From NCBI GenBank assembly GCA_045589595.1, contig JAZNPK010000011.1, positions 341-64,340 on the forward strand: DNA of 64,000 nucleotides, written 5' to 3'. Below, one piece after another: positions 1 to 64,000 of this stretch. Source of the stretch: Victivallales bacterium. GTDB taxonomy: Bacteria; Verrucomicrobiota; Lentisphaeria; Victivallales; UBA1829. Position numbers and translations under genes: made by a program. The notes under the pieces were generated by a model, which had not been told where the DNA came from, searched no databases, and saw nothing but the letters and a program-made list of their open reading frames with translations. Each line of letters opens with the position of its first letter. Position 1 is the stretch's first letter.

Positions 1-86
1 GCAGCCGCCAGAAGAATAAAATCACATTTTCCCCTTGTAGTAATAATTATTTTTGAATAAAAGAATAAAATAACTGCTTATAAAAC

Positions 87-114
87 TTGATTTATTCAAA
101 ATAAATGATATTTT
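87..114 (+). promoter_or_regulatory. Candidate sigma-70-type promoter of hipBA with an overlapping inverted repeat
   Basis: TTGATT (87-92), 16 nt, TATTTT (109-114), 25 nt upstream of ATG 139. A perfect 10-bp inverted repeat, TTTGAATAAA (52-61) / TTTATTCAAA (91-100), overlaps the -35 and looks operator-like. The AT-rich context lowers its significance. Confidence 0.35.
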
Positions 115-138
115 AATAGAAGTTACAAGGAGAACACT

Positions 139-459
139 ATGCCAAAGAAAACTGTAATTTTACTGCCTCAAATCGAAAATATCCTGTCAGAACTTGGTTC
201 CAATATCCGGCTTGCCCGGTTGCGGCGCAATATTACAGCCAAACTGGAAGCAGAACGGGCGGGCATCAGTATTGCAACGCTCGGAAAAATAGAATCCGGC
301 TCACCTGCAGTTTCAATTGGAAATTATATGCAGGTTTTGATGACCTTGGGCTTGGAAAAGGATATATTAAAAGTCGCTCAGGATGATGAATTGGGACGCA
401 AAATTCAAGATGCCGGACTTTCTGTTCGCCGCAGAGCTTCCAAACGAGGTGCAAAATGA
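139..459 (+). CDS. hipB: XRE-family helix-turn-helix regulator, HipB-like antitoxin
   Basis: 106 aa with an HTH core (ITAKLEAERAGISIATLGKIESG). SD AAGGAG lies upstream. The stop overlaps the hipA start (ATGA at 456-459). Confidence 0.75.
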   Translation: MPKKTVILLPQIENILSELGSNIRLARLRRNITAKLEAERAGISIATLGKIESGSPAVSIGNYMQVLMTLGLEKDILKVAQDDELGRKIQDAGLSVRRRASKRGAK

Positions 460-1697
460 GTGATGCTAAAAATATTTATGTCTATTTTGACCACAATACA
501 ACAACACCGGAGTTGCTCGGAGTACTTTCTGTTCAAATTGTCAGAGGCAAAGAATTTTTCTCATTTGAATTTAATCATGACTGGTTGAAGAAGTATCCCA
601 CACAAATTCTTGATCCTGATTTACAACTTTATACAGGCCCGCAATTTACATCAAAAAACAATTTTGGGATTTTTACAGATTCAGCCCCTGACCGCTGGGG
701 GCGCAGACTTATGCTCCGCAGAGAAAAAATCCGGGCAGCAAAGGAAGAACGCCGTCAAAAAATCTTGCAGGAATCGGATTTTTTGCTTGGGGTCTATGAT
801 GAAACCAGAATGGGGGCTTTGCGGTTCAAAATTGATCCGCAGGGTAAATTTATGAATGATGACAACAATATGGCCGCTCCTCCGTGGGCACGGCTCCGGG
901 AATTGGAAGAAGCCTGTCGCCGTCTTGATGATGACAAATTTCAAGATGAACACGAAAAGTGGCTTGCGATGCTTATTGCTCCCGGTTCATCTCTTGGAGG
1001 GGCAAGACCCAAAGCAACTATTACAGCCCCCGATAACTCTTTATGGATAGCAAAGTTTCCAAGTCACAATGACAATTCAAATATCTCTTCCTGGGAATAT
1101 ATTACAATGCAAATGGCAAGGGAATGCGGGATAAATGTTCCAGAGTGCAAATTGGAAAAGTTTTCAAAATTCGGTTCGACATTTCTGGTGAAACGCTTTG
1201 ACAGACTTAATGGTAAACGCATCCATTTTGCTTCGGCAATGACTTTATTAGGCAAGTCTGATGGAGCTAATGCCCAAGATGGCAGCAGTTATCTTGAAAT
1301 TGCAGAGTTTATTATGCGGTACGGTGCGGCTCCGGAACAGGATCTGCAAGAACTTTGGAAACGGATTGTATTTTCGATTGCAGTATCCAATACCGATGAT
1401 CATTTGCGAAATCATGGATTTTTGCTTTCAGAATCAGGTTGGAGATTATCTCCTGCTTATGATATAAACCCCAATCCGTCCGGATATGGACTGTCATTGA
1501 ATATTACAGAATATGACAATTCTCTGGATTTCGCTGTAGCTTTGGAAGTGGCTCCATTTTTCCGGCTGAAACAACAGGAAGCCGAAAAATGTTTGAAAGA
1601 AATAATCGATGTAACAGAGAACTGGCGAAACTATGCTTCAGCCAAAGGGATTTCCCGTTCCGAGCAAGAGGAAATGCAAAAAGCATTTCGTTGCTGA
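456..1697 (+). CDS. hipA: HipA-family serine/threonine kinase toxin
   Basis: 413 aa. Carries GSSLGGARPKA and the catalytic-loop motif NTDDHLRNHGF typical of HipA kinases. Translationally coupled to the upstream HTH gene. Confidence 0.9.
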   Translation: MSDAKNIYVYFDHNTTTPELLGVLSVQIVRGKEFFSFEFNHDWLKKYPTQILDPDLQLYTGPQFTSKNNFGIFTDSAPDRWGRRLMLRREKIRAAKEERRQKILQESDFLLGVYDETRMGALRFKIDPQGKFMNDDNNMAAPPWARLRELEEACRRLDDDKFQDEHEKWLAMLIAPGSSLGGARPKATITAPDNSLWIAKFPSHNDNSNISSWEYITMQMARECGINVPECKLEKFSKFGSTFLVKRFDRLNGKRIHFASAMTLLGKSDGANAQDGSSYLEIAEFIMRYGAAPEQDLQELWKRIVFSIAVSNTDDHLRNHGFLLSESGWRLSPAYDINPNPSGYGLSLNITEYDNSLDFAVALEVAPFFRLKQQEAEKCLKEIIDVTENWRNYASAKGISRSEQEEMQKAFRC

Positions 1698-1726
1698 TAA
1701 GTATTTGTTATTAAATGAGTCGTATT

Positions 1727-2497
1727 TTACCTCGGAAATCTTATTTTTCCATAAGCTTCTATCTTAACAAAAACTTCTAAAATATCTTCTTTTTCATCTG
1801 GTAGTTTGGAAAAGAAATCCAGATCGGTTTGTTTTTCCACTTCGTCAACGCTAACGGCGAACACCTGCAATGGTTGATCGGAGGGACGGTGGGGAATGAT
1901 AAAGCCGATCATTTTCTGCGGCGGAGTCAGGTCATAAATGACTTTGTAAAACGCTTTGGGAATGGTGATTTTTCCCGATGGCAGATATTTTGCTTCAGAC
2001 GCAGGCGGAAATATTGCTCCGGTAACGACATAAATTTCCTTCTCTTTCAAAGCGATTGCTCTCACTAACTCTTCCAGTCTTTTCCAAACTCCCCGGTTGA
2101 ATCCAGGAAGCTGCGGCGACATATTACTCATCAAAAAACTGTCCAGCATTGTCTGTTTGGAAAACGCCATATCTGCTGCCGGAGCAAGATGACCCCGGTC
2201 AAATCCGCTGCGGGTATAGTCTTTGGGGTAAGCTGAACGGGGAATCAAAGGATCATGCTTGAAACGGTTTGACCGTTTATATGGTTCAGCCTGTAATTCT
2301 GCGGCGGTAAGTTTGTAAATCACCCATAACGGCTGCCGGTGTTTATTGGAAAATCCGACCGCAAATCCCCGTCTGTCAATAACAACATCCGCTTTACCGG
2401 GATTTCCCAACAGCAGATTATCAAATTCAGATTTTTCAGCAGCACCGCAAAGAAATGCGATACAACTCAACAGAAAGAGGAACAGTTTGATCTTCAC
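1727..2497 (-). CDS. Secreted DNA/RNA non-specific endonuclease (NucA/EndoG beta-beta-alpha-Me family)
   Basis: Active-site motifs FDRGHLAP and SNMSPQ. I place the start at GTG 2497, with SD GAAAGGA 6 nt upstream followed by a signal-peptide-like KIKLFLFLLSCIAFLCGAA. The track ORF extends to 2557 only by reading through a terminator hairpin. Confidence 0.85.
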   Translation of the reverse strand: MKIKLFLFLLSCIAFLCGAAEKSEFDNLLLGNPGKADVVIDRRGFAVGFSNKHRQPLWVIYKLTAAELQAEPYKRSNRFKHDPLIPRSAYPKDYTRSGFDRGHLAPAADMAFSKQTMLDSFLMSNMSPQLPGFNRGVWKRLEELVRAIALKEKEIYVVTGAIFPPASEAKYLPSGKITIPKAFYKVIYDLTPPQKMIGFIIPHRPSDQPLQVFAVSVDEVEKQTDLDFFSKLPDEKEDILEVFVKIEAYGKIRFPR

Positions 2498-2520
2498 GGC
2501 AGTCCTTTCTGCCGCTTCAG

Positions 2521-2551
2521 ATAAAAAAAGAGCGGCAAGCCCAACTTGCCG
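2521..2551 (-). terminator. Intrinsic terminator immediately upstream of the nuclease start (attenuator-like position)
   Basis: The minus-strand RNA reads CGGCAAG-UUGGG-CUUGCCG followed by CUCUUUUUUUAU. The U-run ends about 25 nt before GTG 2497. Confidence 0.65.
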
Positions 2552-2765
2552 TGACACGAGGTCTGGTACAACCCATCATCTAAGCAAGCGGGTTGCCGCA
2601 TTAGTACACAAAGATACAATGCGACACTCCCGAATGTTTGCCAGATGATTTTGCGAAAGTACCAGTTTCGTGTCAGGCGAAACACCGGTTAGCCGGTATA
2701 TTCAATTTTTGTTATTTACACAAGTCCTAAATTTTCCGAAAATACCTCCTGTGGAATTTTGTCAT

Positions 2766-2794
2766 AATATACTACTACATCGGGCAAAACGCAA
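2766..2794 (-). promoter_or_regulatory. Candidate promoter of a leader or sRNA of about 240 nt that precedes the nuclease gene
   Basis: Minus strand reads TTGCGT (2794-2789), 17 nt, TATATT (2771-2766). Confidence 0.4.
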
Positions 2795-2848
2795 CCGCAG
2801 AAAACAGATTTTCTTGATTTGCTGTTCAAAAAACGCACAATTTTAAGA

Positions 2849-4537
2849 TTAAACGCTCTTGATTTTCAGCTGTCCGAACTTGGCAAGAACAGCTTTTGTT
2901 CCTGTCTTGTAAGTTACAGTAATCTTTGTTTTTTCATTAATATAAATGTCAGAGTCCTCTTCGGTTCCTTTATTCCGCAGTTCAATTTCCCAGGACGGCA
3001 TCCACGGACGGTTTGAAATCCACATCCGGGGAACTGTAACATCTCCATATTTTGTATGAAACTCTACCCGATCCCGGAATATAGTTGCTGTAATATCCGC
3101 TTCAACCAGTAAGGATTCATACAGACCATTGGAAAGATTTTTTGATGCAAGATCATTAAAAAGTTGCGAAAGGATACTGTTTCCCAACTCTTTCATTGAT
3201 TCTTCAGAAACTTCTGTCATTTTGAGAGTCAGAATTTTCTTGGAAATCTCTTCTTTCTTTAGTTTATGGTCAATAAGCATATTTCGGATCTGTTCTTCTG
3301 TTACAATACCTTCGGTAAACATATTAAACAGTTTCCGTTCTTTACTGTTGAGATTTTCCAGCTCGACTTCATATTTGGCAAGTTCCTGTTTCCCCTTGAG
3401 CATTTCTGCGGCTCTGTGGTAACGCTCAATCAATGCGATAGAAAGCAGCGGATATATTGCATCATATAATGTTGGATTTCCTCTTGCACCGGTTTCAAAG
3501 CGGATACGGCTGTTGCTGCACGACGCATGACTGCGGGAAAGATTCTTTTTGTTGCAGCCATAATAAACTTTACCGGAATCCAGTTTGCAGATAAGTTTAC
3601 TGCCGCACTCTCCGCAAAAGAGTCTGCCGGAAACCGGAAGCCAGTGTTTTTTATCTCTCCGGTAATGTTCCCTGCGTTTTACGCTGATGATCTCCTGTAC
3701 CTTTTGCCATTGGTCAAACGAAACAATTTCCTGCCCGGAGATTTGGATGTTTTTGATCAGTTCTCCGTCTGTATTATACTGATATCCAGCATAAAGCGGT
3801 TGTTTTGCGATGCTGTATATACTGCTTTCATAGAAGAACATTTCTGAACCGAAACGCTCGTTGCAGTCCTTTATTATAGATATATAGGAACGATGTTCAC
3901 AAATACTGTCGTAAATAAATCTGATAATTTCCACACATTCCGGACGGACTTCCAACTGATCATTGCCCAAATACCGGATACCAAAAATATGCGAGCCGCA
4001 ACAAAGTTTCCCACTGTCCCGTTTGATGCGGAAAGCATTGATACTGTTTTGCCGTTTCTTTTGAAGATCATCATAGAGGATTTGATTTTTGATGGAAGTG
4101 ATAAGCTGCTGATCGAATTTGGAAAGATCAATGCTGCCGCCTTGTACTTGCAAAACTTTAACATTATGCTCCCGGAGCAGATGATTGATGTGTCCTTCAA
4201 GGAAACTTCCATTGATCGGACGATAAAGACGGGTGAGTTCATTGACAAGGATAACATCAATTTCATCCAGGTGCAGTAAAGCTTCGCCCAAACCGGTTCT
4301 GAAAACTTTTTTTGTAGATTGATTGGCAATCCAATCCTTATAGGCAGAATCGACTCTCGCGATTTCTTCCGCACCGATAGGATAAGTTTCCCCGCTGGTG
4401 TTGAGATCCCGAAAAATTCCGATGACATCCAATTTTTCTTTTTCTGCAAGGGTCTGGCAGTTTGCAATCTGAGCTTCTACTGATTCAGACAGATCATCTT
4501 TACCACTGCTTTGACGGGCATAAATCAGAGCTTTCAT
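2849..4537 (-). CDS. Large serine recombinase (resolvase catalytic domain, recombinase domain, zinc ribbon, coiled coil)
   Basis: 562 aa. N-terminus is MKALIYARQSS (serine nucleophile motif). Cys4 ribbon CGECGSKLIC...YYGC...HASC. SD GGAGG lies upstream of ATG 4537. Confidence 0.9.
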   Translation of the reverse strand: MKALIYARQSSGKDDLSESVEAQIANCQTLAEKEKLDVIGIFRDLNTSGETYPIGAEEIARVDSAYKDWIANQSTKKVFRTGLGEALLHLDEIDVILVNELTRLYRPINGSFLEGHINHLLREHNVKVLQVQGGSIDLSKFDQQLITSIKNQILYDDLQKKRQNSINAFRIKRDSGKLCCGSHIFGIRYLGNDQLEVRPECVEIIRFIYDSICEHRSYISIIKDCNERFGSEMFFYESSIYSIAKQPLYAGYQYNTDGELIKNIQISGQEIVSFDQWQKVQEIISVKRREHYRRDKKHWLPVSGRLFCGECGSKLICKLDSGKVYYGCNKKNLSRSHASCSNSRIRFETGARGNPTLYDAIYPLLSIALIERYHRAAEMLKGKQELAKYEVELENLNSKERKLFNMFTEGIVTEEQIRNMLIDHKLKKEEISKKILTLKMTEVSEESMKELGNSILSQLFNDLASKNLSNGLYESLLVEADITATIFRDRVEFHTKYGDVTVPRMWISNRPWMPSWEIELRNKGTEEDSDIYINEKTKITVTYKTGTKAVLAKFGQLKIKSV

Positions 4538-4573
4538 AAATTTTCCTCCAAATTTAGTTTTTCATTTCACCAT

Positions 4574-4602
4574 AATATAGCACCAAAACCCTAATTTAAC
4601 AA
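4574..4602 (-). promoter_or_regulatory. Candidate promoter of the island's serine recombinase
   Basis: Minus strand reads TTGTTA, 17 nt (ending in the TGc extended -10), TATATT. The predicted start site is about 30 nt upstream of ATG 4537. The promoter lies entirely on the AT-rich side of the junction. Confidence 0.45.
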
Positions 4603-4664
4603 GTTTCATTCGTGAGCATCTCTACCAATGTAAAACAACAGTTTTTCAGTTTTTTCTTCATCAT
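4596..4664 (-). pseudogene. Truncated 5' stub of a prepilin-type (N-terminal cleavage/methylation) gene
   Basis: Minus strand has SD GAAAGGAG, then ATGATG..., encoding MMKKKLKNCCFTLVEMLTNETC*. The leader and FTLVEMLT match the intact gene at 6620 (FTLIEMLT; 18/24 nt over those codons). The hydrophobic helix that should follow is replaced by NETC-stop and AT-rich DNA. Confidence 0.6.
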
Positions 4665-4746
4665 CTGTAAAATTCTCCTTTCACTGCAGATATAGCACAT
4701 ACGACAGTTTCTGCTGTGTAACCGGAGTATTGCAGACAGGTGAAAA

Positions 4747-6468
4747 ATGGTGTATGATACCGCATCCGTCAGGACAACAGAACCCAACAAGTCAGGAGGT
4801 ATTATTGTGAGTGAGAGATGTTTTGTGTATTGCCGTCAATCCAGCGGTTCGGAAGGAGCATCGGAAAGTCTCAGCATCAATCAACAGCTGGAAAATTGTT
4901 TGAATTGCGCAAAATCTTACGGACTGGATATTACAGGCGTATTTACCGATGCCAATGTCAGTGGTAAAACATACCCTGCGGGCTATGAACAGATCGCTGC
5001 GGCTGATCGCGGATTTCAGCAATGGTATGCCGGACAAAGCGGAAGAAAACAGTTCCGGTCCGGTCTGGGTGAACTTCTGAAGCGTCTTCCGGAAGTGCAG
5101 GTGATCGTTGTGGATGAAATCACCCGTCTGTATCGGGCTGCCGCGGGATCATTTCTGGAACAGATTCTGTATTTTGCATTGACAGAAAAACGGATCCGTA
5201 TCCTGCAAGTCAAAGGCGGCTGGCTGGATCTTTCCAGTTTTGATCAGAGTCTGATCCAGCTTCTCCGGACACGGATCAATGACGAGCAGATCAATCATCA
5301 GCGGAAAAAAAGTATGGAAAGCCGTAAACGGCTGCGTGACGACGGATATGTTTGTAATGCAAATTTTTATGCCGGGATTTATGACGGACACAAGCATTTT
5401 CATTTTGATCCGGAAAAAGGAGAATGTGTCCGGCAGATATTTCAGGCGGTGGCATCCGGCATGTCTCTCGGTCAACTGTGCCGGGAACTCAATCGCAAAA
5501 GCCGATCTGTTATTTATCCGTCCACGATCCGCAGAATACTCACCAACCGGATCTACACCGGATATATGACAGATTCAAACGGATTGCTGATCCCCTGCAG
5601 AAATCTTGCAGAACCGCTGATCTCCGTAGAACTTTTTGAAGAGGTCCGCCAACGGTTGGAAGATCAACGGGAAAGAAATATCAAATCCCGCACGGAAACA
5701 TGCCGGAAATATTTTCTGCCCCTCTCCGGTTACCTGAAATGCGGGATCTGCGGCGCATCTTTGCAATGTGAGTTCGATCGGGGTAAAATTTTTTATCAGT
5801 GCCGCAACAGTGTATTGGGGCGCAATAAACGATGCGCAGCTGTGCGGATCCTTGATTCTTATGCGGACGGACGGAAAATCAATGGCTTGCGTCATACACT
5901 GGAACCATTTTTCCTGTTCGCATACCGGAAGCGTGAGGCACAACTCCGGGCATTGATCTGCAATGAAGAAAACAGAAGACAACTGGAACAGCAAAACAGA
6001 TGTCTGCAGGAACAGCTGACTGCCGCATTTGATGCCTGTTGCGCAGACCTTGTGGATAAAACAGATCTTCTTGCACTTACTTCACGCCAGATCTCACAGA
6101 TCAATATGTTGCGGCTGCAGTTGTATCAACTGACGGAATACGATCGAGTGGAAACGGAGACTGCTCTGGCAGAACTGGAACGGAAAAAGAAAAGATTCCT
6201 GACAGATCACAAAATCGATCATATCGAATACAGACAACTGATCTCAAAATGTATTGATACCGTGTATGTTTTTCCGGAATATATAAAAATCGTTTCCGCC
6301 CCGCCGGAACAAATGACTGTTTCACTGCCGCGAATTCTGTGTCCGCGACAGCAACGGCTCCTGCCGGACTGGAAAATCAGACATTTGAAAAACGGTACTG
6401 CAAAAATTTTTTACGATATCCCCGGCTCCACACCCCGAACCGTTATTTTTACAATAAAAAAACAGTGA
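4747..6468 (+). CDS. Large serine recombinase, paralogous to 2849-4537
   Basis: 573 aa. Carries CFVYCRQSS (serine motif), ITRLYR, a recombinase domain and the zinc ribbon CGICGASLQC...YQC...RC. SD AGGTGA lies before ATG 4747. An alternative in-frame GTG at 4807 is possible. Confidence 0.88.
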   Translation: MVYDTASVRTTEPNKSGGIIVSERCFVYCRQSSGSEGASESLSINQQLENCLNCAKSYGLDITGVFTDANVSGKTYPAGYEQIAAADRGFQQWYAGQSGRKQFRSGLGELLKRLPEVQVIVVDEITRLYRAAAGSFLEQILYFALTEKRIRILQVKGGWLDLSSFDQSLIQLLRTRINDEQINHQRKKSMESRKRLRDDGYVCNANFYAGIYDGHKHFHFDPEKGECVRQIFQAVASGMSLGQLCRELNRKSRSVIYPSTIRRILTNRIYTGYMTDSNGLLIPCRNLAEPLISVELFEEVRQRLEDQRERNIKSRTETCRKYFLPLSGYLKCGICGASLQCEFDRGKIFYQCRNSVLGRNKRCAAVRILDSYADGRKINGLRHTLEPFFLFAYRKREAQLRALICNEENRRQLEQQNRCLQEQLTAAFDACCADLVDKTDLLALTSRQISQINMLRLQLYQLTEYDRVETETALAELERKKKRFLTDHKIDHIEYRQLISKCIDTVYVFPEYIKIVSAPPEQMTVSLPRILCPRQQRLLPDWKIRHLKNGTAKIFYDIPGSTPRTVIFTIKKQ

Positions 6469-6484
6469 TTTCTTGTTGCGGGAT

Positions 6485-6513
6485 TTGAAATGTCAGAAAA
6501 TGTATGCTATCGT
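6485..6513 (+). promoter_or_regulatory. Candidate promoter of the H-X9-DG prepilin-type gene
   Basis: TTGAAA (6485-6490), 17 nt (ending TGc), TATCGT (6508-6513). This would give a 5' UTR of about 100 nt. Confidence 0.35.
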
Positions 6514-6619
6514 AAAGTGATGATAATTGACTCGTCAACCGGCTAACCAAGCCCGCAGACGCACATAGAGCCGGAATGGTCGTATGTGCATTGGCGGGGT
6601 CATGTGAGGAGATTGGCTT

Positions 6620-7669
6620 ATGAAAAAATTGCAAAACAGATTTTTGGCGAAAGATTTTACACTGATCGAAATGCTGACCGTGGTAGCGATCATTCTGATC
6701 CTTGTATCGCTGATGTTTCCGGCGATGAACAAACTCAAATCGCAGGCGGGGCGTCTCAACTGTCTGAACCGCGTGAAAGATATCGCACAGATGAATCTGC
6801 GGTTCGCAGGACGGAACAACGGCGAAGTGTGTCTGACTGTCAACGCTCCCCTGAACGATGCCAAGGACCGTTCCGATGCCGGCGGTCCTCCGGGCGTGTT
6901 GATCCCCACCGCTACTTATTTCCGCTGGATGTCACGTATGGCAGAGGACGAAGCCGGATACGCGGTGCCGCACATGTCCGCAGAATGGTGGAAATTCCTC
7001 TGTGATAATGTGCTTCCCGCCTGGAACCGCGGCGAGAACGGCTGGTTAAATACCGCACAGAAATACTGGCAGATCGAAAAAGGCGGCGAATCCCGCGCCC
7101 GTATGTGGCCGATCGATTACTATCTGGTGTACTCGCAGGGTAATTTCGGGACGAATGAAAACGGCAGAAAAAGCGGTCGTACCTACTCCTGCTGGGCGAA
7201 AGACCTGATTACCGGCGAAGAGTATGTTGCCACCAAAATCACATCACCGATGCTTCTTGCCAATGTGGCACGCCCGGGTTTGAGAACGTATGTGACCGAA
7301 CACGGCGAAGACGTCGCTGACGACAACGCATTCCATTATATCAAATTCAAAAGATATGATCAGCAGATCGATGGCACTTATGCCAAAGGTTACGGCTATA
7401 TCCCGGGCTACGGCGCCGCAGGAATCGGCAAAGAAAGTATTGAAGAAGTCGGTTACAGCGGCTATGTGCAGAGCCATAAACGCTTCCCGAAAATAAAAAT
7501 CGATGTGGAAGAAGGACGTCACGAAGGCTATACCCTCCACGGATTCTTTGACGGCCATGCCGAAATGATCGATGTGGAAAGAGTCGGATCCGGTCAGCTC
7601 CCCAAAGGCGGCGATAAGGCGAAAGACCTGAAAGGTATTTACGGCTACGTCACTTCCATCGACGAATAA
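6620..7669 (+). CDS. Prepilin-type N-terminal cleavage/methylation domain protein with a C-terminal H-X9-DG motif
   Basis: 349 aa. N-terminus is MKKLQNRFLAKD-FTLIEMLTVVAIILILVSL. The C-terminal RH-EGYTLHGFF-DGH gives H-X9-DG, the signature of the family I recall as TIGR04294. SD GAGGAGA lies upstream. Confidence 0.85.
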   Translation: MKKLQNRFLAKDFTLIEMLTVVAIILILVSLMFPAMNKLKSQAGRLNCLNRVKDIAQMNLRFAGRNNGEVCLTVNAPLNDAKDRSDAGGPPGVLIPTATYFRWMSRMAEDEAGYAVPHMSAEWWKFLCDNVLPAWNRGENGWLNTAQKYWQIEKGGESRARMWPIDYYLVYSQGNFGTNENGRKSGRTYSCWAKDLITGEEYVATKITSPMLLANVARPGLRTYVTEHGEDVADDNAFHYIKFKRYDQQIDGTYAKGYGYIPGYGAAGIGKESIEEVGYSGYVQSHKRFPKIKIDVEEGRHEGYTLHGFFDGHAEMIDVERVGSGQLPKGGDKAKDLKGIYGYVTSIDE

Positions 7670-7688
7670 CACACAGAGTGTGCCATAC

Positions 7689-7772
7689 CAGCGTTCCGCC
7701 GCTGGACCACGGCAAGGGCTCAGCCCTTGTCGTTGAGCAGAAAACTTGCACTCTGTGCCGCCTTTTCTGCCA
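7689..7772 (+). repeat. 84-nt three-hairpin repeat element, copy A (3' of the plus-strand gene)
   Basis: Three hairpins: CCAGCG-ttccgc-CGCTGG, CAAGGG-ctcag-CCCTTG and GCAGAAAA-N18-TTTTCTGC. Its reverse complement aligns with 7945-8027. Differences are concentrated in loops and linkers, and the stem arms I checked are conserved. Confidence 0.7.
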
Positions 7773-7944
7773 TAGTCAATGTTGCAGGCAACATTGACGG
7801 AATGGAATAAAATAGAATTCCAACGCACACTGTGTGTGCCGTATAGTGTCATCGCGTAACGCTCACGCTTACTTAATGGCACGATGAGGCAGAAAAAGCT
7901 TATCTGATTTTCACCGTTTTTGCAACGGGTTGCAAAAACTTACG

Positions 7945-8027
7945 GCAGAAAACACCGCACGAAGTGCAAGTTTTCTGCTCGCGTCAAGGGCCCTGCCCTT
8001 GCTGCGGTCCAGCGGCAGTCCGCTGGT
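7945..8027 (-). repeat. 83-nt three-hairpin repeat element, copy B (3' of the minus-strand gene)
   Basis: Inverted copy of 7689-7772. The same three stems are conserved, while loops differ (gactgc, caggg). It is oriented relative to its upstream gene in the same way as copy A. Confidence 0.7.
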
Positions 8028-8048
8028 CGCGCGAAGCGCGAAATACAC

Positions 8049-9014
8049 TTATTCCTGAACGGCGTCGAGGCTTTTGGTTCTGTCTTTCATGGGGAGTCTG
8101 CCGGCGGCGCCGGAACCTTTTACGCCGAGGAACGGGAGGTCGCGGATTTCTTCGTAGTCCTGATCGGGAACGGCTTCTCTGCCGCCTGCGACGGTGACAT
8201 ATCCGTTTTTCGGATCGGAGACGAGCATGGGTACGCCTGCGACTTTTATAAGGATCTTCCGTTGATCGAGTTTACCATCCAGCGTGAATACATAGTATGC
8301 GTAAACTCTGTTGCTTGCGGCGACGATCATGTGGAGACGGCTGAGGAAATCGACCTGGAGCTGTGGTCTGAATTCGGGACCGAGATCGAATGCCACGCGA
8401 CGGTTTGCATAGACATTATTTTCGTCTTCGATCTTCAAATTCAGCACCTGAGCTTTTCCAGTGGAGTAGGAGATCAGGCTGTACTGGCGTTGTTCCACTT
8501 TTTTATTTTCCGCTTTATTATTTGTCAGATCGGGTACGCCGACGGGCATTTTCCAGAGAGTCACGCCGCGCACAACGGAAACATAAGTGGGATTGGAAAG
8601 GTATTCGTCCCGGAACAGACCATGTGAAACGACGGCGCGGATGCAGTATTTTCCAACGGTTCGCATATCATAATAATCGCAGAGATTGAATGTATATTCC
8701 TGCGTGGCGCCGGGGGGGATGATGCTTCCGATCAGGGGCGGGAGATTATCGGGATTGAGGGGCTGCACCATCCGTTTGCTCCGGTCGCTGTCCGGTTCGA
8801 TTTCAAAGCGCAGACCGCCTTTGAGTTTATCGGTTTTTCCGAATGCGACAGCGTGAGCGGAAAAGTTCCGTATGGCGACGCGTACGAAGATCGGTTCAAA
8901 AGGCAGATAATTGAGTTGTGTGATCCGCATGGAAACGGCGAGCTGCGCGGAAAGGTCACCGATACAGCTGAAAATCAGCATAAAGAACAGGATCGCGGCG
9001 GCAAATTTTTTCAT
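8049..9014 (-). CDS. Hypothetical secreted protein
   Basis: The start is moved to ATG 9014 (SD AAAGGAAAC), giving the signal peptide MKKFAAAILFFMLIFSCIGDLSAQ. It lies 16 nt downstream of the heptosyltransferase stop. No motif was recognised. Confidence 0.7.
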   Translation of the reverse strand: MKKFAAAILFFMLIFSCIGDLSAQLAVSMRITQLNYLPFEPIFVRVAIRNFSAHAVAFGKTDKLKGGLRFEIEPDSDRSKRMVQPLNPDNLPPLIGSIIPPGATQEYTFNLCDYYDMRTVGKYCIRAVVSHGLFRDEYLSNPTYVSVVRGVTLWKMPVGVPDLTNNKAENKKVEQRQYSLISYSTGKAQVLNLKIEDENNVYANRRVAFDLGPEFRPQLQVDFLSRLHMIVAASNRVYAYYVFTLDGKLDQRKILIKVAGVPMLVSDPKNGYVTVAGGREAVPDQDYEEIRDLPFLGVKGSGAAGRLPMKDRTKSLDAVQE

Positions 9015-9030
9015 AGTCGGAGTTTCCTTT

Positions 9031-10080
9031 TTACGATTTCCGGTTGAGCATGAGGTCGATGGCTGCATTTGCGGCAGTATCGGGACGGAGTAATTGATGA
9101 CATTTCATATCGGGACATACCCGGTTGAAACAGCAGATACAATCCAGATCGGGCTGAATGGTGATACTGTTTTCGGAATATGGTCCGGTCAGCTCAGGAT
9201 CAGTGGGACCGAAGGGGGCGACCACCGGGACATTCAGAGCGGCGGCAATGTGCATCGGTCCGCTGTCGTTGCAGAGGAAAATACTGCATTTCCGGATCAG
9301 TTCCACCAGGGGGCCGAGGCGCGTTTTACCGCAGAGATCTGTGGCGGAAGCGGGATCATCCAGCAATTTCCGGATGGCTGCGGCAGCGGGATGTTCATCA
9401 TTTGTTCCCATCAGCAGAACATGCGCTTCGGGGAAGCGTTCCATCAGCCGTTTGACCACGCTTGCGAAATAGGTCGGCGGCCAGCATTTGGACTGCCATC
9501 TTGCACCCGGCGCGACGCCGATAAACATTTTTCCTTCCGGGATCCCCTCCTGCGCCAGAATATCTTCCGCTTCCAGCAGGAAACCGGGATCCACCGCCAA
9601 CGGTGCGGAGAAATGAACTTTATTCACATCCAGCCCCAGAAAACCTGCAATGATCTCGTTATTGCGTACCACGGCGTGCTGTCCGGGTGTGCGGACGATT
9701 TTTTTCGAGTAGAAGAACCGGGCGGCTTTTTCCCGCGGATCATCGGGTCCGGCATGGATCTTTGCTTTTGCAATGGACCCGAAATATGCGCTGCGCATCA
9801 ATCCCTGCAGATCGATCACCGCATCGTATTTTGTCTGACGCAATTCTTTGCGGAGTTTCAGATAGGACGGCAGAAACGAACCGAAGGAACCGAGCGCCTT
9901 GCGGTCAAAAATGATCGACCGTTCCACGCAGGGGAGATAACAGAGCAGTTGTGCGAACGCCGGATGGATCAGCCAGTCTGCCGTTCCTTTTGTTTTGCGA
10001 CAGAGTGCAGAGACCGCCGGAAATGCGTGAAGAACATCGCCCAGACTGCTCGGTTTGACGATCAGAAACCTGCTGCTCAT
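9031..10080 (-). CDS. Glycosyltransferase family 9 (ADP-heptose:LPS heptosyltransferase-like)
   Basis: 349 aa. The N-terminal FLIVKPSSLGDVLHAFPAVSAL and DLQGLMRSA are typical of WaaC/WaaF-type heptosyltransferases. Confidence 0.85.
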   Translation of the reverse strand: MSSRFLIVKPSSLGDVLHAFPAVSALCRKTKGTADWLIHPAFAQLLCYLPCVERSIIFDRKALGSFGSFLPSYLKLRKELRQTKYDAVIDLQGLMRSAYFGSIAKAKIHAGPDDPREKAARFFYSKKIVRTPGQHAVVRNNEIIAGFLGLDVNKVHFSAPLAVDPGFLLEAEDILAQEGIPEGKMFIGVAPGARWQSKCWPPTYFASVVKRLMERFPEAHVLLMGTNDEHPAAAAIRKLLDDPASATDLCGKTRLGPLVELIRKCSIFLCNDSGPMHIAAALNVPVVAPFGPTDPELTGPYSENSITIQPDLDCICCFNRVCPDMKCHQLLRPDTAANAAIDLMLNRKS

Positions 10081-10090
10081 GAAAACAAGC

Positions 10091-10894
10091 TCAACTTCCT
10101 ATGCCGAGCCGGTAGGACAACCGTTCGGGCAACCCGGCGGCAATGATCTTCTGCTGGGCAGATCCAATGTCGTAGGGAACAACATAGCGCGTAATGACTC
10201 TTGCTTCGGAATCAAAAACGGCGAAAGATGCGCGCGGATCCCGGTTCCGGGGCTGTCCAACGCTGCCGACATTGACAAGATATTTGTATCCCGGCTGCAT
10301 TTCGAGGGGGAATTCCCCATCTTTCAGGGCGGTTTCCGCATCCACCTGGGGACTTGCCCATTCCGGAACTTCCTCAATGGGTTTTCCGGCGTGGAGGATC
10401 ACCGGTTTCTTGCAGAAGACCAGCGGTACATGGGAATGACCGCAGAAACAGAGGGGCGTAAACTGATACGTGAAGTTGTCGGCGGCATGATGGGTGTCGA
10501 AAATATAACCCCACGCTTCCGGACTGTCCAATGTGGCATGGACGACGGTGAAATTGGAGCCGCGGGGCGTGACACGCATCGGCAGATTTGCCAGATAGTA
10601 ACGGTCATCCCGGCTCAACTGGTGTTTTGTCCACAGGATCGCGGCGCGGGCGTGCTGATTGAATCCTTCCATGATCTCGTCATGGTTGGATGCAAATTCA
10701 TCGTGATTCCCCTTTACCACGGCAATAGGATTGAGGGAACGGAGCAAATCCAGACATTCCACCGGGTTCGCGCCGTAGCCGACTGTATCTCCGAGGGATA
10801 TATACTGATCCACGCCCAGTTCTGTGCATTTGGCGAGAACCGCCTGAAACGCCTCCAGATTGGCATGAATATCACTCAGGATCGCGTACTTCAT
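10091..10894 (-). CDS. Metallophosphoesterase family protein
   Basis: 267 aa with MKYAILSDIHAN, GDTVGYG, GNHD and GHSH metal-binding motifs. Confidence 0.85.
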   Translation of the reverse strand: MKYAILSDIHANLEAFQAVLAKCTELGVDQYISLGDTVGYGANPVECLDLLRSLNPIAVVKGNHDEFASNHDEIMEGFNQHARAAILWTKHQLSRDDRYYLANLPMRVTPRGSNFTVVHATLDSPEAWGYIFDTHHAADNFTYQFTPLCFCGHSHVPLVFCKKPVILHAGKPIEEVPEWASPQVDAETALKDGEFPLEMQPGYKYLVNVGSVGQPRNRDPRASFAVFDSEARVITRYVVPYDIGSAQQKIIAAGLPERLSYRLGIGS

Positions 10895-11044
10895 TTCTCT
10901 TCTCTTTCAAAACTTGGTTGACAACTGCTGATGAAACAATGGAAATATAACCCCCTTTTTACAATATGAAAGTGCAGATTGCGAAAAAAATGCAATTTTC
11001 TTTCCTGTTTTTTCAGAAAAAGCGTAAAAAGCGCTTGAAAATTG

Positions 11045-11073
11045 TGCAAATCGGTTTTATGTTTCACTGTGCG
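11045..11073 (+). promoter_or_regulatory. Candidate promoter of the pilus/secretion ATPase operon
   Basis: TTGAAA (11045-11050), 17 nt, TATGTT (11068-11073). It lies inside the 5' extension of the track ORF, which argues for the shorter start at 11119. Confidence 0.35.
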
Positions 11074-11118
11074 ATTATTATCGATTTTTTACGAGACGAA
11101 AGGATAAAGGTATTCACC

Positions 11119-12822
11119 GTGGCGGAGAACAGCGATTACATTTTGGAGCTCCTGACCGAATATGGCATGGTCACAGAGGAGCAGATCGATGAAGGATGGC
11201 AGAAAGTAGCCGATTCCGACGGAAGATTGGATATCGTCGATGCACTCCTGGAACTGCATTATATCGAACAGAGCGATATGATGGCGATGCTCGCCCAGCA
11301 ATATGGGCTTGAAACACTCGACCTGACCGGTTACGAGATCCCGGAAGAAGTTCTTGCTTCCGTTCCCGCTGAGGTGGTGCGGCAGTATAAAGTCGTTCCC
11401 GTGATGCTGCACGATGATGTGCTGACCATTGCCATGAGCGACCCCACTGACATGGAAACGCTGGACAGCCTCCGGTATGTGTTGAACCGCGATGTGGAAG
11501 CCGTTATCTCCCCTATCGAACAGATCCAGAAAGTGATCGACCAGCACTACGGGACCCTCGCGGACTCCGTCAACAACCTGCTCGACGGCATGGAAACCGG
11601 CGATCTTGAACAGGTTGAAGATGCCGATACCGGCAATGAAGCCACCGGCGATGATGCGCCGATCATCCGTCTGGTGTACCTGCTCATCACAGAAGCATAC
11701 AAACTCAAAGCATCGGATATTCATCTGGAACCGATGGAAAAACGGTTCCGCGTCCGCTACCGTATCGACGGTGTGCTGCGGGAAATGGAAAGTCCCCCGA
11801 AATATCTGCAGGCGAACATCATCTCCCGTATCAAGATCATGTCCCGTATGGATATTTCCGAAAAGCGTATCCCGCAGGACGGCCGTATTCAGGTGCGGGT
11901 GCAGAACAATGATATTGACTTGCGTGTATCTGACATCCCCACAACGCACGGCGAAAGTATCGTCATGCGTATTCTCGACAAGAGCAGTATCCAGCTGGAT
12001 ATCCCCCAGCTCGGTTTCTATACGGACGACCAGGAAAAAGTCGATAAGATCATCGGCTTCCCGGACGGTATCTTCCTCGTGACCGGACCGACGGGTTCCG
12101 GCAAGACCACCAGTCTTTACGCCTTCCTGAACGCCATCAACACGCCCAACCGCAAGATCATTACGGTGGAAGACCCGGTGGAATATCAGCTGGCGGGTAT
12201 CAATCAGGTGCAGGTGAACGCCCAGGTGCAGATGACCTTCGCCAATGCCCTCCGCGCAATGTTGCGTCAGGCGCCGAACATCATCATGGTTGGTGAAATC
12301 CGAGACCTGGAAACTGCCGAAATCGCCATCAACGCATCACTTACCGGTCACCTTGTGTTCAGTACGCTCCACACCAACGACGCGCCCAGTGCTGTGACGC
12401 GACTGATCGATATGGGCGTCAAGCCCTTCCTTGTGGCATCTTCTGTACGGGCGATCATGGCACAGCGTCTTGTGCGCCGCGTCTGCAAAAAATGCGCCGC
12501 GCCGTACACGCCCACGCCGGATGAGATCCGACTCCTCGGTCTGGATGAGGATTTTGTCAAAAATTCACAGTTCAAGAAGGGCCGCGGCTGTTCCGCCTGC
12601 GGCAATACCGGGTATAAAGGACGTATGGGTATCTATGAGATCTTCATTCTCGGTGAAGAGATCCAGAACCTGATTTACAGCAAGGCTGCATCCAATGTGA
12701 TCCGTGACGCCGCACGGAAGAGCGGGATGAGAACTCTGCGCGAAGACGGCCTCCGCAAAGCTGCGGCAGGTACGACCACCCTTGAAGAAGTCCTTGCCAC
12801 CACCATCGGCGACGCGAACTAA
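11119..12822 (+). CDS. GspE/PilB-family type IV pilus / type II secretion assembly ATPase (paralog 1)
   Basis: Has a T2SSE N-terminal domain, Walker A GPTGSGKTT, TGHLVFSTLHTND, and the tetracysteine CKKC...CSAC. I place the start at GTG 11119 (SD AAAGG 8 nt upstream). The track start at 10966 adds a lysine-rich, non-homologous extension. Confidence 0.9.
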   Translation: MAENSDYILELLTEYGMVTEEQIDEGWQKVADSDGRLDIVDALLELHYIEQSDMMAMLAQQYGLETLDLTGYEIPEEVLASVPAEVVRQYKVVPVMLHDDVLTIAMSDPTDMETLDSLRYVLNRDVEAVISPIEQIQKVIDQHYGTLADSVNNLLDGMETGDLEQVEDADTGNEATGDDAPIIRLVYLLITEAYKLKASDIHLEPMEKRFRVRYRIDGVLREMESPPKYLQANIISRIKIMSRMDISEKRIPQDGRIQVRVQNNDIDLRVSDIPTTHGESIVMRILDKSSIQLDIPQLGFYTDDQEKVDKIIGFPDGIFLVTGPTGSGKTTSLYAFLNAINTPNRKIITVEDPVEYQLAGINQVQVNAQVQMTFANALRAMLRQAPNIIMVGEIRDLETAEIAINASLTGHLVFSTLHTNDAPSAVTRLIDMGVKPFLVASSVRAIMAQRLVRRVCKKCAAPYTPTPDEIRLLGLDEDFVKNSQFKKGRGCSACGNTGYKGRMGIYEIFILGEEIQNLIYSKAASNVIRDAARKSGMRTLREDGLRKAAAGTTTLEEVLATTIGDAN

Positions 12823-12848
12823 TCTACAACGACGGAGAGAATGTAAAG

Positions 12849-14531
12849 ATGTTGGACCCGGAAAGTCAGTCCCTGAAAGATATCGTCCTCGCCAGCAATA
12901 TGGTGACCAAAGACCAGTTGATCGAGGTGGAGGAAGAATACGCCCGTACAGCCAAACCCCTGAAAGAACTTCTGATCAACTATGAGATCCTGACCGAAGA
13001 ACAGATCCTGGACCTGATCGCGTCCAGTCTGGGAATGGAGATCGTGGATCTCAGCCAGATGGAGATCGAAAAAAGCATCATCGACCTGATCCCGGCTGAT
13101 AATGCCCGTATGCTCGGCGCGATCCCGTTGGCATTTGACGGTATGACGATCACGGTCGCCGTCCGCAACCCCCTGAACTATCAGATCGCCGACGAACTGC
13201 GCTTCATGCTCGGCAAAGATGTGATGACCGTAGTGGCATCCGAAGCACAGATCGACAGCTGTCTGGAAAAATATTATCCCCTCGATCTCGGCTCCATGCA
13301 CGAAATGCTGGAAGAGATGAATCTGCAGGACGGCCTCAGCTCCCTGACGGATATTGATGCGGAAAGTGCTGCAAATGAAGCCCCGATCATCAAATTCGTG
13401 GACGCAGTTCTGTATCAGGCGGTGAAAGATAAAGCGTCTGACATCCATTTTGAGCCGTTTGAAAAAGAATTCAAGATCCGTTACCGTATCGACGGTGCGC
13501 TTTATGAAATGGCGCCTCCGCCCAAAAATCTGGCAGTTCCCGTGATCAGCCGTGTGAAGATCATGTCCAGTCTGAACATTTCCGAACGCCGGAAACCTCA
13601 GGACGGCCGTATCCAACTGAAAGTTGCCGGGAACCCCATCGACCTCCGTGTATCCACGCTGCCGACTCAGTTCGGGGAATCCGTGGTGCTTCGTGTGCTT
13701 GACCGCTCGGTTGTGAACCTGGACCTGGATATGCTCGGTATCAACGAACAGGTCCTTGCGAAGATCCGCGACATCATTTCCATGCCGAACGGTATCTTCA
13801 TCATTACCGGTCCTACCGGGTCCGGTAAGACCACCACCCTGTACTCCGCGCTCAAGGAGATCAACAAGGTGCAGGACAAGATCCTGACGGCGGAAGACCC
13901 TGTGGAATACGACTTGGAAGGGATCGTTCAGGTGCCGATCAACGATGCCATCGGGATGACCTTCGCCGCCGCGCTCCGTGCGTTCCTTCGTCAGGACCCG
14001 GACATTATCATGCTCGGTGAAACCCGAGACCTTGAATCTGCTGAAATGGCGGTTCAGGCATCGCTTACGGGACACCTTGTGTTCACGACCCTACACACCA
14101 ACGACGCCGCCGGTGCCATTACCCGACTGGTGGATATGGGCGTGGAACCCTTCCTTATCACATCGTCTCTGATCGGGATCCTCGGTCAGCGTCTTATCCG
14201 TAAGATCTGTACCGGCTGTAAAACGGCGTTTACGCCCACGGACGACGACCTTGCGGCGCTGGGGCTGAAACGGTCCGATATCGGCGACAATAAATTCTAT
14301 TACGGCAAGGGCTGCAGTCTCTGTCAGAATACCGGTTACAAAGGCCGGAAAGCCATTACGGAACTGCTTGCCATGAACTCCAAGATCAACGATCTGGTGC
14401 TTCAGAATGCACCGACCATCGTCATCCGCGATAAAGCCCGTGAACTCGGCATGGAAACCATGCGTGAAGACGGTATCCGCGCCATTCTCAATGGTGAAAC
14501 GACGATGGAAGAGATCCTGAAATATACATAA
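12849..14531 (+). CDS. GspE/PilB-family assembly ATPase (paralog 2)
   Basis: 560 aa with the same motif set (GPTGSGKTT, TGHLVFTTLHTND, CTGC...CSLC). SD GGAGAGAA lies upstream. Confidence 0.92.
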   Translation: MLDPESQSLKDIVLASNMVTKDQLIEVEEEYARTAKPLKELLINYEILTEEQILDLIASSLGMEIVDLSQMEIEKSIIDLIPADNARMLGAIPLAFDGMTITVAVRNPLNYQIADELRFMLGKDVMTVVASEAQIDSCLEKYYPLDLGSMHEMLEEMNLQDGLSSLTDIDAESAANEAPIIKFVDAVLYQAVKDKASDIHFEPFEKEFKIRYRIDGALYEMAPPPKNLAVPVISRVKIMSSLNISERRKPQDGRIQLKVAGNPIDLRVSTLPTQFGESVVLRVLDRSVVNLDLDMLGINEQVLAKIRDIISMPNGIFIITGPTGSGKTTTLYSALKEINKVQDKILTAEDPVEYDLEGIVQVPINDAIGMTFAAALRAFLRQDPDIIMLGETRDLESAEMAVQASLTGHLVFTTLHTNDAAGAITRLVDMGVEPFLITSSLIGILGQRLIRKICTGCKTAFTPTDDDLAALGLKRSDIGDNKFYYGKGCSLCQNTGYKGRKAITELLAMNSKINDLVLQNAPTIVIRDKARELGMETMREDGIRAILNGETTMEEILKYT

Positions 14532-14558
14532 TCTTATCCGGAAAGGTGATTTTGCATC

Positions 14559-15620
14559 ATGGTCGAAATGAATGAACTCCTCCAGGTGGTCGTGGATGAA
14601 GGCGCCAGTGACCTGCATCTTGAAGTCGGTGCCGCGCCGGTCGTACGTCTCCACGGCGCAATGACCCAGCTTGAACTGCCCCCGCTGCAGCCGGAAGATA
14701 CGGAACGGCTCATCCGCTCCATCGCCAATGAAAAACAGATCGAACAACTTATGACACAGGGCGGTTCCGACTTCGGTATCCCCTTCGGTGATCAAGCCCG
14801 TTTCCGTGTCAGTATTTTTCAACAGAAGGGATACTGGGGCGGCGTTCTCCGTCAGATCCCCAATACGCTCCTGCCGCTGGAAAAACTGGGATTGCCGCCC
14901 AGTATCAAGGACCTGCTTTACAAACCCCGCGGTCTGATCCTTGTGACGGGTCCCACCGGGTCCGGTAAATCTACAACTCTGGCTTCGCTGCTGGATATCA
15001 TCAACTCGGAACGTGCGTGCCACATCATCACGGTGGAAGACCCCATCGAATTTTATCACAAGCACAAACAGAGTATTGTGATGCAGCGTGAGATCGGGGC
15101 GGACGTGCCGAGTTTTGCGGAAGCGCTCCGCCGCGCACTGCGTCAGGACCCCGATATCATCCTCGTGGGGGAAATGCGCGACCTGGAAACCATTGAAGCC
15201 GCTATTACCGCTGCGGAAACCGGGCATCTGGTGTTCGGTACGCTGCATACCACCGGCGCCGCACGGACAGTTGACCGTATCGTTGACGCATTCCCCACCA
15301 ATCAGCAGGCGCAGATCCGTACGCAGCTCGCCTCATCGCTGGTGGCGGTGATCTCGCAGGTGCTTCTGCCCCGCGCTGACAGACCCGGCCGTGTGGCGGC
15401 GTTTGAGATCATGATCTCCACTCCGTCCATTCAGGCGTTGATCCGTGACAACAAGACGTACCGCATCACTTCAGACATCCAGACCGGTGCAAAATACGGT
15501 ATGAATACGCTGGATGCTCATCTGGCGGACCTTTACAGGACCGGTGCGATCACATACGGTGACATGATCACGATGGCGCAGGACAAAGAAGGTATTCTCG
15601 GTCTGCTCGGAATGAAGTAA
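14559..15620 (+). CDS. pilT: PilT-family twitching-motility / retraction ATPase
   Basis: 353 aa. Carries [28 protein letters not shown] and [12 protein letters not shown]. Confidence 0.9.
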
Positions 15621-15664
15621 TACCGGAACCACGAATCAGAAACGTTAACAGAAGGAGTTGAAAT

Positions 15665-16936
15665 ATGCCGCTTTATCAATACACAGCAATGGATGCTGCG
15701 GGCAAAGAGACCAAAGGCGTAAAGGACGCACCGAACGAAAACGCCGTTTCCAAATTTCTGAAAGAACAGGGGATGTTCCCCACAAGTATCAAAGTTGCCA
15801 CAGCCACGGCTTCCAAGGCAGTGGGCGGCGGTACGGAAAAGAAAAAATCCATTCTGAACCTTGAGATCAATATCGGTCCTCTGAAGATCGGTCCCAAAGA
15901 CCTGACGGTGCTGACGCGTCAGCTTTCCATTCTGCTGGAAGCCGGTCTGCCGCTGGTCCGTTCTCTCCGTACGCTGGAACGTCAGGCGAAAAACCCGGCG
16001 GTCCGGAAGATTTTGGGAAAAGTTGCCGCATCGGTGGAAGGCGGTTCCGGTTTTTCCGAAGCGCTTTCCCAGTTCCCTGCGTCCTTCGACAATCTCTATG
16101 TGAACATGGTGCGCGCCGGTGAAGCTTCCGGTAAACTGGACCTGATCCTCAGCCGTCTGGCGATGTTCCGTGAAAAAGCCGCCAAGATCGCCGGCAAAGT
16201 AAAATCCGCCATGACGTACCCGATCATCGTTCTGACCATTGCCATCGGTATGACCATCGGTCTTATGGTGGGTATCGTGCCGAAATTCCAGCAGATGTTC
16301 AACGACATGCTCGGCGGCGCGGAACTGCCGGCTCTGACCCAGTTGGTCATCGACATCTCCCAGTTCATGCAGGATCAGATCGTGCTGATCCTCATCGTCC
16401 TTGCAGGGTTTATCGTCGGGATCAAACTGATGGTCAAGACGAAAGCCGGACGACTTCTGGTGGACTCTGCAAAATTCAGAATGCCTCTTTTCGGCGACTT
16501 GATTTCCAAGAATGCCATTTCCCGTTTCGCCCGTACGCTCGGTACCCTTACCGGTTCTGCCGTGCCGGCTCTCGATGCCTTGAAAATCGTGCGCGATACT
16601 TCCGGTAACGCGTTGGTTTCCAAAGCAGTTCAGCAGGTGCATGACGCGGTGAAGGAAGGGGAAACCATGTCTGCCACACTTGCCAGTACCAAGATCTTCC
16701 CCGTGATGGTGGTCAGTATGATCGAGGTCGGTGAAGAAACGGCAAAGACACCTGAAATGCTGGAAAAGATCGCCGATACCTACGATGAAGAAGTGGACAA
16801 CGCCGTGGCGGCATTGACCTCCATGATCGAACCGCTGCTCATGGTATTTCTGGCTGTGGTGGTCGGCGGTATCGTTATCGCCCTCTTCATGCCGCTGATC
16901 AAGATCATCGAAACCCTCGGCGGCGGAGCTGCATAA
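15665..16936 (+). CDS. PilC/GspF-family inner-membrane platform protein
   Basis: 423 aa. The N-terminus MPLYQYTAMDAAGKETKG and the duplicated GspF-type domains with three TM segments are characteristic. Confidence 0.9.
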   Translation: MPLYQYTAMDAAGKETKGVKDAPNENAVSKFLKEQGMFPTSIKVATATASKAVGGGTEKKKSILNLEINIGPLKIGPKDLTVLTRQLSILLEAGLPLVRSLRTLERQAKNPAVRKILGKVAASVEGGSGFSEALSQFPASFDNLYVNMVRAGEASGKLDLILSRLAMFREKAAKIAGKVKSAMTYPIIVLTIAIGMTIGLMVGIVPKFQQMFNDMLGGAELPALTQLVIDISQFMQDQIVLILIVLAGFIVGIKLMVKTKAGRLLVDSAKFRMPLFGDLISKNAISRFARTLGTLTGSAVPALDALKIVRDTSGNALVSKAVQQVHDAVKEGETMSATLASTKIFPVMVVSMIEVGEETAKTPEMLEKIADTYDEEVDNAVAALTSMIEPLLMVFLAVVVGGIVIALFMPLIKIIETLGGGAA

Positions 16937-16939
16937 ACC

Positions 16940-18025
16940 GTGCAGACTTTCGCAGTCATTATGGCGGGCGGGCGCGGTGAGCGCTTCTGGCCGATGAGTC
17001 GCGCCGCCCGGCCGAAACAGCTTCTGCCCCTGCTGGGGGAATTGACGCTGATCGAACAGACGGTCGCCCGGCTGACTCCGGTTTTTCCGCCGGAACGGAT
17101 CGTGATCGTGACCAATCGGGACTATGTGGCGCCCATGCGTCAGTTGTTGACAACGGTCCCGGCGGCGAATATTCTTGGAGAACCTGCCGGACGCAATACT
17201 GCTCCCTGCGTGGCGATGGCTGCGGCGTATGTCCGCAGTATTGCCGCGGATGAACCGGTGATCGCCCTGTTTCCGGCGGATCAGGCGGTGCGCGATACGG
17301 CGTCATTTTCAGCCGTCATTTCAGATTGTACGGTCTTTGCAGCCTCATCCGGACACATCGTCACGATCGGTATCAAGCCGTCATTTCCCAGTACGGGCTA
17401 TGGTTACATCGAACTGGGTGACCCCTTTGATCAGGAAGGTTTTCACAAGGTCCGTGCTTTCCATGAAAAACCCGATCCCGAAACGGCGGAACGGTATGTG
17501 GCATCCGGAAAATTCCGCTGGAACGGCGGCATGTTCTTTATGTCACACAAGACATTGACGGATGCGTTGACGGAACATGCACCGGATCTTATGGCGTTCC
17601 ACGATACGCTCCTGAATGCCTTCCGGCAGAACGACTGGCAGACGGTGGAACAGGCATATTCCGAAGTGCGGAAGATCTCCATCGATTACGCCGTTATGGA
17701 AAAAGCACCCAATATTGCCGTGGCGGAAGCGCGGTTCGACTGGGATGATGTGGGCAGCTGGACCAGTATGCGGAATCAGTTTGACGCCGATCATGACGGA
17801 AACATCGTCCGGGGTCTTCACGCCGGTGTACGCACAAATCATTCCGTCATTTTCAATCTTGACGGAGAAAATGACGGACACATCGTAGCCACGCTCGGAT
17901 TGGAAAATATGGTGGTCGTACGCACAAAAGACGCCACACTTGTCTGTCCTGCGGATGAAACACAGAAGATCGGGGAACTCCTGAAATATCTTCGCGAACA
18001 TGATGATTTGCAAAAGTTTATATAA
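16940..18025 (+). CDS. Mannose-1-phosphate guanylyltransferase (GDP-mannose pyrophosphorylase)
   Basis: 361 aa. AVIMAGGRGERFWPMSRAARPKQLL is the nucleotidyltransferase signature. GTG start lies 3 nt after the pilC-like stop. Confidence 0.85.
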   Translation: MQTFAVIMAGGRGERFWPMSRAARPKQLLPLLGELTLIEQTVARLTPVFPPERIVIVTNRDYVAPMRQLLTTVPAANILGEPAGRNTAPCVAMAAAYVRSIAADEPVIALFPADQAVRDTASFSAVISDCTVFAASSGHIVTIGIKPSFPSTGYGYIELGDPFDQEGFHKVRAFHEKPDPETAERYVASGKFRWNGGMFFMSHKTLTDALTEHAPDLMAFHDTLLNAFRQNDWQTVEQAYSEVRKISIDYAVMEKAPNIAVAEARFDWDDVGSWTSMRNQFDADHDGNIVRGLHAGVRTNHSVIFNLDGENDGHIVATLGLENMVVVRTKDATLVCPADETQKIGELLKYLREHDDLQKFI

Positions 18026-18047
18026 ATGACGGAAAAATGACGGAAAA
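18026..18047 (+). repeat. Tandem 11-bp duplication ATGACGGAAAA x2, forming two overlapping MTEK* mini-ORFs
   Basis: Sequence reads TAA|ATGACGGAAAA|ATGACGGAAAA|ATG. Each copy reads ATG ACG GAA AAA TGA, and each TGA overlaps the next ATG. Confidence 0.8.
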
Positions 18048-18746
18048 ATGAAACTCTGTATCCTGAACATCGGAAACACTCATGTTCTCATAGACATTGA
18101 CGGTGAGGAGACGAAAGTCCGCACCACGGAGTTCAAGCCGGAGATGATCCCCGACTGCCCCTGTGCCGCCTCCAGTGTTGTTCCCCATGTGACGGAACAG
18201 ATCCGCAAATACCGCTCCGACATTTTCTGGATCACAAAAGATACGCCCGGCATACCCGATCTCTCCCTTGTGGAAGCGGCAAAACTGGGCGCCGACCGGA
18301 TCGCCAATGCGTCAAAACTGCTTCACGACGGGATCCTGCCGGCGATGACCATTGATTGCGGAACCGCTGTCAACTGCGAAATCGTCAGTCCGGACGGCGT
18401 TTACAGGGGCGGTGCCATTTTTCCCGGCAGACTTCTTCTGCGGAAATCTCTGAATCTGTTTACGGCGCAGCTGCCCATTTTCCCTCTGTATCCGGATCTG
18501 CCGGAATTTCCGGGCAACTCCTCTGAATCCGATCTGCGCTGGGGGACCGACGGGATGCTCCTTGCCGGGATCCGGGAAGTGATCCGCCGGACACAGGCGA
18601 TGTTCCCCGGTCAGACGCTGCGGATCGTTGCCTGCGGCGGAGATTGTGATTTTCTGATGGAAAACATTCCCGGTCTGGAGCGGGGCGGACCCGGTTTCAC
18701 CAAAGCCGGTATCCGGTCCCTCTATGAAAAGGCAATGAAAAAATGA
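18048..18746 (+). CDS. coaX: Type III pantothenate kinase
   Basis: 232 aa with LNIGNTHV, GADRIANA and IDCGTA motifs. Confidence 0.85.
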   Translation: MKLCILNIGNTHVLIDIDGEETKVRTTEFKPEMIPDCPCAASSVVPHVTEQIRKYRSDIFWITKDTPGIPDLSLVEAAKLGADRIANASKLLHDGILPAMTIDCGTAVNCEIVSPDGVYRGGAIFPGRLLLRKSLNLFTAQLPIFPLYPDLPEFPGNSSESDLRWGTDGMLLAGIREVIRRTQAMFPGQTLRIVACGGDCDFLMENIPGLERGGPGFTKAGIRSLYEKAMKK

Positions 18747-19396
18747 CCCGTGTGAAGATTTGCGGTGTCCGTACTGTGAAGGACCTTTCCGCTGCAGCGG
18801 GGGCAGGGGCTGATGCTGTGGGATTTCTGGTGGGACAACGCCATGTGTCGGAACATTTTATCTCTGCGGAAGAAGCTGCGGTTCTGGCGGAAAAGATCCC
18901 GCCCTTCGTGACCGGTGTACTTGTGACCCATCTGACGGGACCGGAAGAAGTGGCGGATCTGCTCCGGCGGACCGGATTGCGGACGGTCCAGCTTCACGGC
19001 GGCAGCACAGCGGAAGAGATCCGGGAATTGCGCCGGATCATGGCGGAAAAGATCCGGATCATTGCGGCGGTCCATCTGCAAACATGCGCGGATGTGGCGG
19101 CGGTCCTTGACCGGCTGCCGGATGCGGATGCCATTCTGCTGGACAGTATGGATGCGGCGGCGGGAAAAGTCGGCGGAACGGGGCAGGTTTGCGATTGGGG
19201 ACTGGCTGCGGATTTTACGATATGTTGTCCGTTGCCGGTGATCCTGGCTGGCGGTTTGCGGACCGATAACGCGGCGGAGGCTGTCCGTTCGGTCCGACCG
19301 TACGGCGTGGATGCGAATACGGGCTTGAAAAATGAGTCCGGCGCGATCGATCCGGAGCTGGCGGAAATGTTCTGCCGGAATGTGAAGATGATATAA
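18743..19396 (+). CDS. trpF: Phosphoribosylanthranilate isomerase
   Basis: 217 aa starting MTRVKICGVRTVKD...GADAVGFLVG. ATGA overlap with coaX. Confidence 0.85.
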   Translation: MTRVKICGVRTVKDLSAAAGAGADAVGFLVGQRHVSEHFISAEEAAVLAEKIPPFVTGVLVTHLTGPEEVADLLRRTGLRTVQLHGGSTAEEIRELRRIMAEKIRIIAAVHLQTCADVAAVLDRLPDADAILLDSMDAAAGKVGGTGQVCDWGLAADFTICCPLPVILAGGLRTDNAAEAVRSVRPYGVDANTGLKNESGAIDPELAEMFCRNVKMI

Positions 19397-19443
19397 AAAC
19401 CAAACATTTGATCTATAAACAACAAATCAGGTAGAGAGGTGGC

Positions 19444-21423
19444 ATGATGTCGATTCCGAATGTCTGGACTGAACCTTTTGGTTCGCAACTGCAGAAACAT
19501 TGTATGCATGAAGCGGCGACCCGTTTCCGGATGTTTGCATTGAATCCGGAAACGTGGCAGGAGGATCGGGAAGAGATCTGGAACCGGATCGCGGAAGCCA
19601 TGGGGCTGCATTACGATCCGGAATTGCCGTTGGAATACAAGGAGTACGGTAAACCCATCAAGATGGATGGTTACACGATCAAACGTGTCAGTTATCTCGG
19701 TGCGCCCGGCAGATATGTGAGCGGCAACCTGTACATTCCGGACGGCAAGGGACCGTTCCCGGCGGTGATCAGTGTACACGGTCACTGGGTGCAGGGGCGT
19801 CTTGCGGAACGGGTCCAGACCCGCGGTCATGCATTGGCGAAACTGGGATTTGTGGTGCTGGCAGTGGATGCTTTCGGCTCCGGTGAACGCAGTCAGGTTT
19901 ACGGAAAATATTGTTATCACGGCGGATTGCGTGCCGTTTCTCTGATGAATGTGGGTTATCCGCTGATGGGTATTCTGGTGACCGACAACATGCGCGGTGT
20001 GGATCTGCTTCAGAGTCTGAAATATGTGGATGGCGACCGTATCGGCGCGACGGGAGCCAGCGGCGGCGGCAATCAGACCATGTGGCTTGCTGCCATGGAT
20101 GAGCGTATCAAAGCTGCCGTGCCTGTGGTGAGTGTCGGCACATTTGAATCTTATATGCGCACTGAAAACTGTGTGTGTGAACTGCTGCCCGGCGGTCTGG
20201 AGATCTGCGAAGAATCCGGCGTTCTGGCTCTGGTGGCACCCCGGGCGATCAAAATGCTCAATGCCCAGCTGGATCCCTATGAATCCTTCCAGCCGAAGGA
20301 AATGATCCGGTCCGTTGCAGAAGCGAAAAAGATTTTTGATATGTACGGCGTTCCGGGAAATATTTCCAGTCAGATCTTCAATACGCCCCACGGATTTTCT
20401 CCGGCTGCGCGTGAAGCCATGCTCGGCTTTATGCTGCGTCATCTGAAGGGGGAAGGCTGCGGCGACCCCGTTCCGGAACCGGAATATGAATGTCTGCCGG
20501 AAGAAGATCTGATGCTGTTCAAAGGCGGGACCCGTCCGGAAGGATTCGGCACTCTGCCCGACTTCACCAATGAACGGGCGGCGGAATATGCAGCTGCATT
20601 GATGGAGGAAAAGACCATTTCCCGCAGTGCCAAAGTGTTCGATCTTATGCAGCGTCTCCGCAATACCGGCAGGATCGGTATGGAATGCGGCGGGACCGGT
20701 ACGGAAAACGGCTGGGAAAAACTGATGATCCAGGATCTTGAAAATGATCTGATCATTCCGGTACTGTTCCGGGCTCCGGCACCTGCCAAAGGCAAAAAGA
20801 AAGCCTCGAAACAGCTGCTTGTTCTTGCCACCGGCGATATTGCGGGCAAAACCAAACTGGAAAAAACAGATATCCTCACGGAAGCGTTGGAGCGGGGCGA
20901 TGCTGTGGCGCTGTTCGACCTTTCCGACACGGGTGAAGTTGCTTATCCGCTGTACTTCGGTCTGCCCCAGCATCATCTGCAGGTCCGTGCAACATCGTGG
21001 CTCGGCGGTACGCTTATGGGACATTGGACAGGTGAATATCAGATCGTGGCAGATGCGCTTCTTGACCGGCTCGACGGAGAATATCAGGTCACGTACGGCG
21101 GTGTGGGCGATGCAGGTATGGCGGCGACATTTGCCGCAGTGCTGGATGAACGGGCGAACAGTTCCGCCATTACGGAAAATGCCTGCTGTACATTCAATCT
21201 GTACGAAAAAGGCGGCGTGGAAGGCGAAAGCAATATCCTGACTCTTGCCATGCTGGTCCCGGGTATTCTGGAATGGGGCGACCTGACGCTTGCAGCGGCA
21301 ATGGTCCGCGGCGATTTCACCATGATCGCTCCCAGAAATCCCGATGGTTCCGAACTCACGGAAGACGAAGCGGAATTCTTTGCCGAATGTGTGGCGACTC
21401 TGCGGGATAAACTGGTCGATTGA
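19444..21423 (+). CDS. Alpha/beta hydrolase (acetyl-xylan-esterase / dienelactone-hydrolase-like), two-domain
   Basis: 659 aa. GPFPAVISVHGH and the nucleophile-elbow-like GATGASGGGN are present. The C-terminal half is uncharacterised. Confidence 0.7.
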   Translation: MMSIPNVWTEPFGSQLQKHCMHEAATRFRMFALNPETWQEDREEIWNRIAEAMGLHYDPELPLEYKEYGKPIKMDGYTIKRVSYLGAPGRYVSGNLYIPDGKGPFPAVISVHGHWVQGRLAERVQTRGHALAKLGFVVLAVDAFGSGERSQVYGKYCYHGGLRAVSLMNVGYPLMGILVTDNMRGVDLLQSLKYVDGDRIGATGASGGGNQTMWLAAMDERIKAAVPVVSVGTFESYMRTENCVCELLPGGLEICEESGVLALVAPRAIKMLNAQLDPYESFQPKEMIRSVAEAKKIFDMYGVPGNISSQIFNTPHGFSPAAREAMLGFMLRHLKGEGCGDPVPEPEYECLPEEDLMLFKGGTRPEGFGTLPDFTNERAAEYAAALMEEKTISRSAKVFDLMQRLRNTGRIGMECGGTGTENGWEKLMIQDLENDLIIPVLFRAPAPAKGKKKASKQLLVLATGDIAGKTKLEKTDILTEALERGDAVALFDLSDTGEVAYPLYFGLPQHHLQVRATSWLGGTLMGHWTGEYQIVADALLDRLDGEYQVTYGGVGDAGMAATFAAVLDERANSSAITENACCTFNLYEKGGVEGESNILTLAMLVPGILEWGDLTLAAAMVRGDFTMIAPRNPDGSELTEDEAEFFAECVATLRDKLVD

Positions 21424-21452
21424 AAATAACGGGTGTTCCGGGAGAGAACTTT

Positions 21453-22292
21453 ATGCTTCATATCGGTTGTCATCTTTCAGCGTCCGGCGGATACCGCCGC
21501 ATGGCGGAAGAGGCGTTGTCCATCGGCGCGGATACCTTCCAGTTTTTTACACGGAATCCCCGCGGCGGCGCCTCGAAGCCGCTTGATCCTGACGACATGG
21601 CGGCGTGTGCTGCCATCTGCCGGGAACATCATTTTGCGCCGCTGGTGGCACATGCTCCCTACACATTGAATCCCTGCGGTTCGGAACAGCGGGTCCGGGC
21701 TTTTGCCCGTCAGGTCTTTGCGGACGATCTTGCCATTCTGGAACATCTGCCCGGTAATTATTACAATTTTCATCCGGGCAGTCATGTGGGGCAGGGGATC
21801 GAAGCCGGGATCGCGCTGGTGACGGAGCTTCTGAACGAAGTGCTGAAACCGGGCTGGAAGACAACTGTTCTGCTGGAAGCCATGGCGGGAAAAGGCAGCG
21901 AAGTCGGTTCCCGTTTTGAGGAATTGAAAGCGATCATTGACGGAACGGAACGGGGAGATGAATTGGGCGTCTGTCTGGATACATGCCATATTTTCTGTGC
22001 CGGATATGATGTTGTCGGCGATCTGGATGGTGTGCTGAAGGAATTTGACCGCATCATCGGACTCGACCGGCTGAAAGCGATCCACCTGAACGACAGTATG
22101 CAGCCATTCGGCAGTCACAAGGACCGTCACGAAAAGATCGGACAGGGCACATTGGGTCTGGATGCGATCCGCCGGATCATATCCCATCCGTCTCTGCGGG
22201 ATCTTCCGTTTATCCTTGAAACACCTCATGAAGATGTTTCGGGGTACGCAATGGAGATCAGGACCTTGAAAATGACGGAAATGGATGTATAG
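21453..22292 (+). CDS. nfo: Endonuclease IV (deoxyribonuclease IV)
   Basis: Start at ATG 21453 (SD GGGAGAG). MLHIGCHLSASGG...GADTFQFFTRNPRGG and HxxYxxN are typical of Nfo. The track start at 21420 overlaps the upstream stop. Confidence 0.85.
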   Translation: MLHIGCHLSASGGYRRMAEEALSIGADTFQFFTRNPRGGASKPLDPDDMAACAAICREHHFAPLVAHAPYTLNPCGSEQRVRAFARQVFADDLAILEHLPGNYYNFHPGSHVGQGIEAGIALVTELLNEVLKPGWKTTVLLEAMAGKGSEVGSRFEELKAIIDGTERGDELGVCLDTCHIFCAGYDVVGDLDGVLKEFDRIIGLDRLKAIHLNDSMQPFGSHKDRHEKIGQGTLGLDAIRRIISHPSLRDLPFILETPHEDVSGYAMEIRTLKMTEMDV

Positions 22293-22337
22293 TAAGGACT
22301 GTGCGAAACAGAACCGTTATCACATCAAGGAGAAAAA

Positions 22338-23261
22338 ATGAAACTTGCATGGATCTTTTCAGGACAGGGTGCCCAGAGTGTCGGAATGGGCAGAGACCTT
22401 TATGAAAACAGTGCCGCTGCGAAAGCTGTATTTGATGAAGCAGACGCTGTTCTCGGCTATTCCATCTCTGACATCTGCTTCAACGGACCCGATGAAAAAC
22501 TGACCAGCAGTATTTATTGCCAGAGCGCGATCTATACCATGTCCATGGCGTGCCTTGCCGCATTCAGAGAATGTTATCCGGATGCACCCGCACCCGTGGC
22601 GGCGGCAGGTTTGAGCCTCGGCGAATACGCCGCACTGGCGGCTGCCGGGTATTTTTCTTTTGCCGACGGTCTGAAACTGGTGACGAAACGCGGCGCATTG
22701 ATGGATGAAGCATGCAAACTCACCAACGGTTCCATGGCAAGTGTGATCGGCGGCGATCCCGAAATGATCGATGCCGTGTGCAAAGAATATGATATCGATG
22801 TGGCAAACTACAACTGCCCCGGTCAGACGGTCATCAGCGGACCGGCGGACCGTGTGGAAAAAGCGGCAGCCGACATCAAGGCAAAGGGTGCAAAACGCGC
22901 CATCGTTCTGAATGTGGCGGGCGGATTCCACAGCCGTCTTATGGCAACTGCCGGAGAAGCACTCAAGCCCGTTCTGGCGGAAGTGCCCGTTTCCCCGCTG
23001 CAGATCCCTGTGGCGCAGAATGTTCCCGGAGCCATTGTGGCGGATGAAAGCGTCATCAAAGACAATCTTGCCGCCCAGGTCGCGGGCAGTGTCCGCTGGG
23101 AATCCTGCGTGCGCGACATCATTGCGAAGGCGGGTGCGGATGCCTTTATTGAATTCGGACCGGGCAATGTGCTGACCGGACTGGTTCGCCGGACGGTGTC
23201 CGATATGAAAGTGTTCAATGTTTCCGGGATTTCCGGACTTGATACGTTTGCGGCGGAATGA
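22338..23261 (+). CDS. fabD: Malonyl-CoA:ACP transacylase
   Basis: 307 aa with FSGQGAQSVGMG and GLSLGEY motifs. Confidence 0.92.
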   Translation: MKLAWIFSGQGAQSVGMGRDLYENSAAAKAVFDEADAVLGYSISDICFNGPDEKLTSSIYCQSAIYTMSMACLAAFRECYPDAPAPVAAAGLSLGEYAALAAAGYFSFADGLKLVTKRGALMDEACKLTNGSMASVIGGDPEMIDAVCKEYDIDVANYNCPGQTVISGPADRVEKAAADIKAKGAKRAIVLNVAGGFHSRLMATAGEALKPVLAEVPVSPLQIPVAQNVPGAIVADESVIKDNLAAQVAGSVRWESCVRDIIAKAGADAFIEFGPGNVLTGLVRRTVSDMKVFNVSGISGLDTFAAE

Positions 23262-23309
23262 GAATTCCGGAAAAAACCTTAACCCAACAGAAGGAAAGGC
23301 AAAACAACA

Positions 23310-24059
23310 ATGTGCAGTAAATCCCTGGAAGGCAGAGTGGCACTTGTCACAGGCGGTGCCCGCGGTATCGGTAAGGCGATCTGCGCCCGTCTGGCAAAAG
23401 AAGGCGCTGCGGTCGTGATGGTCGATATCATGCCCGACGTGGCGGAAGCGACAGCGGCGGAATTCCGCGCTCAAGGTTATGACGCCATGGCATTCGGAGC
23501 CAACGTCGCCAAAATGGAAGATGCGGAAGCGACCGTGAAAGCAACCGTTGACAAGTACGGTAAACTGGATATTCTGGTGAACTGTGCAGGTATCACACGC
23601 GATACCCTGCTGATGCGTATGACGGAAGAAGATTTCGATGCCGTTATCGCTGTGAATCTGAAAGGAACGTTCAACTTTATCAAGGCGGCGATCCGTCCCA
23701 TGATGAAGAACCGTTACGGAAAGATCGTGAACATCTCCTCCATCGTCGGTCGTGCCGGCAATGCGGGTCAGGTGAACTATTCCGCATCCAAAGCGGGCGT
23801 CATCGGTATTACCAAATCCGTGGCGAAAGAACTGGGCAGCCGCAATATCATGGCGAACGCCGTGGCTCCCGGATTCATCCAGACGCCCATGACGGATAAA
23901 CTTTCCCCGGAAGCGCGCGAAGCATTCCTGAACGCCATTTCCCTCAAGCGTCTCGGACAGCCGGAAGATGTGGCAAATGTGGTTTACTTCCTCTCTTCTC
24001 CGGATTCAGACTATGTTTCCGGTCAGGTCATCAACGTCTGCGGCGGTGCCCTTACCTGA
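23310..24059 (+). CDS. fabG: 3-oxoacyl-ACP reductase
   Basis: 249 aa. SDR motifs TGGARGIG, NAG and YSASK. Confidence 0.92.
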   Translation: MCSKSLEGRVALVTGGARGIGKAICARLAKEGAAVVMVDIMPDVAEATAAEFRAQGYDAMAFGANVAKMEDAEATVKATVDKYGKLDILVNCAGITRDTLLMRMTEEDFDAVIAVNLKGTFNFIKAAIRPMMKNRYGKIVNISSIVGRAGNAGQVNYSASKAGVIGITKSVAKELGSRNIMANAVAPGFIQTPMTDKLSPEAREAFLNAISLKRLGQPEDVANVVYFLSSPDSDYVSGQVINVCGGALT

Positions 24060-24223
24060 TAAAAAAACAGCTTTTTTCTGCATGTTTATGAAAAAAAATG
24101 CATAGATGGCAGAAAAAAACTTGAAAAAATAAAAAGAAATGGCATATTATAGAAGTGTACCATTTCTTTTGAGAGAAACCAAACAACTCGATTTAGAGAA
24201 AAAACAAACGGAAAGGATTTGCA

Positions 24224-24466
24224 ATGTCTACTATTGCAGAGAAAGTCAAACAGCTCGTTGTCGATCAGCTTTCGGTCTCCCCTGACCAGGTCACAGACGA
24301 TGCCCGCTTCACCGAAGACCTGAACGCCGACTCCCTGGACCTCGTCGAACTCATTATGGCCCTGGAAGAAGAATTCGGCGCAGACATTCCCGACGAAGAA
24401 GCTGAAAAGCTGAAAACCGTTGGCGAAGCGATCGCGTATATCGAGAACAACAAGAAGGGCGAATAA
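24224..24466 (+). CDS. acpP: Acyl carrier protein
   Basis: 80 aa with the [20 protein letters not shown] phosphopantetheine-attachment motif. Confidence 0.95.
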
Positions 24467-24483
24467 CCCGTTGTTCTGCAGGA

Positions 24484-24521
24484 AAAGGGGTCATTCGCGT
24501 ATGTGAATGACCCTTTTTTTT
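24484..24521 (+). terminator. Intrinsic terminator after acpP
   Basis: GGGTCATTC-gcgtatgt-GAATGACCC followed by an eight-T run. Confidence 0.8.
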
Positions 24522-24594
24522 ATCACTTTGGAAATTAAGAAAAAAATCTGCTATTGACAGCAGAATGTGAAAACTGACAGATGGAGTAAGCCAC

Positions 24595-25854
24595 ATGGAG
24601 AAGAAACGAGTTGTGATTACCGGTATGGGGGCAATTTCCTGCGTGGGAAATGATGTCGCGACCATGTGGGATTCGCTGGTAAACGGACGGTGCGGGATCG
24701 ATCGTGTTACGATCTTTGACGCCTCCACATGCAAGACCCAGATCGCCGGCGAAGTCAAGGGATTCGACCCCTTGAAATATATGGATTCGAAAGATGCCCG
24801 TCGTTTCGACGATTATTGTATATTTGCAATCGCAGCCTGCCGTGAAGCGTTGGAAGATGCAGGGCTGCCTATGGATTTCCGCAATGAAGGTTCTCCCGTG
24901 GAACCGGACCGCGTCGGTGTGATCATCGGCAGCGGGATCGGCGGTATGCGTACGATTGAACGTGATGCACGCGTGCTGGTGGACAAAGGTCCTTCCCGGA
25001 TCAGCCCCTTCTTCATTCCCATGCTCATCGCCAATATGGCATCCGGTCAGATCGCCATTATGCACGGCGCCCAGGGACCCAACTATGCGGCAGTTTCCGC
25101 CTGTTCCAGCGGTACTCACGCGATCGCGGATGCGTTTTACAGCATTCAGCGCGGCGATACCGATATGATGATCACCGGCGGTGCGGAAGCATCCGTTTCC
25201 GAACTCGGTTTCGGCGGTTTCTGTTCCATGAAAGCCATGAGTACCCGCAATGATGATCCCAAACATGCATCACGCCCCTTCGATAAAGACCGTGACGGAT
25301 TCATTATGAGTGAAGGTGCCGGTATTCTGATCCTTGAAGAATATGAACACGCGAAGGCGCGTGGTGCGAAGATCTACGCGGAAATTGCCGGAGCCGGTGC
25401 CACCGGAGATGCTTATCACATCACGAGCCCCGCGCCCAACGGTGACGGTGCCGCCAGAGCCATTGCCATGGCGCTGCGTTCTGCACAGATCGACCGTTCG
25501 CTTGTCGATTACATCAATGCCCACGGGACCAGTACGCATCTGAACGATATGTACGAGACTCAGGCGATCAAAACGGTGTTCGGCGAAGATGCCCGCAAAA
25601 TCGCCATGAGCAGTACCAAAGGTACCATGGGACATGGTCTTGGGGCAGCCGGCGGTTTTGAAACGATCATCTGCGCCAAAGTCATTCAGTCGGGGATCAT
25701 TCCGCCGACGATCAACTATACTACGCCCGATCCGGATTGCGATCTGGATTGCACGCCCAACACGGCGCGTGAACGGAAAGTCGATATTGCGGTCAATACG
25801 AACCTCGGGTTCGGCGGTCACAATGGTGTCATTGTGCTGCGCCGCTGTGAATAA
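24595..25854 (+). CDS. fabF: Beta-ketoacyl-ACP synthase II
   Basis: 419 aa. Carries KRVVITGMG, the active-site ACSSG, and the HGTST and GHGLGAAG motifs. Confidence 0.93.
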   Translation: MEKKRVVITGMGAISCVGNDVATMWDSLVNGRCGIDRVTIFDASTCKTQIAGEVKGFDPLKYMDSKDARRFDDYCIFAIAACREALEDAGLPMDFRNEGSPVEPDRVGVIIGSGIGGMRTIERDARVLVDKGPSRISPFFIPMLIANMASGQIAIMHGAQGPNYAAVSACSSGTHAIADAFYSIQRGDTDMMITGGAEASVSELGFGGFCSMKAMSTRNDDPKHASRPFDKDRDGFIMSEGAGILILEEYEHAKARGAKIYAEIAGAGATGDAYHITSPAPNGDGAARAIAMALRSAQIDRSLVDYINAHGTSTHLNDMYETQAIKTVFGEDARKIAMSSTKGTMGHGLGAAGGFETIICAKVIQSGIIPPTINYTTPDPDCDLDCTPNTARERKVDIAVNTNLGFGGHNGVIVLRRCE

Positions 25855-25895
25855 TTCTGCAGAAGATAAAACAAACAAAATCAGGAGGTTCGGTT

Positions 25896-26732
25896 ATGAG
25901 TTCAAAATGGATCTTTCCCGCAGCTGGAATGATGTTGCTTGCCCTGACGGCATGTCAGACCAAACAGGATGTGCCTGTACCTGATGATCCTCAGGCCCAG
26001 ACATGGAGTCCCGCCATCAAGGCGGCTTACCCCGATTGGCAGCCCACAAAGGATGCTCCGGTTGGAAACGCCGATTATGAAGCACTGTTCGCTGCGAAGC
26101 CCCAGGCTCCGGCTCCGGCAGTGATCGAAGCACCCGCACCTGCTCCGGTGGCACCTGCTCCGGTGATCGACGAAGTGGAAAAAGCAAAATATCCGATCCT
26201 CTACGCTCCGGTCCCGGACAAAGTCCGTCTGGATATTACGGAAAAGGGCGATTGTCTGGTGAACGGTGTCGTTCTGCCGATGGAAATCGTTCAGAAATAC
26301 CTGAAAGCCATTGTGAAAGCTCACGGTGCGGCATCTGTGGCGATCGTCTATCCCCAGACTGCCAAAGTTCCCGCCGGTAAAGTCAATGCCGTGCTGGATC
26401 TCTGCCGTCAGGAAAAAATCGCCAGTGTTTCTCTGGTGATGCCTGCCGCTCCGGCTCCTGCTCCCGCTGCTCCGGCTGCCGGGAAAAAAGTTCCTGCCCC
26501 CGTCAAAAAGAGTGTCCGCATGGTGGTGGACAGTTCCAAGCCTGCCACAGAATATATTGTGCAGAAAGACGACAGTCTCAGCGCGATCGCGCTCAAGCAG
26601 TACAAAAATGCTGCGCATTGGGTATTCATCTACAATGCCAACAAAAATGTTCTGAAAAACCCGAATCGGTTGTCCCCGAAGATGAAGCTGCAGATCCCTG
26701 CATTGAAGGCTGCCGAAACACCTGAAAAATAA
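25896..26732 (+). CDS. LysM-domain lipoprotein with Ala/Pro-rich linkers
   Basis: Lipobox-like LLALTAC. C-terminal LysM (YIVQKDDSLSAIALKQY...LQIP). The central segment weakly resembles an ExbD/TolR-type domain. Confidence 0.75.
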   Translation: MSSKWIFPAAGMMLLALTACQTKQDVPVPDDPQAQTWSPAIKAAYPDWQPTKDAPVGNADYEALFAAKPQAPAPAVIEAPAPAPVAPAPVIDEVEKAKYPILYAPVPDKVRLDITEKGDCLVNGVVLPMEIVQKYLKAIVKAHGAASVAIVYPQTAKVPAGKVNAVLDLCRQEKIASVSLVMPAAPAPAPAAPAAGKKVPAPVKKSVRMVVDSSKPATEYIVQKDDSLSAIALKQYKNAAHWVFIYNANKNVLKNPNRLSPKMKLQIPALKAAETPEK

Positions 26733-26736
26733 TCTT

Positions 26737-27792
26737 ATGAAGATAAAGGACGAACCGTCGTCTGACGACGGTGTTCCGCGATCGGCGGAACAACAAAGGG
26801 AGTCAGGCGGACAGCGTTGTTATTTTGACAGCGCTGCCACGCTTCTTGCAATTTTTGCCGGTGATCTGACCGGCAATCTCAAACTTGCCTCGGAACGGCT
26901 GGGGATCCATTTTGTCTCCCGCGACAACTGGGTCCTGCCGGAGAGCGGTGACGCGGCAACCGCTGAACGGTTTCTGGATTCTTTGCAGGAAATGTACCGG
27001 ATGACCGGGATCCCCCTGCTCCAGCAGGATTTCGACCGTATTCTTTCTGCCGCGGCTGAAAACCGTACCGGTGACCTGAAAGATCTTTTTGCAGAACGGA
27101 TCAAAGTTGCGCCCCGCAAACGTGAGATCATGCCCCGGACACCCGTCCAGCTGGAATATGTCCGTGCGCTGCGGAAAATGCCTGTAGTCTTCGGGATCGG
27201 ACCTGCCGGTACGGGCAAAACTTATCTTGCGATGGCGATGGCGGTTTCCGGTCTTCTTGCCGGAGAATGGGACCGGATCATTCTGACCCGTCCTGCGGTC
27301 GAAGCGGGCGAAAATCTGGGATTTCTCCCCGGCAAACTGGAGGAAAAGATCAATCCGTATCTGCGTCCGCTCTATGATGCGCTTTATGATATGGTGGATT
27401 TTGCCGATGCGGAACAGTTGATCGCCCGGAATGTGATCGAAGTTGCGCCGTTGGCATTCATGCGGGGCAGGACGCTGAACAACGCCTTTGTGATCCTTGA
27501 CGAAGCCCAGAACGCCACGCCGGAACAGATGCTGATGTTTCTGACGCGTCTCGGATTCAAATCCCACTGCGTGATCTGCGGCGACCCGTCCCAGACAGAC
27601 CTGCCCCACCGGAAAGCCTCCGGTCTGCTGGATGCCGTGCGGCGTCTGGAACATATTCCGGAGATCGCGGTCTGCCGTTTCGGATCCGGAGATGTGGTGC
27701 GGCACCGTCTGGTGGAAAAGATCGTCAACGCTTACGAACAGAAACACAGTGCGGCGGTGTCGGAACAGCCTGAAACGGAGGAGCAGTCATGA
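26737..27792 (+). CDS. phoH: PhoH-family ATPase
   Basis: 351 aa with GPAGTGKTYLAMA and ILTRPAVEAGENLGFLPG. Confidence 0.9.
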   Translation: MKIKDEPSSDDGVPRSAEQQRESGGQRCYFDSAATLLAIFAGDLTGNLKLASERLGIHFVSRDNWVLPESGDAATAERFLDSLQEMYRMTGIPLLQQDFDRILSAAAENRTGDLKDLFAERIKVAPRKREIMPRTPVQLEYVRALRKMPVVFGIGPAGTGKTYLAMAMAVSGLLAGEWDRIILTRPAVEAGENLGFLPGKLEEKINPYLRPLYDALYDMVDFADAEQLIARNVIEVAPLAFMRGRTLNNAFVILDEAQNATPEQMLMFLTRLGFKSHCVICGDPSQTDLPHRKASGLLDAVRRLEHIPEIAVCRFGSGDVVRHRLVEKIVNAYEQKHSAAVSEQPETEEQS

Positions 27793-30233
27793 TTTCAGAA
27801 TTGCGGTCGAAACTGCATCAGATCTTTTCACGTTCGCCGGTTATTTCGGCGGTGATCCTCACATTTGTCATGTTCATCTGCTTTGTGATCCTGATCCTGA
27901 TCCCGGCGGAAGCGGATGCGCCGGAAGTGGCAGTGGGGATGTCTCTGCAGTCGCCCATTTATTCCAATATCAGTTTCCAGTATAACGATCGTGAAGCGTC
28001 GCGGAAAGCCGGAGATGCGGCGGAGGAGCGTGTTCCCCACTATTATCAGTTGAACGGGGAGGAGCGTAATGCCCAGCTGGCGGCATTGGATGAATTGTTC
28101 AATGAGATCCGCAGCCGTATCCGGTCACTGGAAGCGAACCGGTCCTATTCCATTCAGGAAAGTCTTGATCCGGATTCGGTGAAATCCAAAGTCCAGCGTC
28201 TTTCAAAAGAGGCGGCGGAAGTTTTCCGGGATGTGGCTGTGGCGCAACGGCTTGACACCTGTTTTGCCGCGTGGAAAGATATTGTCCGGAACGGTATCCT
28301 GCCCCGGAATGTGGAAACTGCGGGAACGGAACATCTGATTGCCAACGAGCGTATTCTTGTGTGCTGCGATTCCGAAGGATGGCGCAGAACGGTCCCGGTT
28401 CCGGCAACATCATTTATGCGTCTTCAGGGAATGGTGGAACGGATGACTGCCGATGTATGCCGTCATCTGGCATTTTCAGCGGACCCGGACGGCAAAGTCC
28501 AGGCGGAGATCCATGCGCTGTTTCAGGGTTTGATGAAAAGTACCTTGAGTTATGATGAGCGTGAGACCGGTCGCCGCCGTGCAGAGGCGCGGAACAAAGC
28601 GCAGGTCTATCAGGAGATCCTGAGCGGGCAGATCCTGATCCCGAAATCTTCCAGTCTGACAGCGGACGAAGTGATGCTGTACAAAGCGTATCAGGAAGCA
28701 CTGAACGCCAGAAGCGGACTGAATCTGAAAGTGAAATATCTGCCGATGATCCATAAAGCCGCCATGGTGCTGGCAATGGTCTTTTTCATCTGTATTTACA
28801 TTGTCCACATCCACCCGGAAGTTGCCCGGAGCAACCGGTCCATCTGGCTGATGGGTGGCATTACGATCATCACGCTGTTGGCGTTCCGTGTGGTCGCGGG
28901 ACTCTTTTTCCAGTTGACGGATGCGCTTGAGATCCCCCAGCTGCTGATCTTTCTGGTGTTGCCGCTGGCAGTGCCGACGCTGCTGATCTCGGTGATCTTC
29001 GGGTTCCGGACGGCGATTTTTATCGGTCTCTTTACCGGCGGGATCGCAGCATTGGCGCTGGGAAATTCCTTCCCCACTGTGCTGACGGGGCTGCTGGTTT
29101 GCGGTACTGCCGGTTTTGTGGTGCGTTACACCACGGACTATAAGAAATTTTTTATCCGTTCCTTCCTCGCCTGTACACTGACGACTGCGTTTGCGGCGGC
29201 GGTGTTTGCCGGCGATTATCTGTTCCGCAGCGAAATGGACGGCGCCCTTGAAGCCGGAAAGGCAATGACCGAACTGCCGGTGCCGGTCAAGACGGCGGAA
29301 CAGGCGGACAAAGCGGAGGACGACGGCAAGATCCTCGGTATTCAGGTTTTCAAGCCCGGTACAAAGGAAATGACGCCCCGGTTTGCCTATCGTGCGCGGA
29401 CGATCCTGATCGGTCTGGGCGCCGTGCCGCTGGCATCGGGGATGATCACAGCTCTGCTGGCGCTGTTGATCCTGTTTCTGCTGGAATCATTGTTCGGCGT
29501 CGTCTCCAATATGTCCTATCTCTCATTTACGGACAGAAATCATAAGTTGTTGAAAGAGCTGCAGTTGAATGCGCCGGGGACTTATCATCACTGCGAGCGT
29601 GTGGCGTTGCTGGCGGAAAATGCCGCCCGCGCGATCGGACTTGATCCTGTGCGTGTTCAGGCGTGCGCGTTGTTCCATGATGTGGGGAAACTGAAATATC
29701 CCGGGATGTTCACGGAAAACAATGCGCCGGGCGAAAATATGCTGACCGGTATGCCGCCGCTGGAAAGTGCGGGGATCATCCGCGAACACGTGACCCACGG
29801 TCTGGAACTGGCGAAAAAATACCGTTTGCCCAAACTGCTTCAGGATGCGATCAGTTCTCATCACGGCACGGACTTTATTTCATTCTTCTACGAACAGGCG
29901 AAACAGAATGGCGGTACAGACGGTCTGCAGGAAAAAGATTACCGTTACAACGGTCCGCTGCCGGAAGAAAAAGAAGTGATCCTGGTATCTCTGGCGGATT
30001 GCAGTGAAGCCGCGGTCCAGAGTATCGAAAAAATGACGCCGGAGACCATCCGCGAAATGGTGGAACTGGTGTTTGAACGGAAACAGAAAGCCGGACAACT
30101 GAACGACTCCCGGTTGTCCCTGAAAGAGATGTATATTGTCCGCAACGCTTTTATTGACACGCTGATCTCCATGCACAAAAAGCGTATTTCTTATCCCGGA
30201 GTCAAAACCGGCAGGGAAGCAGAACAGATATGA
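27789..30233 (+). CDS. 7TM-receptor HD-domain phosphohydrolase (YqfF-like)
   Basis: 814 aa with a multi-TM core followed by an HD domain (HHCERVA...FHDVGK). ATGA overlap with phoH. Confidence 0.85.
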   Translation: MISELRSKLHQIFSRSPVISAVILTFVMFICFVILILIPAEADAPEVAVGMSLQSPIYSNISFQYNDREASRKAGDAAEERVPHYYQLNGEERNAQLAALDELFNEIRSRIRSLEANRSYSIQESLDPDSVKSKVQRLSKEAAEVFRDVAVAQRLDTCFAAWKDIVRNGILPRNVETAGTEHLIANERILVCCDSEGWRRTVPVPATSFMRLQGMVERMTADVCRHLAFSADPDGKVQAEIHALFQGLMKSTLSYDERETGRRRAEARNKAQVYQEILSGQILIPKSSSLTADEVMLYKAYQEALNARSGLNLKVKYLPMIHKAAMVLAMVFFICIYIVHIHPEVARSNRSIWLMGGITIITLLAFRVVAGLFFQLTDALEIPQLLIFLVLPLAVPTLLISVIFGFRTAIFIGLFTGGIAALALGNSFPTVLTGLLVCGTAGFVVRYTTDYKKFFIRSFLACTLTTAFAAAVFAGDYLFRSEMDGALEAGKAMTELPVPVKTAEQADKAEDDGKILGIQVFKPGTKEMTPRFAYRARTILIGLGAVPLASGMITALLALLILFLLESLFGVVSNMSYLSFTDRNHKLLKELQLNAPGTYHHCERVALLAENAARAIGLDPVRVQACALFHDVGKLKYPGMFTENNAPGENMLTGMPPLESAGIIREHVTHGLELAKKYRLPKLLQDAISSHHGTDFISFFYEQAKQNGGTDGLQEKDYRYNGPLPEEKEVILVSLADCSEAAVQSIEKMTPETIREMVELVFERKQKAGQLNDSRLSLKEMYIVRNAFIDTLISMHKKRISYPGVKTGREAEQI

Positions 30234-30709
30234 ATATTTCCATTTCGTGGCGCACAGAAAAACGATTTCTCCGACCGGATCCCCGGAAGGTCAGACGGCT
30301 TGCCGAACGCATTGCCGGATTGGCTGGAACCGGTTTGACGGATGACGGAAACCTGGGCGTCAGTTTTCTGTCATCTGAAAAAATGACGGAAGTGAACTGG
30401 GATTATCTCCGTCATATTGGAGATACAGACGTCATTTGCTTTGATTACCGCGAAAGTGACGGAGATTTTGACGGCGGAGTTGACATACTGATCTGCCCGA
30501 CAGTTGCGGATCGTGAAGCTGCGAAACGGGATCTGCCCTATGCGGAGGAAATAACGCTTTATCTGACCCACGGACTGCTCCATGCAGCCGGAGAAGATGA
30601 TTTGAAACCTGAATTGAAACGGAAGATGCGCCGCGCCGAAAAACGGGTCATGGCAGTGATCAGACAGGAGTTTGATCTGGCATCCATTTTCCGGAAAGCT
30701 GAGGCATAA
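30230..30709 (+). CDS. ybeY: rRNA maturation endoribonuclease YbeY
   Basis: 159 aa. The THGLLHAAGEDD metal-binding region sits in the conserved phoH-ybeY context. Confidence 0.85.
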   Translation: MNISISWRTEKRFLRPDPRKVRRLAERIAGLAGTGLTDDGNLGVSFLSSEKMTEVNWDYLRHIGDTDVICFDYRESDGDFDGGVDILICPTVADREAAKRDLPYAEEITLYLTHGLLHAAGEDDLKPELKRKMRRAEKRVMAVIRQEFDLASIFRKAEA

Positions 30710-30711
30710 CA

Positions 30712-32007
30712 ATGGCATCTGTGTATTACTATGAACTTCTGGGCGTTGCATTTCTGCTGCTGCTCTGGCTGACCTGCGTGTTTGAGGCGTTCGACAGTCT
30801 CTCCGGCGGCAGGATCCGCAAAGTGGAAAACACCAATCCGAAACTGGCGGAAAAAATGGAAATATGGATGGAGCACGACGACGGGCTCCGCGCCGTTCTG
30901 AAAATGCTGATGTTCGTCAGTGCGTCTCTGGTGGGCGTGCTGGGATATCTGGTGCTGGTCAACCTTATGGGGGCGGAATTTGCCCGGAAATGGTGGTGGG
31001 CGGGTATTATCGTTGCCATTACCGCTGCGAGTATGCTCTGCGAACTGTTTGCCCGTTTTATTCTGTACCGGCTGTATATTTTCATGCTCCGGACGGCGAT
31101 TCCCCCGCTTTATTTTCTTTCCAGATCCGTTTTTCTGCCCTTTGTGTGGATCCTTGAAAAAGTGACCGATACCACGGAGGACTGGCATAAACTGGAACAC
31201 GGCGATGAAAAAGTCAGTGTGGAAGACGAGATCATGTCCTACGTGGATAATTACGCGGATGATGCCAACAGCGACCTTCAGGAAGGTGAAAAACAGATGA
31301 TCCGCGGGATCCTTGAGATCGGCGATATGTCTGTGCGCGAGATCATGACGCCCCGCGTGGACCTGTTTGCCATTTCCGGCAGTTCCTCGGTGGCGGATGC
31401 GAAAAAACTTTTTATTGAGTCGGGTCACAGCCGGATCCCCGTTTACGGCAGAAACATTGACGAGATCAAAGGTATTCTTTACGCCAAAGATTTTCTGGAT
31501 GAAAAGAATACATCGGGCAAATCCCTGCTGCAGCTCGCTCATACACCGATCTTCATTCCTGAGACGAAAGAAGTGGCGGAACTGCTGGAAGAGATCAAAC
31601 GGTCCCGGAATCACTTTGCTGTGATCATTGACGAGTTCGGCGGGACGTCCGGCGTTGTCACCTTTGAGGATATCATTGAGGAGATCGTGGGCGAAGTCCA
31701 TGACGAATACGATACGGAGCAGGATTTTGAAAAACGCCCCCAGCAGATGCCCGACGGCTCCATTGAACTGGAAGGCAGAACATCCGTTTCCATCGTCAAT
31801 GAGATCGCCGATGTGGATCTGCCGGAAGATGAAGATACCGATACCATCGGCGGCTACATCTGCTCCGAACTGGGCAGGATCCCGGAACCCGGCACGGAAT
31901 ATGTGATCCCCAACCGGCTGAAAGTCAAAGTGCTTGACGCCGATACGCGCAGGATCAAGACCCTCCGTCTGATGCTGCTGGATGAAGAGGGCGCGGAAAA
32001 TGCCTGA
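30712..32007 (+). CDS. CNNM/DUF21, CBS pair, CorC_HlyC domain protein (hemolysin / CorC family)
   Basis: 431 aa. N-terminal TM domain, MIRGILEIGDMSVREIMTPRVD, then the CBS pair and C-terminal transporter-associated domain. Confidence 0.88.
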   Translation: MASVYYYELLGVAFLLLLWLTCVFEAFDSLSGGRIRKVENTNPKLAEKMEIWMEHDDGLRAVLKMLMFVSASLVGVLGYLVLVNLMGAEFARKWWWAGIIVAITAASMLCELFARFILYRLYIFMLRTAIPPLYFLSRSVFLPFVWILEKVTDTTEDWHKLEHGDEKVSVEDEIMSYVDNYADDANSDLQEGEKQMIRGILEIGDMSVREIMTPRVDLFAISGSSSVADAKKLFIESGHSRIPVYGRNIDEIKGILYAKDFLDEKNTSGKSLLQLAHTPIFIPETKEVAELLEEIKRSRNHFAVIIDEFGGTSGVVTFEDIIEEIVGEVHDEYDTEQDFEKRPQQMPDGSIELEGRTSVSIVNEIADVDLPEDEDTDTIGGYICSELGRIPEPGTEYVIPNRLKVKVLDADTRRIKTLRLMLLDEEGAENA

Positions 32008-32692
32008 CCCCGCTCCGGCAAAAACATCTTTCGCCGCGAAGATCCGCAATGCCGCCATTACCGGCGTATTTGTGGTCATTCCCATCTTTCTTTCTCTGTG
32101 GATCGGTTGGATCATTTATGATTCCCTGACATCCTGGGGCGTTATGTTTGCCGACCGGCTGCCGCGGATCGAAGCGATCTCTCCCTTCTGGCGGATGCAG
32201 TTGATCCGGGTGCTGTGTCTCTTCTGCATGTTTCTGCTGCTGGTCCTTGCCGGAGCGTTGACGAAACTGGCGTTGGGACAGCGTCTGCTCCGGGCGGCGC
32301 AGCAGCTTCTGCTGAAAGTGCCGATCATCAATTTTATTTATTCGACCTGCAAACAGATCGGCGATGCCGTCTGGGGCGCAAAAGGCGGCAATATGTTCCA
32401 TCAGGTGGTGCTGTTTGAATATCCCCGGCGCGGATCGTGGGCGATCGGTTTTCTTACCAACGAAAACCGGGAATCTTTTGAAGTCACCCGGAAACTCGGC
32501 GACCGGGATATGGTCAGTGTATTTATTCCGACAACGCCCAACCCCACCAGCGGATTTCTCTTTTTCCTGCCGCGAGAAGATTGTATTTTTCTTGATATGA
32601 GCGTTTCAGACGCTATGAAACTGATCGTCAGCTGTGGCGGTGTGATCCCTGCCGGAACCGCAGATGCACTGAAAGATGATGTTCATGGATGA
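32000..32692 (+). CDS. DUF502-family membrane protein
   Basis: Two TM helices plus a conserved C-terminal region (PTTPNPTSGF). I chose ATG 32000. The track start 31982 is an alternative. Confidence 0.75.
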   Translation: MPDPAPAKTSFAAKIRNAAITGVFVVIPIFLSLWIGWIIYDSLTSWGVMFADRLPRIEAISPFWRMQLIRVLCLFCMFLLLVLAGALTKLALGQRLLRAAQQLLLKVPIINFIYSTCKQIGDAVWGAKGGNMFHQVVLFEYPRRGSWAIGFLTNENRESFEVTRKLGDRDMVSVFIPTTPNPTSGFLFFLPREDCIFLDMSVSDAMKLIVSCGGVIPAGTADALKDDVHG

Positions 32693-33884
32693 TGCCCGTG
32701 AACAGATCTGGAGTGTTTCCGAAGTCACTGCCATGGTGCGGGAACTTCTGGAACAGAGCCTGCTGCCGATCCGAGTCTGCGGCGAGATCGGCAATCTGAC
32801 CATTCACCGTTCCGGTCACGTTTATATGACGGTCAAGGACCGTTTTTCGCAGATGCGTGCGGTCTTTTTCAATGGTGCCGCCCAATGCCGCGCACTGGAT
32901 CTGCGTCAGGGCGCGGAAGTGGAACTGCTGGGTAAACTCACATTGTATCAGGCGGGCGGGGAATTTCAGATGAATGTCCGCTCCATCCGCCTGAAAGGTG
33001 TGGGGACCCTGCAGGAACAGTTTGATGCGCTGAAACGGAAACTTGCCGCCGAAGGATTGTTTGACGAAGCCCGGAAAAAAGAAATTCCCTTTTTCTGCAG
33101 ACGGATCGGGCTGATCACATCCCCGTCCGGGGCGGCAGTCCGCGACTTTATTCAGGTGGCAACACGCCGTTTTCCCGGTCTTGAACTGCGGATCTGTCCC
33201 GCTCCGGTCCAGGGGAAGGGGGCGGAAAACAAACTGGCGGCAGCCATCCGTTTTTTCAACCGTACCGGCGGCGTGGATGTGATCGTTCTGACCCGGGGCG
33301 GCGGCTCGCTGGAAGATCTGTGGCCATTCAATGAAGAAGTGTTGGCGCGTGCCATTGCCGCAAGTGAGATCCCGGTTGTCAGCGCAGTGGGACACGAAAT
33401 CGATTTCACCATTGCAGATTTTACGGCGGATATGCGCGCACCGACGCCGTCGGCTGCAGCAGAAATGCTTGTACCGGAAAAAGATACGCTCCGCCGGGAT
33501 ATCCGCCAGTTTACCAACCGGATCACCAATGCCATGCGTGTGGCACTGCTGCAGTCGGAAAAACGGCTGGAAAAAGTCCGTCTCCCCAATATCCTCCAGC
33601 GGATGGAACGGAGCAATCAGGAACGGAAACAGCGGGTGGATATGGCGGCGGACCGCATATTCGATCTGATCAGCGGACATGCCGCCGGTTTGCAGCAGCG
33701 TCTGATCCAGGCGGAAAATACAGTGCGGCTCTGTTCGCCCATGAACACGGTGCGGCGGGGCTTTGCCATCCTGAAAGATCCGGTGACCGGCAAACCCGTA
33801 ACGACTGTGGGCGGCGCAAAAGCCGCCGGACACCTGAATGCGATCCTTTCCGACGGCACGGTCTCCGTGGATGTGACGGAGTGA
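32676..33884 (+). CDS. xseA: Exodeoxyribonuclease VII large subunit
   Basis: 402 aa. OB-fold N-terminus (IWSVSEVTAMVRELLE...VCGEIGN...GHVYMTVKD). Several closely spaced ATGs (32676-32691) could serve as the start. Confidence 0.9.
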   Translation: MMFMDDAREQIWSVSEVTAMVRELLEQSLLPIRVCGEIGNLTIHRSGHVYMTVKDRFSQMRAVFFNGAAQCRALDLRQGAEVELLGKLTLYQAGGEFQMNVRSIRLKGVGTLQEQFDALKRKLAAEGLFDEARKKEIPFFCRRIGLITSPSGAAVRDFIQVATRRFPGLELRICPAPVQGKGAENKLAAAIRFFNRTGGVDVIVLTRGGGSLEDLWPFNEEVLARAIAASEIPVVSAVGHEIDFTIADFTADMRAPTPSAAAEMLVPEKDTLRRDIRQFTNRITNAMRVALLQSEKRLEKVRLPNILQRMERSNQERKQRVDMAADRIFDLISGHAAGLQQRLIQAENTVRLCSPMNTVRRGFAILKDPVTGKPVTTVGGAKAAGHLNAILSDGTVSVDVTE

Positions 33885-33887
33885 TTT

Positions 33888-35048
33888 TTACGCGAGATCC
33901 CGGAAATTTTTGATCCGGTGCAGAGTGATCATATCCGTATCGTGTGTATTGACCGCCTCTTTGTCACCGGACCGGCTCAGAACAAGCATATCATCGCCCG
34001 TGATGACAATGGACGCGTAATGGCGCGATTCCAGTTCTGTTTCGCCGTATGCCACCACGCCTGCGGAACACCAGTCGAACCCGTTTTCCGAGGAGAAAAG
34101 TTCCAGTTTGCGCCGTTCATTGAACCAGAGGATGTCGCGGGGAGTCGTTTCCGCTTTCATAAATGTTGTGACCCGCGACCGGGAAGCGATCAGCCAGTAC
34201 CGTTTTGACGGTTCGTCCCAGAGGATGTGGAACTTCATGAATCCGCCGGGAAACGGGATATAAAAAAGTTGATCCGAAATGGTTTCGACCGTCAGAGAGC
34301 CGTCTGCATGTTCTCTGCCCCGGAGCAGAATGGCGGTATCGGGAAATTCCGGATGCTGAACACGCAGATAAATCAGAAGTTCTCCGGAAAAAATACTGTC
34401 CGGGTTCCGCTGCAGGACCACACTGGATTCCAGCCAGTTGGTGAATTTTCCGTTGCCGGGGACAGGATACCGGGACGCCGTCTCCGCATAGCGCAGCCGG
34501 TTGGAGAAAGTCCAGTTTTCCCGTTTTGTCAGATCGTCCGTTTCCTTTGCGCACATGAGGATGGGGTCGCCGCCGCCGCCTGCAAAAATATCTGTCCGGG
34601 GCGTCATTTCCATGGTGATGTAGATTTTTCCGTTCAGACGCTCGTAACTGCCCGCGCTCTGATGCCAGAACGGGGAGTTGTCCAGACAGACCGCTTCGCC
34701 CCAGGTTTCCCCGTTGTCGTCGCTGCGCGCAATGAGCAGATCGCCCCCGTGTCCCAGTGCATACATGGCGTTTCCGGCGGTGAATACCCGGGCGTGAAGC
34801 ATGGGCAGACGCCCGGTCTCGCGCCACGTGAAGCCGTTGTCGTCAGAGACATAGATCCGCAACTGATTCGCGCCGTAATCGCCGTGTTTAGATTTGGGAC
34901 CCGCCTCGTTGCAGAGGGACTTTCCGGCAATGTCAAAGGATGCCACCAGACGGCCGTTGAATCCGTGATCGATCCACGGCGTATAACAGTACAATCCGGC
35001 AGGATCCGGTGAACGGTAGAAAATGGTTTCATTTGCGATCAGTTTCAT
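33888..35048 (-). CDS. BNR/Asp-box repeat protein, sialidase-like
   Basis: 386 aa. Asp-boxes SDDNGFTW and SDDNGETW. No signal peptide was seen. Confidence 0.7.
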   Translation of the reverse strand: MKLIANETIFYRSPDPAGLYCYTPWIDHGFNGRLVASFDIAGKSLCNEAGPKSKHGDYGANQLRIYVSDDNGFTWRETGRLPMLHARVFTAGNAMYALGHGGDLLIARSDDNGETWGEAVCLDNSPFWHQSAGSYERLNGKIYITMEMTPRTDIFAGGGGDPILMCAKETDDLTKRENWTFSNRLRYAETASRYPVPGNGKFTNWLESSVVLQRNPDSIFSGELLIYLRVQHPEFPDTAILLRGREHADGSLTVETISDQLFYIPFPGGFMKFHILWDEPSKRYWLIASRSRVTTFMKAETTPRDILWFNERRKLELFSSENGFDWCSAGVVAYGETELESRHYASIVITGDDMLVLSRSGDKEAVNTHDTDMITLHRIKNFRDLA

Positions 35049-35108
35049 GGGGTGAGATCTCCTTGAGTTGATTGGATCACGATACAGAGTTAAAGTATAT
35101 CCTGCCCC

Positions 35109-35966
35109 TCACTTTTCAAGCGGTTTCAGCGGAAATGCCGTGATATTTCTGATCAATCCCATTTCCGACAGCGCATATTTCAAACCCCGCACCACATTCC
35201 CGGCGGTAACCGGTGTGCCGTAAATCTTTTGAAATGCAAGGACTTCCATCTGTGCGTCCTGCAGCGCGGCAATATCTCCGGTCCGGGCGGCGGCAGCAAG
35301 ACGGACAAAAAGTGCCGGATCCACATTGGCGCCTCCGTTGACGCCCCCGGCAGCTCCCGCAGACATCATTTCCGCCGTAAGGTGTTCCGGTCCGGTAAAG
35401 ACAGGTTTGCCCAGATGTTTTGTGCGTGCGATCACCTGTCGCAGGGCGTCCGGATCACCGGCGCTGTCCTTGTATCCGGCAATGCCGTCGATTTCCAGCA
35501 GTTTCACAGCCAGATCCGTGGAAAAGGCGATCTTCGTCATTCCCGGCATATTGTAAACAAAGATTTTTCCCGGAAAATGTTTGGCGAGGACCGTATAAAA
35601 ATCAATGATCTCCTCCGCACTGTCCGCCGGAAGATAACAGGGCACTGCCGCCACAACAGCATCCGCGCCCGCCGACAGCGCAAAGGTGCCCAGCTCCACC
35701 GTTTCCGCCCCGGATGCGCCGGAGATCCCTGCCAGAAGAGGCACTCTGCCGGAGATGATCTTTACAGATTCCACGATCATTGTTTTCTGCTGGGACAAGG
35801 TCAGCATGGGACCTTCACCGGTGGTGCCGAGAATGAATATCCCATCCACGCCGCCCCGGATCAGATGTTCAAAAAATGGTCCGAGCGCATTCAGATCCAC
35901 TGTTTCCGGATCGGCAAGGGGGGTAATTGCAGGGACAATGATCCCGCGGTATTCGTAAGGTGTCAT
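35109..35966 (-). CDS. DapA/NanA-family pyruvate-dependent lyase (N-acetylneuraminate-lyase-like)
   Basis: Start at ATG 35966 (SD AAGGA). Carries GTTGEG and the Schiff-base lysine context AGYKDSAGD. The track ORF start at 36224 overlaps the divergent lacI gene. Confidence 0.85.
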   Translation of the reverse strand: MTPYEYRGIIVPAITPLADPETVDLNALGPFFEHLIRGGVDGIFILGTTGEGPMLTLSQQKTMIVESVKIISGRVPLLAGISGASGAETVELGTFALSAGADAVVAAVPCYLPADSAEEIIDFYTVLAKHFPGKIFVYNMPGMTKIAFSTDLAVKLLEIDGIAGYKDSAGDPDALRQVIARTKHLGKPVFTGPEHLTAEMMSAGAAGGVNGGANVDPALFVRLAAAARTGDIAALQDAQMEVLAFQKIYGTPVTAGNVVRGLKYALSEMGLIRNITAFPLKPLEK

Positions 35967-36055
35967 GTTTCCGTCCTTTCCAGTTGTGTTGAGTTGTGCC
36001 GGAAGATACCGTATCACGCGGGGAGAAAGAAGGCGAGAAAAAGGCAGGATTTTTC

Positions 36056-36095
36056 TGAAACAAATCTTGAAACATTCCTGAAACATTGCTACATT
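36056..36095 (+). promoter_or_regulatory. Three helically phased TGAAACA direct repeats overlapping a candidate promoter in the divergent control region
   Basis: TGAAACA occurs at 36056, 36068 and 36079 (spacing 12 and 11 nt). TTGAAA (36067-36072), 17 nt, TACATT (36090-36095). Confidence 0.4.
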
Positions 36096-36147
36096 ATACA
36101 CCGGATCAGAGAAAAGAAAAACGGTTTCCCCGGGAGCAGAAAAGACA

Positions 36148-37170
36148 ATGAAAAAGCGTATGACCGTGCGTGAAATTGCCGCAATGGCGGGTGTTTCCGC
36201 AGCGACAGTTTCCCGGATCCTCAACGGTTCGGATGTGGTGTCGGATGTGAAACGCCGGAAGGTGTTTCAGATATTGGATTCACTCGGCAGTCATGCGCCC
36301 CGGCGCCGCGGCGGACCGGATCCCGGCGGGAATATCGGCGTGCTGCTGCTGCCCGGATGTGAGGCGGATCCCCGGGTGATCCTGAATAAATTGCGGGGGA
36401 TCACGGAACTTCTGCCCCGGAAATGGAATCTGCAGCTTCTGCCGGCGGATCTGCATCCGCAGGAACTGGAATCCCGGCATCTGCGCGGCGGACTGGCAGG
36501 TTTGCTGTTGATCGGACACGATGTGGAGGACCGGGATCATGAGCAGGTCCTCGCCCACATTCCCCATGTGTGGCTGAACAGTTACCGCACAAAAGCGGGA
36601 CAGCGTTCCGTGCTGATGGGCAATGAATTTGCGGGGCGCATTGCCGCCCGTTATCTGTTGGGGCAGGGATGCGGAAAAACCGTGTGTCTCTCCATAGCCA
36701 GTCTGAATCCGGGATTCCCTGCCCGTCTGGACGGGTTCCGGTTTGAATTTTTTGCACGGGCGAAACATTTGAAATGCGGCATGGTCCGTCTCCGTCTGCC
36801 GGAAGGGGCGGTACTGGAAAATTGTACGGAGGAAGAACTGGAATCCGTGTTCAATCGCCGGATCATGAAACAGATCCGTGCCGCTGATGGTATATTTTCG
36901 CCGGAAGACCGGTTGACTGCGGTGCTGCACCGCGTGCTCCGGCGTGACGGCTGTTCGGCGCCGGAGGAATTTCCCCGGATCGTATCCTGCAACCGGACGA
37001 ATGAATATCTGACAGGTCTTTATCCCCGCCCCGCCTCGATCGATATGGGCGCGCGGACCGGAGCTGAACTCGGTCTGGAGGAACTTTTCCGGCGTATTGC
37101 CGGGGAAACATGCAGATCCGATGATGTGGCAGTGATCGCGGCACCGCATCTGGTCAACGGAGATGATTGA
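36148..37170 (+). CDS. LacI-family transcriptional regulator
   Basis: 340 aa. N-terminal HTH is MTVREIAAMAGVSAATVSRILNG. Confidence 0.9.
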   Translation: MKKRMTVREIAAMAGVSAATVSRILNGSDVVSDVKRRKVFQILDSLGSHAPRRRGGPDPGGNIGVLLLPGCEADPRVILNKLRGITELLPRKWNLQLLPADLHPQELESRHLRGGLAGLLLIGHDVEDRDHEQVLAHIPHVWLNSYRTKAGQRSVLMGNEFAGRIAARYLLGQGCGKTVCLSIASLNPGFPARLDGFRFEFFARAKHLKCGMVRLRLPEGAVLENCTEEELESVFNRRIMKQIRAADGIFSPEDRLTAVLHRVLRRDGCSAPEEFPRIVSCNRTNEYLTGLYPRPASIDMGARTGAELGLEELFRRIAGETCRSDDVAVIAAPHLVNGDD

Positions 37171-37255
37171 ACCGGAGCGCGCTTTGACAAATCCCGGCGG
37201 AAAGACTGCATTAACTGCAATATTTAAAAACAACATACCGGAAAGGAATGAATCC

Positions 37256-38083
37256 ATGACAAAACAAAACCGTTATCTCATGTTCGGAGCGCATCCGGAT
37301 GACTGCGATATCAAGTTCGGCGGAACGGCTGCCCGGCTGATCCGGGCGGGACACCTTGTGAAATTTGTATCCGTTTGCAACGGCGATTGCGGACACCATG
37401 TCATATCCGGTGAAGAACTTGCCCGCCGCCGGTACGGAGAAACGCAGGCGGTCAAAGAAACAGCAGGTCTTTATGAATATGATGTGATGCTGGAAAATCA
37501 CGATTGCGAACTGATGCCGACGGTGGAAAACCGTAAAAAAGTCATCCGCATCATCCGTGAGTTCAAGCCCGATGTGGTTCTGGGACACCGTCTGTGTGAT
37601 TATCACGCGGACCACCGTGCCGCCGCTCAGCTGGTGCAGGATGCGGCATACCTGACGCAAGTCCCCGCGTTCTGTCCGGATGCGCCCATTCCGGAAGTCA
37701 ATCCTGTGTTCGGATGTGTCTGGGATGCCTTTACCGATCCGCGCCCCATCCGCCCCGATGCGGCAGTGATCATCGACGATGTGCTGGATGAGAAATGCCG
37801 GATGCTGGATTGTCATGTTTCTCAGGTGTATGAATTTCTTTCGTGGGAGATCAGCAAAAAAGAATTTGACACATCCGCGAGCTGGGAGGAAAAGAAAGCC
37901 TATCTGCTTTTCAACTGGGGCAAACGTTTCAAACAGGCGGCTGATGACAACCGGGCGGCTCTGATCGAAATTTTCGGAGAAGAAGTTGGCAGAGCGGCAG
38001 AATATGCAGAATTTTTTGAATATTCGCCTTACGGCAGAAAGATCAGCCTTTCTGAGTTCAGAGATCTGATGCTTGGCAGATAA
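37256..38083 (+). CDS. PIG-L / LmbE-family deacetylase
   Basis: Start at ATG 37256 (SD GAAAGGAA). Carries LMFGAHPDDCDIKFGG. Confidence 0.85.
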   Translation: MTKQNRYLMFGAHPDDCDIKFGGTAARLIRAGHLVKFVSVCNGDCGHHVISGEELARRRYGETQAVKETAGLYEYDVMLENHDCELMPTVENRKKVIRIIREFKPDVVLGHRLCDYHADHRAAAQLVQDAAYLTQVPAFCPDAPIPEVNPVFGCVWDAFTDPRPIRPDAAVIIDDVLDEKCRMLDCHVSQVYEFLSWEISKKEFDTSASWEEKKAYLLFNWGKRFKQAADDNRAALIEIFGEEVGRAAEYAEFFEYSPYGRKISLSEFRDLMLGR

Positions 38084-38092
38084 AATTGTGAT

Positions 38093-38119
38093 GCCCGCCC
38101 TGCACAGATCGGGGCGGGC
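38093..38119 (+). terminator. GC-rich hairpin, probable terminator after the PIG-L gene
   Basis: GCCCGCCC-N11-GGGCGGGC. The T-run begins only about 15 nt downstream, so this is not a textbook terminator. Confidence 0.5.
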
Positions 38120-38259
38120 GGTGATGTAAAAATTTGATTTTTTCAAAAACGGGGGCCTCTTTTTCGCGAAAATATCTGTCTAACAAATAATCTGTATTGC
38201 GGCAGAGGGAGCCGCATTAAGCACAAAAGTAACGCAAAAAAGAGAGGGGGGAAGTTCTT

Positions 38260-38883
38260 ATGAAAGGACTGACAGGCAAACAAAAAAAGATCGTGGAATT
38301 CATCCGTGAATTTACCGGAGTCATGGGGATGGCGCCGACGATTTATGAGATCGCGGAACATTTCGGGATCAAGACATCCACAGTATTTGCTCACATCCGC
38401 GCCCTGCAGAAGAAATCCGTACTTCAGCGCAGTTCCAAAGCACGCAGCATCAGCCTGATGAAAAGCGGCAAACGCTCCCGCGTTCCCGCCGGTGCGCAGA
38501 CGGTGCCGGTTCTGGATTCGGCATCTCTGACGGAAAATCCGGTACCCGGCAAGGAATTGATCTGCGATTCCCGTCTGTTCAGCCGCACTGTCGGGGAGAA
38601 AGATGTTTTTGCGCTCCATGTCACAGGATCGTCTTTTGAACCGCTGGGGATCTTTGACGGTGACATGCTTCTGCTCCGGAAACCTGCCGGTTCGCCGGTC
38701 CTCAAAGGTGATCTTCTGTTGACGGAAGACCCGGACGGAAAAGGAGTTCTCTGCAGCTGTCTGAACAACCGGAACGGAGTTTGTGAACTGAAAACAGGTT
38801 CAGCGGGCAAACCGAGTTTCCTGATCCCTCAGAATGAATTGCCCCTCCGCGGTGTTGTGATCGGTCTCCAGCGCAGTATGTAA
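38260..38883 (+). CDS. lexA: LexA repressor
   Basis: 207 aa. The N-terminal winged HTH aligns by eye with E. coli LexA. RVPAGAQ corresponds to RVAAGEP (cleavage site). GSSFEPLGIFDGDMLLL corresponds to GMSMKDIGIMDGDLLAV (catalytic Ser). Confidence 0.8.
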   Translation: MKGLTGKQKKIVEFIREFTGVMGMAPTIYEIAEHFGIKTSTVFAHIRALQKKSVLQRSSKARSISLMKSGKRSRVPAGAQTVPVLDSASLTENPVPGKELICDSRLFSRTVGEKDVFALHVTGSSFEPLGIFDGDMLLLRKPAGSPVLKGDLLLTEDPDGKGVLCSCLNNRNGVCELKTGSAGKPSFLIPQNELPLRGVVIGLQRSM

Positions 38884-38917
38884 GGCGGGACCGGCTCATA
38901 TTTTTTCGTATGAAACC

Positions 38918-38955
38918 TTGACAAATTCCGGCAGTTGTATTACATTAACTGCCGG
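38918..38955 (+). promoter_or_regulatory. Candidate promoter overlapped by a perfect 9-bp inverted repeat (operator-like)
   Basis: TTGACA (38918-38923), 17 nt, TACATT (38941-38946). The repeat CCGGCAGTT (38928-38936), N10, AACTGCCGG (38947-38955) covers the spacer and -10. Confidence 0.45.
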
Positions 38956-39042
38956 GATCTGTCTCTGCCTGATAAGCGTAAGCATTATGAGGGAGGACGA
39001 TACCGCGCATTCGCGTGCGCGAAAAGAACAGGAGAAACGACG

Positions 39043-39306
39043 ATGCTGAAAGTATATAAAACGGTGTGGTGTCCGCATTGCAGCGCCACGATTGATTTTC
39101 TGCGGGATCACAACATTCCATTTGAAATGATCGATATGGATCATGTGGACCCGGAACTGGAAGCAAGGATCGTGGAAGTGAACGGCGGAGAAGACTGGGT
39201 GGTGCCGACTCTGGAATACAGGGGAAAATGGCGTCCCGGCGAAGTCTTCAACGCAGAAAAATTGCATGAAGACTTGAAGAAACTTGGAATCCATATCCCG
39301 TGTTGA
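39043..39306 (+). CDS. Glutaredoxin-like thioredoxin-fold protein (CPHC active site)
   Basis: Start at ATG 39043 (SD AGGAGAAA). 87 aa, beginning MLKVYKTVWCPHCSATIDFL. Confidence 0.75.
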   Translation: MLKVYKTVWCPHCSATIDFLRDHNIPFEMIDMDHVDPELEARIVEVNGGEDWVVPTLEYRGKWRPGEVFNAEKLHEDLKKLGIHIPC

Positions 39307-40490
39307 TCATTTGTCCAGCCTGCCGGAAACGCTCGGAGATCGAACACGCAGAACACGGCTGTCATGTCGAATGTGTCTGCGGGCATCATTTTGATCTTGA
39401 TGAAAAGACGATCCTGTGCGAATTTACGCAGGTGGACGACCCGCCGCCGCTCCGGATCGGACCTTATCCCATTGAAGGTCTTATCGGGTGCGGCGGTATG
39501 GGTAAAGTCTTCAAGGGGACCCATCCTCAACTGGGACTGCCGGTGGCGGTGAAAGTTCTGCGTCAGGAATACGCCCGGAACGACTCCCAGCGGGAACGCT
39601 TTATCAAATCGGCACGGATCTGTGCCAAACTTTCCCATCCGAATATCGTCCGGGTCTATGACTTCGGATTCGATGAAAACGGCGCACCTTATCTGGTGCT
39701 GGAATATATCGGCGGCGGCACATTCCAGAATGCACTTCACGAACGGGGAAAACTGAGTGCCGTCCGGACAGCTGAAGTGGGTGCATCTGCCGCCTGTGCG
39801 CTGGGCGAAGCCAATAAACTCGGCATCGTTCACCGTGACATCAAGCCGGATAATATCATGCTGGACAACGAAGGTGTCTGCAAACTTTCCGACCTCGGTC
39901 TGGCGAAAATCGATCTTCACGAAAAGGGCATCCGCGCCCAACAGAATTATTCCGGATCGGAAACCGCTTATTTTACCGGACTCGGCACTCCGGAATATGC
40001 CGCTCCGGAACAGACGCTCGACGCACAGAACTGTGATATCCGGGCAGATATTTATGCGCTGGGCGTTACGATGTATCAACTCGTGACCGGAAAGTTGCCT
40101 TATGATTCCCACGATGCATCCAAACTGCAGGTGATGCGGTTGATCCCGCCGCTGCCGCCTTCTGCTGTCGTGGCGGATATCCCGGCGGAACTGGATATGG
40201 TGATCATGCGTTGTCTGGAGGCGGATCCGGAAAAACGGTATCAGACACCGGAGGCTCTGCGGGCTGATCTGGAGGCGTTTCTCTTCCATCTGCCTCTGCC
40301 GTCTCAGACGGATGCTGCGGAAGACGCGGAGCCGGTCCCCTGCGATCGGGTGCAGCGGATCAATATCCTGCTGTTTCTGCTTCTGCTGGTGACATTGATC
40401 TGCATGATCTTCTGGATCATTTATTTCAATCGGGACCGTTCCGGTTCGATCCCGCCGGTGGAACCCGATCCCATTGAACTGCACGAATAA
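39300..40490 (+). CDS. Ser/Thr protein kinase with N-terminal zinc ribbon and C-terminal TM anchor
   Basis: CPAC...CVCGHH ribbon. Kinase motifs GCGGMGKV, VAVKVL, HRDIKPDN and GTPEYAAPE. The hydrophobic tail is ILLFLLLLVTLICMIFWIIYF. The GTG/TTG start overlaps the upstream stop. Confidence 0.9.
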   Translation: MLIICPACRKRSEIEHAEHGCHVECVCGHHFDLDEKTILCEFTQVDDPPPLRIGPYPIEGLIGCGGMGKVFKGTHPQLGLPVAVKVLRQEYARNDSQRERFIKSARICAKLSHPNIVRVYDFGFDENGAPYLVLEYIGGGTFQNALHERGKLSAVRTAEVGASAACALGEANKLGIVHRDIKPDNIMLDNEGVCKLSDLGLAKIDLHEKGIRAQQNYSGSETAYFTGLGTPEYAAPEQTLDAQNCDIRADIYALGVTMYQLVTGKLPYDSHDASKLQVMRLIPPLPPSAVVADIPAELDMVIMRCLEADPEKRYQTPEALRADLEAFLFHLPLPSQTDAAEDAEPVPCDRVQRINILLFLLLLVTLICMIFWIIYFNRDRSGSIPPVEPDPIELHE

Positions 40491-40522
40491 AAACTGAGAT
40501 CCCGGAACGGAGGAATGTTGAA

Positions 40523-41452
40523 ATGAAAAAAATCTGTGTTGCCGGACTGAATCCTTCATGGCAGAAGACCCTGATATTTGAACATTTTGAACGGGGCGGC
40601 ATCAACCGGGCATCGTCTATGGAAATGATGCCGTCGGGAAAGGGGATCAACTTCGCCCGGGCGGTGAAAAATTGGGGTCTGGCGGAATGTACGGTATTTC
40701 AATTTCTTGCAGGAGATGCCGGAAAACGGGTGCGGAAGGGATTGTGGCAGGAAAAAATCGCCAATATCAGCGTGGAGACGCCGGGCGAAACGCGGACCTG
40801 CACAACGGCGCTTTCCGCTTCAGATCAGGTGATGACCGAACTGATCGAACCCGCTCCGGCGGTCCCGCCCATGGAAGCCGCCGCCCTGTTTGAATCCTGT
40901 TGTGCCGCGATCCCGTCGGCGGATGCTCTGGCGGTCTGCGGGACTTATCCGCCCGGGATCAATGAATTTTTTTATGCGCGGACCGCTGCCAAAGCGCGGG
41001 AACACGGCAAATTCATTCTGGTGGACGCATTCAAAAATACCGGTCCGTTGCTGGAAGATGGTGCCGATCTGCTCAAAATCAATCTGGATGAACTCCGGGA
41101 ACTGACCGGAAAAGAGGATCCGGCAGAAGCGTTCCGTACCTGTTTTGAACAATATGCCATCCGTTTTCTGGCGGTGACAGACGGTCCTGCCGGTGCGTGG
41201 TTTGCCGGTCGCAGCGACGGACAGTTGTACCGGATCTCCGTTCCCGATGTGAAAGTGGTCAACCCCATCGGTTCGGGTGACACCTGTTCCGGCGTGACGC
41301 TTTCCTGTATTCTTGACGGACTCGATCCGCTGGAGGCGTTCCGGCAGGGACTTGCCGCCGCTACGGCAAACTGTATGACTCTCCTGCCCGCCTGTTTTGA
41401 AAAAGATCAGGCGCTCGCCCTGTTGGATGAATTCACCGTTTCGGCTGTCTGA
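40523..41452 (+). CDS. PfkB-family sugar kinase (1-phosphofructokinase / tagatose-6-phosphate-kinase-like)
   Basis: 309 aa with LNPSWQKT, GKGINFA and GSGDT motifs. Confidence 0.85.
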   Translation: MKKICVAGLNPSWQKTLIFEHFERGGINRASSMEMMPSGKGINFARAVKNWGLAECTVFQFLAGDAGKRVRKGLWQEKIANISVETPGETRTCTTALSASDQVMTELIEPAPAVPPMEAAALFESCCAAIPSADALAVCGTYPPGINEFFYARTAAKAREHGKFILVDAFKNTGPLLEDGADLLKINLDELRELTGKEDPAEAFRTCFEQYAIRFLAVTDGPAGAWFAGRSDGQLYRISVPDVKVVNPIGSGDTCSGVTLSCILDGLDPLEAFRQGLAAATANCMTLLPACFEKDQALALLDEFTVSAV

Positions 41453-42468
41453 TGCGTGATTTTGAGAATGATGTGATCCGTGCTGCGATCGCCGGACATC
41501 CATTGCCGGTGACAGATTTTTCCTGGTCGGCGGGACGCGATAAACTGTTCCGTTTCTGCAAACGGGCATATTTCATCCGTTATCATCTGGCGCAAGGCGG
41601 CTGGAACCGTTACGCCCATACACTTGTCCGTTACGCTTATTTTGAAAAACATCTGCCGGACCGTGATCTCTTTTTGAGTTCCCGGTTTGAACGTGCAGTG
41701 GCGGAAGCAGTGCGCGATGTGCGGCATCTGCATCTTGCGCCGGAAAAGATCCGGGAGGAATTTGCCCGCAGCCTCATGCGTCATCTGGAAGCGGCAATGC
41801 GCCGTCTCCGTAACGGATTGGAAAATCAACAGTATTTCACCGATCCGAAACTGCCCGGATTGCTGGAGGCGTATCATTACGAGGAGGGATACCGCGACGC
41901 GGGCGGGATCATCCGGTCACTTGCGCCTCAGTTCGGGGCTGCGTATATGGAATTACTGAAGTCCGGTTTCACCCGTTTGCCGGAAAAATTACTGCCCGGT
42001 GATTGGCGGCTGGATGAGGAATTTCTGCGTTTTCCGTGGCACGATACATTTCCCGTCTGGCTCCATGGCGGGATCCGGACCATGCAGCCCGGAACTGCCG
42101 TGATGTATCATTTCAATGCCGATCCGGAAACGGAACTGCCGGATCTTCTGATCCAGGCTGCCTTGTGGCGACATTATGCCGGAACTGTATTCCACGGACG
42201 CAAAGCCGCATTTTATGTGTTTCAGATGACCGGCGGGAATATGGGATTGAGTCCGGATCTTCTGGCTGATCCCGCCACAGAACAGGTTCCGCTGGCAGAT
42301 CTGATCGATGCCGGAAGTGCAGGGATGCTTGCGCTCACCCGGCCCGACGGATGTGTGGCGATGGCAGACTTTCCGCCGGAGCCGATGCTGCCGGATTCCT
42401 GTTCAAAATGCCGTTTCCGCAGAACCTGCCGCGGGATCCTGGACGCTGTCAGAAACGGGCGGATCTGA
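41452..42468 (+). CDS. Hypothetical protein with a Cas4/AddB-like Fe-S cysteine arrangement (PD-(D/E)XK-like)
   Basis: 338 aa. N-terminal FRFCKRAYFIRY plus C-terminal CSKCRFRRTC (C-X2-C-X5-C) mimic the RecB-family nuclease cluster. I could not find a canonical D...(D/E)xK by eye. Confidence 0.45.
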   Translation: MRDFENDVIRAAIAGHPLPVTDFSWSAGRDKLFRFCKRAYFIRYHLAQGGWNRYAHTLVRYAYFEKHLPDRDLFLSSRFERAVAEAVRDVRHLHLAPEKIREEFARSLMRHLEAAMRRLRNGLENQQYFTDPKLPGLLEAYHYEEGYRDAGGIIRSLAPQFGAAYMELLKSGFTRLPEKLLPGDWRLDEEFLRFPWHDTFPVWLHGGIRTMQPGTAVMYHFNADPETELPDLLIQAALWRHYAGTVFHGRKAAFYVFQMTGGNMGLSPDLLADPATEQVPLADLIDAGSAGMLALTRPDGCVAMADFPPEPMLPDSCSKCRFRRTCRGILDAVRNGRI

Positions 42469-42661
42469 CCGGAAGAAAATTCAGACCGGGGACTGTGGTC
42501 AGATTCAGATGGTTTGAATGCGTTGTGTCTGTTGTGTTTGCGCCGGAAAAAGTCCATCTTTTTCCCCGATTCCTGCAAATCATACCTTGACATTTAAATC
42601 ATATAATGTTAAGTTAGAGCCGTCATAAAAAATTTAAAGTTTTGAAAGGATTTATCCCGGT

Positions 42662-43552
42662 ATGATTTACGACAGCCACATTCATTTGATGCCGTTCAAA
42701 AATGATACACCCGCACAATTCCGCGAAAAAGCCCATTCCGTCGGCGTGACCGGCGGTCTGATCCTCAGTCTGCCGCCCACAGATACACTGTTCTGGAAGG
42801 GGACTCAGCCCCCCACCTGGCAGGAACGGATCGCGCATGTGCTTGATTTCTGCGCCGGACTGGAAGGATTTTATCCCTTCTACTGGATCAACCCCACAGA
42901 ACCCGATGCCGCGGCTCAGGTGGAATATGCAAAAAATGCGGGGATCCGCGGACTCAAAGTTCTTTGCAGCACCTATTATCCGGCGGAAGGTCTTGCCGCT
43001 TACCGGAAAGCCGCAGAACTGCGGATGCCCATTCTGTTCCACTCCGGTATTCTCTGGGACGGGATGCCCTCTTCCGATTTCAACCGCCCCTGCAAATTTG
43101 AATGTCTGCTGGATGTGCCGGATGTCCGTTTTGCTCTGGCACATGTGTCATGGCCGTGGACGGATGAATGTATTGCCCTGTTCGGCAAACTCCGTCAGGC
43201 TCACAGTTTGAGAAAAGATGCGCCGGATATGTATGTGGATACCTCCTGGGGCGCAGCCGATATTTTCCGGGATGAGATTTTCCGGAAATTCATCCTTGTC
43301 CGGTACGGCATTGCAGATAAACTGCTTTTTGCCATTGATTCCGAAGCCAATGCCTACAACACTGCGTGGGCAAAGTATATTATCGATTTTGACAGTGCCA
43401 TGTTCCGTCGTCTTCAGCAGCAGTACGGATCCTGGCGCGGGTATGTTTCGCCTCATGCCGCAGAAGTTCCGGACGAAGTGCGCAATCCCTTTGTCAATGC
43501 CTTTGAAAAAGCAACCACGGAAAATATGCTGAATTTCCTGAAACCCTGGTGA
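42662..43552 (+). CDS. Amidohydrolase-2-type TIM-barrel metal-dependent hydrolase
   Basis: 296 aa. N-terminal MIYDSHIHL (HxH), then further His/Asp ligand positions (HSG, LAHVSWPW). Confidence 0.8.
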   Translation: MIYDSHIHLMPFKNDTPAQFREKAHSVGVTGGLILSLPPTDTLFWKGTQPPTWQERIAHVLDFCAGLEGFYPFYWINPTEPDAAAQVEYAKNAGIRGLKVLCSTYYPAEGLAAYRKAAELRMPILFHSGILWDGMPSSDFNRPCKFECLLDVPDVRFALAHVSWPWTDECIALFGKLRQAHSLRKDAPDMYVDTSWGAADIFRDEIFRKFILVRYGIADKLLFAIDSEANAYNTAWAKYIIDFDSAMFRRLQQQYGSWRGYVSPHAAEVPDEVRNPFVNAFEKATTENMLNFLKPW

Positions 43553-45324
43553 TGCCGATGAATTTGAAAAGGAGTTTTTACAAATCATTTGCAGTTGCCG
43601 CGTGCTTTGCCGGCACCATCGCATTATGCGCCCGGAACTGTAAACCGGTCATGGATGCCGACTTCTGTACCGTACCCGGGCAGATCATTTCTCTTTCCGG
43701 ACATAGGATCGGTATCGGAAAACAGGGCAAATATGCCGCAGATAAAAATGCCGTGCGCCTGAACGGGACGAGGGATGCGTATGTTCTGACGCACGGAACA
43801 GTCCTTCAAGCCGATGGGAAAACATTTTCCGGGCTTTTCCGTCTGGCTTATGACGAGCCGGGAATGTTTGAAAATGAACAGCCGGAGATCCGGACCGTCG
43901 GTTTCGGTTCCTTTGAACTGATCATCGGAAAAGGCGGTCTGCCGACCATGCGGCTGTTTGCAAAATCCGGCGATCTGCTCGGACCGGATGTGGTCCTTCA
44001 GGGCAAAACGCCCTTGCAGCCCGGAAAGTTTTACGATTTTGCCTTCCGGTATTCCACAGTGGAACAACTGGCGGAATTTTATATCGACGGCGTTCTTCAG
44101 GACAGCCTCCGTGGTTTTCTCCCCGAACTGAATATCGTTTATCTGGATGCCGGCAGAAAATTTCTCGGCAGGATCGCACGGATCAGATTGTACGACGGTT
44201 TTCTCACCGTGCCGGAAATGAACCCGGTCAAACTGACGGAAACTGAAATCAATACCTACCGCGGCAAACTGCGGGAGATCATCGCCCGGAACGCCAATCC
44301 CTTCCTGACCACCACCGCCCAGTCCATGCTGGAATTGCTCCCCCGGCTGGAAACATACGGCTGTACGGAAGCGGAGCGCGAACTGCTGTTCGACCGTCTG
44401 GAATCCCTCGACCGGGTATCCGATCAGCTCCGGTTCGGCGTTCACAGCTGGATCGTTTCTGCGTTTGATCTGCCGGTTTCCGCGTTGGATGATTTTGATC
44501 CCGACCGCCCCATGGCAAAAGGCAAACGGCCGTTGGACAAACCGTTGCGTCTGGTCATGGCGCAGAATCTCCGCGACCATGTGCCGTTCCTGATCTATCC
44601 CTATGCAAAGATCGGTAAATTTGAACTGAAAGCAACGGATCTTGTCAGCAAAGACGGCAAACAGAAGATCCCGTCGGATGCCGTCCGGATCTCTGTGCTT
44701 CAGCATGGTTTTTACAATCCCGCCGACGCGGACCGCCTCGGTCATATTCGCCGGTTTGCGCCCCTCTCTTCCAGCGTCCTGATCCCCCTCCGGTTCACCA
44801 CAGATCCCGATGCCGTCCGCGTGGATATTGCCCGCCGGTACAACGAAACGGCGATCCTGTATCCCGATGGCGAAAAAGCGTATCTGCGTGAAGGAACAAT
44901 GGAGCTGCCCCGGAGATTTTTCCAGTCTGCCCCGGCAACATTGAAAGAGGTGGAGTTCGATGCTCCGTTCCGCCCCCAAGTCTTTCTGGCGGAAGTCACG
45001 GCGAACAACGCCCCTGCCGGTCTGTACAACGGTACGATCGAACTGTTGGCTGACGGACAACCCGCCGGAGAGATCCCCATTGCGGTCCGCGTTCTGCCGT
45101 TCCGTACCGGAGAGCCGATGCGGACGCTGGAATTCCGTCCCGGTCCCATCCTGACACTGCCGGACAAAGGGACATCCGCGTATCTGGCGTATCTGGTGGA
45201 ACACGGATCCGCAGACGCTAAAAACTGGCTGTCCGGCATCCGGAAGGAACAGGAGGAGGACGAATATCTCCGTCTGAAAGCCATTGAATGGATCCTGAAA
45301 AGTACGCCCGAGGTGAAAAAATGA
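43552..45324 (+). CDS. Hypothetical secreted protein with an N-terminal LamG/concanavalin-like region
   Basis: Signal peptide MPMNLKRSFYKSFAVAACFAGTIALCA. YIDGVL...IRLYDGFL resembles LamG-type lectin folds. The start overlaps the upstream stop (TGATG). Confidence 0.6.
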   Translation: MPMNLKRSFYKSFAVAACFAGTIALCARNCKPVMDADFCTVPGQIISLSGHRIGIGKQGKYAADKNAVRLNGTRDAYVLTHGTVLQADGKTFSGLFRLAYDEPGMFENEQPEIRTVGFGSFELIIGKGGLPTMRLFAKSGDLLGPDVVLQGKTPLQPGKFYDFAFRYSTVEQLAEFYIDGVLQDSLRGFLPELNIVYLDAGRKFLGRIARIRLYDGFLTVPEMNPVKLTETEINTYRGKLREIIARNANPFLTTTAQSMLELLPRLETYGCTEAERELLFDRLESLDRVSDQLRFGVHSWIVSAFDLPVSALDDFDPDRPMAKGKRPLDKPLRLVMAQNLRDHVPFLIYPYAKIGKFELKATDLVSKDGKQKIPSDAVRISVLQHGFYNPADADRLGHIRRFAPLSSSVLIPLRFTTDPDAVRVDIARRYNETAILYPDGEKAYLREGTMELPRRFFQSAPATLKEVEFDAPFRPQVFLAEVTANNAPAGLYNGTIELLADGQPAGEIPIAVRVLPFRTGEPMRTLEFRPGPILTLPDKGTSAYLAYLVEHGSADAKNWLSGIRKEQEEDEYLRLKAIEWILKSTPEVKK

Positions 45325-45911
45325 GACATATTTTCCTGCTGATCCTGCTGCTGTTCACCGCACTTCCTCTTGCCGCAGCAGAAAAAGAATATCTGATCCA
45401 CATCAATTCGGCGGATATCCTGATACCGCCCCTCCGGACCGTGTCTGCTGATACATTCGCCCTCATGTTTGAGTGTGCCGGAAAGCCTTTCACCGGGGTG
45501 TTGCCTGAATTGCTCATCGCCCCCGGCAGCGTGGACGAAACGGGATTTCTCCGTGCCGATCTCGCCGCCATGAATCCGGCGGAAACGCCTTATTCTGTGG
45601 AGGTTTCCCGCCGTCCTGTGATCACGGACGGAAAAGAGACCGGGACGGTGTTCCGGTTCACGATCCCGTGGCAGAAGATGCTGCCCTGGTGCAAAAGCGA
45701 TCCCGCCCTGCGTTTCCGGTTGAAACTTGACGGCATAACATATTCCGGACGGATCATGCTGCCTGCCGGTCATCTGCAGAAAATATTTGTCCGGAAAGCA
45801 GTTACGGCGGAAAAAACAGGATCTGCCGCCGCATCCCGTCTTCCCCGTCAGGAAGAAATAAACCGGATCCTTGATGACTTGTTTACGGAGAAAGGAGCCG
45901 GAACAAAATGA
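45321..45911 (+). CDS. Hypothetical secreted protein
   Basis: Start at ATG 45321 (ATGA overlap). Signal peptide MRHIFLLILLLFTALPLAAA. No motif recognised. Confidence 0.6.
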   Translation: MRHIFLLILLLFTALPLAAAEKEYLIHINSADILIPPLRTVSADTFALMFECAGKPFTGVLPELLIAPGSVDETGFLRADLAAMNPAETPYSVEVSRRPVITDGKETGTVFRFTIPWQKMLPWCKSDPALRFRLKLDGITYSGRIMLPAGHLQKIFVRKAVTAEKTGSAAASRLPRQEEINRILDDLFTEKGAGTK

Positions 45912-46807
45912 AAACCATGAATCTTCTGCTGATCTTTCTGCTGTCCGTTTCAGTGATCCCCGCCTTTGCCGCCGATCCGAAACTGGAAGCGATCAATACC
46001 CTGTTGAACAGTGCCGGCAGACACAATCTGCCTGCGGCTTTTGCCCTTGCCGGCAATGATGCCGCGCTGCTCAGCCGCTGTTTCATCCGTCAGATCGAAC
46101 TGGAAGGGGACAATGCGCTGGATGCCCTTCAGAAACACGCTGTTCTGACGCCGGAACAGAAATGCAATATTCTTGCTGCGGCAGCGGAACGGATCTCCGA
46201 TGAACCGCCGTCGGCAAAAATGCTTGAAGCACTCAAGGCATATTCCCTGCAGGCGACGCTGCCGATCCGGACGCGGACCGGTGCCGCTGTTGCCGCCGCC
46301 CGGCTGATCTGGGAGTTCCGCCGGATTCCCGACGGCAGACTGGAACGGGATCATCTTGATATTGTCCATATTCTGGAAGCGGTCCGCAATACGGAAAGCC
46401 GCAACGATCCGGCGCTCCATCTCTGGCTGGCGCGGACGCATCTGGCTTTGGGGAATGATTCCGCCGTAACGGATTCGCTCAATGTGCTGGAATCTTCGCT
46501 CAAATCGTTTGCAGATGCCGGGATCGCGCAGGAATATTTCCGTCAGTTTCATGTGATCCGCGGTGATTTCTTTTTCAAAAAGAGAAATTTCGTTCAGGCT
46601 TATGCCATGTACAAAATCGTTGCTGAAAATGCCGGAACAGACAACGATCAGAAAGAATGGCTTTACGAAAAAATGGCAGAATGTGCCATGGCGTCCGGCG
46701 ACTTTGAAGCGGCGCTGGATGCGCTGAAAAAGATCCCCGTTCAACCGGATGAACTGCGTCAGGCGCAGATCCGTAATCTGGAAAAAAGAATAAAGGAAAA
46801 AAAATGA
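45908..46807 (+). CDS. Hypothetical secreted TPR-like protein
   Basis: Signal peptide MKTMNLLLIFLLSVSVIPAFA. Helical-repeat character in the C-terminal half. ATGA overlaps at both ends. Confidence 0.65.
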   Translation: MKTMNLLLIFLLSVSVIPAFAADPKLEAINTLLNSAGRHNLPAAFALAGNDAALLSRCFIRQIELEGDNALDALQKHAVLTPEQKCNILAAAAERISDEPPSAKMLEALKAYSLQATLPIRTRTGAAVAAARLIWEFRRIPDGRLERDHLDIVHILEAVRNTESRNDPALHLWLARTHLALGNDSAVTDSLNVLESSLKSFADAGIAQEYFRQFHVIRGDFFFKKRNFVQAYAMYKIVAENAGTDNDQKEWLYEKMAECAMASGDFEAALDALKKIPVQPDELRQAQIRNLEKRIKEKK

Positions 46808-48030
46808 TCGCTCTGGAAAGATTGAGCCGATACGCCGATCTGATCGTGGAAAAAGGTCTGAACCCGGATCCCGGTCAGGAAGTTATGGTGCTGGCGTCTC
46901 TGGACCAGCCGGAATTTGTCCGTATGGTGGTGGAAAAATGCTATCAGCGCGGCGCAAGCCGTGTCCGCGTGGAGTGGACCGATATGCCGCTGGAAAAACT
47001 GGATCAGATCTATCAAACCGAAGAAAAACTTTCTTCCATTGAAGATTGGGAGATCGAAAAACTCCGTTGGCGCTCCGAACATCTGCCCGCATTCCTCTGG
47101 CTGGATTCGGACGATCCGGACGGAATGGACGGGATCGATCAGGGCAAACGCGCCCGGGCGAGAATGGCGCGGTTCCCCCGGATCAAACCTTTCCGCGACG
47201 CTATGGAAAACAAATTCCAGTGGTGTATTGCCGCTGTTCCCGGGCGGCCGTGGGCGGAAAAAGTCTTTCCCGGTCTCACCGGACAGGATGCGATTGACAG
47301 ACTCTGGGATGCCATTCTTTCCGCCAGTCGTGCGGATGGCGACCCCATTGCCAACTGGAACGCGCACAATGAAGCCATTCACCGCCGCTGTGAACAGTTG
47401 AACCGTTACCGTTTTGCAAAACTGGAATACAAAGCTGCCAACGGGACCGATCTTACGGTGGGGCTGATGCCGGAAGGAATTTTTGCCGGAGCTGCTGAAA
47501 AAGATCTTTCCGGCAGACTTTTCAATCCCAATATCCCGTCGGAGGAGATCTTCACCACGCCCCGGAAAGGTGCGGCGGAAGGGATCGTATTTTCCACAAA
47601 ACCGCTGTCATGGCAGGGCAGCCTGATCGAAGATTTTTCCATCCGGTTTGAAAATGGAAAAGCCGTTGAAGTCCGCGCCGCAAAAGGTCAGGACGCGCTG
47701 GAAAAAATGATCGCCATGGATGAAGGCGCACCCTGCTTGGGTGAATGTGCCCTGATCCCCTGCGATTCCCCCATCAACAATACGGGCATCCTTTTCTACA
47801 ACACTCTTTTTGACGAAAATGCGAGCTGTCATCTCGCACTCGGCAGAGGCTTCGAAAATTGTGTGGAAGGCTTTGAAAACATGACGCAGGAACAGCTCCG
47901 GGCGATGGGCGTCAACGACAGTATGATCCATGTGGATTTTATGATCGGCGCCCCGGATCTGGACATTACCGGGATCCTGCCGGACGGCACCCGCGTACCG
48001 GTTTTCCGCAACGGAGAATGGTGCTTCTGA
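46804..48030 (+). CDS. M29-family aminopeptidase (AmpS/PepS-like)
   Basis: 408 aa. LSRYADLIVEKGLNPDPGQEVMVLA...YQRGASRVRVEWTD is typical of peptidase M29. Confidence 0.88.
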   Translation: MIALERLSRYADLIVEKGLNPDPGQEVMVLASLDQPEFVRMVVEKCYQRGASRVRVEWTDMPLEKLDQIYQTEEKLSSIEDWEIEKLRWRSEHLPAFLWLDSDDPDGMDGIDQGKRARARMARFPRIKPFRDAMENKFQWCIAAVPGRPWAEKVFPGLTGQDAIDRLWDAILSASRADGDPIANWNAHNEAIHRRCEQLNRYRFAKLEYKAANGTDLTVGLMPEGIFAGAAEKDLSGRLFNPNIPSEEIFTTPRKGAAEGIVFSTKPLSWQGSLIEDFSIRFENGKAVEVRAAKGQDALEKMIAMDEGAPCLGECALIPCDSPINNTGILFYNTLFDENASCHLALGRGFENCVEGFENMTQEQLRAMGVNDSMIHVDFMIGAPDLDITGILPDGTRVPVFRNGEWCF

Positions 48031-48136
48031 GTCATTGTGTCGCTGTTGATCAGCACTGGCACGGTGTGACTTTTGCTGTGACAAAATGTCGCATATTCCG
48101 CCTGTTTTCTGCGGAGTTCAGCCCCTTTTTTGCAGT

Positions 48137-48152
48137 TGGCACGGTAATTGCT
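48137..48152 (+). promoter_or_regulatory. Sigma-54-type (-24/-12) promoter match upstream of clpB
   Basis: TGGCACG-GTAA-TTGCT matches the TGGCACG-N4-TTGCW consensus. GG is at 48138-39 and GC at 48150-51, about 60 nt upstream of ATG 48211. It is the only such match I found on either strand of the window. Confidence 0.55.
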
Positions 48153-48210
48153 TTTTATTCTGCTGTCAAACCATAACACGGCAGAACCGTAAACAAAAGG
48201 AGACAGTACG

Positions 48211-50832
48211 ATGGATATGCAGAAACTGACAGAAAAATCCCGTGAAGCCATGCTCGCCACCCAGGAACTTGCTATTGAAAAGGGCAATCCGGAAATCACT
48301 CCGGCGCACCTTCTCCATTCCCTGATCCATCAGGAACAGGGGTTGATCCCCTCCCTGCTCAAACACATGAATGTTCCCGCCGCGCCCCTCGGCGAAGCAG
48401 TGGATCAGCTTCTGGACAAACTTTCCCGTGTGTCCGGGTCGGGCGCGCAGCATCCTTACACATCCCGTGAGTTCAGCGAAGTTCTCATTTTTGCCAAACA
48501 GAATGCGGAAGAAATGAAGGACGAATACATCAGTGTGGAACATCTGTTCCGGGGGATCATGGAGCGTTCCGCTTCGTGCCGCGAAGTGCTGAACTCCTTT
48601 CAGATCACGCCGGAATCCTATCTGACGGCATTGAAGATCGTCCGCGGCAATCAGCGCGTCACCAGTGAAAATCCGGAAGATTCGTTTGAAGCGCTGGAAA
48701 AATACGGCAGAGACCTGACCGCCCGCGCTGCTGAAGATAAACTTGATCCCGTGATCGGACGCGATGATGAGATCCGCCGCGCCATTCAGATCCTTGCCCG
48801 CCGCACCAAAAACAATCCCGTTCTCATCGGTGAACCGGGAGTGGGTAAGACCGCCATCGTGGAAGGTCTCGCTGTCCGCGTGATCCGTGGCGATGTGCCG
48901 GATTCCCTGAAACACAAACGGATCATTGCGCTGGATATGGGGGCATTGATCGCCGGAGCGAAATACCGCGGCGAATTTGAAGAACGGTTGAAAGCCGTGC
49001 TGAAAGAAGTGTCGTCCGCCAAAGGCGATATCATTCTTTTCATTGACGAACTCCACACAGTCGTGGGTGCCGGAGCAAGTGAAGGCAGTATGGATGCCGG
49101 AAATCTGCTCAAGCCCATGCTTGCCCGCGGTGAACTCCATTGCATCGGTGCCACCACGCTGGACGAATACCGCAAGTACATCGAAAAAGATCCTGCACTG
49201 GAACGCAGATTCCAGTCCATTCTCGTTCCGGAACCCAATGTGGAGGATACCATTTCCATTCTGCGCGGACTGAAAGAACGGTATGAAGTGCATCACGGTG
49301 TCAAGATCCGGGATGCTGCGATCGTTGCAGCGGCAACCCTTTCCGATAAATATATCGCGGACCGTTTCCTGCCGGACAAAGCCATTGACCTGATGGATGA
49401 AGCCGCCGCAAAACTGCGTACGGAAATCGATTCCTGTCCCACTGAGATCGACGAACTGGAACGGAAAGCTATGCGGATGGAGATCGAACTCTCCGCCCTG
49501 AAAAAAGAAACGGACGCCGCTTCCCATGCACGCCGGGAGGAACTGGAAAAAGATCTGGCGGACGTACAGGAAAAAGTCCGTGCGTTCCGTGCTGCCTGGG
49601 ATGCGGAAAAGAACGCCATCGGCGAGACCCGGACGCTCCGGGAAAGTCTGGACCTTGCCAAAATGCAGCTGGACAAAGCGGAACGGGAATCGGATTTTGA
49701 ACGGGCGGGCGAACTGCGTTTTTCCGTGATCCCCGGCATCGAAAAACAAATCGCCGCTGTGGAAAAACGCGCGGCAGATGCGGCGCAGTCCGAAAACCGT
49801 CTGCTGAAAGAGGAAGTGACGGAAGAGGATATTGCGGAGATCGTCAGTCGCTGGACCCGGATCCCTGTTGCCAAACTGGTGCAGAGTGAACGGGAAAAAC
49901 TGCTGCATCTCGGGGAAGAACTCCACAAACGGGTCATCGGGCAGGATGAAGCTGTGGAAACGGTGTCCGATGCAGTTCTCCGGTCCCGCGCCGGATTGAA
50001 AGATCCCAACCGCCCCACGGCATCCTTCATTTTCCTCGGACCGACCGGTGTGGGAAAAACGGAACTCGCCCGCGCACTGGCGGAGGAACTGTTCGATGAT
50101 CAGCGTGCCATGATCCGGATCGATATGTCGGAATACATGGAAAAATATACGGTATCCAGACTCATCGGTGCGGCACCGGGCTACGTTGGTTTTGAAGAAG
50201 GCGGACAGCTCACCGAAGCGGTACGGCGCCGTCCCTACTCCGTGATCCTGTTTGACGAAATCGAAAAAGCGCATCCGGATGTGTTCAATATCTTTCTTCA
50301 GATCCTGGATGATGGTCAGTTGACCGATTCCCACGGCAGGACCGTCAGTTTCAAAAATACCATTATCATCATGACCAGCAACATCGGCAGCGATCTTCTT
50401 CTGGATCACGCCGACAGCAGCAAAGGTGCCGATATGGAAGCGCTGCGGCCCGATATCATGCGTCTGCTCCACAGTCATTTCAGACCCGAATTTCTGAATC
50501 GTGTGGACGGGATCCTGATGTTCCAGCCGCTGACGAAAGACCAGATCCGCAAGATTTTGGATATTCTGGTGGCACGCGTGGCAGACCGTCTGGCGGATCA
50601 GGGCGTCCGGATCGAACTTTCGGATTCTGCAGGTGCGCTGCTGGCAGATCACGGATACGATCCCCAGTTCGGGGCGCGTCCCCTGAAACGGGTCGTGGTC
50701 AACGAGATCGAAACACCCGTATCCCGGATGCTGATCGCCGGAGAACTCCGGGGCGGTATGACACTTCATGTGGATACCATCAAAGGCGGCAGGGAACTGA
50801 AATTCTATTGCACTGAAACGGAAAGCGTTTGA
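48211..50832 (+). CDS. clpB: ClpB disaggregase (AAA+ chaperone)
   Basis: 873 aa. Clp N-domain, two Walker A boxes ([16 protein letters not shown]) and the long middle coiled coil. SD AAGGAG upstream. Confidence 0.95.
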
Positions 50833-50856
50833 ATTTCGCGGGAGTTATGATATATT
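50829..50856 (+). promoter_or_regulatory. Candidate sigma-70-type promoter of grpE-dnaJ
   Basis: TTGAAT (50829-50834), 16 nt, TATATT (50851-50856). Confidence 0.4.
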
Positions 50857-50883
50857 ATAAAAAGGGGGAGGGTAAATAACAAC

Positions 50884-51633
50884 ATGACAAAACGGAAGCG
50901 GAAAATGACAGAAGAAAAAAACACACAGACAACTGCAGAAACTCCTGCAAATGAAGATCTGAACGATACTGTTGCAACAACCAACGCGGAAACCGTGGAG
51001 GATATTCTCTCCGATGCCGCCGCAGCAGCCGACGGACAGCAGAAATCTTCTGCCGGTAAGGTCTGGAATGATATTGCACCTGAGGCTGAAAATATGGAAG
51101 AGATCCTGCCTGAAGTTCCCGCAGAAGAAGAAAAAACCGCTGCGCCGAAAGCGAAAGCGGATCAGGCGGCAGCGGAACAGATCGAGATCCTGACCCGTAA
51201 ACTGGCAGAAGCGGAACGGCTCCGGCTGTTGGCTCTGGCGGAAATGGACAATCAGCGCAAACGCGCCGCGAAGGAGCGGGACAATCTCCGCGCGCACGTG
51301 GAACAGGATACGCTGATGCCGTTTCTGCAGGTCTTTGAACACTTCTCCATGGCGGTGAAAGCAGTTCATGGCGCAGCCAATGTGGATGCCATCGTCAAAG
51401 GTCTGGAAATGATCCAGACGGAATTTGATAAGGCGTTCAGCGAACTCGGTGTGGAAAAAATCGACGCTCTGGGCAAAGAATTCAATCCCGAATTCCATGA
51501 AGCCGTGGCGCAGGAACCGTCTGAGACCGTTCCCGCCGGGATCGTGCTGAAACAGTGGAGTTTCGGATTCAAAAGCGGGGACCGTCTGATCAAGCCTGCC
51601 ATGGTGATCGTCAGCTCCGGGACCGGCGAATAA
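50884..51633 (+). CDS. grpE: Nucleotide exchange factor GrpE (long acidic N-terminus)
   Basis: 249 aa. LAEMDNQRKRAAKERD and a C-terminal beta-domain (VLKQWSFGFKSGDRLIKPAMV). Confidence 0.9.
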   Translation: MTKRKRKMTEEKNTQTTAETPANEDLNDTVATTNAETVEDILSDAAAAADGQQKSSAGKVWNDIAPEAENMEEILPEVPAEEEKTAAPKAKADQAAAEQIEILTRKLAEAERLRLLALAEMDNQRKRAAKERDNLRAHVEQDTLMPFLQVFEHFSMAVKAVHGAANVDAIVKGLEMIQTEFDKAFSELGVEKIDALGKEFNPEFHEAVAQEPSETVPAGIVLKQWSFGFKSGDRLIKPAMVIVSSGTGE

Positions 51634-51677
51634 ATCTGTCTGTTGCTCCACCTGTCAAAAAGTTGAGGTAAGGCAAT

Positions 51678-52844
51678 ATGGCAAAAAAAGATTATTACGA
51701 AACACTGGGTGTTTCCAAATCGGCATCGGCGGATGATATCAAAAAAGCATACCGCAAACTTGCCGTGAAGTATCACCCGGATAAAAATCCCGGCGATAAA
51801 GCTGCAGAAGATAAATTCAAGGCGATCTCCCAGGCGTATGAAGTCCTGAGCGATCCCCAGAAACGCGCCCAGTACGATCAGTTCGGCGCCGATTACTTTG
51901 AAAAAGGCGGTGGCGGCGGACCCGGAGCCGGAAGAGGCGGCGGACCCGGATTTTCAGGATTCAGTGATCCTCGGGATATTTTCAGTCAGTTCTTCGGCGG
52001 CGGTGCCGGCGGGGGCGCATTTTCTTTTGAGGATATTCTCGGCGGCGGCGGAAAACGCAGAAGTGCCGCCCGGAACGGACAGGATCTCCAGCAGAAAATC
52101 AGCATCTCCTTTGAAGATGCCGTATTCGGGACGACCAGAGAGATCCGCGTGACCCGGACAGAAAACTGCTCTGTCTGCGGCGGATCCGGGGCGGCTCCCG
52201 GTACGAAAGCGGAGCGGTGTCCGGATTGCCACGGGACCGGTCAAGTGATGATGAATCAGGGATTTTTCCAGACGGAGGCACCCTGCCGGAAATGCGGCGG
52301 AAGCGGCAAAATCATCACCAATCCCTGCTCCACCTGTCGCGGGACGGGACAGGTCCGTGCGGCGAAAACGATCCAGATCAACATTCCTCCCGGCGTGGAC
52401 AACGGATCCCGTCTGCGTGTCCCCCGTGCGGGCGACGCAGGCGTCAACGGCGGCGCACCGGGCGATCTTTATGTGGAAACAGAGATCCTGCCCCACGATG
52501 TGTTCAGCCGGGAAAAATCCGATATCATCTGCGAGCTGCCGATCCCCTTTCTGACGGCGCTGCTCGGCGGGATCGTGGATGTGCCGACCGTGTCCGGAAA
52601 AACCCGGATGAAGATCGCACCCGGCACCCAGAGCGGCACGATGCTGCGGATCCGCGGCAAAGGGATGCCCGCACTGAAAGGCGGTGCCAGAGGCGATGAG
52701 ATCGTGAAGATCCTTGTGGAGATCCCGGTAAAACTGACAAAAGAACAGACAGCGGCACTGGAGCAGGCGGCATCCCTGCTGACGGACGCCAATCAGCCGA
52801 AACAGACAGCGTTCCGGAAACGTGCGGAGCGTTTTCTGCAATGA
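51678..52844 (+). CDS. dnaJ: Co-chaperone DnaJ
   Basis: 388 aa. J-domain KDYYETLGV...YHPDKN, a G/F-rich region and four CxxCxGxG zinc-finger repeats. Confidence 0.95.
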
Positions 52845-52871
52845 CCACAGAACAGTGAATGAGAATTTGCC

Positions 52872-53372
52872 ATGACAGCAAAAAAAGCCGAAAAACCCGC
52901 AGCAGCGGATCATGACATCATCGCCCAGAACAAAAAGGCGTACCACGATTTTGAGATCCTCGAAAAAATGGAAGCCGGTCTGGAACTGCGGGGAACGGAA
53001 GTGAAAAGCTGCCGGATGCGTTCCGTTCAGCTGCAGGATGCTTTTGCCCGGGTCGAAAACGGCGAACTTTTTGCATTCGGGATCCATATTTCCCCCTATT
53101 CTCACGGCAACCGGTTCAACCATGAGGCTGTCCGCAGACGCCGTCTGCTGATGCACAAAAAAGAGATCCTCCGTCTTTTTCAGCGTGTGAACGAAAAAGG
53201 CTTTTCCCTGATCGTGCTGAAGATGTATCTGAAACGGGGCAGGGTGAAAGTGGAAATCGGTGTCGGCCGCGGCAAAACCTTCGGCGATAAACGCGAAACG
53301 CTGAAAAAGCGTCAGGATGATATGGATGCCAGAAGATTTCTCGGTACAAAACGCAAACAATTTCAGGATTGA
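52872..53372 (+). CDS. smpB: SsrA-binding protein
   Basis: 166 aa with IAQNKKAYHDFEILEKMEAGLELRGTEVKS. Confidence 0.93.
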   Translation: MTAKKAEKPAAADHDIIAQNKKAYHDFEILEKMEAGLELRGTEVKSCRMRSVQLQDAFARVENGELFAFGIHISPYSHGNRFNHEAVRRRRLLMHKKEILRLFQRVNEKGFSLIVLKMYLKRGRVKVEIGVGRGKTFGDKRETLKKRQDDMDARRFLGTKRKQFQD

Positions 53373-53380
53373 TCACCACC

Positions 53381-54874
53381 ATGCTGATCGAAACAAATCT
53401 TTTCCGCCGGACAACGACCGGTAATGTCTGGGAGGTGTTGAGGATCGCTTTTCCGCTGATCCTTGCATCTGCAGGTCACTCCATCAATCTTTTTGTGGAC
53501 CGTCTGATGCTTCAGCGTTTTTCCGAAGACGCCATGTCCGCCGCATTCCCGGCAGGTTTGACATGTTTTGCCATGATCTGTTATTTTGTGGGGACGGTCG
53601 GTTACGCCAACTCCTTTGTAGCTCAGTATTTCGGAGCGAAGATGTATCACCGTGTGGGTGCTGCTGTGTGGCAGGCTGTTTATATGGCGATCCTGGGCGG
53701 GATCTGGTCGGCTCTGCTCTGGTTCGCTGCGGAACCGCTGTTCGACTTTTTCGGTCATGCCCCGCATCTGCGGGAGATGGAAGTGACATATTTCCGTCTG
53801 CTCGCGCTGGGCGGTGTGATCCCGCTGCTGACCATTGCCCTTTGTGCGTTCTGGGGCGGACAGGGCAAAACGGGGATGGTGATGTTTGTGAATCTGCTTG
53901 TCACATTCTGCAACATTCCCTTCAATGCGGCGTTGATTTTCGGGGTGGATCTGCCCTGGCTCAAACTGCCCCGTCTGGGGATCGTCGGTGCTGCTTACGG
54001 GACCATTGCCGCCGGTTTTGTCGGCGTTCTGTTTATGGCGTTCTGCTTTTTCCTGAACCGGGCAAATGTGGTGCGGTTCCGGACATGGTCTGCTAAACTG
54101 GATAAAGATCTTTTTCTGCGTCTGTTCAAATTCGGCGGACCCAACGGCGTGCAGCTGTTTCTGGACCTTGCCGCCTTCAATGCCTTTGTGGTACTGCTGG
54201 GCAAAATCGGACCGGATGTACTGAATGCGTCCGGCGTGGCATTTTCCCTGAATTCTCTGGCGATGATCCCCATGTTCGGGTTCGGACAGGCGGTTTCCAT
54301 TCTGGTGGGACAGGGGATCGGTGCGTCCGATATTCCTTTTGCGGAGCGTGCGGTGAAGAGTGCCAGATTCTGGCTGTATCTGGTGATCGTCATTGTGGGT
54401 GTCCTGTTCCTGATCTATCCGGAACCGTCTCTGACGCTGTTCAAGCTGGAGCCGGGTACGCGTGCTTATGAACTGGCGGAGATCATGCTGCGGTACATTA
54501 CGGCATATCTGCTGTTCGATGCCACATCGATCCTCTACGGCAGCGCCATCAAAGGGGCGGGCGACACCCGTTTTTCCATGATCATCGGCGCATCTTTTGC
54601 GTGGGTCCTTTACGGTCTGCCCTGTCTGGCGGTTTACTTCTTTTTCGCCAGTGACTTTGCCATCGACTGGCTGGGAAAAGGTCTGGCAGACACGATCAAT
54701 CTCTGGACTTTGTGGGTCATTTGCGTGGCGTACATCATGATCCTGGGCGTGGTATTTTATCTGCGCTACCGGAACGGTGCGTGGAAAACCATGAAAGTCA
54801 TCGAAAGCGAACAGAACGATCATCCCCGCGGAGCCATTCCGAAAGAACACGGGGTGGATGCGTATCTGCCCTGA
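53381..54874 (+). CDS. MATE-family efflux transporter
   Basis: Twelve-TM profile with LRIAFPLILASAGHSINLFVDRLML. I chose ATG 53381. TTG 53369 (the track start, overlapping the smpB stop) is the alternative. Confidence 0.88.
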   Translation: MLIETNLFRRTTTGNVWEVLRIAFPLILASAGHSINLFVDRLMLQRFSEDAMSAAFPAGLTCFAMICYFVGTVGYANSFVAQYFGAKMYHRVGAAVWQAVYMAILGGIWSALLWFAAEPLFDFFGHAPHLREMEVTYFRLLALGGVIPLLTIALCAFWGGQGKTGMVMFVNLLVTFCNIPFNAALIFGVDLPWLKLPRLGIVGAAYGTIAAGFVGVLFMAFCFFLNRANVVRFRTWSAKLDKDLFLRLFKFGGPNGVQLFLDLAAFNAFVVLLGKIGPDVLNASGVAFSLNSLAMIPMFGFGQAVSILVGQGIGASDIPFAERAVKSARFWLYLVIVIVGVLFLIYPEPSLTLFKLEPGTRAYELAEIMLRYITAYLLFDATSILYGSAIKGAGDTRFSMIIGASFAWVLYGLPCLAVYFFFASDFAIDWLGKGLADTINLWTLWVICVAYIMILGVVFYLRYRNGAWKTMKVIESEQNDHPRGAIPKEHGVDAYLP

Positions 54875-54926
54875 TGCGGAAGAATCCTGTTTTACTTTAA
54901 ATTTATTAAAAAAAACAGATCTTCAT

Positions 54927-54955
54927 TTGCAACGCTGTACTTTATGGTGTATTTT
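54927..54955 (+). promoter_or_regulatory. Candidate sigma-70-type promoter of the secretin / ABC operon
   Basis: TTGCAA (54927-54932), 17 nt, TATTTT (54950-54955), about 75 nt upstream of ATG 55031. Confidence 0.45.
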
Positions 54956-55030
54956 ACCCGCGTAAAGTCAACATAACCGGAGGATGCGGGTTCCCCACAC
55001 TGCGTCCGCCTCAGGAGTCAAACAGAAAAA

Positions 55031-56476
55031 ATGAAGAACCGTTGGATGCTTTTTGCCGGTATTCTCCTGTCCTGCACAGTGTTGCCGGCGCAGGAAACGA
55101 TCCGTGCGACCAATACCGGTAAAAATGATGCGTCGCTGACGATCAAGATCGGCGATCCCGCAGCAGATGCCGAAGCCGCAAAAAACAAAAAAAATGTGAT
55201 GGAACAGATGATGCGTCTGTTTCTGGAACGGACGCCGCCGACCGTTTTGAGTACGCGTCAGGTGAAAGAAGCCGCACCTGATTTCAAATTGATCCCCGGC
55301 AAAAACGGGATGGCAACATTGATTTACCGCTGCCGTTATGTGGATCCGGAATTTCTGACGGACTCCCTTGATGCAGTCGTGACCGATGCGGGTTACGTGG
55401 AACTGGTCAAGAAACTCGGCTCGGAAGCCAATGAATACAGCCTCATCGTCGTTCACGACAAAGCGGACAAGATGGATGAAATGAAAAAGATCCTTGTGGG
55501 TCTTGATGCACTTCAGCCCCAGGTCCTGGTGGAAGCACAGATCATCGAAGTCTATTCCGAACAGGGCGCGGAACGGGATGTCCGGCTGACCTATGAATAT
55601 TACGATGCCAAATACGACACGACCAACCGTTTCGGTTTCAATCTGGATTCTCCCGTGCAGAACCGCAGTGCCACGGCGGATCAGGGCGGCGGCATGAACT
55701 TTGTTCCCTTTGCCCACAATTCCTCCGACGGCTCCACCGGCAGACTGAATGCCGCCATCCGTTGGCTCAATACCAGCCGGAATGCCCGTATCCTTTCCGC
55801 GCCGAATGTGATCGCGGATCAGGGTGCGGAAGCCACCATCACCACGGCGGAAGAACTGCCGATCCCGGAATCCAGCACCAGCTCCTCCAGCACCAACCTG
55901 TCGATCAAATACAAACAGGTGGGTGTGACGCTGAAGATCACGCCTAAAATGATCAACGACAAAACGGTCCAGCTTTCTGTGAATCCCCAGGTCCGTTCGG
56001 TGCTGCGTTACGAAACGTTCAAAATGAATGAAGTCGTCAGCAACATCCCGGTGATCTCCCTGCGCAGTGTGGATACCCGGTTGACGGTCGCAGACGGCGA
56101 CATCATCATTCTCGGCGGTCTTTACAACAGTGAAAAGGCGGAGACCCTGCGGAAAGTGCCGTTCTTCGGTGATATTCCGGTGTTGAGCGATCTGGTGAAC
56201 GGCCGTGACTCCAGCAGTGTTGACAAACAGCTGCTGTTTCTGCTGAAAGTACACATTATCCATCCGTTCAAGGCGGAAACGGTGAATCTGGAATCGACAT
56301 CCGACGAGATCCACAAGGCATCCGAGATCCTTGAGCAGTCCCGGAAACTCTTTACCAACAAGCCCGCATCGGAATTTGTGGATGTGGAAGCTCTGCTGCA
56401 TAAAGAATCCATAAACCGTCAGACTGCGGAAGAACTGAAGAAAGCTGCTGAAGCTTCAGAGTCCAAGCCTGAGTAA
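55031..56476 (+). CDS. Secretin-family outer-membrane channel (short, single N-domain)
   Basis: 481 aa. Signal peptide MKNRWMLFAGILLSCTVLPAQE. Secretin domain: QVLVEAQIIEV...ILSAPNVIADQGAEATITT...KVPFFGDIPVLSDLV. Confidence 0.88.
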   Translation: MKNRWMLFAGILLSCTVLPAQETIRATNTGKNDASLTIKIGDPAADAEAAKNKKNVMEQMMRLFLERTPPTVLSTRQVKEAAPDFKLIPGKNGMATLIYRCRYVDPEFLTDSLDAVVTDAGYVELVKKLGSEANEYSLIVVHDKADKMDEMKKILVGLDALQPQVLVEAQIIEVYSEQGAERDVRLTYEYYDAKYDTTNRFGFNLDSPVQNRSATADQGGGMNFVPFAHNSSDGSTGRLNAAIRWLNTSRNARILSAPNVIADQGAEATITTAEELPIPESSTSSSSTNLSIKYKQVGVTLKITPKMINDKTVQLSVNPQVRSVLRYETFKMNEVVSNIPVISLRSVDTRLTVADGDIIILGGLYNSEKAETLRKVPFFGDIPVLSDLVNGRDSSSVDKQLLFLLKVHIIHPFKAETVNLESTSDEIHKASEILEQSRKLFTNKPASEFVDVEALLHKESINRQTAEELKKAAEASESKPE

Positions 56477-56489
56477 AGGCAGGTGACCC

Positions 56490-58001
56490 ATGAAAATCAT
56501 CAGAAAGATCATTACGACCCTTCTGCTGCTGGGCATCCTCGGCGCAGGCGGCTGGTACGGATACCGTTACTGGCAGCAGAAACGGGCGAACCTGCAGGAA
56601 AAAAGTGAAAAATCCCCGGATAAACTTTTCACGGTGAAACGGGGCGATCTCTCCATCGGGATCCTTCTTTCCGGCAGCGTCAATACCAAAGTCAAACACA
56701 AACTGGCGCTTGAAGTCCCCATGTCCACCAAACTGGTGGCTGTGGTGGATGAAAACGCCAAAGTCACCAAGGGGGAGATCGTTGCCCGTTTTGAAACGGA
56801 ATCCCTCCAGACCACCATTGACGATTTGAAGATCAGCATTGCCGACGGAGAAAAAAATCTCCAGCTTGCCAGAGAGGAACTCGCCATTCTGGAAAGTGCC
56901 AATGCCGCCGACCTCAAAACCGCCAAAGACAATCTGGATGACGCCATTTCCGCGTACAACAAGTACCGGAAACTGGAAGGACCCAAAAACAAAAACCAGC
57001 AGGACCAGAGTGTGTCCGATGCCTATCAGAAACTGCAGGATGCGGAAACAGCGTATCAGACCGCTTATGACGCCTACTACAATCCTTCCGATGTGGCAAA
57101 GGATGAAGCCGAGGAGGAATCCCGGAAGAAAACATACGAATCTGCACTCAAGAGCCGGAAAAGCGCCCGGATCACCTATCAGAACGCCATTCTTGACCGG
57201 AAGATCTTCAAGCGTTATACCCAGCCGAACAACTACAAGACCGCCCTTGACAAAGTGCAGCGTCTGGAACTGACTCTGAAAAAAGAGATCGTCCGCACGC
57301 AGTCCAGTCACGCCCAGAAGGTGTCCGCGGTGAAAAATGCGGAGATCAACCTGCGGAAGAAAGAGCGCGATCTGGAACAGAAACTTTATTTCATGTCCCG
57401 GATGCAGCTCGTTGCGCCGGTGGATGGTTTTGTGACATACGGGGACCCGGAACGTACCCGCTGGGGTAAAATCGACGTCAAGATCGGTATGGATGTGCAT
57501 CGCCGTCAGACGCTTGCCACGATCCCGGATATGAGCCGGATGGTGATCGATGTGGATATTCCCGAACAGTACCGGTCGAAAGTCCGTACCGGTGCGTCTG
57601 TGATCATTACGCCGGACTCTGTTCAGAATGTGAAGATCCACGGCTGCCTCACTCATATTGCCCCGCTGCCGATCCTGTTGATCCCCTGGGACCCGAAGAG
57701 TGCCAAAGTGTACAAGTCCACTGTGGATTTTTCCAGCGACGATCCGCGTATTGTCAGCGGTATCAGCGTGAAGGCGGATATTATTTCCCAGACGCTGAAC
57801 AATGTGCTTTTCATTCCGGTGGAAGCCGTGTTTGAAAAAGGCGGTCAGTTCTATGTTTACCGCGACAACGGATCCGATCCGGAAGAAGTGGTTGTGGAGA
57901 TCGGGCTTGCCAACGATATGTATGTAGAGATCAAGAACGGGCTCAACGAAGGGGATGTTGTCTATCTTTACCGCCCCTTCCAACAGGATAAGACCGAATA
58001 A
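56490..58001 (+). CDS. Membrane-fusion / periplasmic adaptor protein (HlyD/MacA-like, long coiled-coil hairpin)
   Basis: 503 aa. N-terminal TM anchor, lipoyl-like halves (KVTKGEIVARF...) flanking a coiled coil of about 200 aa, then a C-terminal beta-barrel. Confidence 0.85.
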   Translation: MKIIRKIITTLLLLGILGAGGWYGYRYWQQKRANLQEKSEKSPDKLFTVKRGDLSIGILLSGSVNTKVKHKLALEVPMSTKLVAVVDENAKVTKGEIVARFETESLQTTIDDLKISIADGEKNLQLAREELAILESANAADLKTAKDNLDDAISAYNKYRKLEGPKNKNQQDQSVSDAYQKLQDAETAYQTAYDAYYNPSDVAKDEAEEESRKKTYESALKSRKSARITYQNAILDRKIFKRYTQPNNYKTALDKVQRLELTLKKEIVRTQSSHAQKVSAVKNAEINLRKKERDLEQKLYFMSRMQLVAPVDGFVTYGDPERTRWGKIDVKIGMDVHRRQTLATIPDMSRMVIDVDIPEQYRSKVRTGASVIITPDSVQNVKIHGCLTHIAPLPILLIPWDPKSAKVYKSTVDFSSDDPRIVSGISVKADIISQTLNNVLFIPVEAVFEKGGQFYVYRDNGSDPEEVVVEIGLANDMYVEIKNGLNEGDVVYLYRPFQQDKTE

Positions 58002-58005
58002 GATC

Positions 58006-58734
58006 ATGAGCGGTACACCCTATGCATTGAAAATGGACGGTCTGATCAAGACCTATTACACCGGTTCTGTCAGTGTTCCGGTGCTGAAAGGGATCGATCT
58101 GCAGGTGCCGCGGGGGGAATTCCTCGGCATTATGGGATCTTCCGGATCCGGTAAGTCCACCATGCTGAATATTCTCGGTCTGTTGGACAAACCCACCGGC
58201 GGCAGTTACATTCTGGATGGCTACCGCGTGGAAACGCTGGACGATGCCACGCTGACGGATCTGCGTAATACCCGGATCGGTTTTATTTTTCAGGCGTTCA
58301 ATTTGTTTCCTCATCTTACGGTGCAGGAAAATATTGAAGTGCCAATGGTTTATGCAGGCGTTTCCAAACGGATCCGCCGGAAGATCGCAGTGGAAAATGC
58401 CACCCGCGTGAAACTGGCGCACCGCCTTGATCACAAACCCACCCAGTTGTCCGGCGGTGAAATGCAGCGTGTTGCCATTGCAAGATCTCTGGTGAACAGC
58501 CCCACATTTCTGCTGGCGGACGAACCGACGGGGAACCTGGACGAAAAAACCGGTGACGAGATCATGGAACTGTTCCACGAACTCCACCGTCAGGGTGTGA
58601 CGATCGTGATGGTCACGCACAACCCGACGTATGAATTTCATTATGACCGCGTGGTCTATCTCCGGAACGGACAAGTCGGTAAAGTCATTGATGTCAAGAA
58701 CGGCAAGACCACGGAATATGAGGTGAAACTGTGA
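58006..58734 (+). CDS. ABC transporter ATP-binding protein (MacB/LolD type)
   Basis: Start at ATG 58006. Walker A GSSGSGKST, signature LSGGEMQRVAIARSL and Walker B LLADEPTGNLD. Confidence 0.92.
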   Translation: MSGTPYALKMDGLIKTYYTGSVSVPVLKGIDLQVPRGEFLGIMGSSGSGKSTMLNILGLLDKPTGGSYILDGYRVETLDDATLTDLRNTRIGFIFQAFNLFPHLTVQENIEVPMVYAGVSKRIRRKIAVENATRVKLAHRLDHKPTQLSGGEMQRVAIARSLVNSPTFLLADEPTGNLDEKTGDEIMELFHELHRQGVTIVMVTHNPTYEFHYDRVVYLRNGQVGKVIDVKNGKTTEYEVKL

Positions 58735-59996
58735 GATTTTCAGATCAGCTTCAGCTTTCCTTTCATAACCTGATGCTTCACAAGATCCGGTCCATCCTCA
58801 CTTCGCTGGGGATCATTTTCGGGGTGGGCAGCGTGATCGCCATGCTTTCCATTTCCGAGGGCGCGAAGGAACAGGCGCTTGCCACCATTGAAGAAATGGG
58901 GATCGACAAGATCATTATCTCCTCCCGCAAGCCGCCTATGGAAGGTAAAGATACATCCAACTCCTCCACCACGACCCAGACATACGGATTGACCAAGTCG
59001 GATCTGGAGCATATCCGTGAAATGGATAACGTGAAAAAAGTCACGGTGGCGCGGAACACCCGCCAGAGAGTCGTCAAAGGCGTTACCATGCTGGAGTTGT
59101 CACTGGTCGGTGTGGACTATGATTTTCTGGAAGAAAGCAATTCCAATGTGATCCAGGGGCGATGGCTCAGCCACACGGATTATGCCATGACCACCGCCAA
59201 CTGTGTGGTGGGACGCAATGTGAAACGGAAACTGTTCAATCTGGGCGACCGCGAAATCGTCGGTGCGCAGCTGCGGATCGAAGACCATGTGTACAATGTG
59301 GTGGGGATCGCAGAAAACAATCACGGCACCAACATCAAAGGCGTCGGCAGACCGGATGATATGATCATGATCCCCATTACCACGGCGTTTGCAAAATACG
59401 GCAACCGCGCCACCACGGTCTCCACAGGGTCCCTTCAGGTGGAGGAAGTGGAATATGACACCTTCATCGTGACGGTGCAGGATACATTTTACATCGATTA
59501 TACCAGCAAACGCATCTCCGCATATCTGGATAAAGTCCACGGGGAACAGCGTGACTGGGAAAAAGTCGTTCCCTTCGATCTGCTTCTCCAGAAGGAAAAG
59601 ACCCAGAACATCTTTACCATCGTTATGGCGTCCATTGCCGGTATTTCTCTGCTGGTCGGCGGGATCGGTATTATGAACATCATGCTCGCCAACGTTTATG
59701 AACGGCGGAAAGAGATCGGTACACGCCGCGCACTCGGCGCACAGAAAAAGGACATCATCACTCAGTTCCTGCTGGAAACGATCTTCCTGACGTTTATGGG
59801 CGGTGCCATGGGGGTCGGGATCGGTGTCGGTATTGCCGCGATGGTGGCGAAATATGCAGCAATGCCCGTTTCATTCTCGCCGTGGTTTATTATGCTGGCG
59901 TTGGTGATCTCTGCCGCGATCGGTATTCTGTTCGGTACTTATCCTGCGTGGAAAGCCGCTCAGCAGAATCCCATTGACGTACTCCGGGCGGAGTGA
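58731..59996 (+). CDS. ABC transporter permease, MacB/FtsX family
   Basis: 421 aa. N-terminal TM, large periplasmic domain and a C-terminal FtsX three-TM bundle. The GTG start overlaps the ATPase stop (GTGA). Confidence 0.9.
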   Translation: MRFSDQLQLSFHNLMLHKIRSILTSLGIIFGVGSVIAMLSISEGAKEQALATIEEMGIDKIIISSRKPPMEGKDTSNSSTTTQTYGLTKSDLEHIREMDNVKKVTVARNTRQRVVKGVTMLELSLVGVDYDFLEESNSNVIQGRWLSHTDYAMTTANCVVGRNVKRKLFNLGDREIVGAQLRIEDHVYNVVGIAENNHGTNIKGVGRPDDMIMIPITTAFAKYGNRATTVSTGSLQVEEVEYDTFIVTVQDTFYIDYTSKRISAYLDKVHGEQRDWEKVVPFDLLLQKEKTQNIFTIVMASIAGISLLVGGIGIMNIMLANVYERRKEIGTRRALGAQKKDIITQFLLETIFLTFMGGAMGVGIGVGIAAMVAKYAAMPVSFSPWFIMLALVISAAIGILFGTYPAWKAAQQNPIDVLRAE

Positions 59997-59999
59997 TTC

Positions 60000-61148
60000 T
60001 TATTTCGTTTCTTCTGCCGGAACGGTGATCTCAAGCCAGTCGCCTTCGGACCAGAAGGAGATTTTTTCCGGTGATGCCGGATCCCGGTAATACATCAGCA
60101 GCCGCAGATCGGGAAATTCTTTTTTCATCGCCTGATAAAACGCGGTGTCGTGTCCGCGTACAAAAAATGCGGTGGAAAGAGCGTCAGCATCCACTGCCCG
60201 TTTTGTGATCACGGTCACGGAAAGGACGCCGGATACAGGCATCCCGGTGGCGGGATCCACGATGTGGGCGTATTGTTTGCCGTCAATGGTCACATACCGT
60301 TCATAATTTCCGCTGGTGGATATGCTTTCCCCGAGGATCTTTGCCGTTGCGCAATGGTTGAGGGAACGGGGCGCAACAGGATTCCGCACGGCTGCGATAT
60401 ATGCCTCCTGTTTCGGCGGAGCCTCATCCAGTGCGATCACATTGCCGCCCACATCCACGAAGCCCCGGTTCAGCGGGGAAAGACGGTTGTTGAAACGCGC
60501 TTCCAGATATTTCATCCAGGAGACATCTCCGGAAAGTTCGGTGCCGACAGCCGTTTTATCGCGCAGTTTTTCCGCCGCCAGATCCAATGCCGCGCCTTTG
60601 GCAATGCCGCCGAGATCGATCGACATCCCTTCCACTGTGAAACGGACGGTCTTTGCCTGATCGTCAAAAATGATTTTATCCATCCCGACTTTCTTTTTTG
60701 CTTCGGCGATCGCTTCGGCAGTGGGCAGTTTTTTCTCTTTGCGGTGGAAACCCCAGAGTTTCATCAGCGGCTCGATGGTCACATCGAATGCGCCGTTGGA
60801 GAGCAGATACATCCGTCTGGCATCATTCAGCAGACCCCAGAGTTCATCAGAACAGCGGAAGGGTTCTTTGTATGCGGTGCTGTTCAATTTTGCCAGTTCG
60901 CTTTCCGGATCAAAACGGTTGCAGCGCATATTGACTTCCCGGAAGGCGGACTGAACAAGGTTTGCCGCCGGAGCAAGTGCGTTGGTATCCCGGACATAAA
61001 AACGGAATTTGACAAAGGTGGACATGCTTGCAAAACTCATATCCTGCCAGTAGATCTTTTTTTCGGAGAGGACCATGTGGGCGATCAGCAGACCGACCAG
61101 CGCGAATGCCAATACACGGAAAATACGTTTGAGAATACTTTTTGTCAT
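60000..61148 (-). CDS. apbE: FAD:protein FMN transferase (ApbE family)
   Basis: 382 aa. N-terminal anchor plus the SIDLGGIAKGAALD motif. Confidence 0.88.
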   Translation of the reverse strand: MTKSILKRIFRVLAFALVGLLIAHMVLSEKKIYWQDMSFASMSTFVKFRFYVRDTNALAPAANLVQSAFREVNMRCNRFDPESELAKLNSTAYKEPFRCSDELWGLLNDARRMYLLSNGAFDVTIEPLMKLWGFHRKEKKLPTAEAIAEAKKKVGMDKIIFDDQAKTVRFTVEGMSIDLGGIAKGAALDLAAEKLRDKTAVGTELSGDVSWMKYLEARFNNRLSPLNRGFVDVGGNVIALDEAPPKQEAYIAAVRNPVAPRSLNHCATAKILGESISTSGNYERYVTIDGKQYAHIVDPATGMPVSGVLSVTVITKRAVDADALSTAFFVRGHDTAFYQAMKKEFPDLRLLMYYRDPASPEKISFWSEGDWLEITVPAEETK

Positions 61149-61165
61149 GTTCAGTTCCTTGATGT

Positions 61166-62059
61166 TCAGGCGCGTGGATGAAATGTTTTGTGGACCGTCA
61201 TCAGACGCCGTTTGTCCACATGTGTATAGATTTGGGTCGTACTGATATCCGCATGTCCCAGCATTTCCTGGATCACACGGAGATCCGCCCCGTTTTCCAG
61301 CAGATGACTGGCAAATGAATGGCGCAATGTGTGGGGATGGATGTTCTTCCGGATGCCTGCGATCCGGGCTGCTTCCTTCACCACCTGCCAGATCCGTTCA
61401 CGGTCAAGCTGTTCTCCCCGGTACGAAAGAAACAGATAAGGCGATTCCTTCGTTTTCAGGAGCATCGGGCGTGCTTTGTCAAGATAAAGACGCAGGATCG
61501 ACAATGCCGTTCTGCCCACGGGGACCAGCCGTTCCTTGTCGCCTTTGCCGATCACCCGGACAAGTGCCTCGTCGAACCGGATCGCTCCGTTCTGGAGCGT
61601 GGCACATTCCGAAACGCGCAATCCGCTCGCGTAAAGCAGTTCCAGAATACACCGGTTCCGCAATGTCAGCGGTTCTTTGCTGTTTTTCGGATACGCGTTC
61701 AGGAGGGCGTCCACCTCGGCAGAAGAAAGAAAATCCGGCAGGATCCGCCACAGTTTGGGCGAAGACATGACATCCGTAATATCGGCGGGGATCATCCGTT
61801 CCTGAAAAAGATATTGGAAAAATGCCTTGATCGCCACCAGACGGCGGGCAATACTCGCACCTTCCAGACCGTTGTCTTTGCACCGGTCCAGATAATCCAT
61901 GATCAGATCACGGGTCACGCCGTCATAAGACGCAATACCGCCGGTACGCAGAAAGGAAACGAAATCAACGAGATCGGAACGATAAGCCAGAACGGTGTTT
62001 TCACTGCAGCCGCGTTCAATGGAAAGAAATCCGGTAAAGTGGGATATAACGCGTTCCAT
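61166..62059 (-). CDS. Tyrosine recombinase, XerC/XerD family
   Basis: Start at ATG 62059, 297 aa. N-terminal SAM-like domain (FLSIERGCSENTVLAYRSDL) and catalytic HTLRHSFASHLLENGADLRVIQEMLGHADISTTQIYTHV. The track ORF extension runs into the tRNA. Confidence 0.88.
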   Translation of the reverse strand: MERVISHFTGFLSIERGCSENTVLAYRSDLVDFVSFLRTGGIASYDGVTRDLIMDYLDRCKDNGLEGASIARRLVAIKAFFQYLFQERMIPADITDVMSSPKLWRILPDFLSSAEVDALLNAYPKNSKEPLTLRNRCILELLYASGLRVSECATLQNGAIRFDEALVRVIGKGDKERLVPVGRTALSILRLYLDKARPMLLKTKESPYLFLSYRGEQLDRERIWQVVKEAARIAGIRKNIHPHTLRHSFASHLLENGADLRVIQEMLGHADISTTQIYTHVDKRRLMTVHKTFHPRA

Positions 62060-62097
62060 AAACTCCCTCGGGATGCGGTCGCCGCTTTGAAAAAAAG

Positions 62098-62174
62098 TGG
62101 CGGGAGCGACGGGACTCGAACCCGCAACATCCACCGTGACAGGGTGGCACTCTAACCAATTGAGCTACGCCCCC
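62098..62174 (-). tRNA. tRNA-Asp (anticodon GTC), CCA encoded
   Basis: Folded by hand. Acceptor GGGGGCG/CGCTCCC, D arm GCTC-AATTGGTTA-GAGT, anticodon arm CCACC-CTGTCAC-GGTGG, T arm GCGGG-TTCGAGT-CCCGT, discriminator G, then CCA. 77 nt. Confidence 0.92.
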
Positions 62175-62192
62175 GCATCTTGCATGAGACCT

Positions 62193-62220
62193 AATATATA
62201 CCGGATTGGCAGTTTTGCAA
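62193..62220 (-). promoter_or_regulatory. Candidate promoter of tRNA-Asp
   Basis: Minus strand reads TTGCAA (62220-62215), 16 nt, TATATT (62198-62193), about 19 nt upstream of the mature 5' end. Confidence 0.5.
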
Positions 62221-62321
62221 GTCACTTTTTCAACTTTTTTACGATTTTTTTGATTTTTTGTTCGCCAAGTCACGGTTTTTGTGGTACTTTAACGGATCAA
62301 TACAGAGAAGGAGCTGAAAAA

Positions 62322-63092
62322 ATGAACGAAATACAACATCTCTACGAGGTGATGAAAAAATTACGCAGTCCCGAAGGATGCCCCTGGGACCGGGAACAGA
62401 CGCATCAGACGCTTACCGATTGCCTTATGGGTGAGGCTGCCGAATATCTGGACGCCGTGGAAGATCAGGACGATCACGCCATGCAGGAGGAACTGGGCGA
62501 TCTTCTGATGCAGATCGTTCTCAACGCCGTCATTGCGGAGGAACGGGGGAAATTCACATTCCGGCAGGTCGTTCAGGACATTACGGAAAAAATGATCCGC
62601 CGTCACCCTCACGTGTTCGGGGATGCCAGTGTCGAAAATGCCGGACAGGTCGTCAAACTCTGGGAACAGATCAAGAAAAAAGAAAAATCCGACCGGAAAT
62701 CTCTGTTGGACGGCGTGCCGCGGCATATTGCACTCCAGCAGGCTGAAAAACTGCAGAAGAAAGCCGCAAAAGTGGGGTTCGACTGGAAAAATCAGGCTGA
62801 TATTCTCGACAAGATCCAGGAAGAACTGGACGAACTCAAAGCCGCCGCCGCCAGTGGAAATGACGCTCATATCCGGGAGGAAGCCGGGGATCTTCTCTTT
62901 GCCGCCGTCAACTTCATCCGTTTTCGGAACGAACACGCGGAAGATGTTCTGGCGCAGGCGAATCATAAATTCAAAGCCAGATTTCAGGCGGTCGAACGCA
63001 TCATCACCGGTCAGGACCGGGAAATGAAAGATGCCACCCCGGAGGAAATGGATCAGCTCTGGAATCAGGCGAAAGCCGATGGCATAAAGTGA
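62322..63092 (+). CDS. mazG: Nucleoside triphosphate pyrophosphohydrolase MazG
   Basis: Start at ATG 62322 (SD GAAGGAG). LRSPEGCPWDREQTHQTL and EELGDLLMQ are MazG motifs. The track start at 62097 reads through the tRNA on the opposite strand. Confidence 0.9.
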   Translation: MNEIQHLYEVMKKLRSPEGCPWDREQTHQTLTDCLMGEAAEYLDAVEDQDDHAMQEELGDLLMQIVLNAVIAEERGKFTFRQVVQDITEKMIRRHPHVFGDASVENAGQVVKLWEQIKKKEKSDRKSLLDGVPRHIALQQAEKLQKKAAKVGFDWKNQADILDKIQEELDELKAAAASGNDAHIREEAGDLLFAAVNFIRFRNEHAEDVLAQANHKFKARFQAVERIITGQDREMKDATPEEMDQLWNQAKADGIK

Positions 63093-63095
63093 TGT

Positions 63096-63788
63096 TTATT
63101 CTGCCGGCGTTTTGGCGCTGTGCATGACCTTCCGGTGTATGAAAATGTAGATCCCGACAGCTGCTGCAAGACCGAGCAGGATCCAGATAAAGTGTTCATG
63201 CAGAACATCTTTGCCCTTCCGGACCATTTCCAGATAACTCATGTCTCCCGCACTGTGTCCGAAAAAACAGCCGATCCCGGTCAGGATCGCACTCCAGATG
63301 CCCGCACCGAGCGCAGTGAAGAAACTGAACCGTCTGATGTTCATCCGCGACAAACCCGCCGGAATGGAGATCAGCTGCCGGATCGCAGGCAGAAGACGGC
63401 ACACAAACGTTACGATATCGCCGTACTGACGGAAAATTTCCTCCGCCCGTTCCAGTGACGGTTTGGAGAGAAAGAAATATTTGCCGTAACGGTACAGAAA
63501 GGGGCGTCCCAGCCACGCCGAAAGATAGTAATTGACATACGCCCCGATCATGGACCCCGCAAGACCGCAAGCCACAACAATCAGAAAATCTGCAATGTGA
63601 TTTCCGGTGGGCAGCGCGTAACGGTACAGCAGAAAACCCGCCGGGATCATGACAACTTCGCTGGGAAACGGGATGAAGGAACTTTCGATCGCCATGAAGA
63701 TCACGACAAAAAGCAGGATCAGCAGCGGCGCGGATCCGGCATACTGGGCAAAAGATTCAATGTGGGCGGCGATGGTTTCAACGGACAT
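63096..63788 (-). CDS. DedA-family membrane protein
   Basis: 230 aa. SFIPFPSEVVMIPAGF and a multi-TM profile. SD AAAGGAA upstream. Confidence 0.88.
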   Translation of the reverse strand: MSVETIAAHIESFAQYAGSAPLLILLFVVIFMAIESSFIPFPSEVVMIPAGFLLYRYALPTGNHIADFLIVVACGLAGSMIGAYVNYYLSAWLGRPFLYRYGKYFFLSKPSLERAEEIFRQYGDIVTFVCRLLPAIRQLISIPAGLSRMNIRRFSFFTALGAGIWSAILTGIGCFFGHSAGDMSYLEMVRKGKDVLHEHFIWILLGLAAAVGIYIFIHRKVMHSAKTPAE

Positions 63789-63961
63789 CTCATATTCCTT
63801 TCGTCTGACTGGAAATTTTTATACTTTAGCATGAAATCGGGACTTTTCAAATTTTATTCCTGACTTTTTTCCTTTTCCCCGCTTGACTTTTCCGGTATGC
63901 TGATTTAACTTACACAGTCAACAGAAATTTATTATAATAGAAACAAATAAGGAGTCAGGTA

Positions 63962-64000
63962 ATGGCACAGCAGCACATCAATATCCCCCCCGAAAATCAT
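63962..64000 (+). CDS. 5' end of an unidentified CDS (runs off the window)
   Basis: SD AAGGAG lies 7 nt upstream of ATG 63962. Only MAQQHINIPPENH is visible. Confidence 0.4.
   Translation, partial: MAQQHINIPPENH

Follow-up and report, generated by a model that had tools for sequence, protein, structure and literature searches.

A recombinase-bearing island at the start of a prepilin-like gene of gut Lentisphaeria, beside an invertible segment with a second large serine recombinase

The 64-kb stretch of DNA analysed here (the window) carries on its minus strand a 22-codon open reading frame that runs into an island bearing a large serine recombinase (LSR). To judge from an intact counterpart in conspecific contigs, this stub is the severed start of a pilin-like gene, hereafter gene S. 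Five such contigs hold the empty site with an exact breakpoint, the same island end recurs at different paralogs elsewhere, and the island lies in the window in reversed orientation. Very probably, the stub is the leader-side, attL/attR-type hybrid junction of a large integrative island in gene S, whose recombinase, recA (so named here without any relation to the RecA protein), recognises the conserved segment that it has split; the AC at the centre of this target would flip the polarity of insertion, and a switch operated by a second recombinase, recB, would lie adjacent. LSR-mediated integration itself is known; what is new is the conserved segment of a multigene family as attB for an LSR, with a natural polarity flip, and the neighbouring LSR-driven invertible switch is the less expected part. 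The hosts are uncultured gut Lentisphaeria, the surface biology of which is essentially uncharted, and the LSR clade of recA has, to our knowledge, no characterised relative. The features of the locus are collected in Table 1.

Table 1. Features of the island, the interrupted gene and the adjacent invertible segment (window coordinates).
Feature	Position	Strand	Remarks
Island portion in window (its last 4.6 kb)	1..4611		continues past the left edge of the window
HTH antitoxin-like gene, island cargo	139..459	+	ORF/domain annotation
HipA kinase toxin, island cargo	456..1697	+	ORF/domain annotation
DNA/RNA non-specific endonuclease, island cargo	1727..2557	-	ORF/domain annotation
recA, 562-aa LSR, putative island integrase	2849..4537	-	N-terminus MKALIYARQSS
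Recombinase-proximal arm (R arm)	4538..4611	-	GAATGAAACTTGTTAAATTAGGG...
Promoter-like site for recA	4602-4574	-	TTGTTA-17-TATATT, within R arm; promoter scan
Stub ORF	4596..4664	-	peptide MMKKKLKNCCFTLVEMLTNETC*; codons 1-18 host-derived
Putative crossover dinucleotide	4612..4613	-	AC (first two bases of Thr18, ACG/ACC); GT on plus strand
Host remnant of prepilin-like gene S	4612..4694	-	5'UTR with SD (AAAGGAG) and coding nt 4664-4612
Invertible segment, 1,895 bp	4695..6589		11-bp perfect inverted repeats at both ends
Inverted repeats	4695-4705, 6579-6589		GCACATACGAC and GTCGTATGTGC; each 30 nt upstream of the ATG of S or I
recB, 553-aa LSR	4807..6468	+	GTG start after AGGAGG; some gene callers: ATG 4747
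Promoter-like site	6485..6513	+	TTGAAA-17-(TG)TATCGT; right end of segment, outward toward gene I
Gene I, intact 349-aa paralog of the stub gene	6620..7669	+	FTLIEMLT|VVAIILILVSL...; C-terminal H-X9-DG-like FFDGH

The severed gene start and its empty site

In a six-frame scan of the window, the minus strand read from 4664 to 4596 gives GTGAAAGGAGAATTTTACAG, with AAAGGAG as the SD, followed by the codons ATG ATG AAG AAA AAA CTG AAA AAC TGT TGT TTT ACA TTG GTA GAG ATG CTC ACG AAT GAA ACT TGT TAA, and thus the stub and peptide of the first-pass annotation exactly as given there. That annotation had also counted 18 of 24 nucleotides as matching between the FTLxEMLT codons of the stub and those of the gene at 6620, and a recount by hand returned the same figure. 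Island sequence sets in at the last base of codon 18, which is G (4611) where the empty site has C, and the last four codons with the stop are the island end read through. To the left of 4600 the GC content is near 40%, and to the right of 6600 near 53%. Only two prepilin-like N-termini, those of the stub and of the gene at 6620, occur in the 64-kb window.

Six conspecific metagenome contigs (L097-L102), each from a different sample, were obtained by exact-sequence look-up of the neighbouring heptosyltransferase (9031-10080). Four of them (L098, L100, L101 and L102) share 99.0-99.2% identity with the window along the last 3.1-15 kb down to nt 4612, and positions 15261-15354 of L099 are identical to window 4705-4612 at 94 of 94 nucleotides. 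In all five of these contigs (L098-L102; five different samples), the homology to the window ends at nt 4612, past which they read ...GAGATGCTCAC|CGTGGTAGCGATCATC..., with CGTGGTAGCGATCATCCTGATCC as the start of the gene body, where the window reads ...GAGATGCTCAC|GAATGAAACTTG. The comparison of empty site and window places the break after the AC of the Thr18 codon, and island-free reads are expected to show ...ATGCTCACCGTGGTAGCG. The gene S remnant of the window matches the start of the intact gene of these contigs, which codes for 352-363 aa (MMKKKLKNCCFTLVEMLTVVAIILILVSL...FFDGHAE, with FTLVEMLT|VVAIILIL... across the break; protein running MMKKKLKNCCFTLVEMLTVVAIILILVSLMFPAMNKL...RHDGYTLHSFFDGHAE) and holds a run of N within its body in L102. 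Because the 94 identical positions in L099 form the start of a gene that is intact and codes for 363 aa, the stub is no chance ORF.

An empty site in relatives had been named beforehand as the check on the island reading, and a 22-codon stub shared by island-free relatives as what would speak against it: five island-free conspecific contigs with the intact gene were found, and each carries the full gene start. The element is thus present in the window and absent, with a precise empty site, from these five conspecific contigs.

The island and its recurrent target

recA is, on its domain content, an intact LSR. Its resolvase catalytic domain scores 42.3 bits (PF00239; cut-off 23.3), its recombinase domain 29.6 (PF07508; cut-off 21.1) and its zinc beta-ribbon 30.2 (PF13408; cut-off 25.3), its N-terminus contains the Y-x-R-x-S motif, and it is 99.8% identical to, and as long as, the copy in L001. 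The LSR that had been placed 74 nt from the break is this protein. A tblastn search with recA of annotated phage and plasmid sequences gave no relative at E<=1e-20, phmmer gave no sequence relative in the PDB, and a scan of viral contigs with the island arm gave no match.

Eight contigs retrieved by exact look-up of the HTH protein (L103, L104 and L106-L111) align with the window from its first nucleotide at 97.6-98.0% identity, and a ninth (L112) at 95.4%. L103 and L104 run at least 9.8 kb further left through small backbone genes, a PAPS-reductase-like gene and a Prok_Ub gene, a backbone that is colinear with the DNA downstream of a 65%-identical recombinase in L093. The suggestion of a left junction at 17/18, restoring an in-frame ILLAA, is refuted by this continuity: at least seven contigs align from nt 1, and the backbone of two of them extends past that point. 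A cargo hot spot lies between HipA and the endonuclease (window ~1692-1794); it is occupied in L103/L104 by an MmeI-type enzyme together with an HNH protein, in L106/L107/L110 by a 364-aa gene, and in L005 by an insert of 1,290 nt. A HipBA module 94% identical in nucleotides was found in L088 as well, but in an unrelated context. A metagenome scan with the HTH antitoxin returned only HipBA modules ~62-77% identical in nucleotides, none with a recombinase and none with a far end, and exact-sequence look-ups of HipA, recA and gene I gave no match. The window starts inside the island, so that of attL and attR the recombinase-proximal end alone is visible; the far end and the displaced body of gene S, both beyond the window, were found in none of the collections searched, and the related element of L006, examined by GC and gene content for its own far end, gave no clear answer.

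The visible end, ...GTTTCATTC|GT, was found at the same nucleotide in 6-7 other contexts. A scan of species-representative genomes with recA yielded five Victivallaceae/Lentisphaeria metagenome-assembled genomes (MAGs; L001-L005) with recombinases 98.9-99.8% identical to recA and 96-98% nt identity to the window, in all five of which the homology stops at nt 4613. Beyond it lie five different gene bodies on the opposite strand, each starting VVIAIIAILA(A/G)MLLP(A/S)L, a prepilin-like hydrophobic helix; the three bodies long enough to reach a C-terminus are H-X9-DG-like, and one, in L005, passes the DUF1559 threshold (PF07596, 23.9 against a cut-off of 23.3). The six target genes, gene S included, are less than 50% identical in every pair. 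More distant relatives repeat this anatomy at six junctions: L006, from a 5.7-Mb contig (68% aa identity), L089 (64%; L089-L092) and L093-L096 (65%), the last being one identical protein beside four different flanks. In each, the R arm is followed by GT and V(V)IAII; the fusion point lies 65-76 nt ahead of the recombinase start, and gene body and recombinase diverge. Precomputed PF07596 matches exist for the flanking genes of L093 and L094, and also for the canonical target of L113. Altogether, 11 of the 12 junctions outside the window adjoin the helix-coding start (V|VIAIIAIL) of different prepilin-like paralogs. Contigs of the recombinase family are mostly about 2 kb long, and some clusters at 90% identity have 600-750 members, from which it follows that the elements are abundant and break assemblies.

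The comparison of these flanks points to the conserved gene start as a multicopy attB that the recA family uses in many paralogs of gut Lentisphaeria. That a recombinase-bearing island sits in the conserved N-terminal segment of a prepilin-type gene, as the first-pass annotation had proposed, is supported by the empty site together with the 12 further junctions. Its expectation of many landing sites holds in the related genomes, with 11 of 12 junctions in prepilin-like bodies, but not in the window with its two N-termini. Likewise, the N-terminal segment stands as the target, but the exact point is the codon next to FTLxE(L/M)L, where the hydrophobic helix begins, and not the leader peptide. 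A TGATCG...CGATCA dyad, considered as a recognition signal in the target, was rejected, being dependent on codon choice and missing from some targets.

Multi-targeting LSRs have been described in general, and sequences present at multiple sites have been raised as an idea (PMC10083194, Durrant et al. 2022). By the definition used there, one LSR cluster at 90% identity with more than three target clusters at 50% identity, recA is multi-targeting, its cluster being at least 98.9% identical and facing at least six target genes less than 50% identical (PMC10083194). The clade described is marked by the DUF4368 domain and often uses relaxed AT-rich motifs with a TT core (PMC10083194), whereas neither recA nor recB matches DUF4368 at E<=0.01, and the sites of recA are one specific segment, about 40 bp long and under protein constraint. 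That study says nothing of prepilin-like or DUF1559 targets (0 occurrences of 'pilin' in PMC10083194), and among the papers searched none combines DUF1559 with a serine recombinase. The locus would offer a natural, sequence-defined example of a serine integrase for which many paralogs within one genome supply the attB, in a segment constrained by the protein that it encodes. Mobile islands of this kind could spread across species, as the 96-98% identical copies in five species-level MAGs suggest, and would never lack a site; each landing would cost the host one member of a redundant family. The set of about a dozen attB variants with one core could be of use in dissecting and engineering half-site recognition.

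Crossover, orientation and the origin of the junction

Thirteen distinct junctions can be compared: the R arm is fused to a gene body in 11, to what looks like a decayed remnant of the helix in one (L103/L104), and to the leader half of a gene in the window. The empty site, the window junction and the island end as found in seven other contexts have no sequence in common but the dinucleotide AC/GT. This dinucleotide is most simply taken as the crossover, and recA as the probable catalyst of the event. When the intact N-termini of all fetched loci are aligned, the codon that corresponds to the crossover in the window stands three positions before A-I-I; it is GTN in the canonical genes (ELL-V-VIAII) and ACC in S and I (EML-T-VVAII), so that the centre dinucleotide is GT (or AT) in the intact canonical paralogs and AC in genes S and I. 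Gene I, with the same AC centre codon as S, is unoccupied. The body half-site of S matches 13 of 18 specified consensus positions by hand count. Only at the window junction does the leader of the target read in the same direction as recA, the reverse of every other copy seen.

Large serine integrases of phages and ICEs can insert inside coding sequences, as with Bxb1 in groEL1, A118 in comK, SPbeta in spsM and the TnpX/TndX elements. With this group, recA shares the three-domain architecture (resolvase, recombinase, zinc-ribbon), an integrase gene about 75 nt from one element end and a split ORF, here with a putative 2-bp crossover. In serine integrases the central dinucleotide sets the polarity (PMC3642061), which would be a further likeness. 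On the other hand, the target here is not a single-copy gene but a segment of a large paralogous family with many natural attB, and a natural variant of the target (Thr ACC for Val GTN) would give the reversed orientation. We infer from this single reversed case, which fits the polarity rule, that the island is reversed in the window because the AC centre of S is the reverse complement of GT. A Val-to-Thr codon change that flips an island would be a natural test of that rule.

The sequence of events that these observations suggest is as follows. recA would recognise the DNA encoding the conserved N-terminus FTLxE(L/M)L-(V/T)-V(I/V)AII and exchange strands at the first two bases of the codon after E(L/M)L. 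Since the members of a large paralogous family have this segment in common, many of them could receive the island or relatives of it with 64-68%-identical recombinases. At ordinary targets, a Val (GTN) codon would leave the recombinase gene back-to-back with the gene body. In gene S, the Thr (ACC) codon would present the 2-bp crossover reverse-complemented, and, serine integrases drawing their polarity from this dinucleotide alone, the island would be inserted the other way round, leaving a promoter, an SD and 18 codons that read into the island arm (NETC-stop), followed by recA. The far junction is predicted to lie left of the window and to read, on the minus strand, island-end|AC|CGTGGTAGCG... 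(body of S); the expected gene S body sequence, CGTGGTAGCGATC..., is absent from the 64-kb window.

In L103/L104, the sequence beyond the arm reads GT|GATTTGGGCGATATTGCC... and GT|GATTTGGGCGATATTGCCGTTATAA (VIWAILPL*), followed by the 3' end of a TrwC-type relaxase gene that adjoins the island end and the membership of which in the element is ambiguous. The outer arm, considered as attP, resembles a target (B') half-site, unlike the island R arm; the flank is ambiguous between the attP of a circular form and another insertion.

The window documents one junction of the insertion, and a one-ended rearrangement or a deletion of the body of gene S may be an alternative. One such history, in which the island integrated canonically and a later inversion or other rearrangement by recA, recB or homologous recombination between paralogs joined leader to recombinase, is improbable. 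The locus is certainly prone to rearrangement, since the recB segment inverts and, in L097, a block of gene I, recB, gene S and an acetyltransferase is inverted between copies of a palindromic repeat; the far junction, moreover, lies outside the window. A site-specific route would nonetheless still need the AC of Thr18 as its crossover, with more steps and no added explanation, neither a leaderless body nor a head-to-head body junction occurs in the 64-kb window, and the crossover attributed to recB lies at the 11-bp repeats upstream of the SD, not at the breakpoint of the stub. The latter position also led to the rejection of an inversion between leader-coding repeats flanking recB as the origin of the stub.

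A chimeric assembly, in which a repeated island contig was misjoined to the S locus and the insertion exists in no cell, is a good deal less probable again. The partners share 2-3 nt (AC/ACG), far too short for a k-mer-based misjoin, and the join falls exactly at the island-end nucleotide of seven other contexts and on the target register of the family, three codons before A-I-I, which by chance would be a remarkable coincidence; these points weigh against the fact that the assemblies of recombinase-family contigs, typically ~2 kb, break at the element, that all five conspecific contigs showing the site are without the island, and that the window is possibly metagenome-derived. Least credible is a functional small gene or regulatory leader of 22 aa, or a product of recB, in place of a recA-island scar, for which speak the SD, start codon and upstream region that are kept and the stronger promoter-like site, reading into recA, that an inverted recB segment would give the stub, but the last four codons and the stop are island arm that adjoins gene bodies elsewhere, the 22-codon form is absent from all five island-free conspecific contigs showing the site, which have the full gene, and family searches with the 22-aa peptide gave no match.

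The recB segment and the paralogs on either side

Between the severed gene S and gene I lies a second LSR gene, recB, the sole gene of an invertible segment; neither this recombinase nor the segment was mentioned in the first-pass annotation. recB is about 30% identical to recA, with a recombinase domain of 53.3 bits (PF07508) and a weak zinc ribbon (21.7 bits). The segment is inverted in L099 relative to the window, L098 and L100-L102; L098 and L099 have identical outer flanks and an inner 1,873 bp that is reverse-complemented with 11 mismatches. A Logan contig of 1,895 nt (L116) has its two ends precisely on the repeats, which is what a sample containing both orientations should yield. The location of its gene makes recB the presumable invertase of the segment. 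The promoter-like site at the right end faces gene I in the window and gene S in L099, and the other end of the segment has a weak match only. Inversion, as read from these contigs, exchanges the upstream promoter regions of S and I, the promoter-like site itself being a prediction. With gene S severed, one arm of this putative switch is dead in the present genome, and the flipped state would read through the stub into recA.

Hin, Gin, Cin and Pin are small serine recombinases of about 190 aa, with a catalytic domain and a C-terminal HTH, that act on ~26-bp sites with an enhancer. The recB locus resembles the Hin system in that the recombinase gene lies inside an invertible segment of ~1-2 kb with short inverted repeats at its ends, and that inversion turns an outward promoter-like site from one to the other of two alternative surface-protein genes; recB differs as a 553-aa LSR with recombinase and zinc-ribbon-like domains, and is no member of the Hin/Gin family. 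The R64-type shufflon, operated by the tyrosine recombinase Rci, diversifies the PilV type IV pilin by exchanging C-terminal segments of several cassettes. As in that system, inversion would set which pilin-type variant is made, but here the enzyme is an LSR, the exchange takes place at or before the N-terminal helix, and there are two partners only. LSRs are normally unidirectional, and for this reason two-way flipping by recB needs explaining.

The nearest relatives of recB are only 40-42% identical, and the contexts of two of them were examined (L113/L114 and L117). In both, the recombinase has a paralog with promoter and leader downstream of it and, on its other side, a body that lacks a leader (AVL|VVIAII...); the leaderless body lies about 70 nt upstream of the recombinase, in the same geometry as at the island junctions, the two bodies form inverted repeats of 300-633 nt, and segment-only contigs of ~2.1 kb are present. 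This arrangement suggests one-leader/two-body inversion switches, in likeness to the R64 shufflon (one promoter and leader, two inverted bodies), and the shared geometry suggests an evolutionary link between integrases and invertases. A 33%-identical relative of recB lies in a phage-like context without pilin genes.

The observations on recA and recB admit a wider reading, to which we would give even chances: an LSR lineage of Lentisphaeria would have specialised on the N-terminal segment of the prepilin-like (DUF1559/H-X9-DG) family in two guises. On the one hand, there would be integrases carried by islands, with a potential attB in every paralog and the polarity set by the Val (GTN) or Thr (ACN) codon; on the other hand, there would be resident invertases of the recB clade, descendants or cousins of the former, that flip a promoter region, or a promoter-and-leader cassette in L113/L117, between two divergent paralogs. 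If true, this would amount to an LSR 'shufflon' for a hypervariable surface-protein family, one that has to escape the usual unidirectionality. The recB switch and its relatives suggest LSRs as two-way invertases in phase or antigenic variation of pilin-like proteins.

On the profile scores available, genes S and I are prepilin-like and no validated members of a prepilin family. Both have F+1, E+5 and the helix, but residue -1 is Cys in S and Asp in I, not Gly; they score 13.4 and 15.1 bits, respectively, with TIGR02532 (cut-off 16.3) and 10.7 and 11.3 bits with PF07963 (cut-off 21.2). The canonical target relative at L113:8007-8756 passes the prepilin test at 32.6 bits. Both S and I carry RHDGYTLHSFFDGH, an H-X9-DG motif by eye, and give no PF07596 match at E<=1. 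Gene S is hypervariable among the strains compared, its protein being 54-95% identical though the conserved flanking DNA is 99.2-99.5% identical, and gene I is 93-99.7% identical among strains. Separately from these genes, three T2SS/T4P ATPases and a platform protein cluster about 3 kb away.

Inversion of the recB segment and variability of genes S and I

A 1,895-bp segment of the window (4695-6589), whose sole gene is the large serine recombinase gene recB (4807-6468, plus strand), has one orientation in the window and in four other contigs and the opposite orientation in L099, a conspecific contig. The exchange that produces the inversion falls within 11-bp perfect inverted repeats, each situated 30 nt upstream of an ATG, one belonging to gene S, the prepilin-like gene cut by the island, and the other to its intact paralog, gene I (6620-7669, plus strand). 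One contig, L116, is 1,895 nt long and has both of its termini exactly at these 11-bp repeats. Rearrangement also occurs on a larger scale. A palindromic element downstream of gene I (see the table) has a second copy past an acetyltransferase gene (related coordinates, L097 12055-21050 and L099 17857-18030), and in L097 the entire I-recB-S-acetyltransferase block is reversed between the copies, with ~3 kb of additional DNA.

Between conspecific strains, intact S proteins share merely 54-95% identity, the conserved flanking DNA of the same strains being 99.2-99.5% identical; the corresponding figure for paralog I is 93-99.7%. This pattern suggests diversifying selection or recombination acting on a surface protein. 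A type IV filament/type II secretion cluster, annotated in conspecific contigs as three T2SSE-family ATPases and a T2SSF platform protein, extends from window position 10966 to about 17000; it is separated from S and I by ~3 kb and is likely the machinery for their prepilin-like products.

Relatives of recB

In the contexts examined, relatives of recB have a leaderless, divergently oriented prepilin-like body ~70 nt upstream and a leader-bearing paralog downstream. These bodies form inverted repeats of 300-633 nt that are 84-89% identical, and contigs of ~2.1 kb span nothing but the recB-relative segment. Such loci could possibly operate as an inversion switch with one leader and two bodies; no alternative orientation of the segment was seen in the contexts examined.

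Coordinates and content of features at the S-I locus, in recB relatives and in the island hot spot
Feature	Location	Description
Intact gene S	L097 16577-17668	
Intact gene S	L098 15429-16508	
Intact gene S	L099 15302-16393	
Intact gene S	L100 15567-16625	
Intact gene S	L101 15408-16499	
Palindromic element	window 7676-8047	~370 nt; downstream of gene I; nested inverted repeats, arms of 46 nt and 40 nt
recB-relative locus	L113 5174-8756	40-42% amino acid identity to recB
recB-relative locus	L117 1-3015	40-42% amino acid identity to recB
Hot-spot content	L103/L104	MmeI-type restriction-modification gene, HNH protein and others
Hot-spot content	L106/L107/L110	364-aa gene
Hot-spot content	L005	1,290-nt insert

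Junctions and cargo of the island

In L006 (9211-14327), ~4.3 kb past a recombinase 68% identical to the product of recA, the large serine recombinase gene of the island, a prepilin-like gene is present in intact form (13497-14327, minus strand). GC content and gene content place this gene neither clearly inside nor clearly outside the element; it could combine the leader of the target with a body carried by the element, in which case it would be a replacement cassette. In L007 (9800-10000), a recA relative at 55% identity adjoins no prepilin-like body and has a terminator-like hairpin upstream in its place; thus, target choice differs within the family at this level of identity. In L103 (19271-19330) and L104 (16602-16660), the recombinase-proximal arm of the island is followed by GT|GATTTGGGCGATATTGCCGTTATAA (VIWAILPL-stop), after which comes a TrwC relaxase gene, represented by its 3' end. 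The translated stretch looks like a decayed helix-like remnant. The junction may be an attP, belonging to a form of the element that is circular or a plasmid, or else it may mark insertion into such a remnant carried by a different element.

Within the island, a cargo hot spot (window ~1692-1794) is bordered by HipA on one side and an endonuclease on the other. The HTH-HipA module (window 68-1692) recurs at 94% nucleotide identity in an unrelated context (L088 224-1848), next to IS3-type transposase and GmrSD genes, and is mobile independently of the island.

Follow-up and report, generated by a model that had tools for sequence, protein, structure and literature searches.

A short secretin encoded ahead of a MacAB-type ABC pump in a conserved four-gene operon: a candidate envelope-spanning exporter of PVC bacteria

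Organization of the operon

Four plus-strand genes, arranged as an operon, occupy positions 55031-59996 of the window (the whole 64-kb stretch of DNA that was analysed) and encode, in order, a secretin, a MacA-like adaptor, a MacB/LolD-type ATPase and a permease with MacB_PCD and FtsX regions. The first two intergenic gaps measure 13 nt and 4 nt, and the last two genes overlap by 4 nt. The locus comprises the following features.

54927-54955, plus strand: weak promoter-like motif, TTGCAA-17 nt-TATTTT, in the 156-nt gap 5' of the secretin gene
55031-56476, plus strand: secretin, 481 aa, gene 1 of the operon (Pfam PF00263, Foldseek)
55031-55096, plus strand: predicted Sec-type signal peptide, residues 1-22, MKNRWMLFAGILLSCTVLPAQE (hydrophobic N-terminal helix, AF2)
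55157-55225, plus strand: family-specific N-terminal helix, residues 43-65 (AF2 and alignment)
55280-55510, plus strand: sole periplasmic N-domain, residues 84-160, N3-like (AF2 strand/helix pattern)
55511-56260, plus strand: secretin pore domain, residues 161-410 (Pfam, alignment, AF2, Foldseek and PDB search)
56288-56461, plus strand: C-terminal helices, residues 420-436 and 452-477, at the S-domain position (AF2)
56490-58001, plus strand: MacA-like periplasmic adaptor (membrane-fusion protein), 503 aa, TM helix at the N-terminus (Pfam, NCBIfam, AF2 and Foldseek)
56799-57398, plus strand: hairpin domain of the adaptor, alpha-helical and two-tiered, residues 104-303 (AF2 and alignments)
58006-58734, plus strand: ABC ATPase of the MacB/LolD/DarD type, 242 aa (Pfam, NCBIfam and translation)
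58731-59996, plus strand: type VII ABC (MacB-type) permease, 421 aa (Pfam, NCBIfam)
59980-59995, plus strand: terminator-like hairpin at the end of the operon
60000-61148, convergent: ApbE gene, next after the permease gene

The number, strand, coordinates and spacing of the genes given in a preliminary description of the locus were all confirmed by the ORF check. The ATPase start was placed at the ATG at 58006, which yields the 4-nt gap and from whose first residue the homologues align; the longest ORF, from 57955, would overlap the adaptor gene. A promoter match had also been proposed upstream of the operon. The motif is present, but since it agrees with the consensus at 8 of 12 positions and went unreported by a sigma-70 scan with a threshold of at least 9 of 12, it provides no evidence of a promoter.

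A short secretin without N0-N2 domains

Judged by its sequence and predicted fold, the 481-aa protein is a member of the secretin family (PF00263; TCDB 1.B.22), with a pore domain, a signal peptide and an N-domain, as the preliminary description had proposed and as Pfam and AF2 bear out. The Pfam Secretin profile matched residues 246-410 (E = 2.5e-37; 128 bits, cut-off 27.5), and the top 40 Foldseek matches to the AF2 model were all secretins (GspD, PulD, PilQ, InvG, RcpA and pIV). The model, a monomer of moderate confidence (pLDDT 68), begins with the signal-peptide helix and a helix at residues 43-65; residues 84-158 form the N-domain and residues 164-410 a beta-rich domain, and further helices lie at the C-terminus. 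The best PDB matches by sequence were RcpA and GspD, at about 80 bits. Matches to the NCBIfam models for GspD, PilQ, MshL and SctC were all sub-threshold, the GspD equivalog reaching 140 bits where 351 are required and PilQ 127 where 284 are, with no full-length N0-N3 match. The protein belongs to a distinct subfamily, with 48 clusters at E ≤ 1e-48 before the next matches fall to 1e-20.

Secretins in solved structures are gated outer-membrane rings of 12-15 subunits. The N0-N2 domains of classical secretins face the inner membrane, and N0 in the classical systems touches GspC- or PilP-type partners. The cassette protein shares the pore domain and the adjacent N3-like domain with GspD (T2SS), PilQ (T4P), RcpA/CpaC (Tad) and InvG (T3SS). 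In contrast to these, no N0, N1 or N2 domain was found in its 481 residues by the AF2 model or by the alignment to the GspD model, which runs from secretin residue 134 onward and covers positions 308-590 of the 600 in the model. AMIN, BON and STN modules were absent as well. Secretin_N (PF03958) is faint or weak among the homologues. Within the pore domain, the GGL motif at residues 362-364 is invariant. The helix at 43-65 is moderately conserved (0.40), with V56 invariant and L63 nearly so, and conservation of the helix at 420-436 is likewise moderate. The secretin is probably not a lipoprotein, because Cys is unconserved in the alignment of homologues.

A short secretin also works with an inner-membrane ATPase outside the type IV filament and T3SS families in filamentous phages, namely pIV with pI/pXI, and pIV is among the structural matches of the cassette secretin (7ofh). 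The phage system differs in that pIV keeps N0, and pI/pXI include no ABC transporter and no membrane-fusion adaptor.

The pump genes are of the MacAB type

The remaining three genes, on the evidence of their sequences and the adaptor model, encode a MacAB-type pump: a permease, an ATPase and a MacA-like adaptor with an alpha-hairpin. Profile searches confirmed the MacB/LolD-type ATPase and MacB/FtsX-type permease of the preliminary description. For the ATPase, the best NCBIfam matches were MacB (E = 3.3e-70), DarD and LolD, and the catalytic motifs are complete in the translation: GSSGSGKST for Walker A, LLADEPT for Walker B, LSGGE for the signature, and the H-loop. The permease consists of TM1, a periplasmic core domain and an FtsX bundle of TM2-4, matched MacB_PCD (PF12704, E = 1.1e-29) and FtsX (PF02687, E = 1.7e-26), and aligns to positions 253-647 of the NCBIfam MacB model.

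Adaptor profile matches included HlyD_D23, HlyD_3 and RND_mfp. In Foldseek searches with the AF2 model (pLDDT 85), MacA structures ranked first (9qgy_G, 4dk0, 5nik_D), followed by AcrA and EmrA. The adaptor is predicted to have the complete four-domain MacA architecture, including the tube-forming hairpin, whose approximately 200 helical residues (104-303) form helices at 104-161, 163-197, 206-239 and 246-303 with conserved kink motifs YRKLEGP (158-164) and FKRYTQPN (240-247). Within the periplasmic portion of the adaptor, conservation is lowest in the distal hairpin and at its tip, which is not what a fixed tip-to-secretin contact predicts.

The resemblance to E. coli MacAB-TolC (PDB 5NIK) extends to the TM helix and the lipoyl, beta-barrel, membrane-proximal and alpha-hairpin domains of the adaptor, and to a permease that combines MacB_PCD with a four-helix FtsX bundle. 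The systems differ in that E. coli MacB fuses the ATPase and permease, which are two separate polypeptides in the cassette, and in that the E. coli adaptor totals 371 aa, whereas the helical domain of the cassette adaptor alone has about 200 residues in two tiers. The outer-membrane part is TolC-family in E. coli, while the one encoded in the cassette is a secretin.

Conservation of the gene order

The preliminary description had called for a survey of gene neighbourhoods, and would have counted itself refuted by a gene order confined to this genome. The outcome was strongly in its favour: the gene order proved to be conserved well beyond this genome, across three PVC phyla. A secretin search of genome contigs yielded 80 species-level loci. 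In 64 of them the downstream DNA was long enough for the comparison, and 63 of these have the four-gene order; in the other 16 the contig end cuts the cassette, and the visible part is consistent. The one exception (L027) has a secretin without pump genes. In the reverse search, which started from the adaptor and took in all metagenome loci whose adaptor is at least 36% identical and whose DNA extends upstream, the secretin lay immediately upstream in 51 of 51. Synteny is thus strict from both sides, and its recurrence is more than chance.

In total, over 100 independent loci from Lentisphaerota, Kiritimatiellota and some Phycisphaerae share the order of short secretin, adaptor of about 500 aa, ATPase and MacB permease, and their flanking genes are unrelated to one another. 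It occurs in cultured or complete genomes, such as those of Victivallis vadensis and Lentisphaerota strain zth2 (CP071032.1) and OY787460.1. Order and tight spacing are retained down to about 30% secretin identity: the four-gene set, with unrelated flanks, is present at all five divergent secretin homologues examined (31-44% identity), and more divergent short secretins also precede adaptor and MacB-type genes (L167, L174). No recurrent neighbour family was found beside the cassette, the best family occurring in 11 of 104 loci.

The four proteins are co-inherited. Their pairwise distance matrices correlate with r = 0.87-0.93, the highest value (0.93) being that of the secretin-adaptor and adaptor-permease pairs. 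In a neighbour-joining (NJ) tree rooted on E. coli MacB, the secretin-linked permeases, including that of the divergent locus L167, are monophyletic (bootstrap 100 in the tree listing), and the OEP-linked permeases described below fall outside this clade.

The secretin occupies the slot of a TolC-family duct in sister operons

The preliminary description had expected a TolC-like duct in the first slot of such an operon, and this is where PF02321 is found in the nearest relatives outside the family. The operons of these adaptors (20-28% identity) start with a TolC-family OEP and continue with adaptor, ATPase and permease; an OEP/TolC-family gene (PF02321) lies directly upstream of adaptor-ATPase-permease in all seven distant adaptor relatives (L148, L150-L155; probably from other PVC or soil bacteria). 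The sister operons thus share the order of the cassette, outer-membrane component first, together with homologous ATPases, permeases and adaptors, the last with the same long two-tier hairpin and shared LEGPK and Y..P kink motifs. They differ in that the first gene encodes an OEP and not a secretin, and in a distal hairpin about 10 residues shorter. Because the sister operons carry the OEP gene first, the secretin occupies the outer-membrane factor slot.

The comparison also bears on the very long adaptor hairpin emphasized in the preliminary description. The hairpin is present in the AF2 model, but it is not specific to the secretin partnership and is no adaptation to it, because the OEP-linked relatives have the same one.

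Purpose-built HMMs found no TolC/OEP-like ORF in the 64-kb window, so the reported absence of a TolC-like gene holds within it. No OEP gene was found in the flanks of the other cassette loci except at L135, where a lipoprotein-type OEP gene, unrelated to the sister-group OEPs, lies 46 nt upstream of the secretin gene on the same strand.

A proposed ABC-driven, secretin-dependent exporter

From these comparisons of genes and gene order, we judge it somewhat probable that the four genes encode an ABC-driven, envelope-spanning exporter in which the secretin is dedicated to the outer-membrane role. The preliminary description had offered this as one of two readings; the conserved order and the equivalence to the OEP slot strengthen it, whereas the OEP gene at L135, the weak promoter and the non-specific hairpin count against it.

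The inner-membrane engine of such an exporter would be a type VII (MacB-type) ABC transporter with the ATPase and permease as separate polypeptides. By analogy with MacAB-TolC of E. coli, ATP would set the permease in motion, and the motion would reach its periplasmic core domain, which would push a periplasmic substrate into the MacA-like adaptor tube. The adaptor would dock to the dedicated short secretin in place of a TolC-family trimer, and the gated multimeric pore of the secretin would serve as the outer-membrane exit. We infer the docking from genomics, and likewise the direction of transport and the type of substrate. The geometry argues against a duct: a hexameric adaptor must match a ring of 12-15 subunits, and the gate needs an opener. 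The cassette may have arisen from an OEP-adaptor-ATPase-permease operon, or from a common ancestor with it, by exchange of the first gene, and Lentisphaerota, Kiritimatiellota and some Phycisphaerae would since have passed it on as a single unit.

The pore of a secretin is far wider than the TolC duct, so the cargo would most likely be bulky. Our guess is a large polymer or glycolipid, or else a periplasmic protein in its folded state, and it is a guess because no substrate gene was found linked to the cassette. Among MacB-type tripartite pumps, the AatPABCD dispersin exporter and PvdRT-OpmQ carry non-drug cargo, including a small protein and a siderophore, both with TolC-like outer-membrane proteins, unlike the cassette (PMC12646458).

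Alternative explanations

The alternative that survives best retains a functional link without a duct: the MacAB-like module would support the secretin, by extraction or delivery of an assembly factor or by control of the gate, and the pore would serve another process. LolCDE, a relative of MacB, serves lipoprotein pilotins, and strict co-inheritance fits any obligatory functional partnership. The poorly conserved distal hairpin and the OEP present besides the secretin at L135 also fit, and type VII ABC transporters have precedents for non-transport periplasmic work in FtsEX-EnvC, LolCDE-LolA and YbbAP-TesA (PMC12646458). We nevertheless consider this alternative unlikely, given that neither the cassette nor its surroundings (104 loci) contain a conserved gene for a pilotin or another accessory factor, that the adaptor has a complete MacA architecture with a tube-forming hairpin, and that the sister operons hold an OEP duct in the same slot, which makes a like-for-like exchange of the outer-membrane component the simplest reading.

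The pump could also pair with a TolC-family protein encoded elsewhere, as in E. coli, where the macAB operon lacks tolC, leaving the secretin as an independent pore in the same transcription unit; the OEP gene at L135 indicates that such genes occur in the lineage. This is distinctly improbable. A chance or regulatory linkage is unlikely to last to about 30% secretin identity, through three phyla and changing flanks; the OEP-linked sisters show the pump lineage encoding its outer-membrane partner in cis, in the same slot; and the distances of secretin and adaptor are closely correlated.

The second reading of the preliminary description was that the secretin is the pore of a distant T4P/T2SS-like machine and is co-transcribed with an unrelated pump. 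At 10966-16936, 38 kb from the cassette, the window carries genes for two GspE/PilB-like and one PilT-like ATPase together with a GspF-like platform protein. As had been reported, this motor gene cluster contains no secretin, and purpose-built HMMs found no second secretin in the 64-kb window. ABC transporter genes, pilGHI, are moreover required for type IV pili in Myxococcus xanthus. Related Lentisphaerota, however, carry other, longer secretins, such as an 849-aa one in a PilM/Amuc_1100/1102-like pilus operon, and Victivallis has tandem 502- and 554-aa genes annotated GspD. No T4P/T2SS genes (GspC-M, PilMNOP) lay beside the cassette in the five Pfam-annotated neighbourhoods of divergent homologues, and T3SS genes were likewise absent from the cassette neighbourhood. 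Because relatives own separate secretins and the cassette secretin lacks N0-N2, including the domain that contacts GspC/PilP-type partners, this reading is weakened and we regard it as very improbable.

Discussion

To our knowledge, tripartite ABC, RND and MFS pumps exit through TolC-family ducts only, and we know of no secretins that serve anything other than type IV filament machines, injectisomes (T3SS) and filamentous phages. A conserved operon joining a secretin to an ABC pump would break both rules. An account of type VII ABC transporters lists TolC-like outer-membrane partners only (PMC12646458), and no description of a secretin-MacAB exporter was found in the searchable literature. More tentatively than for the outer-membrane role of the secretin, and with some reservation, we suggest that the cassette may encode a previously unrecognised secretin-dependent trans-envelope machine of PVC bacteria, in which a type VII ABC transporter drives a secretin via an adaptor to export bulky or folded periplasmic cargo without a pseudopilus.

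If true, this would be a natural case of an outer-membrane module swapped between secretion systems, and it raises a concrete structural question, namely how a tube of six adaptors would join a gated secretin ring of 12-15 subunits and open it. The cassette is a self-contained four-gene unit, so the exporter question is directly testable. Such a machine could explain part of the export of large cargo in the polysaccharide degraders of gut and sediment among the Lentisphaerota, Kiritimatiellota and Phycisphaerae.

The secretin-pump cassette and its surroundings

The four co-directional open reading frames of the preliminary description were recovered at 55031-59996 of the window with the intergenic spacing it had given, namely 13 nt, 4 nt and then a 4-nt overlap.

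Genes and features of the cassette
55031-56476, plus strand: secretin, 481 aa, with a Pfam Secretin domain at residues 246-410 (E = 2.5e-37)
56490-58001, plus strand: membrane-fusion adaptor, 503 aa
58006-58734, plus strand: ATPase closest to MacB, DarD and LolD, catalytic motifs intact
58731-59996, plus strand: permease with MacB_PCD and FtsX domains
59980-59995: terminator-like hairpin

In the window the unit is ended by a convergent ApbE gene. The promoter motif proposed earlier does exist as sequence at 54927-54955, but it is weak; it was set aside as evidence because it matches at only 8 of 12 positions and was missed by the promoter scan. An Rfam search 5' of the cassette returned nothing credible as a riboswitch or leader naming a ligand (best match, E = 0.91). 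A MATE-family efflux transporter gene (53369-54874) lies directly 5' of the cassette on the same strand, 156 nt apart, and is not conserved beside the cassette in other loci.

Elsewhere in the window, positions 1-6500 have a low GC content (0.41-0.45, against ~0.54 elsewhere) and look like an integrated mobile element. A minus-strand XerC/D-type tyrosine recombinase gene ends beside a tRNA-Asp gene (62098-62174, minus strand); the two lie within 61166-62174.

Genes in the low-GC stretch
456-1697: HipA-like kinase
1727-2557, minus strand: non-specific endonuclease
2849-4537, minus strand: large serine recombinase
4747-6468, plus strand: large serine recombinase

Domain composition of the secretin

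The window secretin matched the NCBIfam models for GspD, PilQ, MshL and SctC, all far below their cut-offs, the GspD alignment being confined to positions 308-590 of the 600 in that model. Sixteen family members underlay an AF2 model (pLDDT 68) in which a signal-peptide helix and, at residues 43-65, a helix specific to the family are followed by a single β-α N-domain (84-158), a β-rich pore domain (164-410) and two C-terminal helices. All 40 significant Foldseek matches in the PDB were secretins (GspD, PulD, PilQ, InvG, BfpB, RcpA and pIV). Judged by the Pfam and NCBIfam matches, the modeled domain layout and the Foldseek matches, the protein is therefore a genuine but minimal secretin that lacks the N0, N1 and N2 domains. 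Its assignment as a lipoprotein on the basis of an LLSC motif was rejected, since the Cys is not conserved.

Conservation of the four-gene order

A search of 5.8 billion proteins revealed a sharply bounded secretin subfamily: 48 clusters (31-100% identity) matched at E ≤ 1e-48, and the next matches, generic secretins, reached only 1e-20. Five divergent secretins (31-44% identity) were all followed by a ~500-aa adaptor, an ABC ATPase and a MacB_PCD+FtsX permease; no gene for a TolC-family outer-membrane factor (OEP, PF02321) was found near the cassette in these five loci, and their flanks are wholly different from one another.

One genome per GTDB species was then scanned with the secretin family alignment, and the best 80 of 121 relatives were kept. 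Taxa among these 80 comprise Lentisphaeria, Victivallales (including Victivallis vadensis) and Lentisphaera, together with four Kiritimatiellota and two Phycisphaerae, one of the latter from Sedimentisphaeraceae. Complete genomes with the cassette include CP071032.1 (Lentisphaerota zth2) and OY787460.1 (Victivallales). Searching the 80 loci by tblastn with the window proteins gave 63 full cassettes in order, while 16 loci are broken by a contig end and are consistent as far as the sequence goes. The single exception (locus L027, 4476-6621) encodes a 412-aa family secretin; a peptidase M28 gene comes immediately next in place of the pump genes, then CNNM/CorC genes on the opposite strand, and neither an adaptor nor an ABC gene lies within 5.8 kb. 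Across the genome-scan loci, the median identities to the window were 37% (secretin), 46% (adaptor), 66% (ATPase) and 59% (permease).

In the reverse test, the adaptor alignment was searched against metagenomes, giving 61 loci at ≥36% identity. A family secretin stands directly upstream of the adaptor in every one of the 51 loci with enough upstream DNA, in a sample that partly overlaps the genome sample, some contigs being the same assemblies. The secretin-adaptor-MacB order, first noticed in this genome, is thus kept beyond it. Clustering of all ORFs within 4 kb yielded no recurring neighbor and no linked substrate, pilotin or regulator gene, the best family occurring in 11 of 104 cassettes. 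The four genes make up a self-contained unit.

A profile search of 1.84 billion representatives gave ~20 clusters at ≥400 bits and a lower tier of short secretins (390-500 aa, 170-320 bits). Six of the second tier were inspected, two of them on contigs too short to tell. L167 has secretin, adaptor, ATPase and permease genes and L174 has secretin, adaptor and permease genes, whereas no pump genes adjoin the secretin in L170 and L171; the link therefore reaches past the core family, yet not to every short secretin. In L174 (187-4478), the ATPase gene is absent between the adaptor and the MacB-type permease, and a 333-aa ORF with no Pfam match comes next.

An outer-membrane factor in the same slot in a sister lineage

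Distant relatives of the adaptor, at 20-28% identity, also came up in the metagenome scan. In all seven that show the upstream gene (L148 and L150-L155), an OEP/TolC-family gene lies directly upstream of the adaptor, as identified by PF02321 in L152 (E = 4.7e-37) and L153 (E = 3.8e-43) and confirmed by phmmer in the remaining loci; ATPase and permease genes follow in six, L155 being cut inside the adaptor gene. A TolC-like duct is what the preliminary description had expected in the position held by the secretin. Operons of the sister lineage therefore begin with the gene of their own outer-membrane factor, supplied in cis, where the cassette has a secretin. One OEP-linked operon (L152, 3499-7470) contains tandem adaptor genes, the first of which (788 aa) has a weak OEP-like segment besides its HlyD domains.

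In a neighbor-joining permease tree rooted on E. coli MacB, with only five OEP-linked sequences, all secretin-linked permeases form one clade (node bootstrap 100), which includes the far more divergent L167 permease, and the OEP-linked permeases fall outside it. Pairwise distance matrices for the four proteins across 101 cassettes correlate at r = 0.87-0.93, with the top value of 0.93 for both secretin-adaptor and adaptor-permease. The four genes have been inherited as a set, without partner swapping.

The adaptor and the proposed replacement of TolC

The AF2 model of the adaptor (pLDDT 85) has an N-terminal transmembrane helix, lipoyl, β-barrel and membrane-proximal domains, and a helical domain at residues 104-303 made of four helices (104-161, 163-197, 206-239 and 246-303). 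In structural comparison it came closest to MacA chains from MacAB-TolC, with AcrA and EmrA next. The two-tier long helical domain is common to the OEP-linked adaptors, which are only ~10 residues shorter at the distal tip and carry the same kink motifs, LEGPK and Y..P (Pro invariant), the best-conserved portion of this domain. Since these features are shared, the long hairpin is ancestral, and its interpretation as an adaptation for reaching a short secretin was rejected. Among the periplasmic parts of the adaptor, conservation is lowest in the distal hairpin and tip, which further counters that interpretation and also argues against a simple replacement of TolC by the secretin.

Among the cassette loci examined, one alone has an adjoining OEP gene: L135 (metagenome contig Ga0310690_10029732, 64% GC), where the gene of a lipoprotein-type OEP (366-1847; PF02321, E = 8e-51) precedes the secretin gene by 46 nt in the same orientation, and the order is OEP-secretin-adaptor-ATPase-permease. 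OEPs thus exist in the cassette lineage and may be used. L135 is unsupported as a transitional form with a retained ancestral OEP, because its OEP is unrelated to those of the sister group (≤33 bits by BLAST), which share 28-72% identity among themselves. The E. coli macAB operon is also without tolC, so the lack of an OEP gene in the operon is no proof.

The pilus/T2SS-like motor and other secretins

Alternatively, the cassette secretin could be the pore of the distant pilus/T2SS-like motor and merely be co-transcribed with the pump. In the motor operon (10966-16936), a PilT-like ATPase and a GspF/PilC platform protein are encoded along with a pair of GspE/PilB-like ATPases that measure 618 and 560 aa and both contain MshEN domains. 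As described earlier, the operon has no secretin of its own, and no second secretin was found in the 64-kb window, both of which favor this alternative. The ORFs just upstream of the operon (6620-10921) have no Pfam match.

Related genomes, however, have other secretins. L041 carries tandem secretin-domain genes (630 and 533 aa) a few kb upstream of the cassette on the opposite strand, and L030 and L065 have similarly placed tandem genes by weaker secretin-HMM matches; the L041 tandem family is widespread in Victivallales and annotated as GspD in V. vadensis, which also has the cassette (L046, L070 and L074). A Victivallis contig (L166, 1-11665) packs three further secretin-domain genes into 12 kb. 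Two are in tandem and encode products of 502 and 554 aa, and the third, for an 849-aa secretin, shares its operon with PilM and Amuc_1100/Amuc_1102-like pilus genes; this operon resembles the Akkermansia-type pilus cluster. There are thus several secretin paralogues, and it is the cassette copy that has lost N0-N2. In T2SS and T4P systems, the N0 domain contacts GspC- or PilP-type partners, and service of the motor by this N0-N2-less paralogue is therefore unlikely.

Proposed mechanism and significance

We consider the chances slightly better than even that the cassette as a whole encodes a MacB-type ABC pump exporting via an adaptor tube through a dedicated short secretin. In this pathway, a periplasmic substrate would be captured by the MacB-type transporter and driven by mechanotransmission through the MacA-like adaptor tube, which we infer to dock on the N-domain ring of the secretin, whose gated pore would lead out through the outer membrane. 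Secretin would have replaced OEP only once, in an ancestor within the PVC group. Because the secretin pore is much wider, a bulky cargo is suggested, for example a folded protein or a large glycolipid or polymer. The protein families, the synteny, the equivalence of slot with the OEP, the single clade and the co-inheritance are established here; docking, transport direction and cargo are inferred.

No description of a secretin-MacAB system was found in the full-text literature searched, a corpus that most subscription journals lie beyond, and the only outer-membrane partners given for tripartite pumps in an account of type VII ABC systems from 2025 are TolC-like (PMC12646458). The cassette would be a tripartite ABC pump whose outer-membrane component is of a different class and, if docking is demonstrated, would represent a new class of secretin-dependent machine.
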